From NCBI GenBank assembly GCA_028826165.1, contig JAPDFW010000106.1, positions 1 to 64,000 of the forward strand: a stretch of 64,000 nucleotides of DNA, read 5' to 3'. Shown one piece after another: positions 1-64,000 of this stretch. Position 1 is the first letter of the stretch, and every line of letters starts with the position of its first letter. Made by a program: the position numbers and the translations under genes. The DNA comes from Anaeramoeba ignava BMAN (lineage: Eukaryota > Protista > Anaeramoebae). The notes beneath the pieces are model-generated. The model made no database searches and had not been told where the DNA came from. It was given only the letters and a program-made list of their open reading frames with translations.

Positions 1-3000
1 AATAACTGTATATTTTGATTTAATACATCATATAATGGTTCAAATAATTGTTCTTGATTACATAAAACAATAATATTTTTATCAGCAATTAAATTGGCAA
101 CATTTTTCAAATCATGATAAGTTTGAATTTCTTTATCTTCATTGAAATATGATCCATATAAAAGCTTAATGTTTCTTTCTTTAAAATCTTTTTTCAATTT
201 TTCAATAATTAATGGAAGAATTGTCATTTCTTCACAAATTATCATTAGATGTCTTGATTTTATTTTTCGTTCATTTGGGTTGATTTCTAAATTATCAGTA
301 ATTAGATTCATTGTTGATTTTTTTTCCATTATATCATCATTCCAATAACCATATTTTTTTAATAATGGTTCGATAATCTCATCAAAAAATTGTTTAGGTG
401 CTCCTCCAAAATTTCTGAGAAATGATTGAAAAACAATTTCTAAAATTTCTTGTTTTGAACATTCATTTTTCCTATCTTTCTCTTTTATATCTTTCATATC
501 ATATCCAATCATTTTAATTAAATAATAAAAATCTCTTAATCCAAAGAAATTTTCCCTAATTATTCTTTCTTCACTTTCTTCAGTTTCTTTGATTTTTTTT
601 TGTTGTGCTTGAAATATTTCAAGATAAATTTCTGCAAGTTTTTCTGGTATTTTGAATTCTTTTTTACTTGGTTTATAAATTGATGAGATGAAAATTGATT
701 CAAAAATTGATTTTCCTGTTTCTTTTAATTCTTCTTTATCTGGATCATATCTTGGAAGGAATATTCCTCGATTTGTTTTACTTGCATCAAATTTCCAATT
801 TGAAATTGCAATAATTGGGAATTTGTCTTCATCTCTTCTTGCATCTTGATTAGATAATTCAAGTTCTTTATGTAATACTTTTAATGGAAATTCTGGATTC
901 ATTTCTGCAAGTGCAACTTCATCTAATAAAACAACTGGAATATTTTCTCTTCTTTGATATTTAATTTCTTGATTTTCTTGATTTTCTTGATTTTCTAAAT
1001 ATTCTCTTTGTTGTTGATATCTTCTTGCTTGTTCAAATATTTTTTCTATAGCTCTTGGTGTTGTTTGAGGTGAACATTGTAATGGGAAAACTCGAATTCT
1101 TTTAAGTTTTCCTTCTCTAACATATTCATTATTTGATGAATTACTTAACCAATTCTTTAAAATATCGATTGATAATGATTTTGAAGTTCCTAATTTAAAT
1201 TTAATTTTAATTTTAATTTTAATTTTAATTTTAATTTTGTAAATGAATTTTAATTTTAATTTTTAATTTACCTGGTTTTCCAATTATAAATAAAGGAATT
1301 TTGGTTTGAATACAAATAAATTCAACTAATAAATTTTCTGTTAATGCTTCATTTGCTGCAATTGCTTGTGATTTTAAATCTAAATTATCATCAATATTCC
1401 TAAAGAATTGTGTTCTGAGTTGATTTATAGCTTCTAAAAATTCATTTTTTGTTTTTGGGAATTTTGGCCTAATGTCTTTAAAAAAAGGAGGAATTTGAAT
1501 ATCTTGCAAAATATATGAATAATAAACTGATCTTAAATTATCTGAAAATCTACATCCATAACTTATAAAAATTGATAAAATAATTCCAATCATCATTTTC
1601 CTTTTCTTTTGTTGAAATCTAGATTGCTTCATTTCTTCAAATTCTTCAGGATCAATAAAAAGGTTAAGTGTTAAATCATCATTCAAAAGATATTCCCAAA
1701 TTTTAAGTGTTCTTGTTGCATCTCTAAGTGAAATTGGAGTTTTTGTATCAAATAATTTTAATTTTACAAATTGATGTGATTTGGAAAGTAAATGCCTAAA
1801 AAGTTCAATTGATTGATTAATTTCATCTTGAGTAAATCCCCAATTACTCCTAAATTTTTGTTTAATCATTTCATTTAAATAAAGTTTTTCACTTTCATCA
1901 TCAAGTGATCCAAAATCAAAAATATGATCAAAAAATGAATCAGGAATTTCTCTAACTTGATAAATAGCTTTTTGTAATTTTTTAACTTCTTTTGATCTTT
2001 CTCCATAATCAAAAATTAATTTTAATTCGAATCCATATTCTTTTTGATTTTCATTTTCAAATTCATTTTGAATTTGATTTTGATTTTGATTTTGATTTTG
2101 ATTTTGATTTTGATTTTGATTTTGATTTTGATTTTGATTTGGAATTGCTTTTCTATAAGGATTTGCAATTGCAATAAATTGAAATTCTTTTGGAAGTGTT
2201 TTTCCTTTATAAATTCTATCAATAATTAAATTCTTCATTAATGAAATACATTCTTTGGAAGCTGTATTAAATTGATCAAAAATAAATATTTGTGGAATAT
2301 TTTCTCTTCTGTTTGCTAATTCTTCTTCAATTATTCCACTTATCATTTCTTCTGTTGTTCCTCCATGAATATCTAAAACGTTTAAATATTTTCCAAGTAA
2401 ATCTCGAAATAGAAATTTGATTAATCTTGTTTTTCCACATCCTGTTTCTCCTAATATAATAACTGGTAATCCTGAAGATAATCTTTGTTGAATTAAAACA
2501 CATTTGATAAAATTATCATTTGTTAATCTATAATTTAAATTATTGATAATATTTGGTAAAATAAGTAATCTATTTTGTGTATCTCCAATTTTTAAAAGGA
2601 AATTTAAATTTTCTTGAATTGAATATTGATTTTCTGTTGAAATAGGTCCAAATGTAATATTTCTTAATCTTAATCTATTTTGTATTTCTTCAGAAAAAAA
2701 TGGTTTTGTGATTTTATTTCGAGAAAGAACTTTAAAATAATCAATTGGTTGTTCTCTTTGATTTCTTGAAAAAGCTATAATTTGTGAATCTTCCATTTTT
2801 TCATCCCATGATAAAGATCTTGTAAATTTATTACATTGAGATTTTTTGTAAATACTTTCAGTTGAAGAAAATGATCTTTTAATAATTGTAAATATTGTTT
2901 CAATTATTAAATTTGAAATTGAATTTCTGAATTCTTGAGCCATTTCTCTTCTATTTGTAAATAATGTTGTTGTTTCTGGATAAAAATCATTCCAATCTTT

Positions 3001-6000
3001 AATTAATTTAATATAAAATCCAAATAAATTCCAAAAATTGTTTAATAACATAAAAGTTGCTTCATTTTCATTAATTCTATTAATTTTAAGAGTTTTATCA
3101 AATAATTTTTTTGGATTATAATTTGAATTTAGTAAAATTTCATTTCTTCTTGCAAAATTTAGATTATTAAAATTTTCTTCTTTTTGTTTTAAAAAATTTG
3201 AACAAATCATCATATTTTCATTAATATTTTGAATAATAATTTGGTTTTCATCAATTTCATATTTATATTTGCAAATAGTTTCTGAATCTGTTTTGCATTC
3301 TTTTTGTTCAATAAATTTAAGAGATGGGAAATATTTTAATCCAAATTCAGAATCTTTAACTCGTGAATTTGGAATTTCAAAATAAAACAAGTGTTTATCT
3401 GGTTTAAAAATGAAAGTAGAATCAGGATGTGAACATCTTTTATCTTCAATATTTCCAAATATTAATAATAACCAAATTAACTCAGCTGTTTCATTTCCAA
3501 CAGAATAAGCTAAATCAAAATGGAAACATTTTCTTGAATTTGGTGATTTGTGTTCTTCTTCTATTAATTTTTGTATTAATGATTTTGGATCATCTTTTCG
3601 AATATCAATATGGCAATATTTATATGGATTTTCATTTTTATTTTTGGAATTGATTTCAAATAATTCTTTTCTAATTTGGAATGTTTTACCAGAACCTGCT
3701 AATTTTGAAACAAATACTTTCATTTTTTTAGATCTTTCTGGAAATTTCTCTTCCCATTCTTTTTGAATAAATCTTATTTGTTTTGATATTTTTGTTTCTT
3801 GATCATCTTTATTCTTCTTTTTTGCTTTTTCCAATTTAAATTCATTTTGAATTTGATCTTGTTTTAAACTTGTGAAGAAAGAACTCAAATAATTTCTTGT
3901 TTCATTTGAATTTTCTAATGAAAATAACATTATTGATTTTTGTTTTGTTTGTGAATTATGTTTTCTTGTTGTTTTAAGTTTTGAAATCAAATTTTTTTGT
4001 AATGTTTTAGAAAGTTTATGAGGGAAAATTATTGAAAATAATTGATCATCAATTAATGTTTGTGATTTTTTAAATAAAATAATAAATCTAGAAATATCAT
4101 CTTGAGTTGTGTTTTTGTTACAAAAAAGAATTTGTTCTTTTGTTGGGAATTTTTTTGTGTATTTGAGATATAATGTTGTCAGAAGTTCATAAATTTCCAT
4201 TTCTTTTTGAATTTGAATAACAAATATTGGTTCTTGATTTTGTGGTGGCCAATTTGTGGAAAATAATTTTTGAAGTTCATTTTGTGATTTTGATTCTTTT
4301 TTTTTTGTTTGAATATCTGTTAATTCTCTTTTGAAATAACGGAAATCTTTTGATTTATCATTTTTATCTCTTTTCCATTTAAAATTTTCATCTATTCCCA
4401 ATAAATCAAGAGATTGTCTTATTTTTTCAATTTCTTTTGATTTTTTTGATTTAAGTGCATTATAAATTTCTTTAATTTGATCAAATTGATTTTCAAGTTT
4501 TTGATGTAATTCTTGAATAAATAATTTAAAATCTTCTTCTTCTTCTTCTTCATTTCTTTTCCATTTAAATTCTGAATTAATTTTTGATAAATGAAGAATT
4601 GGTTCAATTTTTTTAATTTCATCTCCATTATTTGATTTAAGAGAATTGTAAATAATTTTGATTTGTTCATAAGAATAAAAGAAACTGTAAAAATATTTTC
4701 TAATTACTTCTATTTCAATTTCTGTCCATTCTCTTTTCAATTTTCTCATTTCATCAATTATATTTTGCAAACTGTTTCTTGATTTAATTTCATATTTAAT
4801 AGAATAGCCTTTAATGAATTTAGGATGAATTGATTTCTTGAAATGATCGAATAAATTAATCATTTCTTGAATAAGTGGAATATAATGAGTAAACTTTTGT
4901 ACTTTTGTGTCTTTTTCTGCATTTTCAAGTAATAGCATATTAATATCAACAAAATCTTGAAAAGAAAATTTATTTTGATCATTTTTCTCTTTTAATTTAA
5001 AAATTTCACATTCAAATTCAATTTCATCTTTAATTTCAAATTTAAATGTTTTCTTGGGGTTAGATAAAATATTTTCTAAATTTTTGGATGCTTTTTGCTT
5101 AGGTGTTTCAAGTTGTCGTTTGATTAAATCAATAATTTCTGGTAACGAAATGAAAATTTGTTTAATAATTCTTGATTGTTGATCTTGATTAAATTCAAGT
5201 GATAATTTCTTTTTCCAAATTTCTTCATTTTCTTTGATTAAATTAATTAAATTGCTTAAAGTTGTAATTTTTGATTTTTCTTCTGATAAAAATTTTTCAA
5301 GTCTACTTCTAATATAATCAAAAGGTGCTTCAAAAATAAAAAACTCTTCATCAATCAATTCCATTACATTATTCCAATCGTCTGTATTATCTTTCATAAA
5401 ATTGAATAATTGATCATTAAAAATTGGAACACCATCTCTTACTTCTTTTATAGGGAAAATATCTGAAAGGAATGAAAAAAATTCTGGATTTAAACTTTGA
5501 ATAAATTTTTGATAAAGGTTATAAAATGATTCAACATATTTTAAACTTTTAGTTTCTGTTAATTTTCTCCAAAAATTGATTTAAATTCTTCAAATTCTTT
5601 ATCTTTTAATTCAAATTTTTCACAAAAGTGAATAAAAACTGGATAATTTTGATTTGATTCTTTTCCAAATTCAAAAAAAGGAAAGTAAAGTGAATTTGAA
5701 TGGATTTTTCTTTCTATTAAATCACCAAATTGAAGGATATTTTTATTGGAAGAATCTTCGGTAATAACAAAATAAAAAGGAACTTCTAATATTTTGTTTA
5801 AATCAAGTTGCAAATACCAAATGAATTCATTTTGTTTGTTTAGTTGATCCATTTCAAGGATTTCATTTTCATTTTCTTTTTCAATTTCTTTTTCTTTTTC
5901 TTTTTGTTTTTCTTTTTCTTTTTCTTTTTGTTTTTGAGGAATAACAATTAAAACTTTTTCTTTTTCTTTTTTCTTTTTAGGATCAATTAAAAGGAAAATT

Positions 6001-6035
6001 TGAATTAAATTTTGTTTTAAATTATTTAATTCCAT
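1..6035 (-). CDS. RNF213/mysterin-like multi-AAA+ ATPase; 3' end lies beyond the left edge; one intron (1190-1271) and one apparent frameshift near 5565
   Basis: Motifs LAGSGKT, LTNDNFIKCVLIQQRLSSGLPVIILGETGCGKT, FIAIANPYR, ISLRD, IAANEALTENL. Splicing GT(1271)..AG(1190) restores Walker A GKPGTSKSLS, followed by LQCSPQTT, VVLLDEVALAE, PLKVLH, ISNWKFDASKTNRG, FFGLRDFY and LRNFGG, all typical of RNF213. The frame of ORF 1231-5397 stays open upstream to ~5560 and meets ORF 5559-6035 with a 1-nt shift. Confidence 0.88.
2071..2140 (-). repeat. Coding hexamer microsatellite giving poly-(NQ) inside the RNF213-like AAA region
   Basis: (TTTTGA)n on the + strand, read as QNQNQN in ORF 1231-5397. Confidence 0.9.
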
Positions 6036-6479
6036 TTTTAAAAAAAAAATGAAAAAAATGAATAAAAAAAATTTTTTTGTTTTTTATTTAAATTTAATTT
6101 TTTTGCCTGCATTTTATTTTAAATTTTTTTGTTTTTATTAATTTTTTTGGACACTTTTTTTCTTAATTTTTTTCAATTAGATCTATATTTAATATTATTT
6201 GGATCATCTTTTAATGAAATGAATAAGATTAAATTTAAGGAAACAAATTACATTTTGAATTAATTTTATTTTTTGCTTTTTTTTTTTACAATTAATTGAT
6301 TTCTTTATTAGAAAAAAATTAAAATAAAGTCAGACAACTAAAAAAAATAATTGTTTTTTAAATAATAAATTAAAAAACAATAAAAAGGAATAATAAAATT
6401 TATTCAAAATGTATTTTAAAGAATTTTTTAATGGGAATTAATTAATTTAAATTATTTTATTTTTGAAAGAAACAATTAA

Positions 6480-7345
<866 letters not shown>

Positions 7346-7472
7346 TTAATCTTAAAATCTTAAAATAAATCTTAAAATTAAAAAAGAAAAAAGGGATCAT
7401 CAATAGGAAAAAAAAAAGGCAAAAAAAAACTTTCAAAATTTTTCATTTTTCATTTTTTTCATTTGAAATAAA

Positions 7473-9482
7473 ATGATTTATTCAAAAGATTCTCTTACAA
7501 ACAAAGTTGTTCTGAGTGTTTATTGTGAAAATTTAATTACTAAAGATTTATTTGGGTTATTATTATTATTATTATTATTTTAAATTATTGAAATAAAAAT
7601 TATTTTTTCTGTTTCAAAAAAAAATTTAGTAAAGGTGATCCAATGGTTGTTGTTTATGAAAATGGACAAGAAATTGGAAGATCGGAAAGTTATAAAAGTA
7701 AATTCAATTTAATTAAATTATTTAAATTATTTTAATTAATTTAAATTTAAATTTAAATTTAGATGAACCAAATCCAGTTTTTATGAAAAGATTTGAAGTA
7801 AAATAATTTAAATAAAATAATTTAAATGAATAAATAAATTTGAATAAATAATTTTGTGAATAAAAGTTAATTTATAACATTGAACAAGTTCAAAAAATTG
7901 CTATATCTGTTTATGATATTGATTATGTTTCACAAGAGCTTTCAGAAAGAAATTTTATTAGTTCAATAACTTTCCCACTTTCAGAACTTTTTTCACAACC
8001 AACACTTACAATAACCAAAGATTTAGAAAATTCCAAAAAAAATAAATCTCAAGGGAAATGCACAATAATTGGATGGTTTGTGAAAAATGAAAAACAATGT
8101 TTCAACACAAAAGTAATTGGAACAAATCTTGATAAGAAAGATTTATTTGGAAAAAGCGATCCTTATTTAATTTTTTATTCAAAAAAAGCAGATGATTCAA
8201 TTTGGTTTCCAGTTTATCAAACTGAAATTTTAATGAAAACTTTAAATCCAATTTGGGAACCAATTTCAATTAGAATTCATAAATTTGTTGGAGGAGAAAT
8301 GCCAAATATGATTAAAATTGAATGTTATGATTGGAATAAATCAGGAAAAAGAGATTTTATTGGAGAAGGAGAATTTAATGTTGAAGAATTAATTCAAAAA
8401 GATAAATTTGAATTATCATTAATTGAACCTAAAAAAAAGGAAAAGAAGAAGAATTATCAAAATTCAGGAGTTTTAACATTTACAAATTCAATTATTACAG
8501 AAGAACCAACTTTTGAAACATTATTTCAAGAAGGTCATTCAATTTCTCTTTATGTTACAATTGATTTTTCTACTGCAAATTTTAAATGTAGCAAAAAATC
8601 ATCTTTACATCATTTTGATAAAGAAAAAAGAATAACAAGTCCTTATCAAAAGGCAATAAGAAATTGTTTATCATCTGTTCAAAATTTGATAATTGATGAT
8701 CCAATTTATACTTATGGATATGGAGCTAAAACAACAAAAGGAAATCAAGATTGTTTCCCATTAAATGGAAAAGAAAATGCAGGAATTCAAGGAATTGAAT
8801 CAATTTTAATGGAATATGAAACTGCATTAAATGATGAGAAGAATTTTAAACAGTTAATTTAAAAAAAAATATATTTTTTTTGATTCAAGTATTTATTTAA
8901 AATATTCAAATGAAATAGAATTAGTTCTCCTACTATTCTTCCTTGTTTAGATCATGTTGTTGAAGAAGTTAAAAAGAAATCACAACAAGATACAATGAAA
9001 TACAATGTTTTAGTAATGTTTGTTCGAGGAAATTACAAAAAACTTGATTTAATTAAACTTAAAATTATTGAAGCATCAAAATTACCTCTTTCAATAATTT
9101 TTGTTGGAGTAATTAATTCATTTTTAATCCAAAAAAAAGGAAGAAATAATTTTTAATTTATTTTCTTTATGATTTAGATTGGAAACAGATTTATTTCAAC
9201 GAAAGATAGTACTATTGATGTTTTCTTTCCTTTTTATCTACTTGATTATGGATATTTGAGAAAACCAACTAAAAAACAAATTCCTAAAAGAGATATTGTT
9301 AATACAGTGTTTTATGATAGTTATCATGATTTATCTTCTTTTGAATTTTTTAAGAAAACTTTTGAAAAAGTAATTTTTTAAAAAATTTTTAAAATTTTAA
9401 ATTCAAAATTAAATTTAAAATTAAAACAAAAAAAAAGGTTCCTGATCAAATGGTTGAATTTTACAGACAATTTCAAAAATAA
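7473..9482 (+). CDS. Copine-family protein (C2A-C2B-vWA), tandem copy 1, multi-exon
   Basis: ATG 7473. Spliced exons give LSVYCENL..KDLFGKGDP, EPNPVFMKRF, NLDKKDLFGKSDPY, TLNPIW, IECYDWN, VTIDFS, IIEASKLPLSIIFVG, KRDIV and VPDQMVEFY. Stop TAA 9480-9482. Confidence 0.9.
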
Positions 9483-9562
9483 TTCAATTCTTTTAAAAAT
9501 CAAACAAATTTTTTATTTTCATTTTTTCATTTTTCCATTTTTCATTTTTCATTTGAAATAAA

Positions 9563-11570
9563 ATGATTTATTCAAAAGATTCAATAACAAACAAAGTTGT
9601 TCTGAGTGTTTATTGTGAAAATTTAGTTTCTAAAGATTTATTTAGGTTATTATTATTATTATTATTATTTTAAATTATTGAAATAGCAAAAAATTATTTT
9701 TTCTCTGTTTCAAAAAAAAAATTTAGTAAAAGTGATCCAATGGTTGTTGTTTATGAAAATGGACAAGAAATTGGACGTTCTGAATTTTATCCAAGTAAAA
9801 TTTATTTTAATTTATTAAATTTTATTTTAATTTAATTTAAATTTAAATTTAGATGAACCAAATCCAGTTTTTATGAAAAGATTTGAAGTAAAATAATTTA
9901 AATAAAATAATTTAAATGAATAAATAATTTAAAATAAATAAATTTGTGAATAAAAGTTAATTTATAACATTGAACAAGTTCAAAAAATTACTATATCTGT
10001 TTATGATATTGATAATAGATCACAAGATCTTAAACATCATGATTTTATTGGTTCAATGATTTTCCCACTTTCAGAACTTTTTTCACAACCAACACTTACA
10101 ATAACCAAAGATTTAGAAAATTCCAAAAAAAATAAATCTCAAGGGAAATGCACAATAATTGGATGGTTTGTGAAAAATGAAAAACAATGTTTCAACACAA
10201 AAGTAATTGGAACAAATCTTGATAAGAAAGATTTATTTGGAAAAAGTGATCCTTATTTAATTTTTTATTCAAAAAAAGCAGATGATTCAATTTGGTTTCC
10301 AGTTTATCAAACTGAAATTTTAATGAAAACTTTAAATCCAATTTGGGAACCAATTTCAATTAGAATACATAAATTTGTTGGAGGAGAAATGCCAAATATG
10401 ATTAAAATTGAATGTTATGATTGGAATAAATCAGGAAAACCAGATTTTATTGGAGAAGGAGAATTTAATGTTCAAGAATTACTTCAAAAAGATAAATTTG
10501 AATTATCATTAATTGAACCTAAAAAAGCAAAGAAGAAGAATTATCAAAATTCAGGAGTTTTAACATTTACAAATTCAATTATTACAGAAGAACCAACTTT
10601 TCAAACATTATTTCAAGAAGGTCATTCAATTTCTCTTTATGTTGCAATTGATTTTTCATCTTTAAATTTAAAATGGAGCAAAAAATCATCTTTACATCAT
10701 TTTGATAAAGAAAAAAGAATAGCAAGTTTTTATCAAATAGCAATAAGAAATTGTTTATCATCTGTTCAAAATTTGATAATTGATGATCCAATTTATACTT
10801 ATGGATATGGAGCTAAAACAACAAAAGGAAATCAAGATTGTTTTTCATTAAATGGAAAAGAAAATGCAGGAATTCAAGGAATTGAATCAATTTTAATGGA
10901 ATATGAAACTGCATTAAATGATGAGAAGAATTTTAAACAGTTAATTTAAAAAAAAATATATATTTTTTGATTCAATTATTTATTTAAAATATTCAAATGA
11001 AATAGAGTTCTTTGTCAAAGTATCTTTCCTTGTTTAGATCATGTTGTTGAAGAAGTTAAAAAGAAATCACAACAAGATACAATGAAATACAATGTTTTAG
11101 TAATGTTTGTTCGCAGAAATCTCAGGAAACTTGATTCAGTTAAACTTAAAATTATTGAAGCATCAAAATTACCTCTTTCAATAATTTTTGTTGGAGTAAT
11201 TAATTCATTTTTAATCAAAAAAAAAGGAAGAAATGATTTTTAATTTATTTTCTTTATAATTTAGATTGGAAAAAGATGGATTAAATCTGGAGATGATACT
11301 ATTGATTGTTTCCTTCCTTTTGATTTACTTAATTATGGATATTTGAGAAAACCAACTAAAAAACAAATTCCTAAAAGAGATATTGTTAATACAGTGTTTT
11401 ATGATAGTTATCATGATTTATCTTCTTTTGAATTTTTTAAGAAAACTTTTGAAAAAGTAATTTTTTAAAAAATTTTTAAAATTTTAAATTCAAAATTAAA
11501 TTTAAAATTAAAACAAAAAAAAAAGGTTCCTGATCAAATGGTTGAATTTTACAGACAATTTAACAAATAA
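9563..11570 (+). CDS. Copine-family protein, tandem copy 2, multi-exon
   Basis: Same exon/intron layout as copy 1; KDLFSKSDP, VYDIDN..DLKHHDFIG, VAIDFS. Stop 11568-11570. Confidence 0.9.
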
Positions 11571-11742
11571 TTCAATTCTTTTAAAAATCAAACAAATTTC
11601 ATATTTTCCTTTTTTTTTTGATTCAAAAAATCATTTCCAAAAAAAAATATCTTTTTCATTCCACTTTTTTATTTTTCATTTTTCATTTTTCATTTTTCAT
11701 TTTTCATTTTTCATTTTTTCATTTTTTTTTTGCTTAATCAAA

Positions 11743-13780
11743 ATGATTGATTTAAAAAATTCAAAAAATCAAAGAGTTTGTCTTGCAGTTTATTGTGAAA
11801 ACATTCCAAAAAGAGATTATTTCACGTTTTGTTTACTAAATTGAATAATTATATATATTTTTAAATTATTGAAATAACAATTTTTTCTGTTTTCAAAAAA
11901 AAATTTAGTAAAAGAAATCCAATGGTTGTTGTTTATGAAAATGAAGAAGAAATTGGACGTTCTGAATTTTATCCAAGTAAAATTTATTTTAATTTATTAA
12001 ATTTTATTTAAATTTTATTTAAATTTAAATTTAAATTTAGATGAACCAAATCCAGTTTTTATGAAAAGATTTGAAGTAAATTAATTTAAATAAATTTGAA
12101 TAAATAATTTAAAATAAATAATTTTGTAAATAAAAGTTTTTTTATAATCCTGATGAAGTGCAAAATATAACAATCAAAGTTTTGGATCATTGTTTTCATT
12201 CAAAAATTTTAACTGATCAACCTTTCGTTGGATTAATTAATTTCCCACTTTCAGAACTTTTTTCACAACCAACACTTACAATAAATAAAAAGTTAGAACA
12301 CATAAATCTTCAACCAGAAAATCCAGAGCCAAAATGCACAGTAATTGGATGGTTTGTGAAAAATGAAAAACAATGTTTCAACACAAAAGTAATTGGAACA
12401 AATCTTGATAAGAAAGATGCATTTGGAAAAAGTGATCCTTATTTAATTTTTTATTCAAAAAAAGCAGATGATTTAATTTGGTTTCCAGTTTATCAAACTG
12501 AAATTTTAATGAAAACTTTAAATCCAATTTGGGAACCAATTTCAATTAGAATACATAAATTTGTTGGAGGAGAAATGCCAAATATAATTAAAATTGAATG
12601 TTATGATTGGAATAAATCAGGAAAACCAGATTTTATTGGAGAAGGAGAATTTAATGTTCAAGAATTACTTCAAAAAGATAAATTTGAATTATCATTAATT
12701 GAACCTAAAAAAAAGGAAAAGAAGAAGAATTATCAAAATTCAGGAGTTTTAACATTTACAAATTCAATTGTTATAGAAGAACCAACTTTTCAAACATTAT
12801 TGAAAGAAGGTCATTCAATTTCCATTTACGTTACAATTGATTTTTCTATTGCAAATTTTAAAAGAAAAGAAGAGAATTCATTCCACTATTTTGATAAAGA
12901 AAAAGGAATAATAAGTTTACATCAAAAGGCAATAAGAAATTGTTTATCATCTGTTCAAGATTGGCTAATTGATGATCCAATTTATACTTATGGATATGGA
13001 GCTAAAACAACAAAAGGAAATCAAGATTGTTTTTCATTAAATGGAAAAGAAAATGCAGGGATTCAAGGAATTGAATCAATTTTAATGGAATATGAAACTG
13101 CATTAAATGATGAGAAGAATTTTAAACAGTTAATTTAAAAAAAATATATTTTTTTTGATTCAAGTATTTATTTAAAATATTCAAATGAAATAGAGTTTAT
13201 TCCAGAAGTATCTTTCCTTGTTTAGATCATGTTATTGAAGAAATTAAAAAGAAATCACAACAAGATCCAATGAAATATTTTGTTATTGTGATGTTTGTTA
13301 GGACAAATATTAAGCAAAGAGAAGAAACTTATCTTAAAATTATTGAAGCATCAAAATTACCAATTTCAATAATTTTTGTTTGTGTAAATACTTTATATTT
13401 ATATTTATATTTATATTCAAGTTAAATTGAAGAAAAAAAAACAAAAATGTAATATTTGTTGATATTTTAGGTTGGAATTAGAAGCATGCAATTAAAAGGG
13501 AAGAAAGTTGGATGTTTTGGTCCTTTTGTAGGACTTGATTATGAATATTTGAGAATGCCATTAAAAAAACAAATTCCTAAAAGAGATATTGTTAATACAG
13601 TTGTTTTTGAAAGTCATTTAGAGTTAGATCATGAAAAAATATTTGATAGAACTTTCCAAAAAGTAAATTTTTTAATTTACAAATTATAAATTTAAAATTA
13701 AAATTAAAATTTAAATTTTATAAAACAAAAAAAAGGTTCCTGATCAAATGGTTGAATTTTACAAACAATTTAACAAATAA
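11743..13780 (+). CDS. Copine-family protein, tandem copy 3 (divergent C2A), multi-exon
   Basis: Same layout. C2B is near-identical to copies 1 and 2; C2A and vWA are diverged. Stop 13778-13780. Confidence 0.88.
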
Positions 13781-13902
13781 TTCAATTCTTTTAAAAATCA
13801 AAATTTTATTTTTTATTTTCCTTTTTTTTTTTTCTTAAAAAAGAAACATTACAAAAAAAAAATGAAATGAAAAAATATAATATCATTTCTTAATAATTAA
13901 AG

Positions 13903-16161
13903 TTATTTATCTGAATTTTCTTTTTGAGAATTTGATTCATTATTGTTATTGTTATTATTATTATTTTGAAGAGAATTTTCATTCCCCAAATCATTTGAAT
14001 CAATATTTCCATCAGTAATTTTTAAAGAAGAGATATTTTGTTGAGAAATATTTTGATCGGTATCAATATTATCCAAAGAATCAAGATTATCATTACTATC
14101 ATCATTTTCTACATAGGGAAGAGTTAAATTATTAGGAAATAATCCAATTTTTGAGTCCAATTGCCCAACACTCATATTGACTCTTTTTGAAATTAATTCG
14201 ATGATTTGGTCTTCTTTGAAACTGAGTTCGTTTTCGTTTCTTGCTTGATAAGAACTCAAAGTGATTAATTTTGTTAATTTTTCTGGTTTTGAATCTTCAA
14301 GTGAATTGAATCTCACTTTTTGCAGTTTGAATGCGCCTCTTTGTCCCTCAAGAATGGCCAGTCTTCCTTGTAGTGTTGATAATGTGGGGTAAATTTCATT
14401 CAAAAGATCATATGATTTTTTGTGGAGCTTGAGCTGAGAGTTTAATAAAGAGCAAAGAGAGCCAAGAAAATCAATATTTTTAAAAAGTTCCAATTCTTCG
14501 AATTTTTTTCTCATATCAAACTTTGCCAGTTCAAATTTATTTTTTGCATCAGAATAATCAAGATCGACAGAATTGATTTTTGAGATATCTTCTTTGCTTC
14601 TTTTTGAATAAAGCTCTTTCCAGTAAGTTTCGAAAATTTTGAGGGGTTGTTTTGTCTTTTTGATCAAAAGACCCATATTTTTGAGGGTTTGTGCGAAATC
14701 CTTGACAAAATTCTGGTGGTATTTTTCCTTCTGTGTTTCGATGACTTGCTGAAGCTCTCCGAATTTGATGAGATATTTTGCAATACTCAGTTCAGGATGC
14801 TGATACTCCTGGCCAAATTGGGAGAAGTCAAAGAGCTGGGATTCTTCTTTTTGGGGGGTTTTTTCAGAAGTTTGGCGCGAACGAGTTTGCGCGGCTTGTT
14901 CTTCTCTGAGGGCGTTCTCGCGGAGCTCCTCTTCCAAGTGCTCACCAAAAACAACGAGGGTTTCACCGAACATTTTGCCTAGCATTGAAGTTCTTGTGGC
15001 AGTTTTGGAGAATTGTTCGATGATCTTAAGACTCTCTTCTGTGTTTCTTTTGAGAGTATTATATTCGCGGTTGATTCCTTTGAGCAGCACGGAGTCTGGG
15101 TCTCTACCACGTTTTGTTTTGTCTTGGACTTTGGGTTTGAGTTTGAGCGTTCCTCCTCGAATTTTTTTGCCTTTTATTCCTGGCCATTGAATAGCGGACT
15201 TTTCAGTGCCGCATGAGATGATGTAGTCTTCGTGAACGAGAATAGTATTTATTGGGCCCTTCGAGACTTCTGTTGAAAAATCGCAGCGGAAATTCTTTGT
15301 GTTCCAGACTCTGATGTTTTTGTCTTTTGAGGATGAATAAAGATAAAAATCAAGTAAATGAATATCAGTTGTTTTTTCATTATGAGCTTGAAAAAAGTGG
15401 ATCGGAAATCCCGAAATTGTACTGAACCAGCCAACAGTTCCATCCCAAGCGCAAGAAAACACAAGGTTATCGCCGTGAATGATCTTGACGATTGGTGCGC
15501 GGTGGGAGTCGAGTAGCTGCACACAGATTCCAGATTTGGGATCAAAAACACGAATCAAACCGTCACTGTAACCGCCATATAGAAGTCCGTTATTAGCTGT
15601 CAAAAAACTGGGCCAACTGACCCCGTTTGAAAAAACATTGAGACACTGGCCTGTCTCTATATCCCACAAATGAATAGTTTTGTCGACGCTTGAAGTGCAC
15701 AAAGTACCGTGGTCAAGAACTACGCCTGTAACCTGGTCCGAATGGCCTTGCAGCACTTGAACATTCTTCGCAGTGTCGAGATTCCAAATGCGCACAGAAC
15801 TATCATTTCCACCAGAGATGAGGAGATTCTTTTCAAAGGCGATGGTGGTTATTCTCCCCTCATGACCCTGAAAAATTTGTTTATTTTTTCCATCGTTCGA
15901 AATTTCCCATGATCTTATTGTTCCGTCTTGACTAAACGAATAAAGATCACTGTTATAGATTTCGAGCCCAAGAACCTTACCTTCGTGGCCGTAGAATGTT
16001 TTAGAGTTCTTCCCTGTGGAAGGCTCCCATTGTCGAATTGTTTTATCAAAAGATCCAGTGTAAATTATTGAACCGTTAGAAATGATTGATGTTATTGAAT
16101 CTGTGTGTCCTGAAAATACAGCCATTGGCTCTAGAATTCCTCGAGGATTATCAGTGAACAT
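13903..16161 (-). CDS. WD40-repeat + BAR-like helical domain + SH3 protein (752 aa, intronless)
   Basis: About 8 WD40 repeats (GH..W[DEN]). Central helical region with BAR-like pattern (YLIKFGELQQVIE, AKNKFELAKFDM, LCSLLNSQLKLHKKSYDLL). C-terminal SH3-like YQARNENELSFKEDQII..GLFPNN. Confidence 0.8.
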   Translation of the reverse strand: MFTDNPRGILEPMAVFSGHTDSITSIISNGSIIYTGSFDKTIRQWEPSTGKNSKTFYGHEGKVLGLEIYNSDLYSFSQDGTIRSWEISNDGKNKQIFQGHEGRITTIAFEKNLLISGGNDSSVRIWNLDTAKNVQVLQGHSDQVTGVVLDHGTLCTSSVDKTIHLWDIETGQCLNVFSNGVSWPSFLTANNGLLYGGYSDGLIRVFDPKSGICVQLLDSHRAPIVKIIHGDNLVFSCAWDGTVGWFSTISGFPIHFFQAHNEKTTDIHLLDFYLYSSSKDKNIRVWNTKNFRCDFSTEVSKGPINTILVHEDYIISCGTEKSAIQWPGIKGKKIRGGTLKLKPKVQDKTKRGRDPDSVLLKGINREYNTLKRNTEESLKIIEQFSKTATRTSMLGKMFGETLVVFGEHLEEELRENALREEQAAQTRSRQTSEKTPQKEESQLFDFSQFGQEYQHPELSIAKYLIKFGELQQVIETQKEKYHQNFVKDFAQTLKNMGLLIKKTKQPLKIFETYWKELYSKRSKEDISKINSVDLDYSDAKNKFELAKFDMRKKFEELELFKNIDFLGSLCSLLNSQLKLHKKSYDLLNEIYPTLSTLQGRLAILEGQRGAFKLQKVRFNSLEDSKPEKLTKLITLSSYQARNENELSFKEDQIIELISKRVNMSVGQLDSKIGLFPNNLTLPYVENDDSNDNLDSLDNIDTDQNISQQNISSLKITDGNIDSNDLGNENSLQNNNNNNNNNESNSQKENSDK

Positions 16162-16271
16162 TTTAAAGAAAACAAAAAATGAAGAAGTTTATTTGACAAA
16201 AAATTTTTTTTATTTTTTTTATTTTTTTTATTTTTTCTTCTTCTTTTTTAATTTCTTTTTTTTTTTAAGTA

Positions 16272-19200
16272 ATGATTGGTTTATCTAAAAAATTTTCTCT
16301 TTATGACCATCTTCAAGATATTGTTCCAAATGTTTCTCTTGAAATGGAAGCAATTTTTTGTGAATCAAGTGATTCTGAAAAAGAAAATGAACAAAAGATT
16401 CGAAAGAAAGAAAATGCAAATTCCAACAGTAAAGATACATTTACCATTTTTAAAACAAATTTTTAAATGAATTTTTAAACAAATTTTTAAACAAATTTTT
16501 AAACAAATTATTAAAACAAATTATAAAACAATTTATAAACAAATTATAAATTTAATTATAAAACAAATTATAAACAAATTTTTAAAACGAATTATAAATT
16601 TAATTATAAATTTAATTATAAATTTAATTATAAATTTAATTATAAATTTAATTATAAATTTAATTATAAATTTAATTATAAATTTAATTATAAATTTAAT
16701 TATAAACTTAATTATAAACTTAATTATAATTTAATTATAATTTAATTATAAACAAATTTTTAAAACGAATTATAAATATAATTATAAATATAATTATAAA
16801 TATAATTATAAATTTTGTTTTGAATTTTTGTTATAAATTTAATTACAAATTTAATTACAAATTTAATTATAAATTTAATTACAAATTTAATTATAAATTT
16901 AATTATAAATTTAATTATAAATTTAATTATAAATTTAATTATAAATTTAATTATAAATTTAATTATAAATTTTGATATAAATTTTGATATAAATTTTGAT
17001 ATAAATTTAATTATAAATTTTATTATAAAATTTAATTAAAAAAGTGCAAAAAGAACATGAAAAGCAAAATGCAAATCAACCTAAATTTGAAATTAATGGA
17101 AATATTGTCGAAAACTCTTTTCTTGTTGGGCATGAAATGAATAATAAGTTTTTGATTTGTAGAGATTGTTTAGATAGCGTTTGTTATTTAAATATACTTT
17201 TATTTATCCAAAAAATTTAACAAAAAATTTTTTTCCTCATTTTAATAGAATCTTGTGAAAAAAACTTTTATTGATATGCTTGATATTTCAAATCATAAAA
17301 GAACAAATATTTATAAACATCATGAACTGTTTGAATGTGTTGGTGCTTCAATTAATTTAGATTTGTCTTTTATGAGTTTGATTTTATTACTTTAAATTTT
17401 TTCTTTTAATTTTTCTTTTAATTCAAAAACAAAATCAAAATCAAAATCAAAATCAAAAATAGTTTTAACTTTTAAAAAAGGCATTATATCTGATGATTTA
17501 AAAAGAGAAACAAGTAATTTTTAATTTTAATTTTAATTTTAATTTTAATTTTAATTTTAATTTTAATTTTTAATTTTAATTTTAATTTTAATTTTAATTT
17601 TAATTTTAATTTTTAATTTTAATTTTAATTTTAATTTTAATTTTAATTTTAATTTTAATTTTAATTTTAATTTTAATTTTAATTTTAATTTTAATTTTAA
17701 TTTTAATTTTAATTTTAAATTTAATTTTAATTTAAATTTTAATTTTTAATTTTAATTTTAATTTTGATTTTAAAAATGAAAAATAGGATATCAATCTTTT
17801 ATTGTTGAACTTCAAAATAATAATATTTTGAAACAATTTACAGATGAAACATCTTTTTATCAAAGAATATTTGTAAATTACTTTTTCTGTTTAAATTTTA
17901 AATTTATAAAAATAATTTAATTTAATTCAAATCAAATAATCCTTTTTTTTTTCTTCTTGATCATTTTCTTTTTAGTTTCTTCCAAATCATAGAAGTACTA
18001 AATATGAAGAAATTTTATCAATTCTTGATCAAAATTTCATTCGTGTTAATCGTCTTAATTTTAAAAATCAATCACAACATAAACAAAAAATTGTAAAAAT
18101 CATTTTAAGAACGAATTTAAAATTATTTTAAAAAGGAATTTAAAATTAAATTCAAAAGGAATTTAAAATTATTTAAAACAACAAATTTAAATTTATTTAA
18201 AACAAGAAATTAAAATTATTTAAAAAAGGAAATTAAAATTATTTAAAAAAGGAAATTAAAATTATTTAAAAAAGAAATTTAAAATTATTTTGAAAAGAAA
18301 TTTAAAATTATTTTGAAAAGAAATTTAAATTTATTTGAAAAGAAAATTAAAAATTATTTTGAAAAGGAATTTAAATTTATTTAAAAAGAAATTTAAAATT
18401 ATTTAAAAAAAGAAACTTAAAATTATTTAAAAAGAAGGAATTTAAAATTATTTGAAAAGAAATTTAAAAAGAAATTTAAAACAAGAAATTTAAAATTATT
18501 TTGAAAAGAAATTTAAAATTATTTTAAAAGGAATTTAAATTTATTTGAAAAGGAATTTAAAATTATTTTAAGAACAAATTTAAAATTATTTTAAAAAAAG
18601 AAATTAAAATTATTTAAAACAAGAAATTAAAATTATTTAAAAAAGAAATTTAAAATTATTTTGAAAAGAAAATTAAATTTATTTAAAACAAGAAATTTAA
18701 AATTATTTTGAAAAGAAATTTAAAATTATTTTAAAAGGAATTTAAATTTATTTGAAAAGGAATTTAAAATTATTTTAAAACAAATTTAAAAATTAAATTA
18801 TTATGTTTGTTTTTAATAGAAAATAATGACGAAACAAACAACTTCATATGTAATTTGTGAAAAATTCATTTGGTATCATTTCAGTCCAAAATCACAAAGA
18901 TTATTTGTACTTAAACCAGTTCCAACAAGAAATGAAGAATTACTTTGTTATTCTTTTGAAAATAAAAAAACTCAAGTTATTTTAGATATGAGTTTAAAAA
19001 TTTTAAAAACTCCTTTTTCAATTGAACCTAAATCAAGCGATGTTCATAAATCATATTGTAATCATAAATCAAATATGCATGGACTTTGTTCACCAAATTC
19101 AACTTATAATTTTCAGATTGTGAAAATATCAACTGTATTTATATTTAAATTAATTTAAAAATTTAAAAATTAAAATTAAAATTAAAATTAAAATTCATTT

Positions 19201-21652
19201 TTGAAATTAAAATTAAAATTAAAATTAAAATTAAAATTAAAATTAAAATTAAAATTAAAATTCATTTTTAAAATTAAAATTAAAATTAAAATTAAAATTA
19301 AAATTAAAATTAAAATTAAAATTAAAATTAAAATTAAAATTAAAATTAAAATTAAAATTAAAATTAAAATTAAAATTAAAATTAAATTTAAAATTAAAAT
19401 TAAAATTCGTTTTTGAAATTAAAATTGAAATTAAAATTTAAAATTAAAATTAAAATTCATTTTAAAATTAATTTAAAAATTCACTTTAAAAATTAATTTT
19501 GAAAGGGTGCTTTTTGTTTATGTAGACAATACCCAGAAAATTTTGAAAATGAATCAATTCTTATTTCAATTTGGATTCTACATAGAAGAGAACAAATCAA
19601 TCTCCAAATACCTTATTCAAAATTATCATCAAAACCATCAGGAAAATTAAAAGCATTTTTTGGATCAATTTATGAAATTCTTGTTATTTATATTCCTGGT
19701 TATTTTTTACAATTTCTTGATTGTACAAGACTTCATGAAACAACAATTCCAATGATTTTTCATGGTATTAAAAATCAAATATTTAAAATGAAAAGATTTT
19801 TTTGTTTAATTTTAAATTAAATTTTTCCAAAATATTTTTCAAACGGAAAAAAAAATTATTTAGAAAAAGAATTTTTAGATCCAATTCAAAAAACAAGTTT
19901 ATTATTATCACCAATTTATTCAGAAGTAGATACACTCAATCGTATTCAAAGTGGTAAATATTTTTTTTATTTTTTTGAATTGAAAATTTATTTTTATTTT
20001 TTTAATAAAATAAAATAGAAAATGATCTTATTGATAATTATTCTGGAACTATTTATTCTTATACTATTTCAAAGGAATATTTAGCAAGTTTACTTCCAAA
20101 ATATCATCAACTCTCAGAATTTATTGTTCATGTTTTTTTAACTCATATGATTGATGAAAAAATGCTTGAAGAAATGAAACCAAGTCTTTTAGATGAAACT
20201 ATTTCATTTTCTTCTCAATTTTTTCAAGAATATATTTTTGCTTCAACTTTTCAAAATCTTCGAAAAAAGAATTTTCAAAAAAATTTAAGAAATTTTCGAA
20301 AAATAATTTTATCAATTATTCCAATATCAACAATAAATAATCTTGAATATGATGTATAATTTAAAATAATTAATTTAAAATAATTAATTTTAAATTTTAA
20401 TTTTAATTTAAAAAAAAAAGAAACATGAATTATTTGATTTTATGAGAAATTCAATTGCTGAATATGAACTTCTAAGAATACAAGATACTTTTACAACAAT
20501 TTCAGAATCAAGAACAATAAGACTCTCATTAACAAATTTACAAGAATCATTTTTACAATTCACAAGCAAAAATATAGCATCAAATGAAGAGAAGGCTTTA
20601 ATGGTATTTCCTGAAATACAAGCATCACCTTTAACAAAGAAGAAGAAAAAAAAAGTGGAACAAAATTTAATCAAATCAAAAGTTTCTTTAAGTTTTTTTG
20701 AAACTTTAATCCAAGACCACATTTCTAAATACTTAGTCAATATTAAAAATCGCAAAACTATCATCAAACAATTACTCAAATTTTATCTCGAAACAATTAC
20801 AAATGAAATTGAAAATTTGTTCAAATTTTTATTCGATAATTTGATTGAACAATATTTTGGTGATGAACAATCTGGTTTGCATTTTATTCCAGAACCAATT
20901 CCTTCAATTGAAAACTCAATGAAAGAAAATGAAAATTCTAAGAATAATTTTAACTATCTTAATAATCAAAGTGTTTCAAAAGAATTACTTTTTTTTAAAC
21001 AAAAAAAGATGTTTGGATTAATGGAAAGATTATACATTTCTTTAGAAAAATTTTATCTTCCTTTTCCAAAAAATTTTCATCCAGTTTTTTGTCGATTAGG
21101 ATTTTATTGTTTATCAAAACAGTGAGAATATTTATTTTAAAATATTTATTTTATAATATTTATTTTAAATATTTATTTTATAATAGATTATTTGCACATT
21201 ATATAACTAATAATATGTTCCAAATCGATATAAGATTTATTCCAGAAATAACTCCCTTTCTTGACTTAAAAACAAAACAAGACCAAGAACTCAAAAACAG
21301 ATTAATTTGTTTACTAAATGGAACTGAAGAAATTATAGAAGTTTCAGAAGCTTTTGAAGTCGATGAAAAATATTTACTTGAATATTATTCAAATTCAATT
21401 TCTGACCAAATAATAAATAAACTCAATTCTCAAAAATCACAAAATGTTCATCCTTTTTCAAGATCAACTGATTCTCATGAAATCATTAGATTTGAACCTT
21501 TAACAATAGTTAAAAATTCTATTCAAGAAATTGATACTAAATCTCAAATTCATTCAATTAAATTTCTTTTAAGTAAAATGGAAAAAATTTATCAAAAAAA
21601 TTTAATTGAACCAGAAAAATTATTGAATTTGGAACAAATAGAAAAAAAATAA
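16272..21652 (+). CDS. GSAP/pigeon-like protein (gamma-secretase-activating protein family), about 13 exons; boundaries approximate
   Basis: Exon translations VGASINLDLSF, EKFIWYHFSPKSQRLFVL, YIPGYFLQFLDC and MERLYISLEKFYLPFPKNFHPVFCRLGFYCL..LFAHYITNNMFQI resemble the GSAP family from memory. Exons are separated by GT..AG introns, several expanded by repeats. Confidence 0.65.
16465..17040. repeat. Intronic 12-bp tandem repeat (ATAAATTTAATT)n
   Basis: Directly visible in the first intron of the GSAP-like gene. Confidence 0.9.
17518..17770. repeat. Intronic (TTTTAA)n microsatellite
   Basis: Directly visible between GTAATT at ~17515 and ATAG at ~17787. Confidence 0.9.
18100..18795. repeat. Intronic ~23-bp minisatellite (AAAAGAAATTTAAAATTATTT[TG]A)n
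   Basis: Roughly 30 degenerate copies visible. Confidence 0.85.
19145..19500. repeat. Intronic (AAAATT)n microsatellite
   Basis: Directly visible; produces the spurious poly-KL/KI ORF. Confidence 0.9.
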
Positions 21653-21735
21653 AAGAAAAAACAAAAATAATTTTTTTCATTTTTTCATTTTTTTGCTTTT
21701 TATTTTTTTCTTTTATTTTTTCTCAATTAAATTTA

Positions 21736-22785
21736 ATGGAACCAACAAATACTTTTGAATTAATTGCAAATGATAAAACCAAATTAATTGGAAAAGAATG
21801 GCTTCCAAAAAACAAGAAAATTGATATAGTTGTTTGTTTAATACATGGATTTGCAGAATATTGTTTAAGATATAAACACGTGGCAAAATATTTTGTTGAA
21901 AGTGGAATCACATTTGTATCGATGGATCTTCGCGGACATGGAAAAAGCGGGGGAAAACAAGGATATGCAGAATCAATTACTAAATTCCGCGAAGATATTG
22001 AAATTTTAATCAATAGTGTTTTTGAAAGAAATGAAAAATTTTTTATTGATCCAAAAAATGTTCCACTTTTTTTATATGGTCATTCAATGGGAGGTTGTTT
22101 AGTTCTCGATTATCTGCTTAATAGAAAGGATCCAAGGCTTTGTGGTCTCATTTCAACTTCCCCTTGGCTTGATCTTCCTGAAGGAACAATTGGAAGTGTT
22201 AAGGTTGTTTTGGCAGAAATTATGAACTATGTTTGGGGAACTTGGAAGGAAAAATCTTCTTTAAAAACTGAATATATTTCAAGAGATCAAAAAGTTGTTC
22301 AGGATTATGAAAATGACCCATTGATTTTTAATAAAATTACAACTAGATTGTTTTGTGAAATTCAACATTCCGGTAAAAATGTTATTAAATTGGCTAAAAA
22401 TTTGGATTTGGGTAAAAAATTAGGGAAAAATTTCCCTATTTTATTATTACATGGTGATGATGACCAAATTACTGACCAAAAATCTACTGAAAAATTCGCA
22501 AGAAGAGCTAAAAATAATGCTGATGTTATTATTCATATTATTAAAGATGGAAGGCATGAACTTCATAATGATCTTGAAAAAGATAGAATTATTAAACTTA
22601 TTCGTGATTGGATTTTTGATAAAACTTTTTCTAATCAAAATCAAAATGAAAATGAAAATGAAAATCAAAATGAAAATCAAAATCAAAATGAAAATGAAAA
22701 TCAAAATGAAAATGAAATTCAATTTGATGAAGATGAATTTAAAAGTTTTTCTTTATCTGAAAATGAAAATGAAAATGATTTTTAA
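21736..22785 (+). CDS. Monoglyceride lipase / lysophospholipase (alpha/beta hydrolase, Hydrolase_4)
   Basis: HGFAEY, DLRGHGKS, nucleophile elbow GHSMGG, LLHGDDDQIT, GRHELHND; low-complexity N/E/Q tail. Confidence 0.93.
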   Translation: MEPTNTFELIANDKTKLIGKEWLPKNKKIDIVVCLIHGFAEYCLRYKHVAKYFVESGITFVSMDLRGHGKSGGKQGYAESITKFREDIEILINSVFERNEKFFIDPKNVPLFLYGHSMGGCLVLDYLLNRKDPRLCGLISTSPWLDLPEGTIGSVKVVLAEIMNYVWGTWKEKSSLKTEYISRDQKVVQDYENDPLIFNKITTRLFCEIQHSGKNVIKLAKNLDLGKKLGKNFPILLLHGDDDQITDQKSTEKFARRAKNNADVIIHIIKDGRHELHNDLEKDRIIKLIRDWIFDKTFSNQNQNENENENQNENQNQNENENQNENEIQFDEDEFKSFSLSENENENDF

Positions 22786-22867
22786 CAAATTTCCCAATTT
22801 CAATAATTTATCAATCAAAATTCCTATTTTTCTCAACAAAAGAATTTAAATAAAAAAAACCCAAAAA

Positions 22868-23925
22868 GGAAAATAATTTAAAAATGTAATTTAATATTTA
22901 ATTTTATTATTAAAATATTAATTTAATGTTTTAAATTTAAATATTTTATTATTTAAATATTTAACATATAAATATAAAAAATAAGAATAAGTTTAATTTA
23001 ATATTTAATTTCATTATTAAAATAATAATTTAATGTTTTAGATTTAAATATTTTATTATTTAATTATTTAACATATAAATATAAAAAATAAGAATAGATT
23101 TAATTTAATATTTAATTTATAAATTAATTTAAAAATGTAATTTTATATTTAATTTTATGTTTAAAATATTAATTTAATGTTTTAAATTTAAATATTTTAT
23201 TATTTAAATATTTAACATATAAATATAAAAATAAGAATAGATTTAATTTAATATTTAATTTATAAATTAATTTAAAAATATAATTTAATATTTAATTTTA
23301 TTTTTAAAATATTAATTTAATGTTTTAGATTTAAATATTTTATTATTTAAATATTTAAAATATAAATATAAAAATAAGAATAAGTTTAATTTAATATTTA
23401 ATTTATAAATTAATTTAAAAATATAGTTTAATATTTAATTTTATTATTAAAATAATAATTTAATGTTTTAGATTTAAATATTTTATTATTTAAATATTTA
23501 ACAAATAAATATAAAAATAAGAATAGATTTAATTTAATATTTAATTTATAATTTAATTTAAAAATATAATTTAATATTTAATTTTATGTTTAAAATAATA
23601 ATTTATTGTTTTAGATTTAAATATTTTATTATTTAAATATTTAACATATAAATATAAAAATAAAAATAGATTTAATTTAATATTTAATTTATAAAATAAT
23701 TTAAAAATATAATTTAATATTTAATTTTATTATTAAAATAATAATTTATTGTTTTAGATTTAAATATTTTATTATTTAAATATTTAACATATAAATATAA
23801 AAAATAAGAATAGATTTAATTTAATATTTAATTTATAAATTAATTTAAAAATATAATTTAATATTTAATTTTATGTTTAAAATAATAATTTATTGTTTTA
23901 AATTTAAATATTTTATTATTTAAAA
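22868..23925. repeat. ~141-bp AT-rich satellite array 1 (~7 units)
   Basis: Recurring unit AATAAGAATAGATTTAATTTAATATTTAATTTATAAATT...GTTTTAGATTTAAAT...TTTAACATATAAATATAAAA. Confidence 0.9.
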
Positions 23926-24097
23926 ATATGATGTTTTTTGAATTTGTGTTTTGAGTTAGTTTTGTTGATTTTTTATTCTAAAATTCTTTTAAAAGTTCTT
24001 TCTCAAAATTGAATAAAAAATTTAATTGGTTTGTTATTGTGGTTTTCATTTTTTCTTTTTTAAAAAATAGAATTAAAAAGAAATCCTTTTTTTTTGC

Positions 24098-26997
24098 TTA
24101 TTTTTCTAATCTCTCAAGTGTCCAATTTCCATTTTCTTGAATATCTTTATTATTTGGGAAATTATTCATTGCTTTAATTATTATTGATATTCCTTCTTTT
24201 TTTCTAATTTCAATTCGATTTTCTTTTTATTTATTTTTGATTTGGATTTTAAATTAATTAATTATTTAATTATTTAATTATTCAAAAAAAAGGTTTTTAA
24301 ATTGATAAAAATATTTTACCTTTATTTAAAGCAATATTACTTAAAGCCCAAATTCCATTTTCTTGAATATCTTGATTATTTGGGAAATTATTCATTGATT
24401 TAATTATTGTTGATATTCCATCTTTTTTTCTAATTTCAATTTTATTTTCTTTTTATTTTAATTTGGATTTTAAATTAATAAAATATTTAATTATTTAATT
24501 ATTCAAAAAAAATGTTTTTAAATTGATAAAAATATTTTACCATCATTTGCAGCAATATTACTTAAAGCCCAAATTCCATTTTTTTGAATATCTTGATTAT
24601 TTGGAAAATTATTCATTGATTTAATTATTATTGATATTCCATCTTTTTTTCTAATTTCAATTTTATTTTCTTTTTATTTATTTTTGATTTGGATTTTAAA
24701 TTAATAAATTATTTAATTAATTATTTCAAAAAAAAGGTTTTTAAATTGATAAAAATATTTTACTATCATTCACAGAAATATTAATAAAAGCTCGACAAGA
24801 ATAATTTTGGATATCTTCATTATTTGGGAAATTATTCATTGATTTAATTATTGTTGATATTCCATCTCGTATTCTAATTTCAATTTGATTTTCTTTTTAT
24901 TTATTTTTGATTTGGATTTTAAATTAATAAAATATTTATTTAATTAATTATTTAAAAAAAAAGGTTTTTAAATTGATAAAAATATTTTACCATTATTTGC
25001 AGAAATATTACTTAAAGCCCAAATTCCATATTTTTGAATATCTTGATTATTTGGAAAATTATTCATTGATTTAATTATTATTGATATTCCATCTTTTTTT
25101 CTAATTTCAATTTTATTTTCTTTTTATTTATTTTTGATTTGGATTTTAAATTAATAAATTATTTATTTAATTATTTCAAAAAAAGGTTTTTAAATTGATA
25201 AAAATATTTTACTATCACTATTTGCAGAAATATTAATAAAAGCTTGACAAGAATAATTTTGGATATCTTGATTATTTGGGAAATTATTCATTGATTTAAT
25301 TATTGTTGATATTCCATCTCGTATTCTAATTTCAATTTGATTTTCTTTTTATTTATTTTTGATTTAGATTTTAAATTAATAAATTATTTAATTATTTATT
25401 TCCAAAAAAAAGGTTTTTAAATTGATAAAATAGTTTTTACCATGATCTCCAACAGAAAAATTATGTAAAATAAAACATCCATTTTGTTGAATTTTTTCAT
25501 TTAATTGAAATTCTTTCATCCATTGAATTGTTTTTTCAATATTAATATCTTCTTCAACTTTAATTTCTTTTGTTTAGATTTAATTTTAATTTTAATTTTA
25601 TATTTAGATTTATATTTAGATTTAGATTTAGATTTAGGGAATAAATTACCATAAATTTTGCCTTCTTTTTGTTCTCGAAAATTTTGTAAATTAATTTGTA
25701 TTTTTCTTTCTTCTATTTCAGGTTTATTTTCTCTTTTTGTTAATTCAATTTTATTTTGATTTAAATCATTTTCTTTTTCTTCTAATTTTTGTTGTTTTTG
25801 ATTTATTTCATTTTCTTTTTTTTGTAATTTAGTTTTATTTTGATTTAAATCATTTTCTTTTTCTTCTAATTTTTGCTGTTTTTTATCCAATTTTTGTTGT
25901 TTTTGATCTAATTTTTGTTGTTTTTGGTTTAATTTGGTTTCTTTTTGTGTTAAATTTTCTGAAATTGATTTTAATTTTCCCATTTTTTCATCTAATAAAT
26001 CAACAAAAAAATTAGATGGAAATAATTGAAATAATTGTGTTTTTTCAATTTTTTGAATTTCTTCTTTTGTAATTTGTTTCTTTTCTTGAATTTTAATTAA
26101 AATTTCATAAATAGTTTTTTTAATTGAATTTGAATTTGAATTTGAATTTAATTCTGATTCTTCTTGAAAAGATTGATTAAAATTGAGTTTATTATTTTTC
26201 ATCCATTCAATAATTATTTCTTGAATTAAATTTGTTTGATCTCTTCCAAAATTTGAAATTAAAAAATCAATAATATTTAAGAATTCATTTGTTTTTAATT
26301 TTGAAATTTCTTTTTTCTGAAGAAGATTATTGTAATTTTTAAGAATAAAATTTTGACAAATTTCTAAAAGAAAATTTGAATGAATTTCTTTTGATTTTGA
26401 AAATATTTCAAATATATTATTTTGATTAATAATTGGTTCAATTTCTTTTTCAATTTTAATTTTTAATTTTTCTAATCTAATTATATCAGCAAATTTAAAA
26501 TATTTTTCGAATTCTTGATGATTAATATTGATTTCACCTTCATAAATATATTTGATTATTGGTTCAACAATTTCAAAATCGAATTCTTTAAAATAAATTT
26601 GATTTTCTCCTTTTTCTTTTGTAAATAAATCAAAAAATGAACTTCTTGCATTTAAAATGATTTTGTGGCATTTTATTGAGTTTTCTTTCTCATTTTCTTT
26701 CTCATTTTCTTTCTCATTTTCTTTCTTGTTTTCTTTTTCATTTTCTTTCTTCTTTTCTTTCTTATTTTCTTTCTTATTTTCTTTCTTATTTTCTTTTTCA
26801 TTTTCTTTCTTATTTTCTTTCTTATTTTCTTTACAATAAATTGTAAAATCTGTAAATTGTTTTTGAGTTTGATAAATTTTTGAAAAATTAAGTGATTGTT
26901 CTTTAAGTAAAATATTATCAATTTCTTTGATTGATAATTTGTATAATTCTTTTAAGTTTTCTGTGTTATTGTTATTGTTATTATTATTGTTATTCAT
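24098..26997 (-). CDS. BTB/POZ(-BACK)-coiled-coil-Armadillo protein, copy A: exon 1 26997-25650, cap exon 25566-25441, 5 internal ARM exons, terminal ARM exon
   Basis: BTB: FTDFTIYC..IKCHKIILNARSSFF..IIKYIYEG. Manually spliced exons give ARM repeats such as ENKIEIRKKDGISTIIKSMNNFPNNQDIQENGIWALSNIALNK. Ends WTLERLEK, stop 24098-24100. Confidence 0.9.
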
Positions 26998-27084
26998 TTT
27001 GTAATTTTCTTTTTTTTTTTTAAAAGAAAAAAAATGAAAAAAAAAAAGGAAAATTAGAAAAAAAGGAAAATAAAGAAAAAAAAA

Positions 27085-27752
27085 GGAAAATAATTTAAAA
27101 ATATAATTTAATATTTAATTTCATGTTTAAAATAATAATTTAATGTTTTAGATTTAAATATTTTATTATTTAAATATTTAACATATAAATATAAAAAATA
27201 AGAATAGATTTAATTTAATATTTAATTTATAAATTAATTTAAAAATATGATTTAATATTTAATTTTATTATTGAAATAATAATTTAATGTTTTAGATTTA
27301 AATATTTTATTATTTAAATATTTAACATATAAATATAAAAAATAGAAATAGGTTTAATTTAATATTCAATTTGTAAATTAATTTAAAAATATAATTTAAT
27401 ATTTAATTTTATGTTTAAAATATTAATTTAATGTTTTTATATTTAAATATTTTATTATTTTAAATATTTAACATATAAATATAAAAATGAGAATAAATTT
27501 AATTTAATATTTAATTTATAAATTAATTTAAAAATATAATTTAATATTTAATTTTATTATTAAAATAATAATTTAATGTTTTAAATTTAAATATTTTATT
27601 ATTTAAATATTTAACATATAAATATAAAAAATAGAAATAGGTTTAATTTAATATTCAATTTGTAAATTAATTTAAAAATATGATTTAATATTTAATTTTA
27701 TGTTTAAAATAATAATTTATTGTTTTAGATTTAAATATTTTATTATTTAAAA
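27085..27752. repeat. ~141-bp satellite array 2 (~4.5 units)
   Basis: Same unit as array 1. Confidence 0.9.
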
Positions 27753-27925
27753 ATATGATATTTTTTGAATTTGTGTTTTGAGTTAGTTTTGTTGATTTTT
27801 TATTCTAAAATTCTTTTAAAAATTCTTTCTCAAAATTAAATAAAAAATCTAATTGGTTTGTTATTGTGGTTTTCATTTTTTCTTTTTTAAAAAATAGAAT
27901 TAAAAAGAAATCCTTTTTTTTTTGC

Positions 27926-30900
27926 TTATTTTTCTAATCTTTCAAGTGTCCAATTTCCTTTTTCTTGAATATCTTTATTATTTGGGAAATTATTCATTGC
28001 TTTTTTAATTAATTCATTTCCATTTAATCTTTTAATTTCAATTTGATTTTCTTTTTATTTATTTTTGATTTGGATTTTAAATTAATAAAATATTTAATTA
28101 TTTAATTATTCCCAAAAAAAAAGGTTTTTAAATTAATAAAAATATTTTACCATTATTTGCAGCAATATTACTTAAAGCCCAACATCCATTTTTTTGAATA
28201 TCTTGATTATTTGGGAAATTATTCATTGATTTAATTATTGTTGATATTCCATCTTTTTTTCTAATTTCAATTTTATTTTCTTTTTATTTTGATTTGATTT
28301 GGATTTTAAATTAATAAAATATTTAATTATTTAATTATTCCAAAAAAAAGGTTTTTAAATTAATAAAAATATTTTACTATCATTCACAGAAATATTAATA
28401 AAAGCTCGACAAGAATAATTTTGGATATCTTGATTATTTGGGAAATTATTCATTGATTTAATTATTGTTGAAATTCCTTTTTTTTTTCTAATTTCAATTT
28501 TATTTTCTTTTTATTTTGATTTGGATTTTAAATTAATAAATTATTTAATTATTTCAAAAAAAAGGTTTTTAAATTGATAAAAATATTTTACCATTATTCC
28601 CTATAGCAATATTACTTAAAGCCCAACATCCTTGTTTTTGAATATCTTGATTATTTGGGAAATTATTCATTGATTTAATTATTGTTGATATTCCATCTTT
28701 TTTTCTAATTTCAATTTTATTTTCTTTTTATTTATTTTTGATTTGGATTTTAAATTAATAAAATATTTAATTATTTAATTATTCCAAAAAAAAAGGTTTT
28801 TAAATTAATAAAAATATTTTACCATCATTTGCAGCAATATTTTTTAAAGCCCAACATCCATGTTTTTGAATATCTTGATTATTTGGGAAATTATTCATTG
28901 ATTTAATTATTGTTGAAATTCCATCTTTTTTTCCAATTTCAATTTGATTTTCTTTTTATTTTGATTTGGATTTTAAATTAATTAATTATTTAATTATTTA
29001 ATTATTCCAAAAAAAAGGTTTTTAAATTGATAAAAATATTTTACCATTATTAAAAGAAAGATTATTTAAAGCCCAACATCCATGTTTTTGAATATCTTGA
29101 TTATTTGGAAAATTATTCATTAATTTAATTATTATTGATATTCCATCTTTTTTTCCAATTTCAATTTGATTTTCTTTTTATTTATTTTGATTTGGATTTT
29201 AAATTAATAAATTATTTAATTAATTATTCCCAAAAAAAAAGTTTTTAAATTGATAAAAATATTTTACTATCATTCACAGAAATATTAATAAAAGCTCGAC
29301 AAGAATAATTTTGGATATCTTCATTATTTGGGAAATTATTCATTGATTTAATTATTGTTGATATTCCATCTCGTATTCTAATTTCAATTTGATTTTCTTT
29401 TTATTTATTTTTGATTTGGATTTTAAATTAATTAATTATTTAATTATTTATTTCCAAAAAAAAGGTTTTTAAATTGATAAAATAGTTTTTACCATGATCT
29501 CCAACAGAAAAATTATGTAAAATAAAACATCCATTTTGTTGAATTTTTTCATTTAATTGAAATTCTTTCATCCATTGAATTGTTTTTTCAATATTAATCT
29601 CTTCTTCAAATTTAATTCCTTTTGTTTAGATTTAATTTTAATTTTAATTTTATATTTAGATTTAGATTTAGATTTAGATTTATATTTAGATTTATATTTA
29701 GATTTAGATTTAGATTTAGGGAATAAATTACCAGAAATTTTGCCTTCTTTTTGTTCTCGAAAATTTTGTAAATTAATTTGTATTTTTCTTTCTTCTATTT
29801 CAGGTTTATTTTCTCTTTTTGTTAATTCAATTTTATTTTGATTTAAATCATTTTCTTTTTCTTTTAATTTTTGTTGTTTTTGATTTATTTCATTTTCTTT
29901 TTTTTGTAATTTAGTTTTATTTTGATTTAAATCATTTTCTTTTTCTTCTAATTTTTGTTGTTTTTGATTTAATTCATTTTCTTTTTGTAAATTTTCATTT
30001 TTCTTTTGATTTAATTTTTGTTGTTTTTGATTTAAATGATTTTCTTTTTCTTGTATTTTTTGTTCTCTTTTTTCTAGTTCAATTTTATTTTGATTTATTT
30101 CATTTTCTTTTTGTAGATTTTCATTTTCTTTTTCTTGTATTTTTTGTTCTCTTTTTTCTAGTTCAATTTTATTTTGATTTAAATGATTTTCTTTTTGTAG
30201 ATTTTCATTTTTCTTTTGATTTAATTTTTGTTGTTTTTGATTTATTTCATTTTCTTTTTTTTGTAATTTAGTTTTATTTTGATTTATTTGATTTTCTTTT
30301 TCTTCTAATTTTTGTTGTTTTTGATTTATTTCATTTTCTTTTTGTAAATTTTCATTTTCTTTTACTTTTAATTTTTGTTGTTTTTGATTTATTTCATTTT
30401 CTTTTTTTTGTAATTGAGTTTTATTTTTATTTAAATCATTTTCTTTTTCTTCTAATGTTTGTTGTTTTTGATTTAATTTTTGTTGTTTTTGATTTAATTT
30501 GGTTTCTTTTTGTGTTAAATTTTCTGAAATTGATTTTAATTTTCCCATTTTTTCATCTAATAAATCAACAAAAAAATTAGATGGAAATAATTGAAATAAT
30601 TGTGTTTTTTCAATTTTTTGAATTTCTTCTTTTGTAATTTGTTTCTTTTCTTGAATTTTAATTAAAATTTCATAAATAGTTTTTTTAATTGAATTTGATT
30701 TTAAATTTGAATTTAATTCTGATTCTTCTTGAAAAGATTGATTAAAATTGAGTTTATTATTTTTCATCCATTCAATAATGATTTCTTGAATTAAATTTGT
30801 TTGATCTCTTCCAAAATTTGAAATTAAAAAATCAATAATATTTAAGAATTCATTTGTTTTTAATTTTGAAATTTCTTTTTTTGAAGAAGATTATTGTAAT

Positions 30901-31564
30901 TTTTAAGAACAAAATTTTGACAAATTTCTAAAAAGAAAATTTGAATAATTTCTTTTGATTTTGAAAATATTTCAAATATATTATTTTGATTAATAATTGG
31001 TTCAATTTCTTTTTCAATTTTGATTTTTAATTTTTCTAATCTAATTATATCAGCAAATTTAAAATATTTTTCGAATTCTTGATGATTAATATTGATTTCA
31101 CCTTCATAAATATATTTGATTATTGGTTCAACAATTTCAAAATCGAATTCTTTAAAATAAATTTGATTTTCTCCTTTTTCTTTTGTAAATAAATCAAAAA
31201 ATGAACTTCTTGCATTTAAAATGATTTTGTGGCATTTTATTGAGTTTTCTTTCTCATTTTCTTTTTTATTTTCTTTCTTATTTTCTTTCTTGTTTTCTTT
31301 CTTATTTTCTTTCTTATTTTCTTTCTTATTTTCTTTCTTATTTTCTTTCTTATTTTCTTTCTTATTTTCTTTCTTATTTTCTTTCTTCTTTTCTTTACAA
31401 TAAATTGTAAAATCTGTAAATTGTTTTTGAGTTTGATAAATTTTTGAAAAATTAAGTGATTGTTCTTTAAGTAAAATATTATCAATTTCTTTGATTGATA
31501 ATTTGTATAATTCTTTTAAGTTTTCTGTGTTATTGTTATTGTTATTATTATTATTGTTATTCAT
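27926..31564 (-). CDS. BTB-coiled-coil-Armadillo protein, copy B: cap exon 29618-29493, 6 internal ARM exons, terminal exon; apparent frameshifts at ~30880-30950
   Basis: Near-identical to copy A. Three 1-nt indels relative to A, two of them in homopolymer runs. ARM exons end at about 29268, 29045, 28823, 28592, 28378 and 28151. Confidence 0.85.
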
Positions 31565-31632
31565 TTTGTATTTTTCTTTTTAAAAGAAAAATGAAAAAAG
31601 AAAATTAGAAAAAGGAAAATAAAAAGAAAAAA

Positions 31633-33310
31633 AATAATTTAAAATATAATTTAATATTTAATTTTATGTTTTAAAATAATAATTTAATGTTTTTAGATTT
31701 TAAATATTTTATTATTTAAATATTTAACATATAAATATAAAAATAAGAATAGATTTAATTTAATATTTAATTTATAAATTAATTTAAAAATATGATTTAA
31801 TATTTAATTTTATTATTGAAATAATAATTTATTGTTTTAGATTTAAATATTTTATTATTTAAAATATTTAACATATAAATATAAAAATAAAAATAGATTT
31901 AATTTAATATTTAATTTATAAATTAATTTAAAAAAATATAATTTAATATTTAATTTTATGTTTAAAATAATAATTTAATGTTTTAGATTTAAATATTTTA
32001 TTATTTAATTATTTAACATATAAATATAAAAATAAAAATAGATTTAATTTAATATTTAATTTATAAATTAATTTAAAAATATAATTTAATATTTAATTTT
32101 ATTATTAAAATAATAATTTATTGTTTTAGATTTAAATATTTTCTTATTTAAATATTTAACATATAAATATAAAAATGAAAATAGATTTAATTTAATATTT
32201 AATTTATAAAATAATTTAAAAATATAATTTAATATTTTAATTTTGTTATTAAAATAATAATTTAATGTTTTAGATTTAAATATTTTATTATTTAAATATT
32301 TGACATAAAAATATAAAAATGAAAATAGATTTAATTTAATATTTAATTTATAAATTAATTTAAAAATATGATTTAATATTTAATTTTATTATTGAAATAA
32401 TAATTTAATGTTTTAGATTTAAATATTTTATTATTTAAATATTTAACATATAAATATAAAAATGGGAATAGGTTTAATTTAATATTTAATTTATAAATTA
32501 ATTTAAAAATATAATTTAATATTTAATTTTATGTTTAAAATAATAATTTATTGTTTTAGATTTAAATATTTTCTTATTTAAATATTTAACATATAAATAT
32601 AAAAAAATGAGAATAGATTTAATTTAATATTTAATTTATAAATTAATTTAAAAATATAATTTAATATTTAATTTTATTATTAAAATAATAATTTATTGTT
32701 TTTAGATTTAAATATTTTCTTATTTAAATATTTAACATATAAATATAAAAATGAGAATAGATTTAATTTAATATTTAATTTATAAATTAATTTAAAAATA
32801 TAATTTAATATTTAATTTTGTTATTAAAATAATAATTTAATGTTTTTTAAATTTTAATATTTTCTTATTTAAATATTAAACATATAAATATAAAAAATGA
32901 GAATAGATTTAATTTAATATTTAATTAATAAATTAATTTAAAAATATGATTTAATATTTATTTTTATGTTTTAAAATAATAATTTATTGTTTTAGATTTT
33001 AAATATTTTATTATTTAAAAATTTAACATATAAATATAAAAATGGGAATAGATTTAATTTAATATTTAATTTATAAATTAATTTAAAAATATAATTTAAT
33101 ATTTAATTTTATGTTTAAAATATTAATTTATTGTTTTTAAATTTAAATATTTTATTATTTAAATATTTAACATATAAATATAAAAAATGAAAATATATTT
33201 AATTTAATATTTAATTTATAAATTAATTTAGAAATATAATTTAATATTTAATTTTATTATTAAAATAATAATTTATTGTTTTAGATTTAAATATTTTATT
33301 ATTTAAAAAT
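31633..33310. repeat. ~141-bp satellite array 3 (~12 units)
   Basis: Same unit as array 1. Confidence 0.9.
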
Positions 33311-33481
33311 ATGATGTTTTTTGAATTTGTGTTTTGAGTTAGTTTTGTTGATTTTTTATTCTAAAATTCTTTTAAAAATTCTTTCTTAAAATTGAATAAA
33401 AAATTTAATTATTTTGTTATTGTGGTTTTCATTTTTTCTTTTTTAAAAAATAGAATTAAAAAGAAATCCTTTTTTTTTTGC

Positions 33482-36302
33482 TTATTTTTCTAATCTCTTA
33501 AGTGTCCAATTTCCATTTTTTTGAATATCTTTATTATTTGGGAAATTATTCATTGCTTTTTTAGTTAATTCATTTCCATTTAATCTTTTAATTTCAATTT
33601 CATTTTCTTTTTATTTTTGATTTGAATTTTAAATTAATTAATTATTTATTTAATTATTTCAAAAAAAAGGTTTTTAAATTAATAAAAATATTTTACCTTT
33701 ATTATTAAAAGAAATATTTCTTAAAGCCCAAATTCCTTTATATTGAATATCTTGGTTATTTGGGAAATTATTCATTGATTTAATTATTGTTGATATTCCT
33801 TCTTTTTTTCTAATTTCAATTTTATTTTCTTTTTATTTATTTTTGATTTGGATTTTTAATTAATAAATTATTTATTTAATTAATTAAAAAAAAAGGTTTT
33901 TAAATTGATAAAATTATTTTACCATTATTCCCTATAGCAATATTACTTAAAGCCCAAATTCCATGTTTTTGAATATCTTGATTATTTGGGAAATTATTCA
34001 TTGATTTAATTATTGTTGAAATTCCATCTTTTTTTCCAATTTCAATTTGATTTTCTTTTTATTTATTTTTGATTTGGATTTTAAATTAATAAATTATTTA
34101 TTTATTTATTTATTTCAAAAAAAAGGTTTTTAAATTGATAAAATAGTTTTTACCATCACTATTTGCAGAAATATTAATAAAAGCTTGACAAGAATAGTTT
34201 TGAATATCTTGATTATTTGGGAAATTATTCATTGATTTAATTATTGTTGAAATTCCTTCTTTTTTTCTAATTTCAATTTCTTTTTATTTATTTTGATTTG
34301 GATTTTAAATCAATAAATTATTTAATTATTTAAAAAAAAAGGTTTTTAAATTGATAAAATAGTTTTTACCATGATCTCCAACAGAAAAATTATGTAAAAT
34401 AAAACATCCATTTTGTTGAATTTTTTCATTTAATTGAAATTCTTTCATCCATTGAATTGTTTTTTCAATATTAATCTCTTCTTCAACTTTAATTCCTTTT
34501 GTTTAGATTTAATTTTAATTTTAGATTTAATTTTAATTTTGATTTAGGAAATAAATTACCAGAAATTTTGCCTTCTTTTTGTTCTCGAAAATTTTGTAAA
34601 TTAATTTGTATTTTTCTTTCTTCTTTGATTCTAACTTTGTTTTCTCTTTTTGCTAATTCAATTTTACTTTGATTTAAATCATTTTCTTTTTGTAAATTTT
34701 CATTTTTCTTTTGATTTAATTTTTGTTTTTTTTGATTTAAATCATTTTCTTTTTCTTGTATTTTTTGTTCTCTTTTTTGTAATTGAGTTTTATTTTGATT
34801 TAAATCATTTTCTTTTTTTTGTAATTGAGTTTTATTTTGATTTACTTGATTTTCTTTTTCTTCTAATTTTTGTTGTTTTTTATTTAATTTTTGTTGTTTT
34901 TTATCTAATTTTTGTTGTTTTTGATTTATTTCATTTTGATTTTCTTCTAATTTTTGTTGTTTTTGATTCAAATGATTTTCTTTTTGTAAATTTTCATTTT
35001 CTTTTTCATTTACTTTTTGTTGTTTTTGATTTATTTCATTTTCTTTTTTTTGTAATTGAGTTTTATTTTGATTTAAATCATTTTCTTTTTCTTCTAATTT
35101 TTGTTGTTTTTGATTCAAATGATTTTCTTTTTCTTGTATTTTTTGTTCTCTTTTTTCTAGTTGAGTTTTATTTTGATTTAAATCATGTTCTCTTTTTTGT
35201 AATTGAGTTTTATTTTGATTTACTTGATTTTCTTTTTCTTCCAATGTTTGTTGTTTTTGATTTAATTTTTGTTGTTTTTGATTTAATTTGGTTTCTTTTT
35301 GTGTTAAATTTTCTGAAATTGATTTTAATTTTCCCATTTTTTCATCTAATAAATCAACAAAAAAATTAGATGGAAATAATTGAAATAATTGTGTTTTTTC
35401 AATTTTTTGAATTTCTTCTTTTGTCATTTGTTTCTTTTCTTGAATTTTAATTAAAATTTCATAAATAGTTTTTTTAATTGAATTTGAATTTGATTTTAAA
35501 TTTGAATTTAATTCTAATTCTTCTTGAAAAGATTGATTAAAATTGATTTTATTATTTTTCATCCATTCAATAATTATTTCTTGAATTAAATTTGTTTGAT
35601 CTCTTCCAAAATTTGAAATTAAAAAATCAATAATATTTAAGAATTCATTTGTTTTTAATTTTGAAATTTCTTTTTTTTGAAGAAGATTATTGTAATTTTT
35701 AAGAATAAAATTTTGACAAATTTCTAAAAGAAAATTTGAATGAATTTCTTTTGATTTTGAAAATATTTCAAATATATTATTTTGATTAATAATTGGTTCA
35801 ATTTCTTTTTCAATTTTGATTTTTAATTTTTCTAATCTAATTATATCAGCAAATTTAAAATATTTTTCGAATTCTTGATGATTAATATTGATTTCACCTT
35901 CATAAATATATTTGATTATTGGTTCAACAATTTCAAAATCGAATTCTTTAAAATAAATTTGATTTTCTCCTTTTTCTTTTGTAAATAAATCAAAAAATGA
36001 ACTTCTTGCATTTAAAATGATTTTGTGGCATTTTATTGAGTTTTCTTTCTTGTTTTCTTTCTTATTTTCTTTCTTATTTTCTTTCTCATTTTCTTTCTTA
36101 TTTTCTTTCTTATTTTTCTTTTCTTCTTTTCTTTACAATAAATTGTAAAATCTGTAAATTGTTTTTGAGTTTGATAAATTTTTGAAAAATTAAGTGATTG
36201 TTCTTTAAGTAAAATATTATCAATTTCTTTGATTGATAATTTGTATAATTCTTTTAAGTTTTCTGTGTTATTGTTATTGTTATTATTATTATTATTATTC
36301 AT
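33482..36302 (-). CDS. BTB-coiled-coil-Armadillo protein, copy C: cap exon 34495-34370, 3 internal ARM exons, terminal exon; apparent 1-nt frameshift at ~36115
   Basis: Near-identical to copies A and B. Extra T in a homopolymer of the KKEN repeat. ARM exons end at about 34154, 33923 and 33697. Stop 33482-33484. Confidence 0.85.
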
Positions 36303-36388
36303 TTTGTAATTTTCTTTTTTTTTTATAAAGAAAAAAAATGAAAAAAAAAAGGAAAATTAGAAAAAAAGGAAAAATAAAGAAAAAAAAA

Positions 36389-36622
36389 GGAAAATAATTT
36401 AAAAATATAGTTTAATATTTAATTTTATTATTAAAATAATAATTTAATGTTTTAGATTTAAATATTTTATTATTTAAATATTTAACATATAAATATAAAA
36501 AATGAGAATAGATTTAATTTAATATTTAATTTATAAATTAATTTAAAAATATAATTTAATATTTAATTTTATGTTTAAAATAATAATTTAATGTTTTAGA
36601 TTTAAATATTTTATTATTTTAA
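36389..36622. repeat. ~141-bp satellite array 4 (~1.5 units)
   Basis: Same unit as array 1. Confidence 0.85.
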
Positions 36623-38099
36623 AAATATTTTGAAAATTGATTTTTGAAATTAAAATTTTATCTTTTTGAATTAAATTGAATTAATATTAATTTAGAAATT
36701 TGTTTTAAAATTTAAATTTATTTAATAATTTTTAAATTCAAAAATTAAATTAAAAATTAAATTAAAATAATTTTCCTTTTTAATAAAAATTAATAAAAAA
36801 AAATAATAATTTATTAATAAATTAATTTAAAAAATAATAAATTAAAAAGAAAATTAAATTAATTATTAATTTAAATTTATTCTTATTTTTATATTTTTAT
36901 TTATTTTTCAAATTCCACTTTTTATTTATTTTTTTATTTAAATTTTTTTTTTCATTTTTTTCCTTTTTTTTTAAAACACAAAAAACAAAAAACACAAAAA
37001 CAAACAAAAAACAAAAAAACAAAATGGATAATAATAATAATAATAACCAAATTGAAATTGAAAATGCAAATCAAAATGAAAATGAAACGAAAAATTTAGA
37101 AAAAAAAGTAACAAAAAATTTAATTAAAAATTATTCAAACCTTTTAAATGGAAATTCATTTAAAGATTTTTCAATTTTTGTTGAGAATAAATCAAATCCT
37201 TTTGAAATTAAAGTTCATAAATCAATTTTATCTTCAAGATCTCCTTTTTTTAATGAGTTTTTAAGGCAAGAATCTCATTCTATTTTTTTAAAACAATTTA
37301 ATAAAAAAGAAATGGAATCAATTTTGAGTTATATTTATTATGGAAATATTTCTTTTGAGAATCAAGAAAATCTTTTTAAATTATTGGAAATTTCAATTTA
37401 TTTTAAATTAAAGCCTTCCCCGCAAGCAAAAATATTTTCTTTTACTTACACTTACAAAAAATTAAGTGTAATCATTCTCAAAAAATTGAGAAAAATGATT
37501 AATAAAAGCAAATATATCTAACTTTCGAAGCTTATCAGGTGATTTTTTTTTCAAAATATCCATTTTAGGAAATGATATACCCAAGCTGCTGCATATAAAT
37601 AATTAGAAGATTAGATTTAAATTTAATTTTCATGCTCAAGAATGAAAAAAATTATTAAAATTTTATTGAAATCAATAATTTCTATTGTTGCAGAACTTTC
37701 AGAATCTGGTCCTATTTTTTTCAACATGCTTAATTTATAGATTATTTTATATTCTTATTTAGGTTCAAATAAATTCAAAAACTTTCGTGTTTTATAGAAA
37801 TAAGATGCTTATTTGTTGATCAAAAATTGGCATTTTTCAAATTTTATATCAACTCATTGATCATTTATTTTGTCGATTTCAACCATTAATCTTCTTTTTA
37901 TTTTTATTTTTATTTGTTTTTCTCTTACTTTTTCTTATTTGTTGACAAACACTATTTAAATAAAAATATTTTATAAAAAAAAAATAACAAGATCACAAAA
38001 CATTTTTCTTTTGACATTTTTAAAATTTTTCTTTTTCTATTTTCTTATTCTGTTTTTATCTTTTTATTTTTCAAATCTTTGTTTTAATTCGTTTTTTAC

Positions 38100-40830
38100 A
38101 TGAAAGCAATAACTTGTTATATTTGTGGGAAAAAAAAAATCCCTAAAGCCCAAGTTCCATCCAAAAATGAATTATTTTTGAAATTAGAATCTACTCAAGA
38201 AGAAAAAGTAATAAAAAATATGTAATCGGTGCTATAGAGATAATTTAAAAATGGTATATTTTACTTATTTTTTTTCTTTTTAATTTTTCTCATTCCATCT
38301 TTTTCAGAAAAATTTATTCAGGAAAAACAAGGATATCAAAGAAGAAAAATAGCTGCCTCAAACAAGAATTAGATTATTTAAAAGAGTTGGTTCAACAACA
38401 AAAAGAAATCAATCACCAATTCTCAATTTATAAAGAAAAGTCAAAAACAATTGAAAACAACTCTCTCTTGGGTGAATATCCTCAATGAAAAATGTGACAG
38501 CATCGCTAGAACTGAAATGGAACTTAGAGAAAATCTGTGTGAAGTTCAAAAGGAAAAAGAAAAATTTGAAGAATCAACAAATCACAATCCACTCACATTT
38601 GATGTATCAACTTACAAAAAGAAAATCAAGATTTAAAAACACAAGTGGAAAAATCAGATTAAAACGGGAATTTGAGGAGATAGTGTATATTATTGGAAAA
38701 TTACTAAACCGAAAAGAAAGGAAAAAAGAAGGAGGAAGAACAAATGAAAAGAGATTCACTCAAAAATCTCTCTCAAAAATCAAACCCTCACTTGATGGTG
38801 AAAATGAAAACAATCAAAATGAAAACAATCAAAATGAAAAGGGAAAAGGAAAGGAAAAACAAAAATTGAATCTAAATCAATTAAAAATTCAGAAAAACTA
38901 TATGAAAACGATCATAAAATGAGATCTGCATTTAATATTGGGACAAAATTGTAGGAATCAGTATTTTCAAAATTTTATAGATTCCTCAACTTATTTGAAA
39001 TCAAGACACAAGATGGGTTTTGCAAGATTATTGCGATGAAGTTAAAATCAAATTAGCTCCAATAGTTAATAGTGTATGGCAGAATCAATTCTAGATTTAT
39101 CTGCAGAGGAAGTAGAACAATCTACTGATCCTTCTTCAACACAAACCATGGAACATATGAGAAAAATCACTTTATATCTGATAAAGATATTGATAAAATT
39201 ACTAACTCCTCAAGAAAATTATTTATTAATAAAAGAATTGACAAATTCATCTTCCCTTCTAGACCTCAAAGAAAAATATATCAATTAGTCATAAGTAAAT
39301 GAAAAAAAAAATTCAATCGAAAGAAAAGATCAGAACAAGAATAATTCAAATCAACAGATAGAGAATGAATCTCAACCAGAAATCGATTCCACTAAAAATA
39401 GATTCGATTTTTCTCATGATGTAGCATATTCACATCGGAATAACCGAGCTGCAGATGCATGCGCAATTTTTATTGAAGCGAACACAAAATTTAACAGAAT
39501 TATACATTACCAAAGAATGAGCTCAACTTCAACCATCCATCCACAAAGTTTAGAGGGATTTTTGATTCCCAAAGGAATACAAAAAGCTTTCGGAGAAATA
39601 CAATATCCTTGCCACGGTCCATGACCAGAATACCTCATCTAAAAGTTAAACAGTGTTTCCCGAATATCATGCATTTACTAGATCCCTGGCACGTAACTAG
39701 ATCAATTCGAAGAAGATACAACAAACTTGTTAACAAATTCTGTGGATCAAATAAAAAGAAACGCTCAAAAAGAAGAAAGCGAGAAAATGCGAAAAAGAAC
39801 ATTTGATGTCATGGAAAGAATCTATAATTTTTCCATTTTCTAAGATGTGTGCAAAAATCTTGCCAAGGCGATATGACGACTTTATTATCTGAATGGTTTA
39901 GATATTTTCTCCACGCTAAAAGGCGATCATTCCCCTTTGCCCAAAAATAGTCCATGCACAAAAAATGAAAATTCAAACGAAAAATAAACATCCTGAAGAT
40001 AAAAATTACAAACAAAGAGGAGGAAGCATTCTTCAAAATGATACTTTCTGATTTCACCATTATTAAAAATTAATTTTTGTAGATATTTTTATCCACAAGC
40101 TACAACGAATCCTTTTTCAGCACTTTTAAACGGTTATCATGAAAAATAAGTCATTTTAAAAATTATAATCTTCTTTATCAACTTGCCATCATTGATTGGA
40201 ACCAAAATAGGGAAAAAGAAAATGAAAAGGAAATAAATTTAGGAAACCAAGAAACGAAATTGAATTCAATGAAAAATGCATTACAAGAAAATCAAAAAGA
40301 AAAAGATATGGAATGGCAAAAAGAATTACTTCATCTCTCTTTTACCAGGTATCTTTCAAAAAGTACATCTTATTTGAAGAATTTAACTCTCTCAAGAATC
40401 AAAAAAAAGAAAAGAAATAGCTCAGAAGAAATTGTCCCTCCTCAAAAAGAAAAAAAAAGAAGTAGAAAGTCACCAAAAAGAAGCAAGTTTAAAAACAAAA
40501 ACTTGATCTCAACATTTTTATTAAGTAAGATTCAACCCAATTTGTTTGATTTTGAAAACTATTCCTTGCTTCCTACATTTCAAATCCATTTCAAAGATGC
40601 TTTGGAGATGTTAAATCAAAAAGAAACTCATAAACAAACTCAAAAGGAAACAGAGAACTCATGTCCCAATATACATGATTTGCACATTTTTCCAATCAAA
40701 ATCCTTCATTGTTATCAAGAAAAAGTAAAATCGATAATAAAAATGACGTTCCCATTCAAACAAAAACAAACAATCATAATGCTATCCAAAATATTCAACT
40801 TCCAAAACCAGAGAAATTCAACTCCTTGAG
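38100..40830 (+). pseudogene. Fragmented DDE transposase (Kolobok-like)
   Basis: N-terminal CYICG..CNRCY. Catalytic-region motifs across shifting frames: FSHDVAYSHR (~39410), ATVHDQN (~39615), HLLDPWHV (~39675), STSYNESF (~40095), LAIIDWNQN (~40185). Many frameshifts. Confidence 0.7.
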
Positions 40831-40932
40831 GAAGATTATATACACAACAAAAGAGAAGAAATAAAGAGATTTCTGAATGATTTAATTGATAACCCCATTA
40901 ATCTGTATCTTCCAAAGTGGGATACAAGGATC

Positions 40933-41860
40933 ATGTGGTGGAAAAGATGGGACTTAGAGCAAATGCTGGAGTCTCAAGATTTGTCTATTGGATTAGTAAA
41001 TTTTTTATATCCTCAATATCAAAATGATGTAGAATTTACCAGATTAGATTTTGAACCCACGATCCAAAAATTACATCAAGAATACAAAGATTTTCAAGCA
41101 TTCAAGAACAGAAGAAATCAAATTTATGAAGATTTTGATAAATTTTTAGAAGCTTCAAAAAAAAGTTATCCCAAATTGATTGACCATTTCAACAATTTCG
41201 TTGAAAATCGACCGAGAATGAACAAAATAGATGTCTTTTCTAATTGGTTGATGTCTCCAGAACTCAGAAACCAAATTGAATTGTTTGAATCGTTAATAGA
41301 ATTTGAGAAAGGAGTGGATGGTTGGAAGCAATTAAGAACAATATTATTTAATTTTTTGAAGAATGCGAAAAGATTGATGAAATGGGATGAAAAGGAACCT
41401 TTTAGATATTATACCAATAATATATTTGACTAATCATCATTATGTGTGTTTTTTGATTGATAAACAATTTCATAAAATCTATTTATATAACACTATTCCA
41501 AAATATGCAAAAAAGGAAGTAGAAGATATGGGAAATCATATAAAACAGTATATTAAATGGCGCATAAATGAAAATTATGAAATTGAAGAACTAGTCAAGA
41601 AAAAAATCCAAGAAGATGGCGCCCAATGCGGGAATTCAGTACTACTTTTTTTATGGTTGATTTTCACTATTAAAATTCCTATTGAAAAAGCAGTGGAAAT
41701 TATCAACCATTCACTTGCTGTCAGATTTAGATTCATGATCCTAAAATGTATTTGTAAATCAACCAGAATTCAATTATTATTCAAATCACCAGAATTCATT
41801 CAAGATATAATACAAAATCACCCCAAAAAATATCGGCACAATTCATTTTTTCTTTTTTGA
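40933..41860 (+). CDS. Ulp1/C48-like cysteine protease region carried by the transposon (frameshifted; possibly the C-terminus of the transposase gene)
   Basis: IIPIIYLTNHHYVCFLID..KIYLYNT..KIQEDGAQCG matches the His..Asp/Asn..Gln-x-Asp-Gly-x-x-Cys-Gly order of Ulp1/SENP proteases. Confidence 0.7.
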
Positions 41861-44145
41861 TGAATCTCTCTAATTTTTAAACGTTAAATTGATTTTTTTT
41901 CAAATCATTTTTTCACATCTTTTATTTTTCAAAATCTTTTACAAAGAAAAAATAAAGAATTTTTGTTGAAGGAAATAATTGAATTTTGTATTGGATTCAG
42001 TTAAAATTAATATATTTCAAAATGAAAAAAGAAAAAATTTGAAAAATTGATCAAAACAATTATCTTTTGAATTCTCATAAATTTCTTATTCATATCATTA
42101 ATTGAATTTTTCTCATCAATTTCTTTCTCAATAATCAAGTTCAGTTGTATGAAACAGAATAGAAAAAAGAACCAAAATGAAGAAATATTCAACAAAATTT
42201 TCCAAAAGATAAAAATTTGTTTGAAAAGTTTTGGATTATGAAATTATGGAGATTGTCCCAAATAAAAAAAAAGTAGTATTTCTTTTTCTTTTTCCAAATA
42301 GAAAAAATTGATATTTTTTTAATCTATTCTTTAATTATTTTTTTTAATAAAAAGGGGAAAAATCAAATTTTTTATTTTTTTTTATTTTTTTTTCAAAGTG
42401 ACAGCTGTCACTTCAAAAGGGGAAAAAATGACAAAATATTTTTGCTTGCGGGGAAGGCTTTAAATTTATTGAAAGAATTTATTCAAAAAAAAATTTCAAA
42501 TTCAATTAATTATTCAAATTTTTTCCAATTTTTATTCCAAAATCGAAATTTAAATTCAAATGAAATTGAAATAAAATGTTTTGGATTCATAAATCAAAAT
42601 TTTTCCCAAATTCAAAATAATGAGAATTTATTCAATTTAACTAAAGAAGAAATTATCAAATTTATTCAATTTAAACAAGAAAAAAAAGAAATTTTTCAAT
42701 TTGATTTTTTTCAATTTTTAAATAATTGGATTGAAAAAAGAAATAAAAGATTAAAATTAAAGAAATATGAACACAAAATGAATGCAAAGAAAAGATTATT
42801 TCATTCTTTTTTTTCATTATTTGATAAAGATTCAATTTCAAAACAAGATTTTGATAAATTAAAACAATTTGATTTTTTTCCCAAATCTTTTTTAGTTAAT
42901 ATTCAAAACAAAGTTATTCAAGATAATCAAAAGGAAATTGAAGATAAAGAGAAGGAAATTGAAGAGAAATGGAAGAAAGAAGTTGAGAATAAAAACAAGG
43001 AAAATCAACAAATGAAAATTGAAATTGAAGAGAAATGGAAAAAAGAAGTTGAAGAACTTAAATCCAAATTTGAATTAATGGAATTACAAAAGATTTTTTC
43101 AGATTCAGAAATTATTCAAGATATTGAATATGTTAAGAAATTACAAGAATGGATAAATGATAATGATTTTTTTTCTAAAATGAAAAAAGGATTTTCAGCA
43201 AAAAGAGTTGGATTTGATTGTAAAAAATGGCATAAAGCAGTTGATGGGAAAGGAAAAACATTAGTTATTATCAAAACAAAACAAAATTTTATTTTTGGAG
43301 GTTTTACTCAAGTTGGATTTAAATATTCAAATGGAGAATGGATTAATGATTCAAATGCATTTATTTTTTCATTAAGAAATGATAAAGGGGATAGAATACC
43401 TGCAAAGTTTACAATTAAAAAAGGTCAAGAAGGAAATGCAATTTATTCTAATTTAAGTTATGGTCCAAATTTTGGAAATGGTAGTGGAAATGGACATGAT
43501 TTTTATTTAACTTCTAATTTACAACCTGGTAATTCAAATATTGGTGGTAGTTATAATCTACCTAATGGAATTACTTATAATACAGATGAAGCTAAAAGTT
43601 ATTTAGCTGGTTCTTATAATTCATGGGTTGTTGATGAACTTGAAACTTATTTCATTTAAAAATTAATTAATAATAAGAAAATCAAACTTTTTTTTATTTT
43701 TTTTTTCAAAATTTAATTCAATTTTAATTTACTTTTAATCAAATTAATTTCTTTAAAATAAAAAATAAGAAACGAATTTAATTTTAAATAATTTAATTTT
43801 AATTTAAAATATTTATTAAAAATTTAATTAATAAAAAATAATCCAAAAAAAAATAATAAATTTTAAAAATTGAATAATTTTAATATAATAAATAAAAATA
43901 AAAATTGAAAATAGAAATTAATAATAATTAAATTTAAATTCATTAATTAAAATATTAAAATAAAAATCAAATAAAATTTATTATTAAATAATATTTAAAT
44001 ATTAGTAAATTATAATCAAAATCAAAAATAGAATAATTAGTAAATTATTTTTAGAAAGTTTATCTTATTCAATCATGTTAAATTCAATTTATTTAAAAAT
44101 TTTTAATTTTTAATTTTATTTTTAATATATTTTATTATAATTAAA

Positions 44146-45850
44146 ATTGGAATAATAAATAATTAAAAATATTAATATAATAAATGAAAATATTATATTA
44201 AATTAAAATAAAATAAATTTAAATTAAATTATTATTAAATATTATTAAAATTAAATATTTATTTTATTAAAATATTTATTCCATTTTTAATATATTTTAT
44301 TTTGGAATAATAAATAATTAAAAATATTAATATAATAAATGAAAATATTATATTAAATTAAAATAAAATAAATTTAAAATTAAATTATTATTAAATATTA
44401 TTAAAATTAAATATTTATCTTTTATTAAAATATTTATTCCACTTTTTAATATATTTTTATTTTGGAATAATAAATAATTAAAAAATATTAATATAATAAA
44501 TAAAAATATTATATCAAATTAAATCAAAATAAATTTAAATTAAATTATTATTAATTACTATTAAAATTGAATATTTATTTTTATTAAAATATTTATTCCA
44601 CTTTTTAATATATTTTATTATAATTAAAATTGGAATAATAAATAATTAAAAATATTAATATAATAAATAAAAATATTATTTCAAATTAAAAATAAAATAA
44701 ATTTAAATTAAATTATTATTAATTACTATTAAAATTGAATATTTATTTTTATTAAAATATTTATTCCACTTTTTAATATATTTTATTTTGGAATAATAAA
44801 TAAATAAAAATATTAATATAATAAATGAAAATATTATTTTAAATTAAAATAAAATAAATCTAAGTTAAATTATTATTAATTATTATTAAAAATTAAATAT
44901 TTATTTTTATTAAAATATTTATTCCACTTTTTAATATATTTTATTATAATTAAAAATTGGATTAATAAATAATTAAAAATATTAAGTTAATAAATAAAAA
45001 TATTATTTCAAATTAAAATAAAAACAAATCTAAGTTAAATTATTATTAAATATTATTAAAAATTGAATATTTATATTTATTAAAATATTTATTCCACTTT
45101 TTAATATATTTTTATTTTGGAATAATAAATAATTAAAAATATTAAATTAATAAATAAAAAATATTATTTCAAATTAAAATAAAAATAAATCTAAGTTAAA
45201 TTATTATTAATTATTATTAAAATTAAATATTTATATTTATTAAAATATTTATTCCACTTTTTAATATATTTTATTATAATTAAAATTGGAATAATAAATA
45301 ATTAAAAATATTAATATAATAAATAAAAATATTATTTCAAATTAAAATAAAATAAATTTAAATTAAATTAAATTATTATTAATTATTATTAAAATTAAAT
45401 ATTTATGTTTATTAAAAAATATTTATTCCACTTTTTAATATATTTTATTTTAATTAAAATTGGATTAATAAATAATTAAAAATATTAATATAATAAATGA
45501 AAATAATATTTCAAATTAAAATAAAAATAAATTTAAATTAAATTATTATTAAAATATTATTAAAATTAAATATTTATCTTTATTAAAATATTTATTCCAC
45601 TTTTTAATATATTTTTATTTTGGAATAATAAATAAATAAAAATATTAATATAATAAATAAAAATATTATATTAAATTAAAATAAAATAAATTTAAATTAA
45701 ATTATTATTAAATATTATTAAAATTAAATATTTATATTTATTAAAATATTTATTCCACTTTTTTTAATATATTTTATTATAATTAAAATTGGAATAATAA
45801 ATAATCAAAAATATTAATTTAATAAATAATAATATTATTTCAAATTAAAA
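44146..45850. repeat. ~155-174-bp AT-rich tandem repeat (~10 units), distinct from the 141-bp family
   Basis: GGAATAATAAATAATT...TATTTATTCCACTTTTTAAT recurs at about 44149, 44304, 44464, 44632, 44789, 44959, 45119, 45288, 45462, 45622 and 45791. Confidence 0.9.
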
Positions 45851-45947
45851 TTAAGAAAATTTAATATTTCGAAATTAAAAAAAGATTATTTGATTTAATT
45901 AAAATTTTGAAAAAAAGAAAGAAAATTTGTTTGTGTTTTTTTTGAAT

Positions 45948-48940
45948 TTAATAAAGTTGAAAAACTTTATAAGGATTATCAAAATTAATTTTTGGATTAT
46001 TATCATAAATTGATAAAGTTTTCTGATCCCAATCAAAAATAGAAGTTGTAATTGTTTTAGCAGAATCTGGAGGAATTGCATCTCTATAAATTGGCCATTG
46101 AGTATCTTGAGTATCACCCAAAATATCAACAATTCCTTGAGCTAAATTAGGATTATTCAATGGAGATCCAATTTCTTCAGCTCTTTTTAAACGATGAACA
46201 GAACTTTCATCAGTATATTGAGAAACATTCAAACGAAGAAACATATTGAAATGTTCGGAATAGTTATTTTGAGTAACTTCAAGAACATTCATTAATGTAT
46301 AATTTGGATCATCGTTATTTGATTTTAAAAATGGATCAAAAGTTGTGTTTTGACAATAAGAAGAAGCAGCTTCAATATTGTAAATTTTTTTTGTGTTTCC
46401 ATCTAAAACATTGAGTGAGAATCCTGAAGCAATTGAAGAATTTTTGATTTTGGAAATCATTTCATCAAAACTAGTTGAAGTGAGTGTATCTCTTGCAATA
46501 AAACTTCTTGCATGTCCTCCAATTTGAACACATTTTGGAAATACTGCATTCATTGAAAACATTAGATTGTGATCATTGAATCCATATGCAATTCCCCATA
46601 AACTTCCAGGATACATGAATGTGAAATAGTTGTTTGCTTCGTTTGAAGTTGTTCCTGTTTGATTTACAAATACAAATGCACTTGTATCTGTGATGTTGAT
46701 ATTTGCATCTTCGTTGTGACCTAATATTACTTTTTGATCATTTATAAGAACATCAGAACAAGCTTCAAGTTCTGGTTGTGGGAAAGGACTAATTTTGATT
46801 TTGATTTAGATTTAGATTTTGATTTTGATTTTGATTTAGATTTTGATTTTGAATTTGAATTTGAATTTGAATTTGAATTTGAATTTGAATTTGAATTTGA
46901 ATTTGAATTTGAATTTGAATTTGAATTTGAATTTGAATTTGAATTTGAATTTGAATTTGAATTTGAATTTGAATTTGAATTTGAATTTGAATTTGAATTT
47001 GAATTTGAATTTGAATTTGAATTTGAATTTGATTTTGATTTTGATTTTGATTTTGATTTAGATTTAGATTTATATTTAGATTTATATTTTGATTTTGATT
47101 TATATTTATATTTATATTTATATTTATATTTATATTTATATTTATATTTATATTTATATTTATATTTAGATTTAGAATTATATTTATATTTAGAATTATA
47201 TTTATATTTAGAATTATATTTATATTTATATTTATATTTATATTTATATTTATATTTATATTTATATTTATATTTATATTTATATTTAGATTTATATTTA
47301 TATTTTTATTTTAATTTATATTTTTATTTATATTTATATTTATATTTATATTTATATTTATATTTATATTTATATTTTATATTTATATTTATATTTATAT
47401 TTATATTTATATTTATATTTATATTTATATTTATATTTATATTTATATTTATATTTATATTTATATTTATATTTATATTTATATTTATATTTATATTTAT
47501 ATTTTATATTTATATTTATATTTATATTTATATTTATATTTATATTTTATATTTAGATTTATATTTATATTTATATTTATATATTTATATTTATATTTTA
47601 TATTTATATTTATATTTATATTTTAATTTTATATTTTAAATATTTATATTTTTATATTTTTATATTTATATTTATATTTATATTTATATTTTATTTTATT
47701 TATATTTAGATTTTATATTTATATTTATGTTTATATTTATATTTATATTTATATTTTTTTTATATTTTATTTTTATATTTATATTTTATTTTATATTTTA
47801 TATTTATATATTTTGAGATTTTTGATTTTTGATTTTGATTTAGATTTTTGGATTTGGATTTAGATTTATATTTATATTTATATTTATAATTATATTTATA
47901 TTTATATTTATATTTATATTTATATTTATTTTATATTTATATTTATATTTATATTTATATTTATATTTATATTTATATTTATATTTATATTTATATTTAT
48001 ATTTATATTTATATTTATATTTATATTTATATTTTAGATTTATATTTAGATTTATATTTATAATTATATTTAATTTTATATTTTGATTTAGATTTAGATT
48101 TAGATTTAGATTTATATTTAGATTTATATTTATATTTATATTTATATTTATATTTATATTTATATTTATTTTTATATTTATATTTATATTTATAATTATA
48201 TTTATATTTATATTTATATTTATATTTATATTTATATTTATATTTATATTTATATTTATATTTATATTTATATTTATATTTTATATTTATATTTATATTT
48301 ATATTTATATTTATATTTATATTTTTATTTATATTTATATTTATATTTATATTTATATTTATATTTATATTTATATTTATATTTATATTTATATTTATAT
48401 TTATATTTATATTTATATTTATATTTATATTTAGATTTAGATTTAGATTTAGATTTAGATTTAGATTTAGATTTAGATTTAGATTTAGATTTAGATTTAG
48501 ATTTTAATTCTAATTTTAATTCTAATTCTAATTTTGATTTTAAGAAAAATTTACTTAACATAATTAATAACAGTTTTTCCAGTTTCAGATTGAACCAACA
48601 AACTTATCTCCAAAGAAAGAGTTAATAAAAAAACTTTATGAAAAGAAACATCAGCACCAGAAGCTAAACCTCTCAATTCATCCATATAATGAGGATATTT
48701 TAGATAATTAGCATCATAAAACTGAGTGTATTCTTCTAAATGATTTTCAAACCAAGGAATAAGAACATAATTTAAAACTGCACTTTCTTCAAAATATTTA
48801 TAAATTCTTTCTTTCATTGCTAATCCAATTTGTTTTCCAATTTCAAAATGATCTGGTGATTTAACTTCTATTGTTGGAATTGATTTTGTAATTGAAATTA
48901 AAAATAAAAATAAAAAGCAAAAAAAGATAAAAGAATTCAT
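45948..48940 (-). CDS. Secreted peptidase C45 / Ntn-hydrolase (tan / acyl-CoA:6-APA acyltransferase-like); exons 48940-48555 and 46788-45948
   Basis: Signal peptide, [24 protein letters not shown]. Splicing restores ..[15 protein letters not shown].., then [17 protein letters not shown] and PIYR. Confidence 0.88.
46789..48554. repeat. 1,766-bp intron made almost entirely of hexamer microsatellites (TTTGAT, TTTGAA, TTTAGA, TTTATA)
   Basis: Directly visible; GT at 48554-48553 and AG at 46790-46789 on the - strand. Confidence 0.9.
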
Positions 48941-49094
48941 TTTGTTTTTGTTTTGAAAAAAATGAAAAAAATTTTATTTAAAATTCGGAACAAAATAATT
49001 TATTTTTTTTTTGGATTTAATTTGATTTATTTTTTAAATAATTTATGTTTTGTTTTGTTTTTGTTTTTGTTTTTGTTTTTGTTTTTGTTTTTGT

Positions 49095-49125
<31 letters not shown>

Positions 49126-49177
49126 GTTTTTTTTTGTTTTGTTTTTTTTTGTTTTGTTTTGAAAAAAATTTTTCAAT

Positions 49178-50449
49178 TTAAATTAATTGAACTGTTTCTG
49201 TTTCCAATTCCAAAGTGTCTTCATTCAAAAAAGATTTATAAACTTCAGGCAAACGATATTCTTTCTCAACAATAACATCTGGATCATCTTCAAGTGCCTC
49301 ATTAACAATCAAAAACAACTCAGTTGAAGTAGCAGAAATGATCTCAGTTGTCAAAGTGGAATCTGATAAATACGTTTTAATATGATTTGAGTTTTCGATT
49401 GTAATAGAAGGTGTTTTTTGCTTTACTCTCAACTCGATATTGTAAGAATTCAAAACAGAAGCGCCAGTCAAAGTTTTTTCGAAAATAACTGCGCATTGTT
49501 CGCAATGATCAACAACCACACTACTCACCATTCCTTGAACAAGAACAACAGTGTTTTTGCAGTTGAACACGCAAACATTTTGTTTGTGATTAACGTCATC
49601 CAAAATAATTCCATCCGAGCGGTTTACAAAATTCTCAACGAGCCATTCTTTTCTTATTCTTTTGAACACAGGTTCCTTTTCGGATTTCGGTTTATGAGTA
49701 ACGGAAGAAGTAACGGTTCCAAATTGCTCATTTGCCAGTTCAAAAATGGAATTTTTGCTTTTTTCCCGAAAACTTGATTGGAAGCTTTCGTGCATGTGGA
49801 AAAGGTTTGCGATGTGGAATTCTCGCTTGCTTTCTTGATCCTCTTTTTCATCCTCAATATCCTTTTCATATTCAAAATCGAAATCCTCCTCATCTTTAAG
49901 TGTGTTCCATTGGATTCCGTTGTCGAAATGCTGGCCAATTAACGCTGCAAGTTCCTTGGCCATTGTAATAAAGGCAGAGCCCCATTTATAGGCTAAAGGA
50001 TCGGATGTTTTTGATTCACGAATAATTTTATTTGCATGATACATTGAAGACTCTAAATAATTATGTGCATATTCTTTTATATTGCTACGAAAAGGTACGA
50101 AACCCATTATAGAAGTTGCGTCTGCTAACGCAAGAACCATGTCAAAGTAATCTGATGATCTGTGTGAGTTTTTGTAGTTGCTCACGTTCATTATTACATC
50201 GCTAATCGGTTGGTATACTTTTTCTAGTATGTTTTTGCTGAATGGTTCTTGATATTTTTTTGCATATTCAAGTAAATCGATAATTGATTCAATTCCAAAT
50301 TTGAAAAAATCACAAAGAATTGCAATTTCACCTCCAATTTCTTGTGAAATTGCAATAAATGGGTCGAGATGAATTTGGATGAATTCTTGAATAACAGAAA
50401 TTTGATTTTGATTTAAATTTTGATTTAAATTTTCTTTTTGATTTTCCAT
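49178..50449 (-). CDS. CAP: Adenylyl cyclase-associated protein (CAP/Srv2)-like
   Basis: N-terminal helical folded domain (ISQEIGGEI, NYLESSMYHANKII, HFDNGIQWN) and C-terminal CARP beta-helix (WLVENF, VCVFNCKNTVVLVQG..VVVDHC, TPSITIENS..YLS, EYRLPEVYKS). Confidence 0.88.
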   Translation of the reverse strand: MENQKENLNQNLNQNQISVIQEFIQIHLDPFIAISQEIGGEIAILCDFFKFGIESIIDLLEYAKKYQEPFSKNILEKVYQPISDVIMNVSNYKNSHRSSDYFDMVLALADATSIMGFVPFRSNIKEYAHNYLESSMYHANKIIRESKTSDPLAYKWGSAFITMAKELAALIGQHFDNGIQWNTLKDEEDFDFEYEKDIEDEKEDQESKREFHIANLFHMHESFQSSFREKSKNSIFELANEQFGTVTSSVTHKPKSEKEPVFKRIRKEWLVENFVNRSDGIILDDVNHKQNVCVFNCKNTVVLVQGMVSSVVVDHCEQCAVIFEKTLTGASVLNSYNIELRVKQKTPSITIENSNHIKTYLSDSTLTTEIISATSTELFLIVNEALEDDPDVIVEKEYRLPEVYKSFLNEDTLELETETVQLI

Positions 50450-50552
50450 TATTTTAATTTAAGAAGAAGAAGAAGAAAAATGAATTTTTAAAAAATTAAA
50501 AAAAATTTTTTATTTTAGAATACAAAAAAAAAAAGTTTTTATTTATACAATT

Positions 50553-51278
50553 TTATAAATGATTTCTTAAATTCTTTCTTTGACCTTTTTTTCTTTTTTT
50601 GCTTTTCTTCTTTTCTGAATTTACTTTTTTAATTTTTTTTGGATTAGATTTTGAATTAGATTTTGAATTAGATTTTGAATTGGATTTTGAATTGGATTTT
50701 GAATTGGATTTTGAATTGGATTTTGAATTGGATTTTGAATTATTTTTTCCATTTTCATCCGGATAAGGAAAATTTTTAGATTTTAAATAAATATCACAAT
50801 AATGCTTCTCACATTGTTTTGCAGACTTGGAACCTACGTGTGAAGCAATAACTCCCCAATTCCCAAAACCATGTAATTTAATTGCATCAAGAAGTAAAAT
50901 TTCTTCAAGAAAATCCCAATTTGGAGTAAAAATGACTAATCTTTTACCAGAAATGACTAAATATGAGTGTTCTTTTTTATGTTTATGATTTTCTTTTCCT
51001 TTTGAAAAGCAATCAATACAAATATCCACATCAACACAAGTTGCACATCTAATATGAACACTATCTGTAATATCCTTTCCACAAAAATCACAATAAAAAC
51101 CTGTTGAACGTTTAATCTTTTGTCTAATAATTTATTTTTAAGTTAAAATTTTGCATTTTGATTGAAAAAAATTTTTTGATTTAATTTTTTAATTTTAATT
51201 TTAATTTTTGTTTTTGTTTTTCTTCTTTTCTTTTTTAATTTGTTAATTTTAAATTATATTTTTTACTTACTTTGACAT
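50553..51278 (-). CDS. Short ADA2-like protein (ZZ zinc finger + SANT), 192 aa; exons 51278-51271 and 51123-50553
   Basis: ATGTCAAA/GTAAGT..TAG splice gives FYCDFCGKDITDSVHIRCATCVDVDICIDCFSKG..H..EHSY, then NWDFLEEILLLDAIKLHGFGNWGVIASHVGSKSAKQCEKHY. Confidence 0.85.
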
Positions 51279-51944
51279 TTATAAATTAATTTTTTGTTTT
51301 TGTTTTTGATAAAATAAAATTAATTTTTTCTATTTTTTTTTTGTTTTTTTTTTTAATTTAAAAAGGAGAAAATCTTCTTTTTTTTCTTCTTTTTTTTTTT
51401 AAATTAAAAAAAATTAAAAAATTAAAAAAATCTTTATTATTTTAATTATTTTTCAATTATTATAAAGTTTTAATTTAATCTAAATTATTATAATCTTTTT
51501 TAATATTTTATTTTGAATTGATTTATCAATTTCAAATATATTTAAATAATTTAATAAAAATCTTTTTTGTTAATTAAAATATTTCTAAGATTAATTTTTT
51601 CTTTTTTTCTCTTTTAAAAAGAATTGAAATAAATAATGGATATTAAAAATGGTTATCTATACTTTATGGGTTTGAGAAATAATTTTTATTCTAATTAAAT
51701 TTCTTTTTATTGATTAAATATTTGTGATTGTTTATTTTGTAATTTTTGGATCATGAAAACATAAAATTGGAAATATTTTATTTTAATCATTATATTAAAA
51801 TTTTTTTTCTTTTTTAAAAGATAATACTTGATTTAATTTGTTTTTCAATTAAATTTTGACATGAACAAAAATGAAAAAAAATGAAAAAATGAAATTTAAA
51901 AAAATTGGAAAGTAAAAAAATCCAAATTTGATATCCAAAATTCT

Positions 51945-52460
51945 AATTTATAAATTAATTTAAAAATATAATTTCTAAAATAATTTTATGTTTAAATAAT
52001 AATTTATTGTTTTAGATTTAAATATTTTCTTATTTAAATATTTAACATATAAATATAAAAAATGAAAATAGATTTAATTTGATATTTAATTTATAAATTA
52101 ATTTAAAATATAATTTAACATTTAATTTTATGTTTAAAATAATAATTTAATGTTTTAAATTTAAATATTTTCTTATTTAAATATTTAACATATAATTATA
52201 AAAAATAAGAATAAGTTTAATTTAATATTTAATTTATAAATTAATTTAAAAATATAATTTAATATTTAATTTTATTATTAAAATAATAATTTATTGTTTT
52301 AGATTTAAATATTTTATTATCTAAATATTTAACATATAAATATAAAAAATAAGAATAGATTTAATTTAATATTTAATTTATAAATTAATTTAGAAATATA
52401 ATTTAATATTCAATTTTATTATTAAAATAATAATTTAATGTTTTAGATTTAAATATAAAA
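51945..52460. repeat. ~141-bp satellite array 5 (~3.5 units)
   Basis: Same unit as array 1. Confidence 0.85.
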
Positions 52461-52674
52461 GTAGAATGAAATTTTGTTTTATTTTTTTTAATTTTTGAAA
52501 TTGAAAAAAGAAAAATGAAATGAAAAGAAGGAATTTGAATTGAAATTGGAATTGAAATTGAAATTGAAATTGGAATTGAAAAAAGAAAAATGAAATGAAA
52601 AGAAGGAATTTGAATTGAAATTGAAATTGAAATTTGAATTGGAATTGGAATTGAAATTGAAATTGAATTTGGAA

Positions 52675-55401
52675 TTAAATATCCAAATTATCTTGAAGTT
52701 CTTGTTCTTCTTCGTTTTCTTTGATAATTTCTTTGATAATTTGTTTTCTTCTTTTTTTCTTATATAAAATAATTCCAAGAATAATTATTGAAATAATAAC
52801 AATAATTGGAATAATTATACCTAAACTTATTACTGTTATTTTTGAATTATCATTAGGTTCATTTGTTGATGATATTGTAATTGAAGTTGTTGAATTAATT
52901 CCTGAATATTGATTAACTAAACAATTTAAATCAGCTGATGAATAAACTGAAATTTCATAATATTCTCCTCCTTTTAATCCTGAAGAAACTGAATAATTTG
53001 TTGTTAAATTTGTTAAGCAAATTGAAGTTGAATTATAAGTAAATGAATATGCTTTTAATCCACTTGATAAAATTAATGAATCCCAATTACATTCAAATCC
53101 ATTAATTATTGAATAACAATTTAATGAAGTAATATTTCCTAATTTAGCTCTTGTTGAAATAATTGAACTAGGTAATCCTAAATATGGCGTTTCACAATTT
53201 AAATCTGAACATCCTCTAATTGAAATATTATATTCAATATTTCCTGATATTCCACTTATTATTCCAATTACTTCATTTCCACTTAAATCAAGAGATGTGA
53301 ATTTTTCCCAATTTGTTTTATTATCAAGTGAAATTGAATAATTATTTGCATTTATTAATTTTGTGAAATTAAATTCAATTTCTTCAATTTTGGAAATTGT
53401 TTCATAAATTATTGGAGATGGTAAATTATCAGTTTTAATTGAAATTGATGAAATATATCCACATTTTCCATTTGAATTACATGCTGATATATTGATTTGA
53501 TATTGTTGATTTGGGAATTGAACTGTAAATTGTTGATTTGATGAAGTTGGTTGATAATTTCCTGAATCATTTTGAGAAATTGATTGATAAGTAAAATTAT
53601 AATAAAATGGAATTGAACAATTAATTGGTTGATTCCAATTACAATTAATATCGATTGAATTTGAAATTGAACATGTTAAATTTGTAATTTCTCCAAATAT
53701 TAATGAAATTGATGATTCAACAATTTCTCCTTTATCATCTCCTTCACACTCATGTGTTCTACATCCACAAATTGAAATATTATAATCATTTTCACATTCA
53801 AAATCATTCCAAAAATAATCAAGTGAAGAATTATCAACTGAAATGAAAGATATTAAATCAGGTTCAGATTGAATGAAATAAGAAATATTATAATGATCAA
53901 GATGTGCAATTCCTTCATTGATCTGGACATTTGGATAATCCCAAGTAATATTAATTGAATTATTTGAAGGATTTGATAATTGGAAATCTTTTACAGAATC
54001 AATTTTTGTTGTTAAATTAACAAAAGAAGAAGATTCACCACATTTCATTGATTCATTATCACAAGCATGAATTTGAATTGAATAATATTCATTTCCAGTA
54101 ATATTATCATAAATTGAAGAATTAAATTGTTGATAATAAGCATTCTCATCTTCAAGAATTGGAGAATCAATATCAATCCAATCATATCCATAATTAATTT
54201 GATAAATCAGAGTTGAAGGAAATTCAATTTTATCCCAATAACAATCAAATGATGAAAACAATGATGAACAATTAACAATATTAACTTGAGGAATGAAACT
54301 ACCTTCATAAACAAATGTTTGATTTCCAACAGAAGCTCCAATAACAGTAAAATTTCCATAAATTGAAACAAATTCTGCGAATTGTGAAGCTGAAGGTTGA
54401 TTGAAAATTTGTTCTTGATTCCAAATTGATCCATTATATCTGTAAATAAATGCTTTTTTTGTCTGAGTTCCAATAACAATAACATCTTCATAAATTGAAA
54501 CAGAAGATCCAAAAGTTGTAGCTGATTCATTCAAAATTTGTTCTTCATTCCAAATTGTTCCATTATATCTGTAAATAAATGTTTGATTTGCCTGAGTTCC
54601 AATAACAATAACATCTTCATAAATTGAAACAGACCATCCAAAATCTGTAGCTGATTCATTCAAAACTTGTTCTTGATTCCAAATTGATCCATTATATCTG
54701 TAAATAAATGTTTTTCTTGAATTAGGAGCTCCAATAACAATAACATCTTCATAAATTGAAACAGAAGATCCAAAATTTATAGCTAATTCACTCAAAATTT
54801 GTTCTTCATTCCAAATTGTTCCATTATATCTGTAAATAAATGCTTTATTTCTACTAAAACTAGTTCCAATAACCATAACATCTTCATAAATTGAGGAATG
54901 CCATCCAAACATTGAAGCTGAAGGTTCACTCAAAATTTGTTCTTCATTCCAAATTGTTCCATTATATCTGTAAATAAATGCTTGACTTGAACCATAAGCT
55001 CCAATAACAATAACATCTTTATAAACTGAAGCACTCCATCCAAGCATTGAAGCTGAAGGTTTACTCAAAATTTGTTCAAGTTCAAAATTTGTTCCATTAT
55101 ATCTGTAAATAAATGCTTTTCTTTCAATAGGAGCTCCAATAACAAGAACATCTTTATAAATTGAAACACTTGTTCCAAAACTTCCTGAACCTGAAAATTG
55201 ATCTAATAAATTCCAAATCCAAGCTTCATCTGGAGTAGAATAATATCTTGTTGTTTCTGTTAATAATCTTGTTGTTTCTAATTCTTGAATTATTGTGGAA
55301 ATTGATTTTTGTTGATTTTGATTTTGATTTTGATTTGATTGAATTAAGAAAATATTGATAATTAAGAAAAAGGAAAAGGAAAAGAAAAGATTTAATTTCA
55401 T
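52675..55401 (-). CDS. Type I membrane protein: signal peptide, 7 FG-GAP-like propeller blades, ~5 FN3-like domains, TM helix, short cytosolic tail
   Basis: Seven repeats FG.SVSIY.DV.VIG[AT]...FIYRYNG..W..EQ. FN3 signatures (SINITWDYP..YNISY; YQINISACN). Hydrophobic segment ITVISLGIIIPIIVIISIIILGIILY followed by KKKRRK. Confidence 0.88.
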   Translation of the reverse strand: MKLNLFFSFSFFLIINIFLIQSNQNQNQNQQKSISTIIQELETTRLLTETTRYYSTPDEAWIWNLLDQFSGSGSFGTSVSIYKDVLVIGAPIERKAFIYRYNGTNFELEQILSKPSASMLGWSASVYKDVIVIGAYGSSQAFIYRYNGTIWNEEQILSEPSASMFGWHSSIYEDVMVIGTSFSRNKAFIYRYNGTIWNEEQILSELAINFGSSVSIYEDVIVIGAPNSRKTFIYRYNGSIWNQEQVLNESATDFGWSVSIYEDVIVIGTQANQTFIYRYNGTIWNEEQILNESATTFGSSVSIYEDVIVIGTQTKKAFIYRYNGSIWNQEQIFNQPSASQFAEFVSIYGNFTVIGASVGNQTFVYEGSFIPQVNIVNCSSLFSSFDCYWDKIEFPSTLIYQINYGYDWIDIDSPILEDENAYYQQFNSSIYDNITGNEYYSIQIHACDNESMKCGESSSFVNLTTKIDSVKDFQLSNPSNNSINITWDYPNVQINEGIAHLDHYNISYFIQSEPDLISFISVDNSSLDYFWNDFECENDYNISICGCRTHECEGDDKGEIVESSISLIFGEITNLTCSISNSIDINCNWNQPINCSIPFYYNFTYQSISQNDSGNYQPTSSNQQFTVQFPNQQYQINISACNSNGKCGYISSISIKTDNLPSPIIYETISKIEEIEFNFTKLINANNYSISLDNKTNWEKFTSLDLSGNEVIGIISGISGNIEYNISIRGCSDLNCETPYLGLPSSIISTRAKLGNITSLNCYSIINGFECNWDSLILSSGLKAYSFTYNSTSICLTNLTTNYSVSSGLKGGEYYEISVYSSADLNCLVNQYSGINSTTSITISSTNEPNDNSKITVISLGIIIPIIVIISIIILGIILYKKKRRKQIIKEIIKENEEEQELQDNLDI

Positions 55402-55934
55402 TTTTGTTTCTTTTTTGTTTTGTTAACTATTTTATTTTAAAAATAAATAAATAAGAAATTAATAGAAAATGAGTTTATTTTTGTGTGTTTATTAGGTAAA
55501 AAAATTATTTTTTTTCTTACTTTTTTGTTCTTGTTTTTGTTTGAAAGAAAAAAAGAATAAGAAAAGAAAAAATGATTAATTTTTTTTTAATTAAATAAAA
55601 TTGAGAAAAAAAAATGATTATTTTGTTTATTCTTTTAATTAAAAAATTGAATAAATGAATTTAAAATTAAAATTAAATTATATTTTAGGAATAATTTTTT
55701 ATTATTAATTAATGATAATTTCTATTTAAATTAATGAATAAATTTTAATTTAAATTTTCCAAAAAAAAGAAAAAGAAATTTAATAAGAATTTAATAAGAA
55801 TTTAATAAGAAAAAGAAAAAGAATTTTATTTCTAATTATTAATTAAATCTAAATTAAATCTTAATTAAATCTAAATTAAATCTAAATAAAATCTAAATTA
55901 AAAATTTGATTCAAATTTATTTCTTTTTCTTTTT

Positions 55935-57508
55935 AAAAATATAAAAAAATAAGAATAAGTTTAATTTAATATTTAATTTATAAATTAATCTAAAAATATA
56001 ATTTAATATTTAATTTTATTATTAAAATAATAATTTAATGTTTTAAATTTAAATATTTTATTATTTAAATATTTAACATATAAATATAAAAATGAGAATA
56101 GATTTAATTTAATATTTAATTTATAAATTAATTAAAAATATAATTTAATAATCAATTTTATTATTAAAATATTAATTTATTATTTTAGATTTAAATATTT
56201 TCTTATTTAAATATTTAACATATAAATATAAAAAAATAGGAATAGTTTTAATTTAATATTTAATTTATAAATTAATTAAAAATATAATTTAATATTTAAT
56301 TTTATGTTTAAAATAATAATTTAATGTTTTAGATTTAAATATTTTATTATTTAAATATTTAACATATAAATATAAAAATGAGAATAGATTTGATTTAATA
56401 TTTAATTTATAAATTAATTTAGAAATATAATTTCTAAAATAATTTTATTATTAAAATAATAATTTATTGTTTTAAATTTAAATATTTTATTATTTAAGAA
56501 TTTAACATATAAATATAAAAAATAAGAATAGATTTAATTTAATATTTAATTTATAAATTATTTTAAAAATATAATTTAATAATCAATTTTATGTTTAAAA
56601 TAATAATTTAATGTTTTAGATTTAAATATTTTCTTATTTAAATATTTAACATATAAATATAAAAAATGAGAATAGATTTAATTTAATATTTAATTTATAA
56701 ATTAATTTAAAAATATAATTTAATATTTAATTTTATGTTTAAAATAATAATTTAATGTTTTAGATTTAAATATTTTATTATTTAAATATTTAACATATAA
56801 ATATAGAAAATAAAAATAAGTTTAATTTAATATTTAATTAATAAAATAATTTAAAAATATAATTTAATAATTAATTTTATTATTAAAATAATAATTTAAT
56901 GTTTTAGATTTAAATATTTTATTATTTAAATATTTAACATATAAATATAAAAATGGGAATAGATTTGATTTAATATTTAATTTATAAATTAATTTAAAAA
57001 TATAATTTCTAAAAATAATTTTATGTTTAAAATAATAATTTATTGTTTTAGATTTAAATATTTTATTATTTAAATATTTAACATATAAATATAAAAATGA
57101 GAATAAATTTAATTTAATATTTAATTTATAAAATAATTTAAAAATATAATTTAATATTTAATTTTATTATTAAAATAATAATTTAATGTTTTAAATTTAA
57201 ATATTTTATTATTTAAATATTTAACATAAAAATATAAAAAATGAAAATAGATTTAATTTAATATTTAATTTATAAATTAATTTAAAAATATAATTTAATA
57301 TTTAATTTTATGTTTAAAATAATAATTTAATGTTTTAGATTTAAATATTTTATTATTTAAATATTTACCAAATAAATATAAAAAATGAGAATAGATTTAA
57401 TTTAATATTTAATTTATAAATTAATTTAAAAATATAATTTAATATTTAATTTTATTATTAAAATATTAATTTAATGTTTTAGATTTAAATATTTTATTAT
57501 TTAAAAAT
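55935..57508. repeat. ~141-bp satellite array 6 (~11 units)
   Basis: Same unit as array 1. Confidence 0.9.
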
Positions 57509-57679
57509 ATGATGTTTTTTGAATTTGTGTTTTGAGTTAGTTTTGTTGATTTTTTATTCTAAAATTCTTTTAAAAATTCTTTCTCAAAATTGAATAAAAA
57601 ATTTAATTAGTTTGTTATTGTGGTTTTCATTTTTTCTTTTTTAAAAAATAGAATTAAAAAGAAATCCTTTTTTTTTTGC

Positions 57680-60600
57680 TTATTTTTCTAATCTCTTAAG
57701 TGTCCAATTTCCTTTTTCTTGAATATCTTTATTATTTGGGAAATTATTCATTGCTTTAATTATTGTTGATATTCCTTCTTTTTTTCTAATTTCAATTTTA
57801 TTTTCTTTTTATTTATTTTTTGATTTGGATTTTAAATTAATAAATTATTTAATTATTTCCAAAAAAAAAGGTTTTTTAAATTGATAAAAATATTTTACCT
57901 TCATTTAAAGCAATATTTCTTAAAGCCCAAATCCCATATTTTTGAATATCTTGATTATTTGGGAAATTATTCATTGATTTAATTATTATTATTGATATTC
58001 CTTCTTTTTTTCTAATTTTAATTTGATTTTCTTTTTATTTATTTTTTGATTTGAATTTTAAATTATTAAATTATTTATTTATTCCCAAAAAAAAAAGGTT
58101 TTTAAATTGATAAAAATATTTTACCTTTATTTAAAGCAATATTTCTTAAAGCCCAAATTGCATGTTTTTGAATATCTTGATTATTTGGGAAATTATTCAT
58201 TGATTTAATTATTATTGATATTCCTTCTTTTTTTCCAATTTCAATTTGATTTTCTTTTTATTTATTTTTTGATTTGAATTTTAAATTATTAAATTATTTA
58301 TTTAATTATTTCCAAAAAAAAAGGTTTTTAAATTGATAAAAATATTTTACCTTCATTTAAAGCAATATTTCTTAAAGCCCAAATCCCATGTTTTTGAATA
58401 TCTTGATTATTTGGGAAATTATTCATTGATTTAATTATTATTGATATTCCATCTTTTTTTCTAATTTCAATTTGATTTTCTTTTTATTTATTTTTTGATT
58501 TGGATTTTAAATTATTAAATTATTTATTTAATTATTTCCAAAAAAAAGGTTTTTAAATTGATAAAATTAATATTTAATTATTTTGATTTAAATTTGAAAT
58601 TAAATTTAAAAAAATGTTTTTTTATTATTATTTCTTATTTTCAATTTTTAAATAAATTTAATAAAAAAAAGTGGATTGATTTTAAAAATTAAAGAGAAGA
58701 ATAATAATTGATTTAGTTTTTAGTTTTTAAATTGATAAAAATATTTTACCTTTATTAAAAGAAATATTTTTTAAAGTCCAAATTCCATTTTCTTGAATAT
58801 CTTGATTATTTGGGAAATTATTCATTGATTTAATTATTATTGATATTCCATCTTTTTTTCCAATTTCAATTTGATTTTCTTTTTATTTATTTTGATTTGA
58901 ATTTTAAATTATTAAATTATTTATTTATTCCCAAAAAAAAAGGTTTTTAAATTGATAAAAATATTTTACCTTTATTAAAAGAAATATTTTTTAAAGTCCA
59001 AATCCCATATTTTTGAATATCTTGATTATTTGGGAAATTATTCATTGATTTAATTATTATTGATATTCCATCTTTTTTTCCAATTTCAATTTGATTTTCT
59101 TTTTATTTATTTTTTGATTTGAATTTTAAATTATTAAATTATTTATTTATTCCCAAAAAAAAAGGTTTTTAAATTGATAAAAATATTTTACCTTTATTAA
59201 AAGAAATATTTTTTAAAGCCCAACATCCTTGTTTTTGAATATCTTGATTATTTGGGAAATTATTCATTGATTTAATTATTGTTGAAATTCCTTCTTTTTT
59301 TCTAATTTCAATTCGATTTTCTTTTTATTTATTTTTGATTTGAATTTTAAATTAATAAATTATTTATTTATTTCCAAAAAAAAAGGTTTTTAAATTGATA
59401 AAAATATTTTACCTTCATTTAAAGCAATATTTCTTAAAGTCCAAATTCCATTTTCTTGAATATCTTGATTATTTGGGAAATTATTCATTGATTTAATTAT
59501 TATTGATATTCCATCTTTTTTTCTAATTTCAATTCGATTTTCTTTTTATTTATTTTTGATTTGAATTTTAAATTAATAAATTATTTATTTAATTATTTCC
59601 CAAAAAAAAAGTTTTTAAATTGATAAAAATATTTTACCTTCATTATTAAAAGAAAGATTAATAAAAGTTTGACAAGAATAGTTTTGAATATCTTGATTAT
59701 TTGGGAAATTATTCATTGATTTAATTATTATTGATATTCCTTCTTTTTTTCCAATTTCAATTTTATTTTCTTTTTATTTATTTTGATTTGGATTTTAAAT
59801 TATTAAATTATTTATTTAATTATTTCCAAAAAAAAGGTTTTTAAATTGATAAAAATATTTTACCTTCATTTAAAGAAATATTTTTTAAAGTCCAAATTCC
59901 ATTTTCTTGAATATCTTGATTATTTGGGAAATTATTCATTGATTTAATTATTGTTGAAATTCCATCTTTTTTTCTAATTTCAATTTTATTTTCTTTTTAT
60001 TTATTTTTTGATTTGGATTTTAAATTATTAAATTATTTATTTCCAAAAAAAAGGTTTTTAAATTGATAAAATTAATATTTAATTATTTTGATTTAAATTT
60101 GAAATTAAATTTAAAAAAATGTTTTTTTATTATTATTTCTTATTTTCAATTTTTAAATAAATTTAATAAAAAAAAGTGGATTGATTTTAAAAATTAAAGA
60201 GAAGAATAATAATTGATTTAGTTTTTAGTTTTTAAATTGATAAAAATATTTTACCTTTATTAAAAGAAATATTTTTTAAAGTCCAAATTCCATTTTCTTG
60301 AATATCTTGATTATTTGGGAAATTATTCATTGATTTAATTATTGTTGATATTCCTTCTTTTTTTCTAATTTCAATTCGATTTTCTTTTTATTTATTTTTT
60401 GATTTGAATTTTAAATTAATAAATTATTTATTTATTTCCAAAAAAAAAGGTTTTTAAATTGATAAAAATATTTTACCTTTATTTAAAGAAATATTATTTA
60501 AAGCCCAACATCCATTTTCTTGAATATCTTGATTATTTGGGAAATTATTCATTGCTTTAATTATTGTTGAAATTCCTTCTTTTTTTCTAATTTCAATTTG

Positions 60601-63600
60601 ATTTTCTTTTTATTTATTTTTTGATTTGAATTTTAAATTATTAAATTATTTATTTATTTCCAAAAAAAAAGGTTTTTAAATTGATAAAAATATTTTACCT
60701 TTATTAAAAGAAATATTTTTTAAAGTCCAAATTCCATATTTTTGGATATCTTGATTATTTGGGAAATTATTCATTGATTTAATTATTATTGAAATTCCAT
60801 CTTTTTTTCTAATTTCAATTCGATTTTCTTTTTATTTATTTTTTGATTTGAATTTTAAATTAATAAATTATTTATTTATTTCAAAAAAAAAGGTTTTTAA
60901 ATTGATAAAAATATTTTACTATCATTTAAAGCAATATTATTTAAAGTCCAAATTCCATTTTCTTGAATATCTTGATTATTTGGGAAATTATTCATTGATT
61001 TAATTATTATTGATATTCCTTCTTTTTTTCCAATTTCAATTTGATTTTCTTTTTATTTATTTTGATTTGAATTTTAAATTAATAAATTATTTATTTATTC
61101 CCAAAAAAAAGGTTTTTAAATTGATAAAAATATTTTACCTTTATTAAAAGAAATATTTTTTAAAGCCCAAATTCCTTTTTCTTGAATATCTTGATTATTT
61201 GGGAAATTATTCATTGATTTAATTATTGTTGAAATTCCTTCTTTTTTTCTAATTTCAATTCGATTTTCTTTTTATTTATTTTGATTTGGATTTTAAATAA
61301 ATTAATTATTCCAAAAAAAGGTTTTTAAATTGATAAAATTATTTTACCTTCATTTTCAGCAATATTACTTAAAGCCCAAATTCCATGTTTTTGAATATCT
61401 TGATTATTTGGGAAATTATTCATTGATTTAATTATTGTTGATATTCCATCTTTTTTTCTAATTTCAATTCGATTTTCTTTTTATTTATTTTTGATTTGGA
61501 TTTTAAATTATTTAATTATTTAATTATTTATTCCCAAAAAAAAGGTTTTTAAATTGATAAAAATATTTTACCTTCATTTTCAGCAATATTACTTAAAGCC
61601 CAAATTCCATGTTTTTGAATATCTTGATTATTTGGGAAATTATTCATTGATTTAATTATTGTTGAAATTCCATCTTTTTTTCCAATTTCAATTTTATTTT
61701 CTTTTTATTTATTTTTGATTTGGATTTTAAATTAATTAATTATTTAATTATTTCCAAAAAGGTTTTAAATTGATAAAAATATTTTACCATTATTTAAAGC
61801 AATATTACTTAAAGCCCAAATTGCATTTTTTTGAATATCTTGATTATTTGGGAAATTATTCATTGATTTAATTATTGTTGAAATTCCATCTTTTTTTCCA
61901 ATTTCAATTTGATTTTCTTTTTTATTTATTTTTGATTTGGATTTTAAATTAATAAATTAATTATTTATTTATTTATTCCCAAAAAAAGGTTTTTAAATTG
62001 ATAAAATAGTTTTTACCATCATCTCCAACAGAAAAATTATGTAAAATAAAACATCCATTTTGTTGAATTTTTTCATTTAATTGAAATTCTTTCATCCATT
62101 GAATTGTTTTTTCAATATTAATATCTTCTTCAACTTTAATTTCTTTTTTTAAATTTAATTTTAATATTAATTATAATTTTAATTTAGGAAATAAATTACC
62201 AGAAATTTTTCCTTCTTTTTGTTCTCGAAAATTTTGTAAATTAATTTGGATTTTTCTTTCTTCTTTTATTCTAACTTTGTTTTCTCTTTTTGCTAATTTA
62301 ATTTTATTTTGATTTAAATCATTTTCTTTTTGTAAATTTTCATTTTTCTTTTGATTTAATTTTTGTTTTTTTTGATTTAAATGATTTTCTTTTTCTTGTA
62401 TTTTTTGTTCTCTTTTTTCTAATTGAGTTTTATTTTGATTTAAATCATTTTCTTTTTCTTTCAATTTTTGTTGTTTTTGATTTAAATGATTTTCTTTTTC
62501 TTGTATTTTTTGTTCTCTTTTTTCTAATTGAGTTTTATTTTGATTCATTTGATTTTCTTTTTGTAAATTTTCATTTTTCTTTTGATTTAATTTTTGTTTT
62601 TTTTGATTTAAATGATTTTCTTTTTCTTGTATTTTTTGTTCTCTTTTTTCTAATTGAGTTTTATTTTGATTTAAATCATTTTCTTTTTCTTCTAATTTTT
62701 GTTGTTTTTGATTCAAACCATTTTCTTTTTGTAAATTTTCATTTTCTTTTACTTTTACTTTTTGTTGCTTTTGATTTATTTCATTTTCTTTTTTTTGTAA
62801 TTGAGTTTTATTTTGATTTAAATCATTTTCTTTTTCTTCTAATGTTTGTTGTTTTTGATTTAATTTTTGTTGTTTTTTTAAATTTTCATTTTCTTTTTCA
62901 TTTACTTTTTGTTGCTTTTGATTTATTTCATTTTCTTTTTTTTCTAATTGAGTTTTATTTTGATTTAAATCATTTTCTTTTTCTTCTAATTTTTGTTGTT
63001 TTTGATTTAAATCATTTTCTTTTTGTAAATTTTCATTTTCTTTTTCATTTACTTTTTGTTGTTTTTGATTTATTTCATTTTCTTTTTCTTCTAATTTTTG
63101 TTGTTTTTGATTTAATTCAATTTTATTTTGATTTAGATCATTTTCTTTTTCTTTTAATTTTTGTTGTTTTTGATTTAAATCATTTTCTTTTTGTAAATTT
63201 TCATTTTCATTTTCTTTTACTTTTTGTTGTTTTTGATTTATTTCATTTTCTTTTTTTTGTAATTGATTTTTATTTTGATTTAAATCATTTTCTTTTTCTT
63301 CTAATGTTTGTTGTTTTTTATCCAATTTTTGTTGTTTTTGATTTAATTTTTGTTGTTTTTGGTTTAATTTGGTTTCTTTTTGTGTTAAATTTTCTGAAAT
63401 TGATTTTAATTTTCCCATTTTTTCATCTAATAAATCAACAAAAAAATTAGATGGAAATAATTGAAATAATTGTGTTTTTTCAATTTTTTGAATTTCTTCT
63501 TTTGTAATTTGTTTCTTTTCTTGAATTTTAATTAAAATTTCATAAATAGTTTTTTTAATTGAATTTGAATTTGATTTTAAATTTGAATTTAAATTTGATT

Positions 63601-64000
63601 CTTCTTGAAAAGATTGATTAAAATTAAGTTTATTATTTTTCATCCATTCAATAATTATTTCTTGAATTAAATTTGTTTGATCTCTTCCAAAATTTGAAAT
63701 TAAAAAATCAATAATATTTAAGAATTCATTTGTTTTTAATTTTGAAATTTCTTTTTTTTGAAGAAGATTATTGTAATTTTTAAGAATAAAATTTTGACAA
63801 ATTTCTAAAAGAAAATTTGAATGAATTTCTTTTGATTTTGAAAATATTTCAAATATATTATTTTGATTAATAATTGGTTCAATTTCTTTTTCAATTTTAA
63901 TTTTTAATTTTTCTAATCTAATTATATCAGCAAATTTAAAATATTTTTCGAATTCTTGATGATTAATATTGATTTCACCTTCATAAATATATTTGATTAT
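57680..64000 (-). CDS. BTB-coiled-coil-Armadillo protein, copy D (5' end beyond the right edge): exon 1 to 62200, cap exon 62142-62017, 17 internal ARM exons, terminal exon
   Basis: Same BTB/BACK sequence as copies A-C. ARM exons end at about 61788, 61572, 61348, 61139, 60920, 60699, 60477, 60255, 59864, 59638, 59413, 59192, 58970, 58750, 58351, 58125 and 57899. Stop 57680-57682. Confidence 0.9.
58567..58722. mobile_element. 156-bp intronic insertion flanked by the 18-bp direct repeat GTTTTTAAATTGATAAAA (copy 1)
   Basis: Absent from sibling introns; direct repeats at 58549-58566 and 58723-58740. Confidence 0.6.
60072..60227. mobile_element. Second copy of the same 156-bp intronic insertion with the same 18-bp direct repeat
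   Basis: Direct repeats at 60054-60071 and 60228-60245; the sequence appears identical to copy 1 by eye. Confidence 0.6.

Follow-up and report, generated by a model that had tools for sequence, protein, structure and literature searches.

The closest known kind of gene to those described here is found in Ectocarpus and Tetrahymena, in which LRR and TPR repeats are shuffled exon by exon. In the Ectocarpus LRR/TPR genes, each exon encodes one repeat and intense exon shuffling blurs paralogy; genes arise and disappear quickly, and the ligand-binding repeats are under diversifying selection (2012, PMC3341825). The Tetrahymena LRR arrays of 90-bp exons show a single exon length and a single intron phase, lie in tandem clusters and vary highly in copy number; unequal crossing-over within and between genes has been proposed for them (Xiong et al. 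2019, PMC6564038).

We analyzed a window of 64,000 nt from Anaeramoeba ignava BMAN, which, unlike the brown alga Ectocarpus, is an anaerobic amoeba related to metamonads. Its genes A to D share with the Ectocarpus LRR/TPR genes the one-repeat-per-exon layout, shuffling, birth and death, and diversifying selection. However, whereas Ectocarpus carries LRR or TPR repeats on GTPase/kinase or NB-ARC modules, the repeat here is the armadillo, joined to a BTB-BACK head and a coiled coil, which places these genes outside the Ectocarpus and Tetrahymena LRR/TPR families. The armadillo exons, hereafter cassettes, also differ from the Tetrahymena LRR exons in length and phase (129/132 nt and phase 1 versus 90 nt and phase 2) and in number (hundreds versus tens of thousands). 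Casual inspection revealed no retrotransposon adjoining the cassette units. A search of the Anaeramoeba genome paper turned up neither BTB nor armadillo.

BTB and armadillo repeats are also combined in human ARMC5 and plant ARIA/ABAP1 (PMC8121025), but there the armadillo repeats come first and the BTB domain last, the reverse of A to D, and the genes are single-copy and conserved, with neither BACK nor cassette exons. The KLHL/KBTBD proteins resemble A to D in having an N-terminal BTB domain, then what in A to D is probably a BACK-like helical domain, and a C-terminal repeat domain as the presumed substrate binder; in A to D, however, that binder is an armadillo solenoid placed after a long coiled coil rather than a Kelch propeller, and a low-complexity 12-nt repeat lies inside the first BTB hairpin. 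Designed armadillo proteins consist of an N-cap, identical internal modules and a C-cap. A to D likewise have constant caps around a variable number of modules, and their terminal exon resembles helix 3 of the designed C-cap, but their arrangement is natural and encoded exon by exon rather than engineered.

Gene layout, cassette design and domain identity

Genes A, B and C lie side by side on the minus strand, with gene D, also on the minus strand, 21 kb off; two further members are gene E, 125 kb away, and gene F, on another contig. Transposons interrupt F and the gene adjoining C. Gene A (24098-26997) is intact, with a reading frame open from the ATG at 26997. Its exon 1 (25650-26997) encodes the N terminus, the 12-nt repeat, BTB, a probable BACK and a 103-aa coiled coil and measures 1,348 nt, which is 1 modulo 3, as required by phase 1; ARM0, five cassettes and a hybrid terminal exon follow. 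Gene B (27926-31564; exon 1, 29732-31564) has a 264-aa coiled coil and six cassettes, and gene C (33482-36302; exon 1, 34560-36302) a 251-aa coiled coil and three cassettes. Gene D (57683-64000) is intact, extends slightly beyond the window to C107:64402, and has a 398-aa coiled coil and 17 cassettes. For A to D, copy numbers, cassette order, splicing and the frame breaks of B and C described below were read from one long-read assembly with sequence logic.

A constant first armadillo-like exon, ARM0, is present in every gene and is a probable N-cap. In gene A, it is a 126-nt exon of phase 1-1 (25441-25566), placed by its AG/GT borders and translation; its counterparts lie at 29493-29618 (B), 34370-34495 (C) and 62017-62142 (D), and the A, B and C versions are 1 to 3 nt apart. 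The array of gene A spans 24320-25344 (A1, 25213-25344; A2, 24991-25119; A3, 24764-24892; A4, 24541-24669; A5, 24320-24448). Gene B carries B1 (29268-29396), B2 (29045-29173), B3 (28823-28951), B4 (28592-28723), B5 (28378-28506) and B6 (28151-28279), and gene C carries C1 (34154-34279), which has an in-frame 6-nt deletion and a donor flank of the ARM0 type, C2 (33923-34054) and C3 (33697-33828). The terminal exons, C-cap-like in A, lie at 24101-24222 (A), 27929-28050 (B), 33485-33606 (C) and 57683-57804 (D). Counting ARM0 and the terminal exon, A, B, C and D total 7, 8, 5 and 19 armadillo repeats. The first-pass annotation had counted 5, 6 and 3 internal cassettes in A to C and 17 in D, and we recovered the same numbers: 14 of 14 motifs of A to C are present in the order given, together with the 17 of D.

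Cassette exons measure 129 or 132 nt, with one of 126 nt, and each encodes one armadillo repeat of 42 to 44 aa. All 31 cassettes of A to D combine AG...GT borders, phase 1-1 and a length of 126 to 132 nt. The introns between them are near-identical and about 94 nt long, giving a mean unit of 224 nt. With one-repeat exons of phase 1-1 and near-identical introns, out-of-register recombination can gain, lose or swap repeats with the frame intact. The six genes, whose heads are 0.5 to 3.9% apart, carry 5, 6, 3, 17, 6 and 7 cassettes. A genome-wide survey of the family, as the annotation had proposed, yielded 706 matches for the cassette core motif, compared with 0 for the control.

The cassettes are one of four tandem-repeat classes in the gene unit, the others being the 12-nt repeat, the heptad coiled coil and a 144-nt satellite. 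The satellite (repeat length 143 to 145 nt, unstranded) occupies 27087-27751 between A and B (4.6 copies), 23000-23924 (6.5 copies), 31631-33307 (11.6 copies) and 55934-57505, and also lies upstream of D; it was probably the substrate for duplication of the whole gene unit. The annotation had proposed that the armadillo region turns over much faster than the rest of the gene. The arrays do differ in number and make-up, but all four repeat classes vary in copy number, and in this the armadillo class is not special. What sets it apart among these nested classes is that its repeat is exactly one phase 1-1 exon.

Domain and homology searches were run with exons handled singly and the 12-nt repeats left out. 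The BTB/POZ domain matched Pfam PF00651 (E = 6.1e-12; 46 bits versus a cut-off of 20.5), and BACK scored 18.3 bits, below its cut-off of 20.9. A phmmer match to KBTBD2 covers query residues 3 to 167, and the best Foldseek matches are all BTB-BACK chains, with TM scores of 0.4 to 0.6 for a query model whose pLDDT is 67. The nearest solved sequences and folds to the head are KBTBD2/4, A55-Cul3, SPOP and KLHL11. Pfam and profile searches matched no Kelch propeller, the C-terminal part consisting of armadillo cassettes instead; the proteins are therefore not KLHL/KBTBD members, though they may work like one. A single cassette exon scored 18.6 bits against Pfam armadillo, just below the 20.6 cut-off, and covered profile positions 3 to 41 of 41, and a profile of 22 cassettes matched designed armadillo proteins (E = 1e-13), the LRRK2 ARM domain (5e-11) and importin-alpha (7e-6). 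Searches for homologous proteins with exon 1 of C minus the 12-nt repeat, as a whole or as residues 1 to 240, gave no matches; the whole-exon search was probably swamped by coiled-coil words, and we put little weight on this absence of relatives.

Sequence divergence and recombination footprints

The head comparison covered 877 nt (N terminus and BTB-BACK, 12-nt repeat left out) and gave divergences of 0.46% for A versus D, 0.68% for A versus C and 0.91% for C versus D; for A and B, 5 substitutions were counted over 719 nt. Head pS is 1.3 to 2.0% and pN 0.3 to 0.7%. The 3' UTRs diverge by 1.6 to 3.6% and the 5' flanks by 2.7 to 4.4%, with 8 to 10% for the 5' flank of B. The genes also resemble each other closely in their last intron and in the one after ARM0. 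Thus, the near-identical heads and differing arrays of the first-pass annotation are borne out, the nonrepetitive parts being less than 1% (coding) to about 2 to 4% (noncoding) apart. The likeness of the heads reflects recent duplication (synonymous divergence of 1.3 to 2%) together with purifying selection on the head.

The cassettes are mosaics. In a PHI-like test, 0 of 2,000 permutations were as extreme as the observed value (the repeat pairs being nonindependent), and 28% of site pairs failed the four-gamete test. A3 and B1 are identical over 129 of 129 nt, and array A contains a duplication of a block of two cassettes, A1-A2 matching A3-A4 at 430 of 443 nt (97%). The terminal exons begin with EIKRLNGNEL in B and C, which are of the unmixed type, and with EIRKKEGIS in A and D. 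This difference, read earlier as the mark of a crossover in a chimeric exon, reflects an exon whose DNA is indeed hybrid: in A, exon positions 19 to 47 (24176-24204) are cassette sequence, with 14 linked sites in 29 nt, and the sequence is terminal-specific from position 51 (24172), so that the right breakpoint of the A and D exons falls in a 3-nt interval between positions 47 and 51. A genome-wide search for this junction found it in A, D and the internal cassette D7 and nowhere else.

In the cassette tree, the "NYSC" type forms a 100/99 clade with members from all six genes, and the six cassettes of B require six label changes, meaning that clustering by gene is absent; the cassettes of D and those of F do cluster by gene. 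The suggested comparison of this tree with a BTB tree was thus informative on one side only: A, B and C cassettes group by type across genes, but the head tree of A to D is in effect a star, since only about five sites outside the repeats are informative. An AB/CD grouping from 3' flank sites was not relied on, most such sites lying within the satellite. Similarly, the position of A5 within the D clade was dropped as a sign of exchange, A5 being equidistant from B6, D1, D9 and D11.

Exchange between paralogs, as proposed in the first pass, is indicated by the identity of A3 and B1 and by the hybrid end of A and D versus B and C; no clean distinction can be drawn between it and exchange within genes or differential loss from a common ancestral array. 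These footprints fit crossover and short-tract gene conversion alike. For most A, B and C cassettes, no paralog holds a near-identical counterpart, and the closest ones differ by 5 to 8 of 129 nt, so the history of events is not reconstructable.

Excess amino acid change within the cassettes falls in helix 3, where pN/pS is 5.1 versus 0.35 in the remaining cassette (values from nonindependent pairs of repeats). The idea that cassette exons are generally more diverged than introns was rejected, as it is true only for helix 3 and overall diversity is 0.11 in both.

Origin of the arrays and presumed function

We consider it likely that A to D, E and F form a young tandem BTB-BACK/coiled-coil/armadillo subfamily that diversifies by cassette recombination. 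An assembly artifact is an unlikely alternative. Under it, wrongly joined haplotypes, or repeats that a long-read assembly had expanded or collapsed, would account for the copies or for the number and order of their cassettes. Published Anaeramoeba assemblies are Nanopore based and short-read polished, and B and C contain single-base indels typical of multicopy DNA in such assemblies. Exon 1 of B has three (-1 at 30946, +1 at 30934 and -1 in an A-run at about 30881, the last leading to a frame stop at 30862), and exon 1 of C has two additional A's within the 12-nt repeat (36109-36126), leading to a stop at 36035; either B and C are young pseudogenes or the indels are long-read errors that escaped polishing. 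In addition, a search of the recorded contigs found no independent contig encoding the 399-aa open reading frame of B. However, the copies lie within a 213-kb contig, flanked by unique genes, and differ by codon-coherent substitutions rather than noise; open frames and AG/GT borders are kept in 14 of 14 cassettes and in every ARM0 and terminal exon; and the arrays of A to C, at only 0.7 to 1.3 kb, are far below typical long-read length. E and F are clear paralogs (flanks 93%) rather than alleles, and the same design recurs in about 700 cassettes elsewhere.

It is similarly improbable that the paralogs and arrays are old and that the heads alone have been kept identical through repeated gene conversion. 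Best-matching cassettes are mostly 4 to 6% apart while the heads differ by less than 1%, the 5' flank of B has diverged by 8 to 10%, and B has a few head sites in common with E, all of which such a history would accommodate. Nevertheless, the synonymous divergence of the heads is close to that of the 3' UTRs and of the A, C and D 5' flanks, so the whole unit looks young; between genes, little separates the introns that follow ARM0 or those that come last, and the surplus divergence of cassette exons is nonsynonymous and located in helix 3. A programmed origin, with cassettes skipped in splicing or rearranged somatically and germline differences as a by-product, appears extremely unlikely. The analogous Ectocarpus genes prompted the same idea, and since all cassettes are of phase 1-1, any subset could be skipped in frame, but ordinary germline recombination explains the footprints, which are fixed in the assembly.

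Under the preferred reading, diversification by cassette recombination in a young subfamily, cassettes would pair out of register and undergo unequal crossing-over or gene conversion, inside one array or between neighboring paralogs, presumably in the germline. Either route could add, delete, duplicate or overwrite whole or half repeats with the frame always open, while ARM0 and the last exon's 3' half behave as caps and are retained. Helix 3, the ligand-contact face of known armadillo proteins, is under diversifying selection and may bind the target.

ARMC5 works with Cullin-3. The A to F proteins most likely act as substrate receptors for a ubiquitin ligase of the Cullin-3 type, in which the armadillo array would grip the target. 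A broader version, in which the BTB-armadillo genes would be inherited, fast-diversifying ubiquitin-ligase receptors for intracellular recognition (e.g., of symbiont, virus or transposon proteins) and would gain variety in single cells, beyond that from germline shuffling, through in-frame cassette skipping or somatic recombination, we regard as very unlikely.

The copies are so young (about 2% neutral divergence) that recombination footprints are still readable, and within the same genes of this cluster, structural change can be set against point substitution. Its natural layout of a cap, n modules and a cap mirrors the choice that engineers made for designed armadillo binders. Finally, exon-per-repeat shuffling has been described for LRR/TPR receptors of brown algal and ciliate species; here it acts on armadillo repeats attached to a probable Cullin-3 adaptor, which points to a diversifying system that directs proteins to degradation rather than one for signaling.

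Gene plan and predicted protein

The window opens the 213-kb contig C107 of a 42.8-Mb genome assembled in 147 contigs. The BTB-armadillo genes A (24098-26997), B (27926-31564) and C (33482-36302) and their paralog D (57683-64402, ending just beyond the window) all lie on the minus strand, and the A-C region is strongly AT-rich (G+C, 9-17%). Read from the DNA, each gene opens with a long exon 1 and, after a short intron, continues with a constant first armadillo-like exon of 126 nt (ARM0), an array of internal armadillo-repeat exons (cassettes) and a terminal exon. The cassette motifs and their order in the first-pass annotation were matched exactly, as were the counts of 5, 6, 3 and 17 for A, B, C and D, and both kinds of terminal exon that it had described were found. 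Internal cassette exons measure 129 or 132 nt, the sole exception being C1, the first cassette of C, which has 126 nt owing to a 6-nt in-frame deletion. All are bordered by AG/GT and have phase 1-1. The intron after each cassette measures 80-100 nt, and the exon-plus-intron unit averages 224 nt. Immediately downstream of A, the unique flank of the cluster is an intact alpha/beta-hydrolase gene (21736-22785, plus strand; Pfam Hydrolase_4, E 6e-59) with a Q/N/E-rich low-complexity tail.

Domains were searched exon by exon. Exon 1 carries the head, consisting of the N terminus, a BTB domain (Pfam, E 6e-12) and a BACK region scoring 18.3 bits, under the Pfam threshold of 20.9. The solved structures closest to the head in sequence are KBTBD2, KBTBD4, KLHL3 and KLHL11. 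An AlphaFold model of the head, built with ten paralog heads, reached a pLDDT of 67; its best folds were KBTBD4, KBTBD2, the vaccinia A55 BTB-BACK-Cullin-3 complex, SPOP and KLHL11, with TM-scores of 0.4-0.6 and weak E-values, and its ESM Atlas neighbors are BTB or BTB-BACK clusters. A lone cassette falls slightly below the Pfam Arm threshold. A profile of 22 cassette exons matches designed armadillo repeat proteins (E 1e-13), the LRRK2 ARM domain (5e-11) and importin-alpha (7e-6), and the terminal exon is similar to the C-cap found in the designed proteins. Taken together, these matches of separate exons yield a predicted layout of BTB-BACK, coiled coil, N-cap-like ARM0, n armadillo modules and C-cap.

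A 12-nt repeat encoding K-E-N-K runs (26681-26832 in A, with like places in C and D) sits between BTB strands 1 and 2 (...FTIYC / SIKCHK...), and its copy number varies among paralogs. The head model was begun right after this repeat, and its first 29 residues are of low confidence.

Signs of exchange between cassettes and with the terminal exon

Although A3 stands third and B1 first in its array, their 129 nt do not differ at a single base; B5 shares their helix 3 and departs from both at 8 sites, all within the 5' half. Within A, a two-cassette block is duplicated, A1-A2 and A3-A4 being identical at 430 of 443 aligned bases. Each of two 5' motifs, the multi-nucleotide IRIRDG and its alternative RKK, is found with each of the helix-3 types ANSD and VND, giving all four combinations (A1, A3/B1, B5 and C1), which precludes point mutation as their source. 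Among cassettes, C1 alone is followed by the donor-side intron start of ARM0. Of the informative site pairs in the 14 cassettes of A-C, 28% are incompatible by the four-gamete test, and incompatibility between neighboring sites was below that of all 2000 permutations in a PHI-like test. By these tests, the cassettes of A-C are mosaics.

The terminal exon of A and D had been called chimeric, and the DNA bears this out. In its unmixed form (B, C and the more distant paralogs E, elsewhere on C107, and F, on contig C89), this exon has 13-14 sites in positions 19-47 that differ from the consensus of the cassettes. All of these sites are cassette-type in A and D, and terminal-specific bases are kept from position 51. 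In both genes, the right breakpoint maps to one and the same 3-nt interval (the patch in A is 24176-24204), and the exact junction occurs genome-wide only in A, D and the internal cassette D7. The hybrid, whose left edge cannot be placed, could stem either from short-tract conversion or from a crossover joining a cassette to the last exon, an event that would change cassette number as well. A and D may share the hybrid by descent or may owe it to two like events. A C-cap-like helix 3 would explain why overwriting by cassette sequence is limited to the 5' half of the exon. In the terminal exons (24101-24222 and like exons), this helix reads N-K-D-I-Q-E-.-G-N-W-T-L-E-R-L-E-K, resembling the designed C-cap helix N-E-K-I-Q-K-E-A-Q-E-A-L-E-K-L.

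Two further features were observed in the array of D. Cassette D7 (60477-60605) bears the terminal-exon mark K-A-M through a G in exon position 51; the cassette may once have been the last exon, since buried within the array, or the mark may be a mere point change. The introns following D8 (59993-60254) and D14 (58480-58749) reach 262 and 270 nt, versus the usual ~94 nt. Both hold a common insert of ~170 nt that has a 17-nt direct repeat at its flanks, with 0 mismatches and 8 gap positions between them, which indicates that a six-cassette block was duplicated inside D later than the insertion.

Histories of heads, cassettes and gene units

The first-pass annotation had proposed a comparison of head and cassette trees. 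Outside repeats, the heads of A-D offer about five informative sites, and their tree is effectively a star. From A-F, 42 cassette units (each an exon with the intron behind it) were placed in a maximum likelihood tree, which is deep and whose structure follows cassette type. All six genes contribute to the clade of "NYSC" cassettes (100/99), and the cassettes that directly precede the cap in E and F, E6 and F7, are paired at 100/99. Gene labels change 6 times for the six cassettes of B and 3 times for the three of C; the cassettes of these two genes thus group by type and not by gene. By-gene clustering occurs in D (14 of 15 cassettes) and F (5 of 7), and points to in-gene amplification. The type structure of the tree implies that cassette types predate the gene copies, and what sets the arrays apart is which types were retained, copied or overwritten. 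The order NYSC(AN.D), KY, NYSC(VND), KN, common to A and the more distant E, suggests an old arrangement that B and C have left.

Heads and untranslated regions had been described as near identical, which holds for the heads. Over 877 nt, leaving out the 12-nt repeat of the first BTB hairpin, heads differ by 0.46% (A-D), 0.68% (A-C) and 0.91% (C-D), and A and B show 5 substitutions over 719 nt; distances to the other heads are 1.6-2.2% for E and 2.6-3.9% for F. The 3' UTRs diverge by 1.6-3.6%, and the 5' flanks by 2.7-4.4% among A, C and D and by 8-10% for B. Head divergence is 1.3-2.0% at synonymous and 0.3-0.7% at non-synonymous sites, with pN/pS of 0.2-0.3. Recent duplications and purifying selection account for the likeness of the heads, so there is no need to invoke special homogenization. 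In the tryptophan-type cassettes of A-C, pN/pS is 5.1 for helix-3 codons versus 0.35 for the rest, a purely descriptive figure drawn from non-independent pairs. Overall diversity is 0.11 in cassette exons, equal to that in introns (0.11), with exon variation concentrated in helix 3.

The proposal that the armadillo region turns over much faster than the rest of the gene, with exchange between paralogs, is partly supported: cassette number does vary, but so do all tandem-repeat classes of the gene unit. The 12-nt repeat has ~12.7 copies in A, ~12.7 in B and ~7.7 in C; the heptad-based coiled coil spans 103, 264, 251 and 398 aa in A, B, C and D; and the flanking 143-145-nt satellite has 6.5, 4.6 and 11.6 copies. 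This AT-rich satellite brackets every gene unit of the subfamily, including D, E and F, on both contigs in ~2 to >11 copies (23000-23924, 27087-27751, 31631-33307, 51937-52456 and 55934-57505; C89:15093-18058), and is a likely substrate for whole-unit duplication. C, D and F each stand head to head with a second, different BTB gene (37024-37518, plus; C107:66325-66471, plus; C89:5346-5567, minus, respectively), whereas A and B have no such partner. This distribution implies an older duplicated block made up of a divergent gene pair, with A and B derived from tandem copying of the armadillo gene alone. The head of F is interrupted within its BACK domain by a 5.1-kb insertion (C89:6927-12036), 96% identical to an element in the BTB gene beside C (37408-42500); this identity indicates that one transposon recently struck two genes of this neighborhood type.

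Assembly and the wider family

Could the arrays of A-C be products of gross mis-assembly? Internal evidence, which is no substitute for reads, speaks against it: every exon shows an open frame and intact splice borders (in B and C, the cassettes, ARM0 and the terminal exon), substitutions are codon coherent, the arrays are much shorter than long reads, the genes sit within a long contig with unique genes on either side, and E and F are clearly paralogs, not alleles. A search for sequencing runs turned up four DNA-like runs from one sample and one run from another study, all in the form of Logan contigs and with no RNA run among them. Exon 1 of B and C is the place where frames break. As assembled, B has a compensated indel pair (-1 at 30946 and +1 at 30934) and a further -1 within an A-run at ~30881, after which the frame stops at 30862; in C, two surplus A's in the 12-nt repeat (36109-36126) lead to a stop at 36035. 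Phase 1 requires an exon 1 length of 1 mod 3, which A and D have; in B and C it is 0 mod 3. The breaks may be signs that B and C became pseudogenes recently, or long-read errors left unpolished in multi-copy DNA. Published assemblies of Anaeramoeba are Nanopore based and short-read polished (PMC11550330).

A system of this kind is known from two other groups, the LRR and TPR genes of the brown alga Ectocarpus (PMC3341825), with one repeat per exon, and the LRR genes of Tetrahymena. The latter have arrays of exactly 90-bp, phase 2 exons, for which unequal crossing-over within and between genes was proposed (PMC6564038). Unlike these, A-D combine an armadillo repeat, a 129/132-nt phase-1 exon and a BTB-BACK head, the latter suggesting targeting for ubiquitination rather than signaling. 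They are not KLHL/KBTBD members, since a Kelch domain is absent, nor of the ARMC5 or ARIA type, since the domain order is reversed. The words "BTB" and "armadillo" are absent from the Anaeramoeba genome paper. The close subfamily comprises six genes with 44 cassettes. Genome-wide, the head has 96 matching places, and the cassette core M-N-N-F-P-N-N, one mismatch allowed, has 706 matches versus 0 for the control, with arrays on many contigs. A-C are one clear, young instance of a wider BTB-armadillo family in the same genome.

Follow-up and report, generated by a model that had tools for sequence, protein, structure and literature searches.

Background

Genes built from tandem exons of fixed length, each encoding one repeat and all joined in a single intron phase, have been described as 90-bp-exon LRR arrays in Tetrahymena, which is likewise a unicellular bacterivore (Xiong et al. 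2019, PMC6564038). There, repeat number varies among paralogs with clonal expansions, unequal crossing-over has been proposed and a role in recognition suggested (PMC6564038). In brown algae, too, symmetric exons hold a single repeat each, namely in the ROCO-LRR and NB-ARC-TPR genes (Zambounis et al. 2012, PMC3341825; Teng et al. 2024, PMC11378527). In these genes, paralogs are near-identical outside the repeats, variation falls on the concave face, and recombination is both intragenic and intergenic.

MATH-BTB proteins are rapidly evolving ubiquitin-ligase adaptors in nematodes and plants. The F-box adaptors of the same groups, according to Thomas 2006 as cited in PMC8665587, combine a conserved cullin-binding head with a fast-evolving substrate part, undergo birth and death, and have been proposed to degrade foreign proteins. 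The binding domains of F-box and MATH-BTB adaptors are not exon-modular repeat arrays. Finally, designed ARM proteins (dArmRP; PMC4756613, PMC11228518) consist of an N-cap, near-identical internal modules of 42 aa and a C-cap; in their helix 3, Glu30 and Trp33 form a peptide site (PMC4756613).

We describe here an array gene, copy D, located in a window of 64,000 nucleotides from the genome of the anaerobic amoeba Anaeramoeba ignava BMAN. It differs from the Tetrahymena genes (PMC6564038), which encode LRRs, use phase 2, number in the thousands, are associated with REP retrotransposons, are mostly under purifying selection and have no described E3-adaptor head: here the repeats are ARM, the phase is 1 and the genes number in the tens. 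Where the brown-algal proteins join LRR or TPR repeats to GTPase or NB-ARC switches (PMC3341825, PMC11378527), a BTB-BACK or RING head is found here. The exon-array architecture is thus precedented; for an ARM version on E3-ligase adaptors, our literature search found no description.

Results and discussion

Structure of the copy D gene

Copy D is a complete gene, with both its ATG and its stop codon. Its CDS of 4,653 nt encodes a BTB-BACK-coiled-coil-ARM protein of 1,550 aa and is distributed over exon 1 and an array in which 17 ARM exons lie between an N-cap and a C-cap exon. The positions of these features, and of the other elements in the window, are reported in Table 1.

Table 1. Features of copy D, its paralogs and its flank in the 64,000-nt window
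Feature	Position	Strand	Remarks
Exon 1 of copy D, encoding BTB, BACK-like helices and a long Q/K/E/N coiled coil	62200..64000, start beyond window at C107:64402	-	Pfam BTB E 1.9e-12
Intron 1, 57 nt, GT-AG, phase 1	62143..62199	-	Read-through gives stop at 62171
N-cap ARM exon, 126 nt	62017..62142	-	X3 and X5 contigs splice from donor 62017
Internal array: 17 ARM exons with one repeat each (129/132 nt)	57899..61916	-	Phase-1 introns of 80-97 nt, two longer
Long intron 8, total 262 nt, insert ~170 nt	59993..60254	-	Insert shared with intron 14
Long intron 14, total 270 nt, second insert copy	58480..58749	-	Insert shared with intron 8
C-cap ARM exon, ends TAA	57680..57804	-	Stop codon at array end
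Paralog A: head 95% nt identical to D, 5 internal cassettes	24098..26997	-	
Paralog B: 6 internal cassettes	27926..31564	-	Exon 1 frameshift near 30860 in assembly, homopolymer context
Paralog C: 3 internal cassettes	33482..36302	-	Exon 1 frameshift in low-complexity tract in assembly
Satellite, ~144-bp, AT-rich, downstream of D	55934..57508	.	

A first-pass annotation, made from the letters of the window, had read the array as one ARM repeat per exon of about 129 nt on the minus strand, with symmetric cassettes separated by phase-1 introns. Both points are borne out: 15 of the 17 internal exons measure 129 nt and two 132 nt, none contains a stop, and all 18 introns between N-cap and C-cap are GT..AG and in phase 1. 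Exon and intron together form a unit that is near-identical from one cassette to the next. In this stretch just 0.6% of positions hold a GT dinucleotide, and a series of 18 donors in register can therefore not be put down to chance. If left unspliced, each array intron leads to a stop within 7-14 codons; the GC content is 20% in the exons and 10% in the introns. An intron length of about 93 nt, as annotated, holds for most introns, but not for the two long ones nor for the N-cap intron (100 nt). Similarly, the interval 57680-62142 correctly included array and caps, but the gene continues through a 57-nt intron into exon 1. A Pfam match of exon 1 to RNase_Y_N was rejected as a compositional match of the coiled coil.

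The ~144-bp satellite is also present upstream of copy D, and flanks paralogs A, B and C and several other arrays.

The BTB-BACK head

The head of copy A finds its best matches in KBTBD2/4, KLHL3/11 and SPOP, with PDB matches that run across both BTB and BACK of KBTBD2 and KLHL11; a relative (P0015) also has a Pfam BACK match. These results support the likeness to Cullin-3 adaptors suggested at first reading. Conservation of the Cul3-binding hydrophobic-x-Glu loop is partial, which weighs against a Cul3 role: its Glu can be aligned, yet compared with KBTBD2 the loop lacks 3 residues. The genome contains a Cul3 orthologue, a cullin on contig C58 (Cullin-3 E 4e-127 vs Cul4 2e-107). Of nine other arrays tested, eight have a BTB domain upstream; at the ninth (L013), the BTB match belongs to a neighbouring BTB-BACK-TLDc gene. 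Two relatives in GenBank carry a RING-kinase-SH3 head instead.

We hold with moderate confidence that each gene may be a CRL3 substrate receptor: the BTB-BACK head would dock on Cullin-3, and a protein bound by the solenoid would be ubiquitinated. The RING-kinase versions would drive ubiquitination without a cullin.

The ARM repeats and their variable groove

The ARM identity of the cassettes, also part of the initial reading, is supported by three lines of evidence. Copy D was searched exon by exon, and single cassettes matched Pfam Arm with a best E of 5.7e-5 (cassette 1, above cut-off), with weak matches to ARM_LRRK2/ZER1. The cassette profile matches designed ARM proteins, importin-alpha and LRRK2. 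Lastly, a public relative, KAJ5069043.1 (P0151), is predicted from an alignment to fold into a regular ARM solenoid (pLDDT 96.7) whose repeats each comprise three helices, and Foldseek places this model nearest to designed ARM proteins and beta-catenin; a single-sequence fold of the ARM region of P0001 reached a pLDDT of 43. The helix-3 Asn at position 37, the residue that holds the peptide backbone in ARM proteins, is present in 16 of 16 typical copy D cassettes and in 183 of 224 family-wide.

The peptide groove varies while the framework is conserved. The highest entropy is found at helix-3 positions 29, 30, 33, 36 and 40 (2.4-3.3 bits; 1.2-1.8 within arrays), whereas positions outside this set mostly stay below 0.6 within arrays. 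Among 224 cassettes, 216 are unique in sequence and 182 distinct groove signatures are present. The arrays resemble dArmRP in having an N-cap, near-identical internal modules and a C-cap; helix 3 of the designed proteins aligns in register with the cassettes, variable positions included, and both vary at peptide-binding positions. The dArmRP modules are engineered, and the 43/44-aa modules described here are natural. The tree length of groove codons is 99, about 6-fold the 17 of the framework, with omega of ~1-1.5 against ~0.6; the framework value is significantly below 1, while that of the groove does not exceed 1 significantly, the gain in log-likelihood being less than 1 unit. Recombination violates the tree model.

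The substrates of BTB adaptors and of ARM proteins are usually those of the host. The genes could accordingly encode endogenous regulators that serve proteins of the amoeba itself as CRL3 adaptors or as scaffolds, for example in the upkeep of symbiosomes or in membrane traffic; turnover of the repeats would then be a by-product of their tandem structure. The older, divergent BTB-ARM genes of the same genome fit such a role, as does a groove omega not formally above 1. Stable host substrates would, however, conserve the groove, which is instead the fastest part, the outer face being conserved (tree length 15); the birth-and-death pattern with broken copies also speaks against it, and we regard this explanation as unlikely.

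Expression and splicing

Splicing was evaluated on assembled contigs, rather than full-length transcripts, from paralogs that are 95% alike. Two runs from two studies, X3 and X5, are spliced (RNA-type), and X1 and X2 are DNA runs. Contigs from X3 and X5 cross predicted splice sites, while those from X1 and X2 do not. Intron 1 of copy D is crossed exactly by X3 and X5 contigs, which are mosaic with paralog-type letters, and CT..AC joints at donors 61788, 61572 and 59192 occur in X3/X5 alone. The junction check proposed along with the gene model thus came out in its favour: copy D is an expressed, spliced family member.

Five long-range CT..AC joints in X3/X5 gave the appearance of exon skipping, and would suit a programmed combinatorial system, in which many isoforms arise by skipping, or arrays rearrange within the lifetime of a clone, as in Dscam or VLR. 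Any skip among symmetric cassettes with near-identical splice sites stays in frame, and the LRR exon arrays of brown algae undergo alternative splicing (PMC11378527). All five joints are nevertheless explicable as canonical: four of them have a canonical neighbour with the same sequence throughout the matched side of 23-28 nt, and the fifth is best explained by a canonical A/B junction. The reading of these joints as skipping was rejected after this identical-prefix test, and no unambiguous cassette-skipping junction was seen in X3/X5 contigs, which drop rare variants. In X1 and X2, the only joints are scattered ones that are not of splice type and have short sides, a pattern that mis-placement within repeats would be expected to produce.

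Nor was intron pairing of the Dscam docking/selector type found: eight introns fold no better than their shuffles (z from -0.8 to +1.1), and a scan for inverted repeats returned no strong ones. Across 20 loci there are no inverted cassettes, every cassette match lying on the coding strand; the inverted and intronic spare exons and the alternative splicing reported in brown algae are not seen here. As for a VLR-type arrangement of incomplete germline gene and flanking donor library, copy D is itself complete; single partial cassettes past the C-cap occur in L008 and L018 only. We thus consider a programmed system quite improbable, and the comparison with TALE, VLR and Dscam made by the first-pass annotation is not supported by skipping, intron structure or inverted cassettes. 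Decidedly doubtful, too, is its fullest form, natural programmable peptide-reading, in which a helix-3 code per ARM module, with skipping or within-clone recombination, would aim Cul3 ubiquitination at foreign proteins and give a metamonad an adaptive-like intracellular immunity.

A transcript protein (P0048) that joins a gene on C74 to ARM exons of a gene on C24 was rejected as a case of recombination, because the switch falls where 24 nt are identical, which is the length of overlap that an assembler uses at k=25.

Family and array turnover

A search with the cassette core returned 615 matches in the genome and none in the control. The family comprises at least 38 N-cap loci, the copy D N-cap having 6 near-identical copies in the genome. 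Cassette number ranges from 3 to 25 between paralogs, and even six paralogs with heads ~92-96% identical hold 3-17 cassettes in differing order. Arrays L006 and L008 are, like paralogs B and C, frameshifted in the assembly.

The genes had been called hidden. Searches of public protein sets indeed did not return the young BTB-ARM arrays: the BTB head of D type gave no match in two protein searches, and an exact look-up of eight read-through exon-1 products among public proteins found none. Both results are weak evidence of absence, own-genome records possibly being outside the coverage. Older relatives are, however, in GenBank as A. ignava 'protein aardvark' (KAJ5072951.1, KAJ5071211.1, KAJ5075045.1, KAJ5069043.1). 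These automatically named entries share BTB and ARM in one chain and the ARM_LRRK2/ZER1-like repeat subtype; neither exon modularity nor groove hypervariability is described for them in the papers found. Other BTB-ARM proteins, plant ARIA/ABAP1 and animal ARMC5, are conserved and low-copy, with ARM before BTB.

The proposal that cassettes diversify by recombination is supported by the range of cassette numbers and by exchanges visible in the sequences. Cassettes are mosaic, and a helix-3 segment is common to different subfamilies. Introns are homogenised within subfamilies, with high identity within and low identity between them. A recent exact tract of 307 nt, at an offset of 1,505, connects the regions of introns 8 and 14, whose inserts are 100% identical over 159 nt. 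No other close copy of the insert exists in the genome, and it was rejected as a dispersed element, the remaining matches being AT-rich and 70-79% identical. Within copy D, 91 of 136 site pairs are four-gamete incompatible, with no decay over distance (permutation p 0.18-0.31), and recurrent mutation could contribute.

An AT-rich genome with many satellites, a framework omega of only ~0.6 and the degeneration of some arrays might indicate a mostly neutral, minisatellite-like expansion of the exon-intron unit, with relaxed constraint on helix 3. Yet in 23 arrays, 246 of 263 cassettes (94%) have kept their frame and contain no stop while intron length changes freely, buried helix-3 positions, interspersed among hypervariable ones at helical periodicity, are conserved, the framework omega is significantly below 1, and family genes are spliced; neutral expansion is very unlikely. 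That array length and mosaic order stem from a mis-assembled repeat, as homopolymer frameshifts (suggesting residual long-read errors) and the lack of an array-spanning contig among those listed might hint, is hardly credible, given that nearly every cassette is distinct, introns are array-specific and D-type junction sequences occur in spliced contigs.

We conclude that copy D probably belongs to a family of BTB-BACK-coiled-coil-ARM proteins that is young, has expanded in A. ignava and evolves by recombination. There is strong reason to suppose that unequal crossing-over and gene conversion of short tracts act on the homogeneous units, and that on an evolutionary time scale they change the number of repeats and recombine groove residues without loss of frame. 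Such a germline process would yield a genome-encoded repertoire of extended-peptide binders. Their targets may be foreign, fast-changing proteins of prey bacteria, symbionts, viruses or mobile elements, a weak proposal to which we give about an even chance.

Should this be true, a bacteria-eating, symbiont-hosting and deep-branching eukaryote would have independently built an exon-modular, groove-variable ARM repertoire wired to ubiquitin ligases. Exon-shuffled receptor arrays would gain a third repeat type and lineage, with degradation as a plausible output, and the action of cullin adaptors against foreign proteins would become testable with near-identical natural modules. With ~180 distinct groove variants in 224 cassettes, this gene family, which seems largely absent from public protein sets, would be a natural counterpart of designed ARM libraries.

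Structure and splicing of copy D

On the minus strand, copy D, one of the four paralogous BTB-BACK-coiled-coil-ARM genes (A-D) of the window, was resolved into the exons listed in the table. They are separated by GT-AG introns, all in phase 1, and none of the 17 internal exons contains a stop codon, as the first-pass annotation had it; the intron length of about 93 nt proposed there fits most of the gene but not two introns, of 262 and 270 nt. The coding sequence measures 4,653 nt (1,550 aa), and retention of any intron leads to a stop within 14 codons.

Features of copy D, other features of the window and related loci
Feature	Location or size	Strand	Remarks
Exon 1, copy D	start C107:64402	-	BTB, BACK-like helices, coiled coil
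Intron upstream of N-cap, copy D	57 nt	-	separates N-cap from exon 1
N-cap exon, copy D	62142-62017	-	
17 internal ARM exons, copy D	15 x 129 nt, 2 x 132 nt	-	between N-cap and C-cap exons
C-cap exon, copy D	57804-57680	-	
BTB ORF	37024-37521	+	Pfam domain
TLDc ORF	42442-43659	+	Pfam domain
908-aa ORF	52675-55401	-	FG-GAP repeats, Fn3, probable C-terminal membrane segment; putative integrin-like surface protein
~144-bp AT-rich satellite between genes	22870-23927, 27087-27754, 31631-33310, 36391-36570, 51926-52456, 55934-57508		
~144-bp satellite beside other arrays	L002, L005, L006, L011, L017, L019, L020		
P0048 source genes	C74:232252-234203 (L033), C24:230376-230916 (L039)		

The BTB and TLDc ORFs (37024-43659, plus strand) lie about 5 kb apart, with ORFs lacking Pfam matches between them.

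Four sequencing runs (X1, X2, X3, X5) were compared with positions 57600-62400 as assembled contigs, which mix paralogs and would miss rare isoforms. The intron 62143-62199 is crossed exactly by contigs of X3 and X5, from two studies, which also carry CT..AC joints at donors 62017, 61788, 61572 and 59192; no splice-type joint was found in X1 and X2 over this region. Because of these joints X3 and X5 are taken to be RNA, the run type being otherwise a guess. Their contigs confirm the predicted splice sites. The joints are placed on distant acceptors and resemble the cassette skipping that had been suggested. The 5' ends of cassettes are identical over up to 28 nt; in four of the five long-range joints the canonical neighbour matches the whole 23-28-nt side, and the fifth is compatible with the canonical junction in paralog A or B. 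Such contigs neither demonstrate skipping nor rule it out.

Family size and associated domains

The A. ignava BMAN genome (42,843,398 bases, 147 contigs) contains 615 occurrences of the cassette-core pattern, versus none for the control, and at least 38 loci related to the N-cap exon, six of them near-identical (A-D, C107:161 kb and contig C89). Of the 263 cassettes in the 23 arrays examined, 246 keep the reading frame without a stop, in a common register. Frameshifts or stops affect 6 of 14 cassettes at locus L006 (C55:160-163.6 kb) and 5 of 22 at L008 (C60:1077-1084 kb), representing pseudogenes or assembly errors. An upstream BTB was found for eight of nine other arrays tested, the match of the ninth belonging to a neighbouring BTB-BACK-TLDc gene. 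In the C89 paralog (L005:1-3427, or C89:8000-11426) the BTB (C89:6511-6927) is about 5 kb from the remaining exon 1, and the two long ORFs of 866 and 295 aa that lie between, both free of Pfam matches, are possibly an inserted mobile element.

In GenBank, the same young cassette type follows RING-kinase-SH3 heads (KAJ5075045.1, KAJ5069043.1), and older relatives, ARM-RCC1-BTB and BTB-ARM, are named 'protein aardvark'. Proteins P0001, P0151 and P0054 (KAJ5075045.1, KAJ5069043.1), of RING-kinase(-SH3) type with the same or a related array, display a second E3-type head; the repeat period of P0054 is 39 aa. Proteins of other eukaryotes or metagenomes (P0005, P0012) combine related ARM arrays with ADP-ribosyltransferase-like and MLKL-like domains. 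Young BTB-array genes were not returned from the public protein sets searched, which may leave out own-genome records; masking of repeats ahead of gene prediction would account for this. No A. flamelloides protein is named among 36 matches to a search covering lengths of 0.55-1.75 times the query. A. ignava BMAN has 32,108 short AT-rich introns (PMC11550330); armadillo repeats are unmentioned in the main text of that paper or the supplements examined. The EukProt transcript protein P0048, a candidate recombinant of two BTB-ARM genes, switches mid-repeat inside a 24-nt identical stretch and is probably an assembly chimera; the C24 ARM exons follow one another in it as they do in the genome.

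A profile built from the cassettes finds designed ARM proteins, importin-alpha and LRRK2, and helix 3 aligns in register. For the public relative KAJ5069043.1 a regular three-helix solenoid is predicted (pLDDT 96.7), whose nearest structural matches are designed ARM proteins and beta-catenin, and the ARM identity originally assigned to the cassettes is upheld. The copy A head best matches KBTBD2/4, KLHL3/11 and SPOP, its Cul3-binding loop being conserved in part only; a Cul3 orthologue is encoded among eight cullin C-termini. Two pairs of cullin C-termini have identical last residues (C57:233883 and 239953; C64:575051 and C109:175314), either recent duplications or assembly redundancy, and one paired copy (L025) is frameshifted.

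Distribution and origin of cassette variation

Variation among 224 typical cassettes is focused on the groove: positions 29, 30, 33, 36 and 40, picked from ARM knowledge after the sequences were seen, reach 2.4-3.3 bits of entropy, against 1.2-1.8 when arrays are taken singly, and form 182 distinct signatures. The interleaved buried positions 27, 28, 31, 34 and 35 are conserved, as is Asn37. An early designed ARM library reportedly randomised positions 4, 29, 30, 33, 36, 40 and 41; cassette position 2, which also toggles in this set, presumably equals library position 4. On a fixed tree, length was 99 for groove codons, 17 for framework and 15 for outer-surface codons; omega peaked at about 1-1.5 in the groove and about 0.6 in the framework, differing significantly from 1 for the framework only, not for the groove. 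In designed ARM proteins, Glu30 and Trp33 make up the peptide site (PMC4756613).

Intron identity is about 0.65-0.95 within an array or subfamily and mostly about 0.3-0.75 between subfamilies, which points to concerted evolution of the exon-intron unit. Helix 1 is subfamily-specific; helix 3 varies within arrays nearly as much as between subfamilies, and one and the same helix-3 segment is present in four arrays, which belong to two subfamilies. By the four-gamete test, 91 of 136 informative site pairs of copy D fail, without distance decay. Introns 8 and 14 have a unique insert in common; it lies within an exactly repeated tract of 307 nt whose two copies are 1,505 nt apart, with 4 and 9 exon differences at the borders. 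The tract may stem either from a recent duplication of a block that local exchange then overwrote, or from a short conversion. The 144-bp satellite, which lies on the flanks of A-D and several other arrays, could favour the duplication of whole genes.

Discussion

One-repeat-per-exon arrays of single phase and variable number, subject to recombination, are known from Tetrahymena LRR genes (PMC6564038) and brown-algal ROCO/NB-ARC genes (PMC3341825, PMC11378527); for the latter, selection on the binding face and alternative splicing are also described. The A. ignava arrays resemble these in how they work, and in their head resemble fast-evolving cullin adaptors of nematodes, for which a role as foreign-protein sensors is proposed (PMC8665587). 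No paper was found on an ARM version of such arrays, on E3 heads for them or in this lineage. On the features tested, the family probably falls outside the Dscam, VLR and TALE systems.

Compared with the favoured reading given below, recognition of endogenous substrates is the weaker one and rather improbable. Programmed splicing, or cassette rearrangement within a clone, is less probable again, and nothing positive speaks for it: the X3 and X5 contigs contain no clear skip, neither intron pairing nor inverted cassettes were found, and copy D is complete. The programmable binder of the first-pass annotation appears a little more doubtful still. Weaker than the favoured reading are also neutral variation, which is quite unlikely, and an artefact, which is very unlikely indeed.

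The array family is real, spliced and biologically suggestive. Its most likely reading, held with some reserve, is a repertoire, encoded in the genome, of peptide-binding ARM arrays carried by Cul3 adaptors, in which symmetric exon-intron units would be varied by unequal crossing-over and conversion, the BTB-BACK heads would bind Cul3, and the arrays may target foreign proteins.

Follow-up and report, generated by a model that had tools for sequence, protein, structure and literature searches.

A BTB/coiled-coil/armadillo gene of Anaeramoeba ignava with near-identical cassette exons that differ at putative peptide-pocket codons

High-internal-conservation (HIC) repeats of fungal NOD-like receptors (NLRs; WD40 repeats of Podospora HNWD, ANK, TPR) stay near-identical within a gene through concerted evolution, except for a few hypervariable codons that map to the binding surface and evolve under diversifying selection; paralogs differ in repeat number, shuffling of repeats occurs, and the effector heads are of many kinds (PMC12222747, PMC4986451). 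The threshold applied to such repeats is >85% amino-acid identity between repeats over at least 100 aa. In nematodes and plants, BTB-MATH and F-box adaptors form expanded families that Thomas (Genome Res) in 2006 reportedly described as rapidly evolving and as having a substrate-binding domain under positive selection, which was read as defence against changing targets. Among armadillo (ARM) proteins, ARMC5 and CUL3 form an active E3 ligase whose substrate is recognised via the ARM domain (PMC9462479, PMC9226510), and in designed ARM proteins (dArmRPs) two adjacent repeats build each pocket, the seven pocket residues having been given for PDB 5AEI (PMC12202725).

The window analysed here, 64,000 nt from A. 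ignava, holds four tandem paralogs, A to D, with 5, 6, 3 and 17 internal cassettes, respectively, and four terminal exons; the total of 31 internal cassettes agrees with the initial annotation. Gene D reads, in order, BTB head, coiled coil and ARM array, and its 17 ARM cassettes span 57899-61916 on the minus strand. All 17 C-terminal peptide strings previously listed for copy D were found on this strand in the order given, one exon each. The features are as follows.

62200..64000, on to contig position 64402 past the window end, minus strand: gene D exon 1, BTB domain, then a long E/K/Q-rich coiled coil of 63-nt repeats
62017..62142, minus strand: gene D exon 2, first, divergent ARM repeat, N-cap-like, 126 nt, phase 1, from translation and splice sites
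61788..61916, minus strand: cassette D00, helix 3 KNAIWALSNIALNN; Pfam Arm 23.5 bits against a cut-off of 20.6
61572..61700, minus strand: cassette D01, KHGIWALSNIAENE
61348..61476, minus strand: cassette D02, KHGIWALSNIAENE
61139..61267, minus strand: cassette D03, EKGIWALKNISFNK
60920..61048, minus strand: cassette D04, ENGIWTLNNIALND; final exon base A, making the split codon K, not E
60699..60827, minus strand: cassette D05, KYGIWTLKNISFNK
60477..60605, minus strand: cassette D06, ENGCWALNNISLNK
60255..60383, minus strand: cassette D07, ENGIWTLKNISFNK; followed by the 262-nt intron
60055..60235, minus strand: 181-nt intron insert, copy 2, in the intron after D07
59864..59992, minus strand: cassette D08, ENGIWTLKNISLNE
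59638..59769, minus strand: cassette D09, NYSCQTFINLSFNNE; 132 nt, type without Trp33
59413..59541, minus strand: cassette D10, ENGIWTLRNIALNE
59192..59320, minus strand: cassette D11, KQGCWALKNISFNK
58970..59098, minus strand: cassette D12, KYGIWTLKNISFNK
58750..58878, minus strand: cassette D13, ENGIWTLKNISFNK; followed by the 270-nt intron
58550..58730, minus strand: 181-nt intron insert, copy 1, in the intron after D13; 100% identical to 60055-60235
58351..58479, minus strand: cassette D14, KHGIWALRNIALNE
58125..58253, minus strand: cassette D15, KHAIWALRNIALNK
57899..58030, minus strand: cassette D16, KYGIWALRNIALNE; 132 nt, one additional Ile codon in helix 2
57680..57804, minus strand: gene D terminal exon, C-cap repeat ending in QEKGNWTLKRLEK, then the stop codon
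33482..34279, minus strand: copy C ARM array, 3 internal cassettes and terminal exon
27926..29396, minus strand: copy B ARM array, 6 internal cassettes and terminal exon
25516-26997: BTB-BACK-coiled-coil exon, head of copy A
24098..25344, minus strand: copy A ARM array, 5 internal cassettes and terminal exon

Each repeat of the tandem ARM array spans 43 codons and occupies a single exon, which has a short phase-1 intron of its own. In copy D the cassette exons are 129 nt (15/17) or 132 nt (2/17) long and the introns 80-97 nt, with two exceptions of 262 and 270 nt; the exon border follows AAAAAG on one side and precedes GTAAAATA on the other. The D09 type was also observed in copies A, B and C and in arrays L002 and L003. 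Exon 1 of gene D is a 743-aa ORF in L014 with a Pfam BTB match (PF00651, E=1.9e-12), ending at the donor G/GTAATT (62200/62199); the same domain was detected in the heads of genes A (E=7.6e-13) and B (E=5.6e-14). BACK scored 16.5 bits in gene A, under the cut-off of 20.9, and 25.8 bits, over it, in P0001, a paralog in the same genome annotated as a spliced BTB-ARM protein. Exon 2 of gene D matched the cassette HMM weakly, and the 3' flank of the terminal exon was conserved in all four copies.

Searches of single cassettes against Pfam Arm (PF00514) showed that D00 passes (23.5 bits), that D12 has no match and that D09 has only a weak match to ARM_LRRK2. The cassette profile matched designed ARM proteins and importin-alpha in PDB with E values from 1e-13 to 1e-5, aligning W33 and N37; N37 is present in 31/31 cassettes and W33 in 25/31, with Q or R in the remainder. 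The AF2 model of P0001:440-661 (pLDDT 97.6) had H1, H2 and H3 in every repeat, with helix 3 at cassette positions 25-38, and Foldseek matched it to designed ARM proteins, beta-catenin and Vac8 at TM 0.83-0.87 and rmsd of approximately 2.2 Å. By the Arm profile and the three-helix superhelix predicted for this paralog, the copy D cassettes are classed as armadillo repeats. A single cassette used as the query gave 1315 first-look candidate matches in the A. ignava genome, and copy D is one member of a family whose candidate cassette exons number more than a thousand.

The whole unit of approximately 220 bp, exon plus intron, is kept near-identical, which is what unequal crossing-over or gene conversion would produce. 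Recombination is real: the PHI test on the whole unit gave p<0.0005 with 56% of site pairs incompatible, and D07 and D13, between diverged flanks, share a tract of approximately 400 nt that is identical but for one 8-nt indel, starts inside the exon at about codon 14 and includes the 181-nt insert. The mosaics could instead come from recurrent mutation under selection, with convergence at few sites, or from polishing errors, and not from gene conversion between cassettes. Inside helix 3 of copy D, PHI was not significant (p=0.38) and incompatible site pairs lie as near as a few nucleotides; in addition, the assembly is Nanopore-based and Pilon-polished, and short-read polishing could mis-phase some variants between near-identical units. 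This explanation is possible but somewhat unlikely, since it is opposed by the whole-unit PHI result, by the D07/D13 tract and by multi-nucleotide alleles that recur across different backgrounds. Within helix 3 itself, conversion is not distinguishable from recurrent mutation at selected sites. Of the gene conversion proposed at first, the mosaic variation is upheld, with the whole-unit signal and the long tract, but the micro-scale within helix 3 is not.

Variation within the unit is focused. Of the 43 nt in codons 29-43 of copy D, 24 were segregating, compared with 9 of the 86 nt outside these codons in the exon (Fisher p=7e-8) and 16 of the 89 aligned columns of the intron (p=1.7e-5). Over all 31 window cassettes, helix 3 had a nucleotide diversity of 0.23, compared with 0.04 for the core and 0.06 for the intron. 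The pN/pS ratio was 1.75-2.6 in helix 3, as against 0.17-0.23 for the core. The core IIKSMNNFPNNQDIQ, described earlier as almost invariant, is invariant apart from S17 and Q25 (29/31 each), and the backbone-binding Asn at position 37 is invariant. The N-terminal part had been said to toggle only conservatively, but R/G at codon 6 and T/I at codon 13 are not conservative changes, and pN/pS exceeds 1 there. The initial annotation placed the variation on helix 3; variable residues do lie on this helix, but further hot sites are positions 40 and 42 and, on helix 1, positions 2 and 6.

Across 17 arrays, the most variable positions were 36, 30, 29, 40, 2, 33, 42 and 26, with position 33 toggling among W, G, R, F and L in other arrays. 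At six hot codons pN was 0.24-0.47, compared with a median intron diversity of 0.076; it exceeded pS in 17/17 arrays and intron diversity in 16/17, and in array L010 a pS of 0.010 accompanied a hot-codon pN of 0.38. An MK-like table gave N/S of 278/20 for hot codons and 366/140 elsewhere (odds ratio 5.3, p=3.6e-14), the hot positions having been picked from the same data that measured them, though they recur in independent arrays. These results indicate that a few codons are kept different by diversifying selection, namely 29, 30, 33 and 36, together with 40, 42, 2 and 6, and 26 in other arrays; the selection suggested earlier for helix 3 is borne out, with pN/pS above 1 in this helix.

Relaxed constraint only, under which exposed surface residues drift while purifying selection holds the scaffold and diversifying selection plays no part, is improbable. 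The variable residues do lie on the surface of helix 3 and helix 1, and in older, more diverged arrays (L006_2, L007_2, L009 and L012) hot-site pN is only 0.9-1.5 times intron diversity. In young arrays, however, hot codons carry a nonsynonymous diversity 4-10 times that of the introns in the same unit and up to 38 times pS (L010). Neutral sites are unable to exceed the neutral rate; the MK-like odds ratio also argues against relaxed constraint.

A non-functional repeat, that is, a decaying or non-expressed duplication, a pseudogene or a satellite with exon relics whose pattern is history, would be in line with protein searches in which no annotated product of the genes in the window came up and with the head of copy B, which is split over two ORFs. 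We consider it very improbable, since frame, phase and GT-AG sites are intact, with no stop, in 31/31 cassettes and 4/4 terminal exons, the core pN/pS is as low as 0.17, and this architecture is found again in 17 arrays and among annotated spliced paralogs. Targeted hypermutation of the helix 3 segment (of the DGR or AID kind, or by error-prone repair), not selection, would explain why substitutions cluster sharply in approximately 40 nt, but it is extremely improbable because synonymous change is not raised at hot codons (0.20 per codon, 0.23 elsewhere), which selection fits better, because the interleaved codons 27, 28, 31, 35 and 37 stay conserved, and because the changes track helix periodicity and not base or motif bias.

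In the numbering of PMC4756613, the pocket residues of PDB 5AEI are internal positions 26, 29, 30, 33 and 36. All five were among the 8 most variable of 42 positions in the 17 arrays (permutation p=3e-5); positions 40, 42, 2 and 6 are outside the published seven-residue pocket. The helix 3 hot positions thus match the peptide side-chain pocket positions of designed ARM proteins, in a structural mapping that is based on the P0001 model and the alignment to these proteins, not on coordinates of the window protein. The residue 'code' raised as a possibility in the initial annotation is not supported in a simple or small form, as 221 cassettes carry 165 distinct 5-position signatures.

The closest known parallel is the HIC repeats of fungal NLRs, which the Anaeramoeba arrays resemble in concerted near-identity, hypervariable codons on the binding surface, variation in repeat number (17, 3, 6 and 5 in the tandem paralogs), shuffling and many heads. 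Identity between the repeats of copy D is 81% at the amino-acid and 91.5% at the nucleotide level, and 88% at the amino-acid level without the six hot codons; over the 17 arrays amino-acid identity is 64-87%, with only L010 above 85%. They differ in that the repeat type is ARM, which is not among the types in PMC12222747 and PMC4986451, that every repeat has an exon and an intron to itself, that the host is a metamonad-related protist, and that the head is BTB, RING-kinase or absent, whereas in fungi it is a NOD/STAND NTPase. A domain search of the heads gave BTB-BACK and coiled coil with no NACHT or NB-ARC match, and an NLR architecture was rejected; the locus works like HIC repeats and is not an NLR. 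No publication connecting HIC to armadillo repeats came up in a literature search.

Designed ARM proteins (PDB 5AEI, 5MFM and 6SA8) and importin-alpha were the best sequence matches and among the best structural matches. They share with the Anaeramoeba arrays a repeat of approximately 42 residues (43 codons here), the W33/N37 ladder, WALSNIA, which is identical in several cassettes, and the occurrence of Gly at 33; the naturally hypervariable positions 26, 29, 30, 33 and 36 are the engineered seven-residue specificity pocket of dArmRPs. However, dArmRPs are a synthetic consensus, importin-alpha lacks near-identity among its repeats, and the Anaeramoeba arrays are putative peptide binders.

The BTB-ARM cullin-3 adaptors, human ARMC5 and plant proteins of the ARIA/ABAP1 type, combine BTB with an ARM substrate-binding domain, and gene D shares the pairing of BTB and ARM. 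In ARMC5, a single-copy conserved gene without near-identical cassettes, ARM is N-terminal to BTB, whereas in the greatly expanded Anaeramoeba family BTB-BACK and coiled coil precede ARM. The family is like BTB-MATH and F-box families in being an expanded, putative ubiquitin-ligase adaptor family with selection on the substrate-binding domain; diversity in BTB-MATH and F-box families comes from duplicating whole genes that have one MATH or FTH domain, and in this one from intragenic amplification of hypervariable repeat modules. Automated annotation named paralogs Aardvark/beta-catenin, after proteins that also have ARM repeats (structural match to beta-catenin, TM approximately 0.85). Beta-catenin lacks a BTB domain, and its roughly 12 ARM repeats are divergent. 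With a BTB head and coiled coil, near-identical cassettes and a large family, orthology to Dictyostelium Aardvark/beta-catenin was rejected; nothing indicates it, and the name is therefore a best-hit label.

Taken together, we assign a probability of about 0.6 to the reading that this stretch is the substrate-recognition domain of a BTB/coiled-coil/armadillo gene whose cassettes are homogenised while their pocket codons are under diversifying selection. Every two neighbouring cassettes would together make a pocket that takes one residue of an extended peptide, and the array as a whole would then read a peptide stretch; the BTB head may dimerise and recruit a cullin, making a variable-specificity E3 ubiquitin-ligase adaptor. 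The genome has at least 8 cullin loci. Arrays of the copy D type are also found on other heads (RING-kinase-SH3, RCC1-BTB) or without a head; the E3-adaptor role is therefore not general.

The diversity of the family may mirror rapidly changing targets, either non-self (prey, symbionts, viruses, mobile elements) or many endogenous substrates. A broader and unlikely proposal is that Anaeramoeba might possess a natural equivalent of the modular peptide binders made by protein engineers, with hundreds of arrays of near-identical ARM modules bearing individually diversified side-chain pockets on ubiquitin-ligase, kinase or no heads; these would form a germline-encoded peptide-recognition repertoire, possibly directed at non-self such as symbiont, prey, virus or mobile-element proteins. 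As all modules are symmetric phase-1 exons, new combinations of specificities could in this proposal arise with the frame intact, either by exon skipping or by rapid gain and loss of units. That the cassettes differ mainly at the residues that protein engineers mutate to alter binding suggests a naturally diversified recognition system.

The minus strand of positions 57899-61920 contained a regular series of short exons, with borders of ...AAAAAG before the junction and GTAAAATA after it. The window is extremely AT-rich (GC 6-39% in 2-kb windows). In gene D, 15 cassette exons were 129 nt and 2 were 132 nt long, each encoding one armadillo (ARM) repeat, and the introns were 80-97 nt except for two of 262 and 270 nt. 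All array introns were in phase 1, with the split codon formed by the last exon base (G, once A) and the AA of the next exon; reading the exons one by one, this codon would be GAA or AAA. A 26-nt core motif was found in 35 copies in the window, with 0 expected, and these defined four minus-strand genes. In each of them, the internal cassettes are preceded by a divergent first repeat and followed by a conserved terminal exon. The initial annotation had correctly counted 31 internal cassettes.

BTB-ARM genes of the window
About 24.1-27.0 kb, minus strand: gene A, 5 internal cassettes
About 27.9-31.6 kb, minus strand: gene B, 6 internal cassettes
About 33.5 kb to at least 35.6 kb, minus strand: gene C, 3 internal cassettes
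57.7 kb to beyond the window end, minus strand: gene D, 17 internal cassettes

Exon 1 of gene D is a 743-aa ORF reaching contig position 64402, with a BTB domain and a long E/K/Q coiled coil; a BACK match in gene A was weak, and an Rfam search of the window gave zero matches. The bacterial-code ORF list held no ORF of at least 80 aa overlapping 57899-61920. Gene models of such arrays are thus easily missed, and the Anaeramoeba ARM-cassette family may be under-annotated.

The coiled-coil part of gene D exon 1 (window 62261-63393, minus strand) was composed of tandem 21-, 42- and 63-nt units, as were the equivalent parts of A-C, and its length differed greatly among the paralogs (ORF of 743 aa in D vs 493 aa in A). 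The head exon of copy B (29568-31564, minus strand) was split into two ORFs, with BTB in 30860-31564 and the coiled coil in 29568-30767, and in-match stops were reported by the genome search; a pseudogene, an intron or an assembly error could account for this. An AT-rich satellite with a 143-145 bp unit and 91-95% matches between copies was located immediately 3' of each of the four paralogs, and the duplication unit therefore seems to comprise satellite, ARM array and head. The window's only GC-rich stretch (38.6% vs about 15-20%) carried a 752-aa WD40 ORF (13903-16161, minus strand).

Satellite blocks of the window
22994-23924: satellite block
27087-27751: satellite block
31631-33307: satellite block
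51944-52456: satellite block, the fifth
55937-57505: satellite block

All 17 helix-3 strings reported for copy D were found, in the order reported. With cassettes numbered from the first full codon (W=33, N=37), the core was nearly invariant as described, and I3, I5, G10-S12, I14-K16, M18-N24, D26-Q28 and N37 were unchanging. Variation was concentrated C-terminally: in copy D, segregating nucleotides numbered 24 of 43 in codons 29-43, 9 of 86 in the remainder of the exon and 16 of 89 aligned intron columns (Fisher test, p = 7e-8 against the exon remainder and 1.7e-5 against the intron). When all 31 cassettes of the window were compared, helix 3 had a nucleotide diversity of 0.23, vs 0.043 for the core and 0.060 for the intron. 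The N-terminal toggles had been described as only conservative, which did not hold, because Q/K/R at 2, R/G at 6, D/E at 9 and T/I at 13 are not all conservative; a non-synonymous excess was likewise seen at these toggles.

The same focusing of variation is general across the genome rather than local. One 42-aa cassette query gave 1315 first-look candidates in the 42.8-Mb genome, and the 150 candidates scored all had E<2e-9, all lay in arrays and were spread over many contigs. Eleven further array loci were added, and 221 full cassettes were extracted from 17 arrays with at least 5 cassettes each. Each array subfamily had its own invariant scaffold, and the highest mean within-array amino acid diversity was at positions 36, 30, 29, 40, 2, 33, 42 and 26. 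The published genome, a Pilon-polished Nanopore assembly, is 80.65% A+T overall and 91.9% A+T in introns, and the genome paper mentions neither armadillo nor BTB (PMC11550330).

Among database proteins, the head of gene A was closest to the A. ignava 'protein aardvark' P0001 (40% identity), a spliced BTB-ARM paralog encoded at 99% identity elsewhere in the same assembly. Word-based searches returned only three A. ignava proteins; an exhaustive search returned thousands of unnamed ARM relatives, few of which received a name by cluster look-up. The same type of array was also carried by other architectures, namely RING-kinase-SH3 (P0010), ARM-RCC1-BTB (P0002) and, on another contig, head-less ARM-only tandem genes. 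At loci L006 and L007 (G000:C22:59000-76000), at least three tandem ARM-only genes had roughly 15 to over 20 cassettes each, with the N-terminal Met placed immediately ahead of the first repeat, leaving no space for a BTB head; their hot positions were the same, with W/L at 29 and W/L/F at 33. P0010 (A. ignava KAJ5075045.1) is annotated as a RING / protein-kinase / SH3 protein with a C-terminal array; its helix-3 segments were nearly identical to one another (IKGCGALQNIA...), and the array may be very young and undiversified, or else a collapsed model. One modelled cassette was without helix 1. P0006 (EukProt g1545.t1), GC-richer and 41% identical to the query, had 10 near-identical 44-aa ARM repeats and is probably from another eukaryote. 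Its most variable positions were again 30, 33, 36 and 40, and the same regime may be widespread in its LRRK2-like ARM subfamily.

The initial annotation had proposed that helix-3 variants reassort as mosaics through micro-scale gene conversion. Recombination tests were run on aligned units of exon plus intron. The four-gamete test showed 56% of informative site pairs to be incompatible, and PHI was significant at p<0.0005 whether run on the 31 units together, on D by itself or on A-C. Cassettes D07 and D13 were identical over about 400 nt, a stretch that started at about codon 14, took in helix 3 and the long intron and ended at the beginning of the following exon, with an 8-nt indel as the sole interruption; outside this tract, the 5' exon parts differed at four sites and the next exons at many. 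The limits of the tract indicate that exchange with breakpoints inside cassettes does happen. Reassortment among units is thus supported by the unit-wide PHI and the D07/D13 tract, whereas the evidence for conversion on a micro-scale inside helix 3 is ambiguous: although incompatible pairs were frequent in the 42 nt of copy D helix 3 (Rm at least 8), PHI restricted to it was not significant (p=0.38), a test confounded by multi-nucleotide codon alleles that link neighbouring sites, also in arrays where it was significant. From these data, recurrent selected mutation and micro-conversion cannot be separated as the source of the helix-3 mosaics. Some variants could, moreover, have been assigned to the wrong cassette during polishing with Pilon.

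The D07/D13 tract contains a 181-nt insert, identical at 58550-58730 and 60055-60235. The insert resembled many other AT-rich tandem arrays of the genome (approximately 70-79% matches) and may have originated as a satellite fragment caught in an intron, afterwards copied by conversion.

Diversifying selection on helix 3, proposed together with the mosaics, was supported. By Nei-Gojobori sums over cassette pairs, pN/pS in helix 3 (codons 30-43 in the numbering of the alignment used) was 1.75 for all cassettes and 2.58 for copy D, and in core codons 10-29 it was 0.17 and 0.23, respectively. Across the 17 arrays, pN at the six hottest codons was 0.24-0.47, with a median pS of 0.134 and a median intron diversity of 0.076; it was higher than pS in 17 of 17 arrays and higher than intron diversity in 16. 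These magnitudes are somewhat optimistic, the hot set having been chosen from the same data, and the same positions recurred in arrays without shared recent history. The signal was clearest in young arrays: array L010 had a pS of 0.010, an intron diversity of 0.05 (248 columns) and a pN of 0.008 at other codons vs 0.38 at hot codons. Counting minimum changes per codon column, non-synonymous to synonymous changes were 278/20 at hot codons vs 366/140 elsewhere (odds ratio 5.3, p=3.6e-14). Per codon and array, synonymous changes were equally frequent (0.20 at hot codons, 0.23 elsewhere), indicating that the local mutation rate is not raised, and the excess is specific to amino acid change, a pattern more in keeping with selection than with targeted hypermutation or simple relaxation. 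A DGR-like mechanism was set aside, since the synonymous rate at hot codons was not elevated. A polishing artefact, for all that it might mis-phase some variants, could not yield codon-specific variation recurring in 17 arrays.

The variable sites had been expected to line the peptide groove. A profile (A1) of the 31 cassettes matched designed armadillo repeat proteins (dArmRPs; 5MFM, 5AEI and others) with E from 1e-13 to 1e-9 and importin-alpha at about 1e-5. These matches aligned PNN-DIQ..G.WAL.NI to PNE-QILQEALWALSNIA, so that positions 26-40 keep the same internal numbers. The structural proxy was the ARM domain of the paralog P0001 rather than the window protein itself, modelled by AF2 with a 30-sequence alignment at pLDDT 97.6 and pTM 0.93 (pLDDT 57 in a single-sequence run). 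In this model, helix 1 spanned cassette positions 42-7, helix 2 10-20 and helix 3 25-38, and its Foldseek neighbours were dArmRPs, beta-catenin, plakophilin, Vac8 and the LRRK2 ARM domain (TM 0.83-0.87).

In dArmRPs, the peptide backbone is bound by conserved Asn residues on the concave side, and Glu30 and Trp33 (Glu156/Trp159 in M3, Glu198/Trp201 in M4) are exposed and important in peptide binding (PMC4756613). The engineered specificity pocket of 5AEI has seven residues, 155, 159, 162, 194, 197, 198 and 201 (PMC12202725); in the numbering of PMC4756613, one repeat contributes internal positions 29, 33 and 36, and the following repeat contributes 26, 29, 30 and 33. Selected pockets have K29, R30 and E33/Q33, and Gly was allowed at two library positions since natural ARM proteins have Gly there (PMC11228518); by the 5AEI mapping both are internal position 33. 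The five pocket positions (26, 29, 30, 33 and 36) were all within the top 8 of 42 for variability (permutation p=3e-5), and in the non-window arrays the observed value was not attained by any of 200,000 random five-position sets. Within the window, D26 was invariant and 29, 30, 33 and 36 were hot. These four coincide with dArmRP pocket positions; further hot positions lie outside the published pocket, 40 in the loop after helix 3 and 42, 2 and 6 in a helix-1 stripe. A dArmRP crystal contact joins Ser40 and Glu2 (PMC4756613), which by analogy suggests that hot positions 40 and 2 adjoin each other in the fold.

A small residue code, raised as a possibility, was not supported. Positions 29, 30, 33, 36 and 40 gave 165 different signatures among the 221 cassettes, the commonest occurring 7 times; the pattern is one of hypervariability and not a small TALE-RVD-like vocabulary. 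Each dArmRP pocket is common to two adjacent repeats (PMC12202725). Some modules were conserved across paralogs, such as a Trp-less NYSC(Q/R)(A/T/I)FIN type that is often the first internal cassette.

In fungal NLRs, high-internal-conservation (HIC) repeats are near-identical WD40, ANK or TPR repeats with concerted evolution, repeat shuffling and a few binding-surface sites under diversifying selection (PMC12222747, PMC4986451). The Anaeramoeba arrays share this evolutionary regime. They differ in being of the ARM type, with non-NLR heads and one exon per repeat, in another lineage, and in having array identities mostly under the formal 85% threshold. A literature search, with incomplete coverage, found no paper tying the HIC regime to armadillo repeats.

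The window genes combine an array structure, homogenised units, recombination and selection on pocket positions with a BTB head, and cullin genes are present in the A. ignava genome. The helix-3 groove of the ARM array would hold extended peptides, and a cullin may be recruited by the BTB head, leading to ubiquitination of the bound proteins by analogy to ARMC5-CUL3; the diversity of the family might then track many or changing targets. An E3 role cannot be the general function of the arrays, because they also occur in RING-kinase-SH3, ARM-RCC1-BTB and head-less genes.

If this interpretation is true, nature varies the same helix-3 positions that engineers randomise to re-target dArmRPs, and the more than 200 natural cassettes would offer modular peptide-binder design a ready-made set of pocket variants. 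A considerable part of the short introns of the genome may lie in arrays and have multiplied along with the exons, and intron gain by tandem duplication would then have a concrete example. The combination of concerted evolution and hypervariable binding sites, hitherto known from the WD40, ANK and TPR repeats of fungal NLRs, would reach a fourth repeat class, ARM, and the regime would gain new effector heads, BTB E3 adaptors among others, and a deep-branching anaerobic protist.
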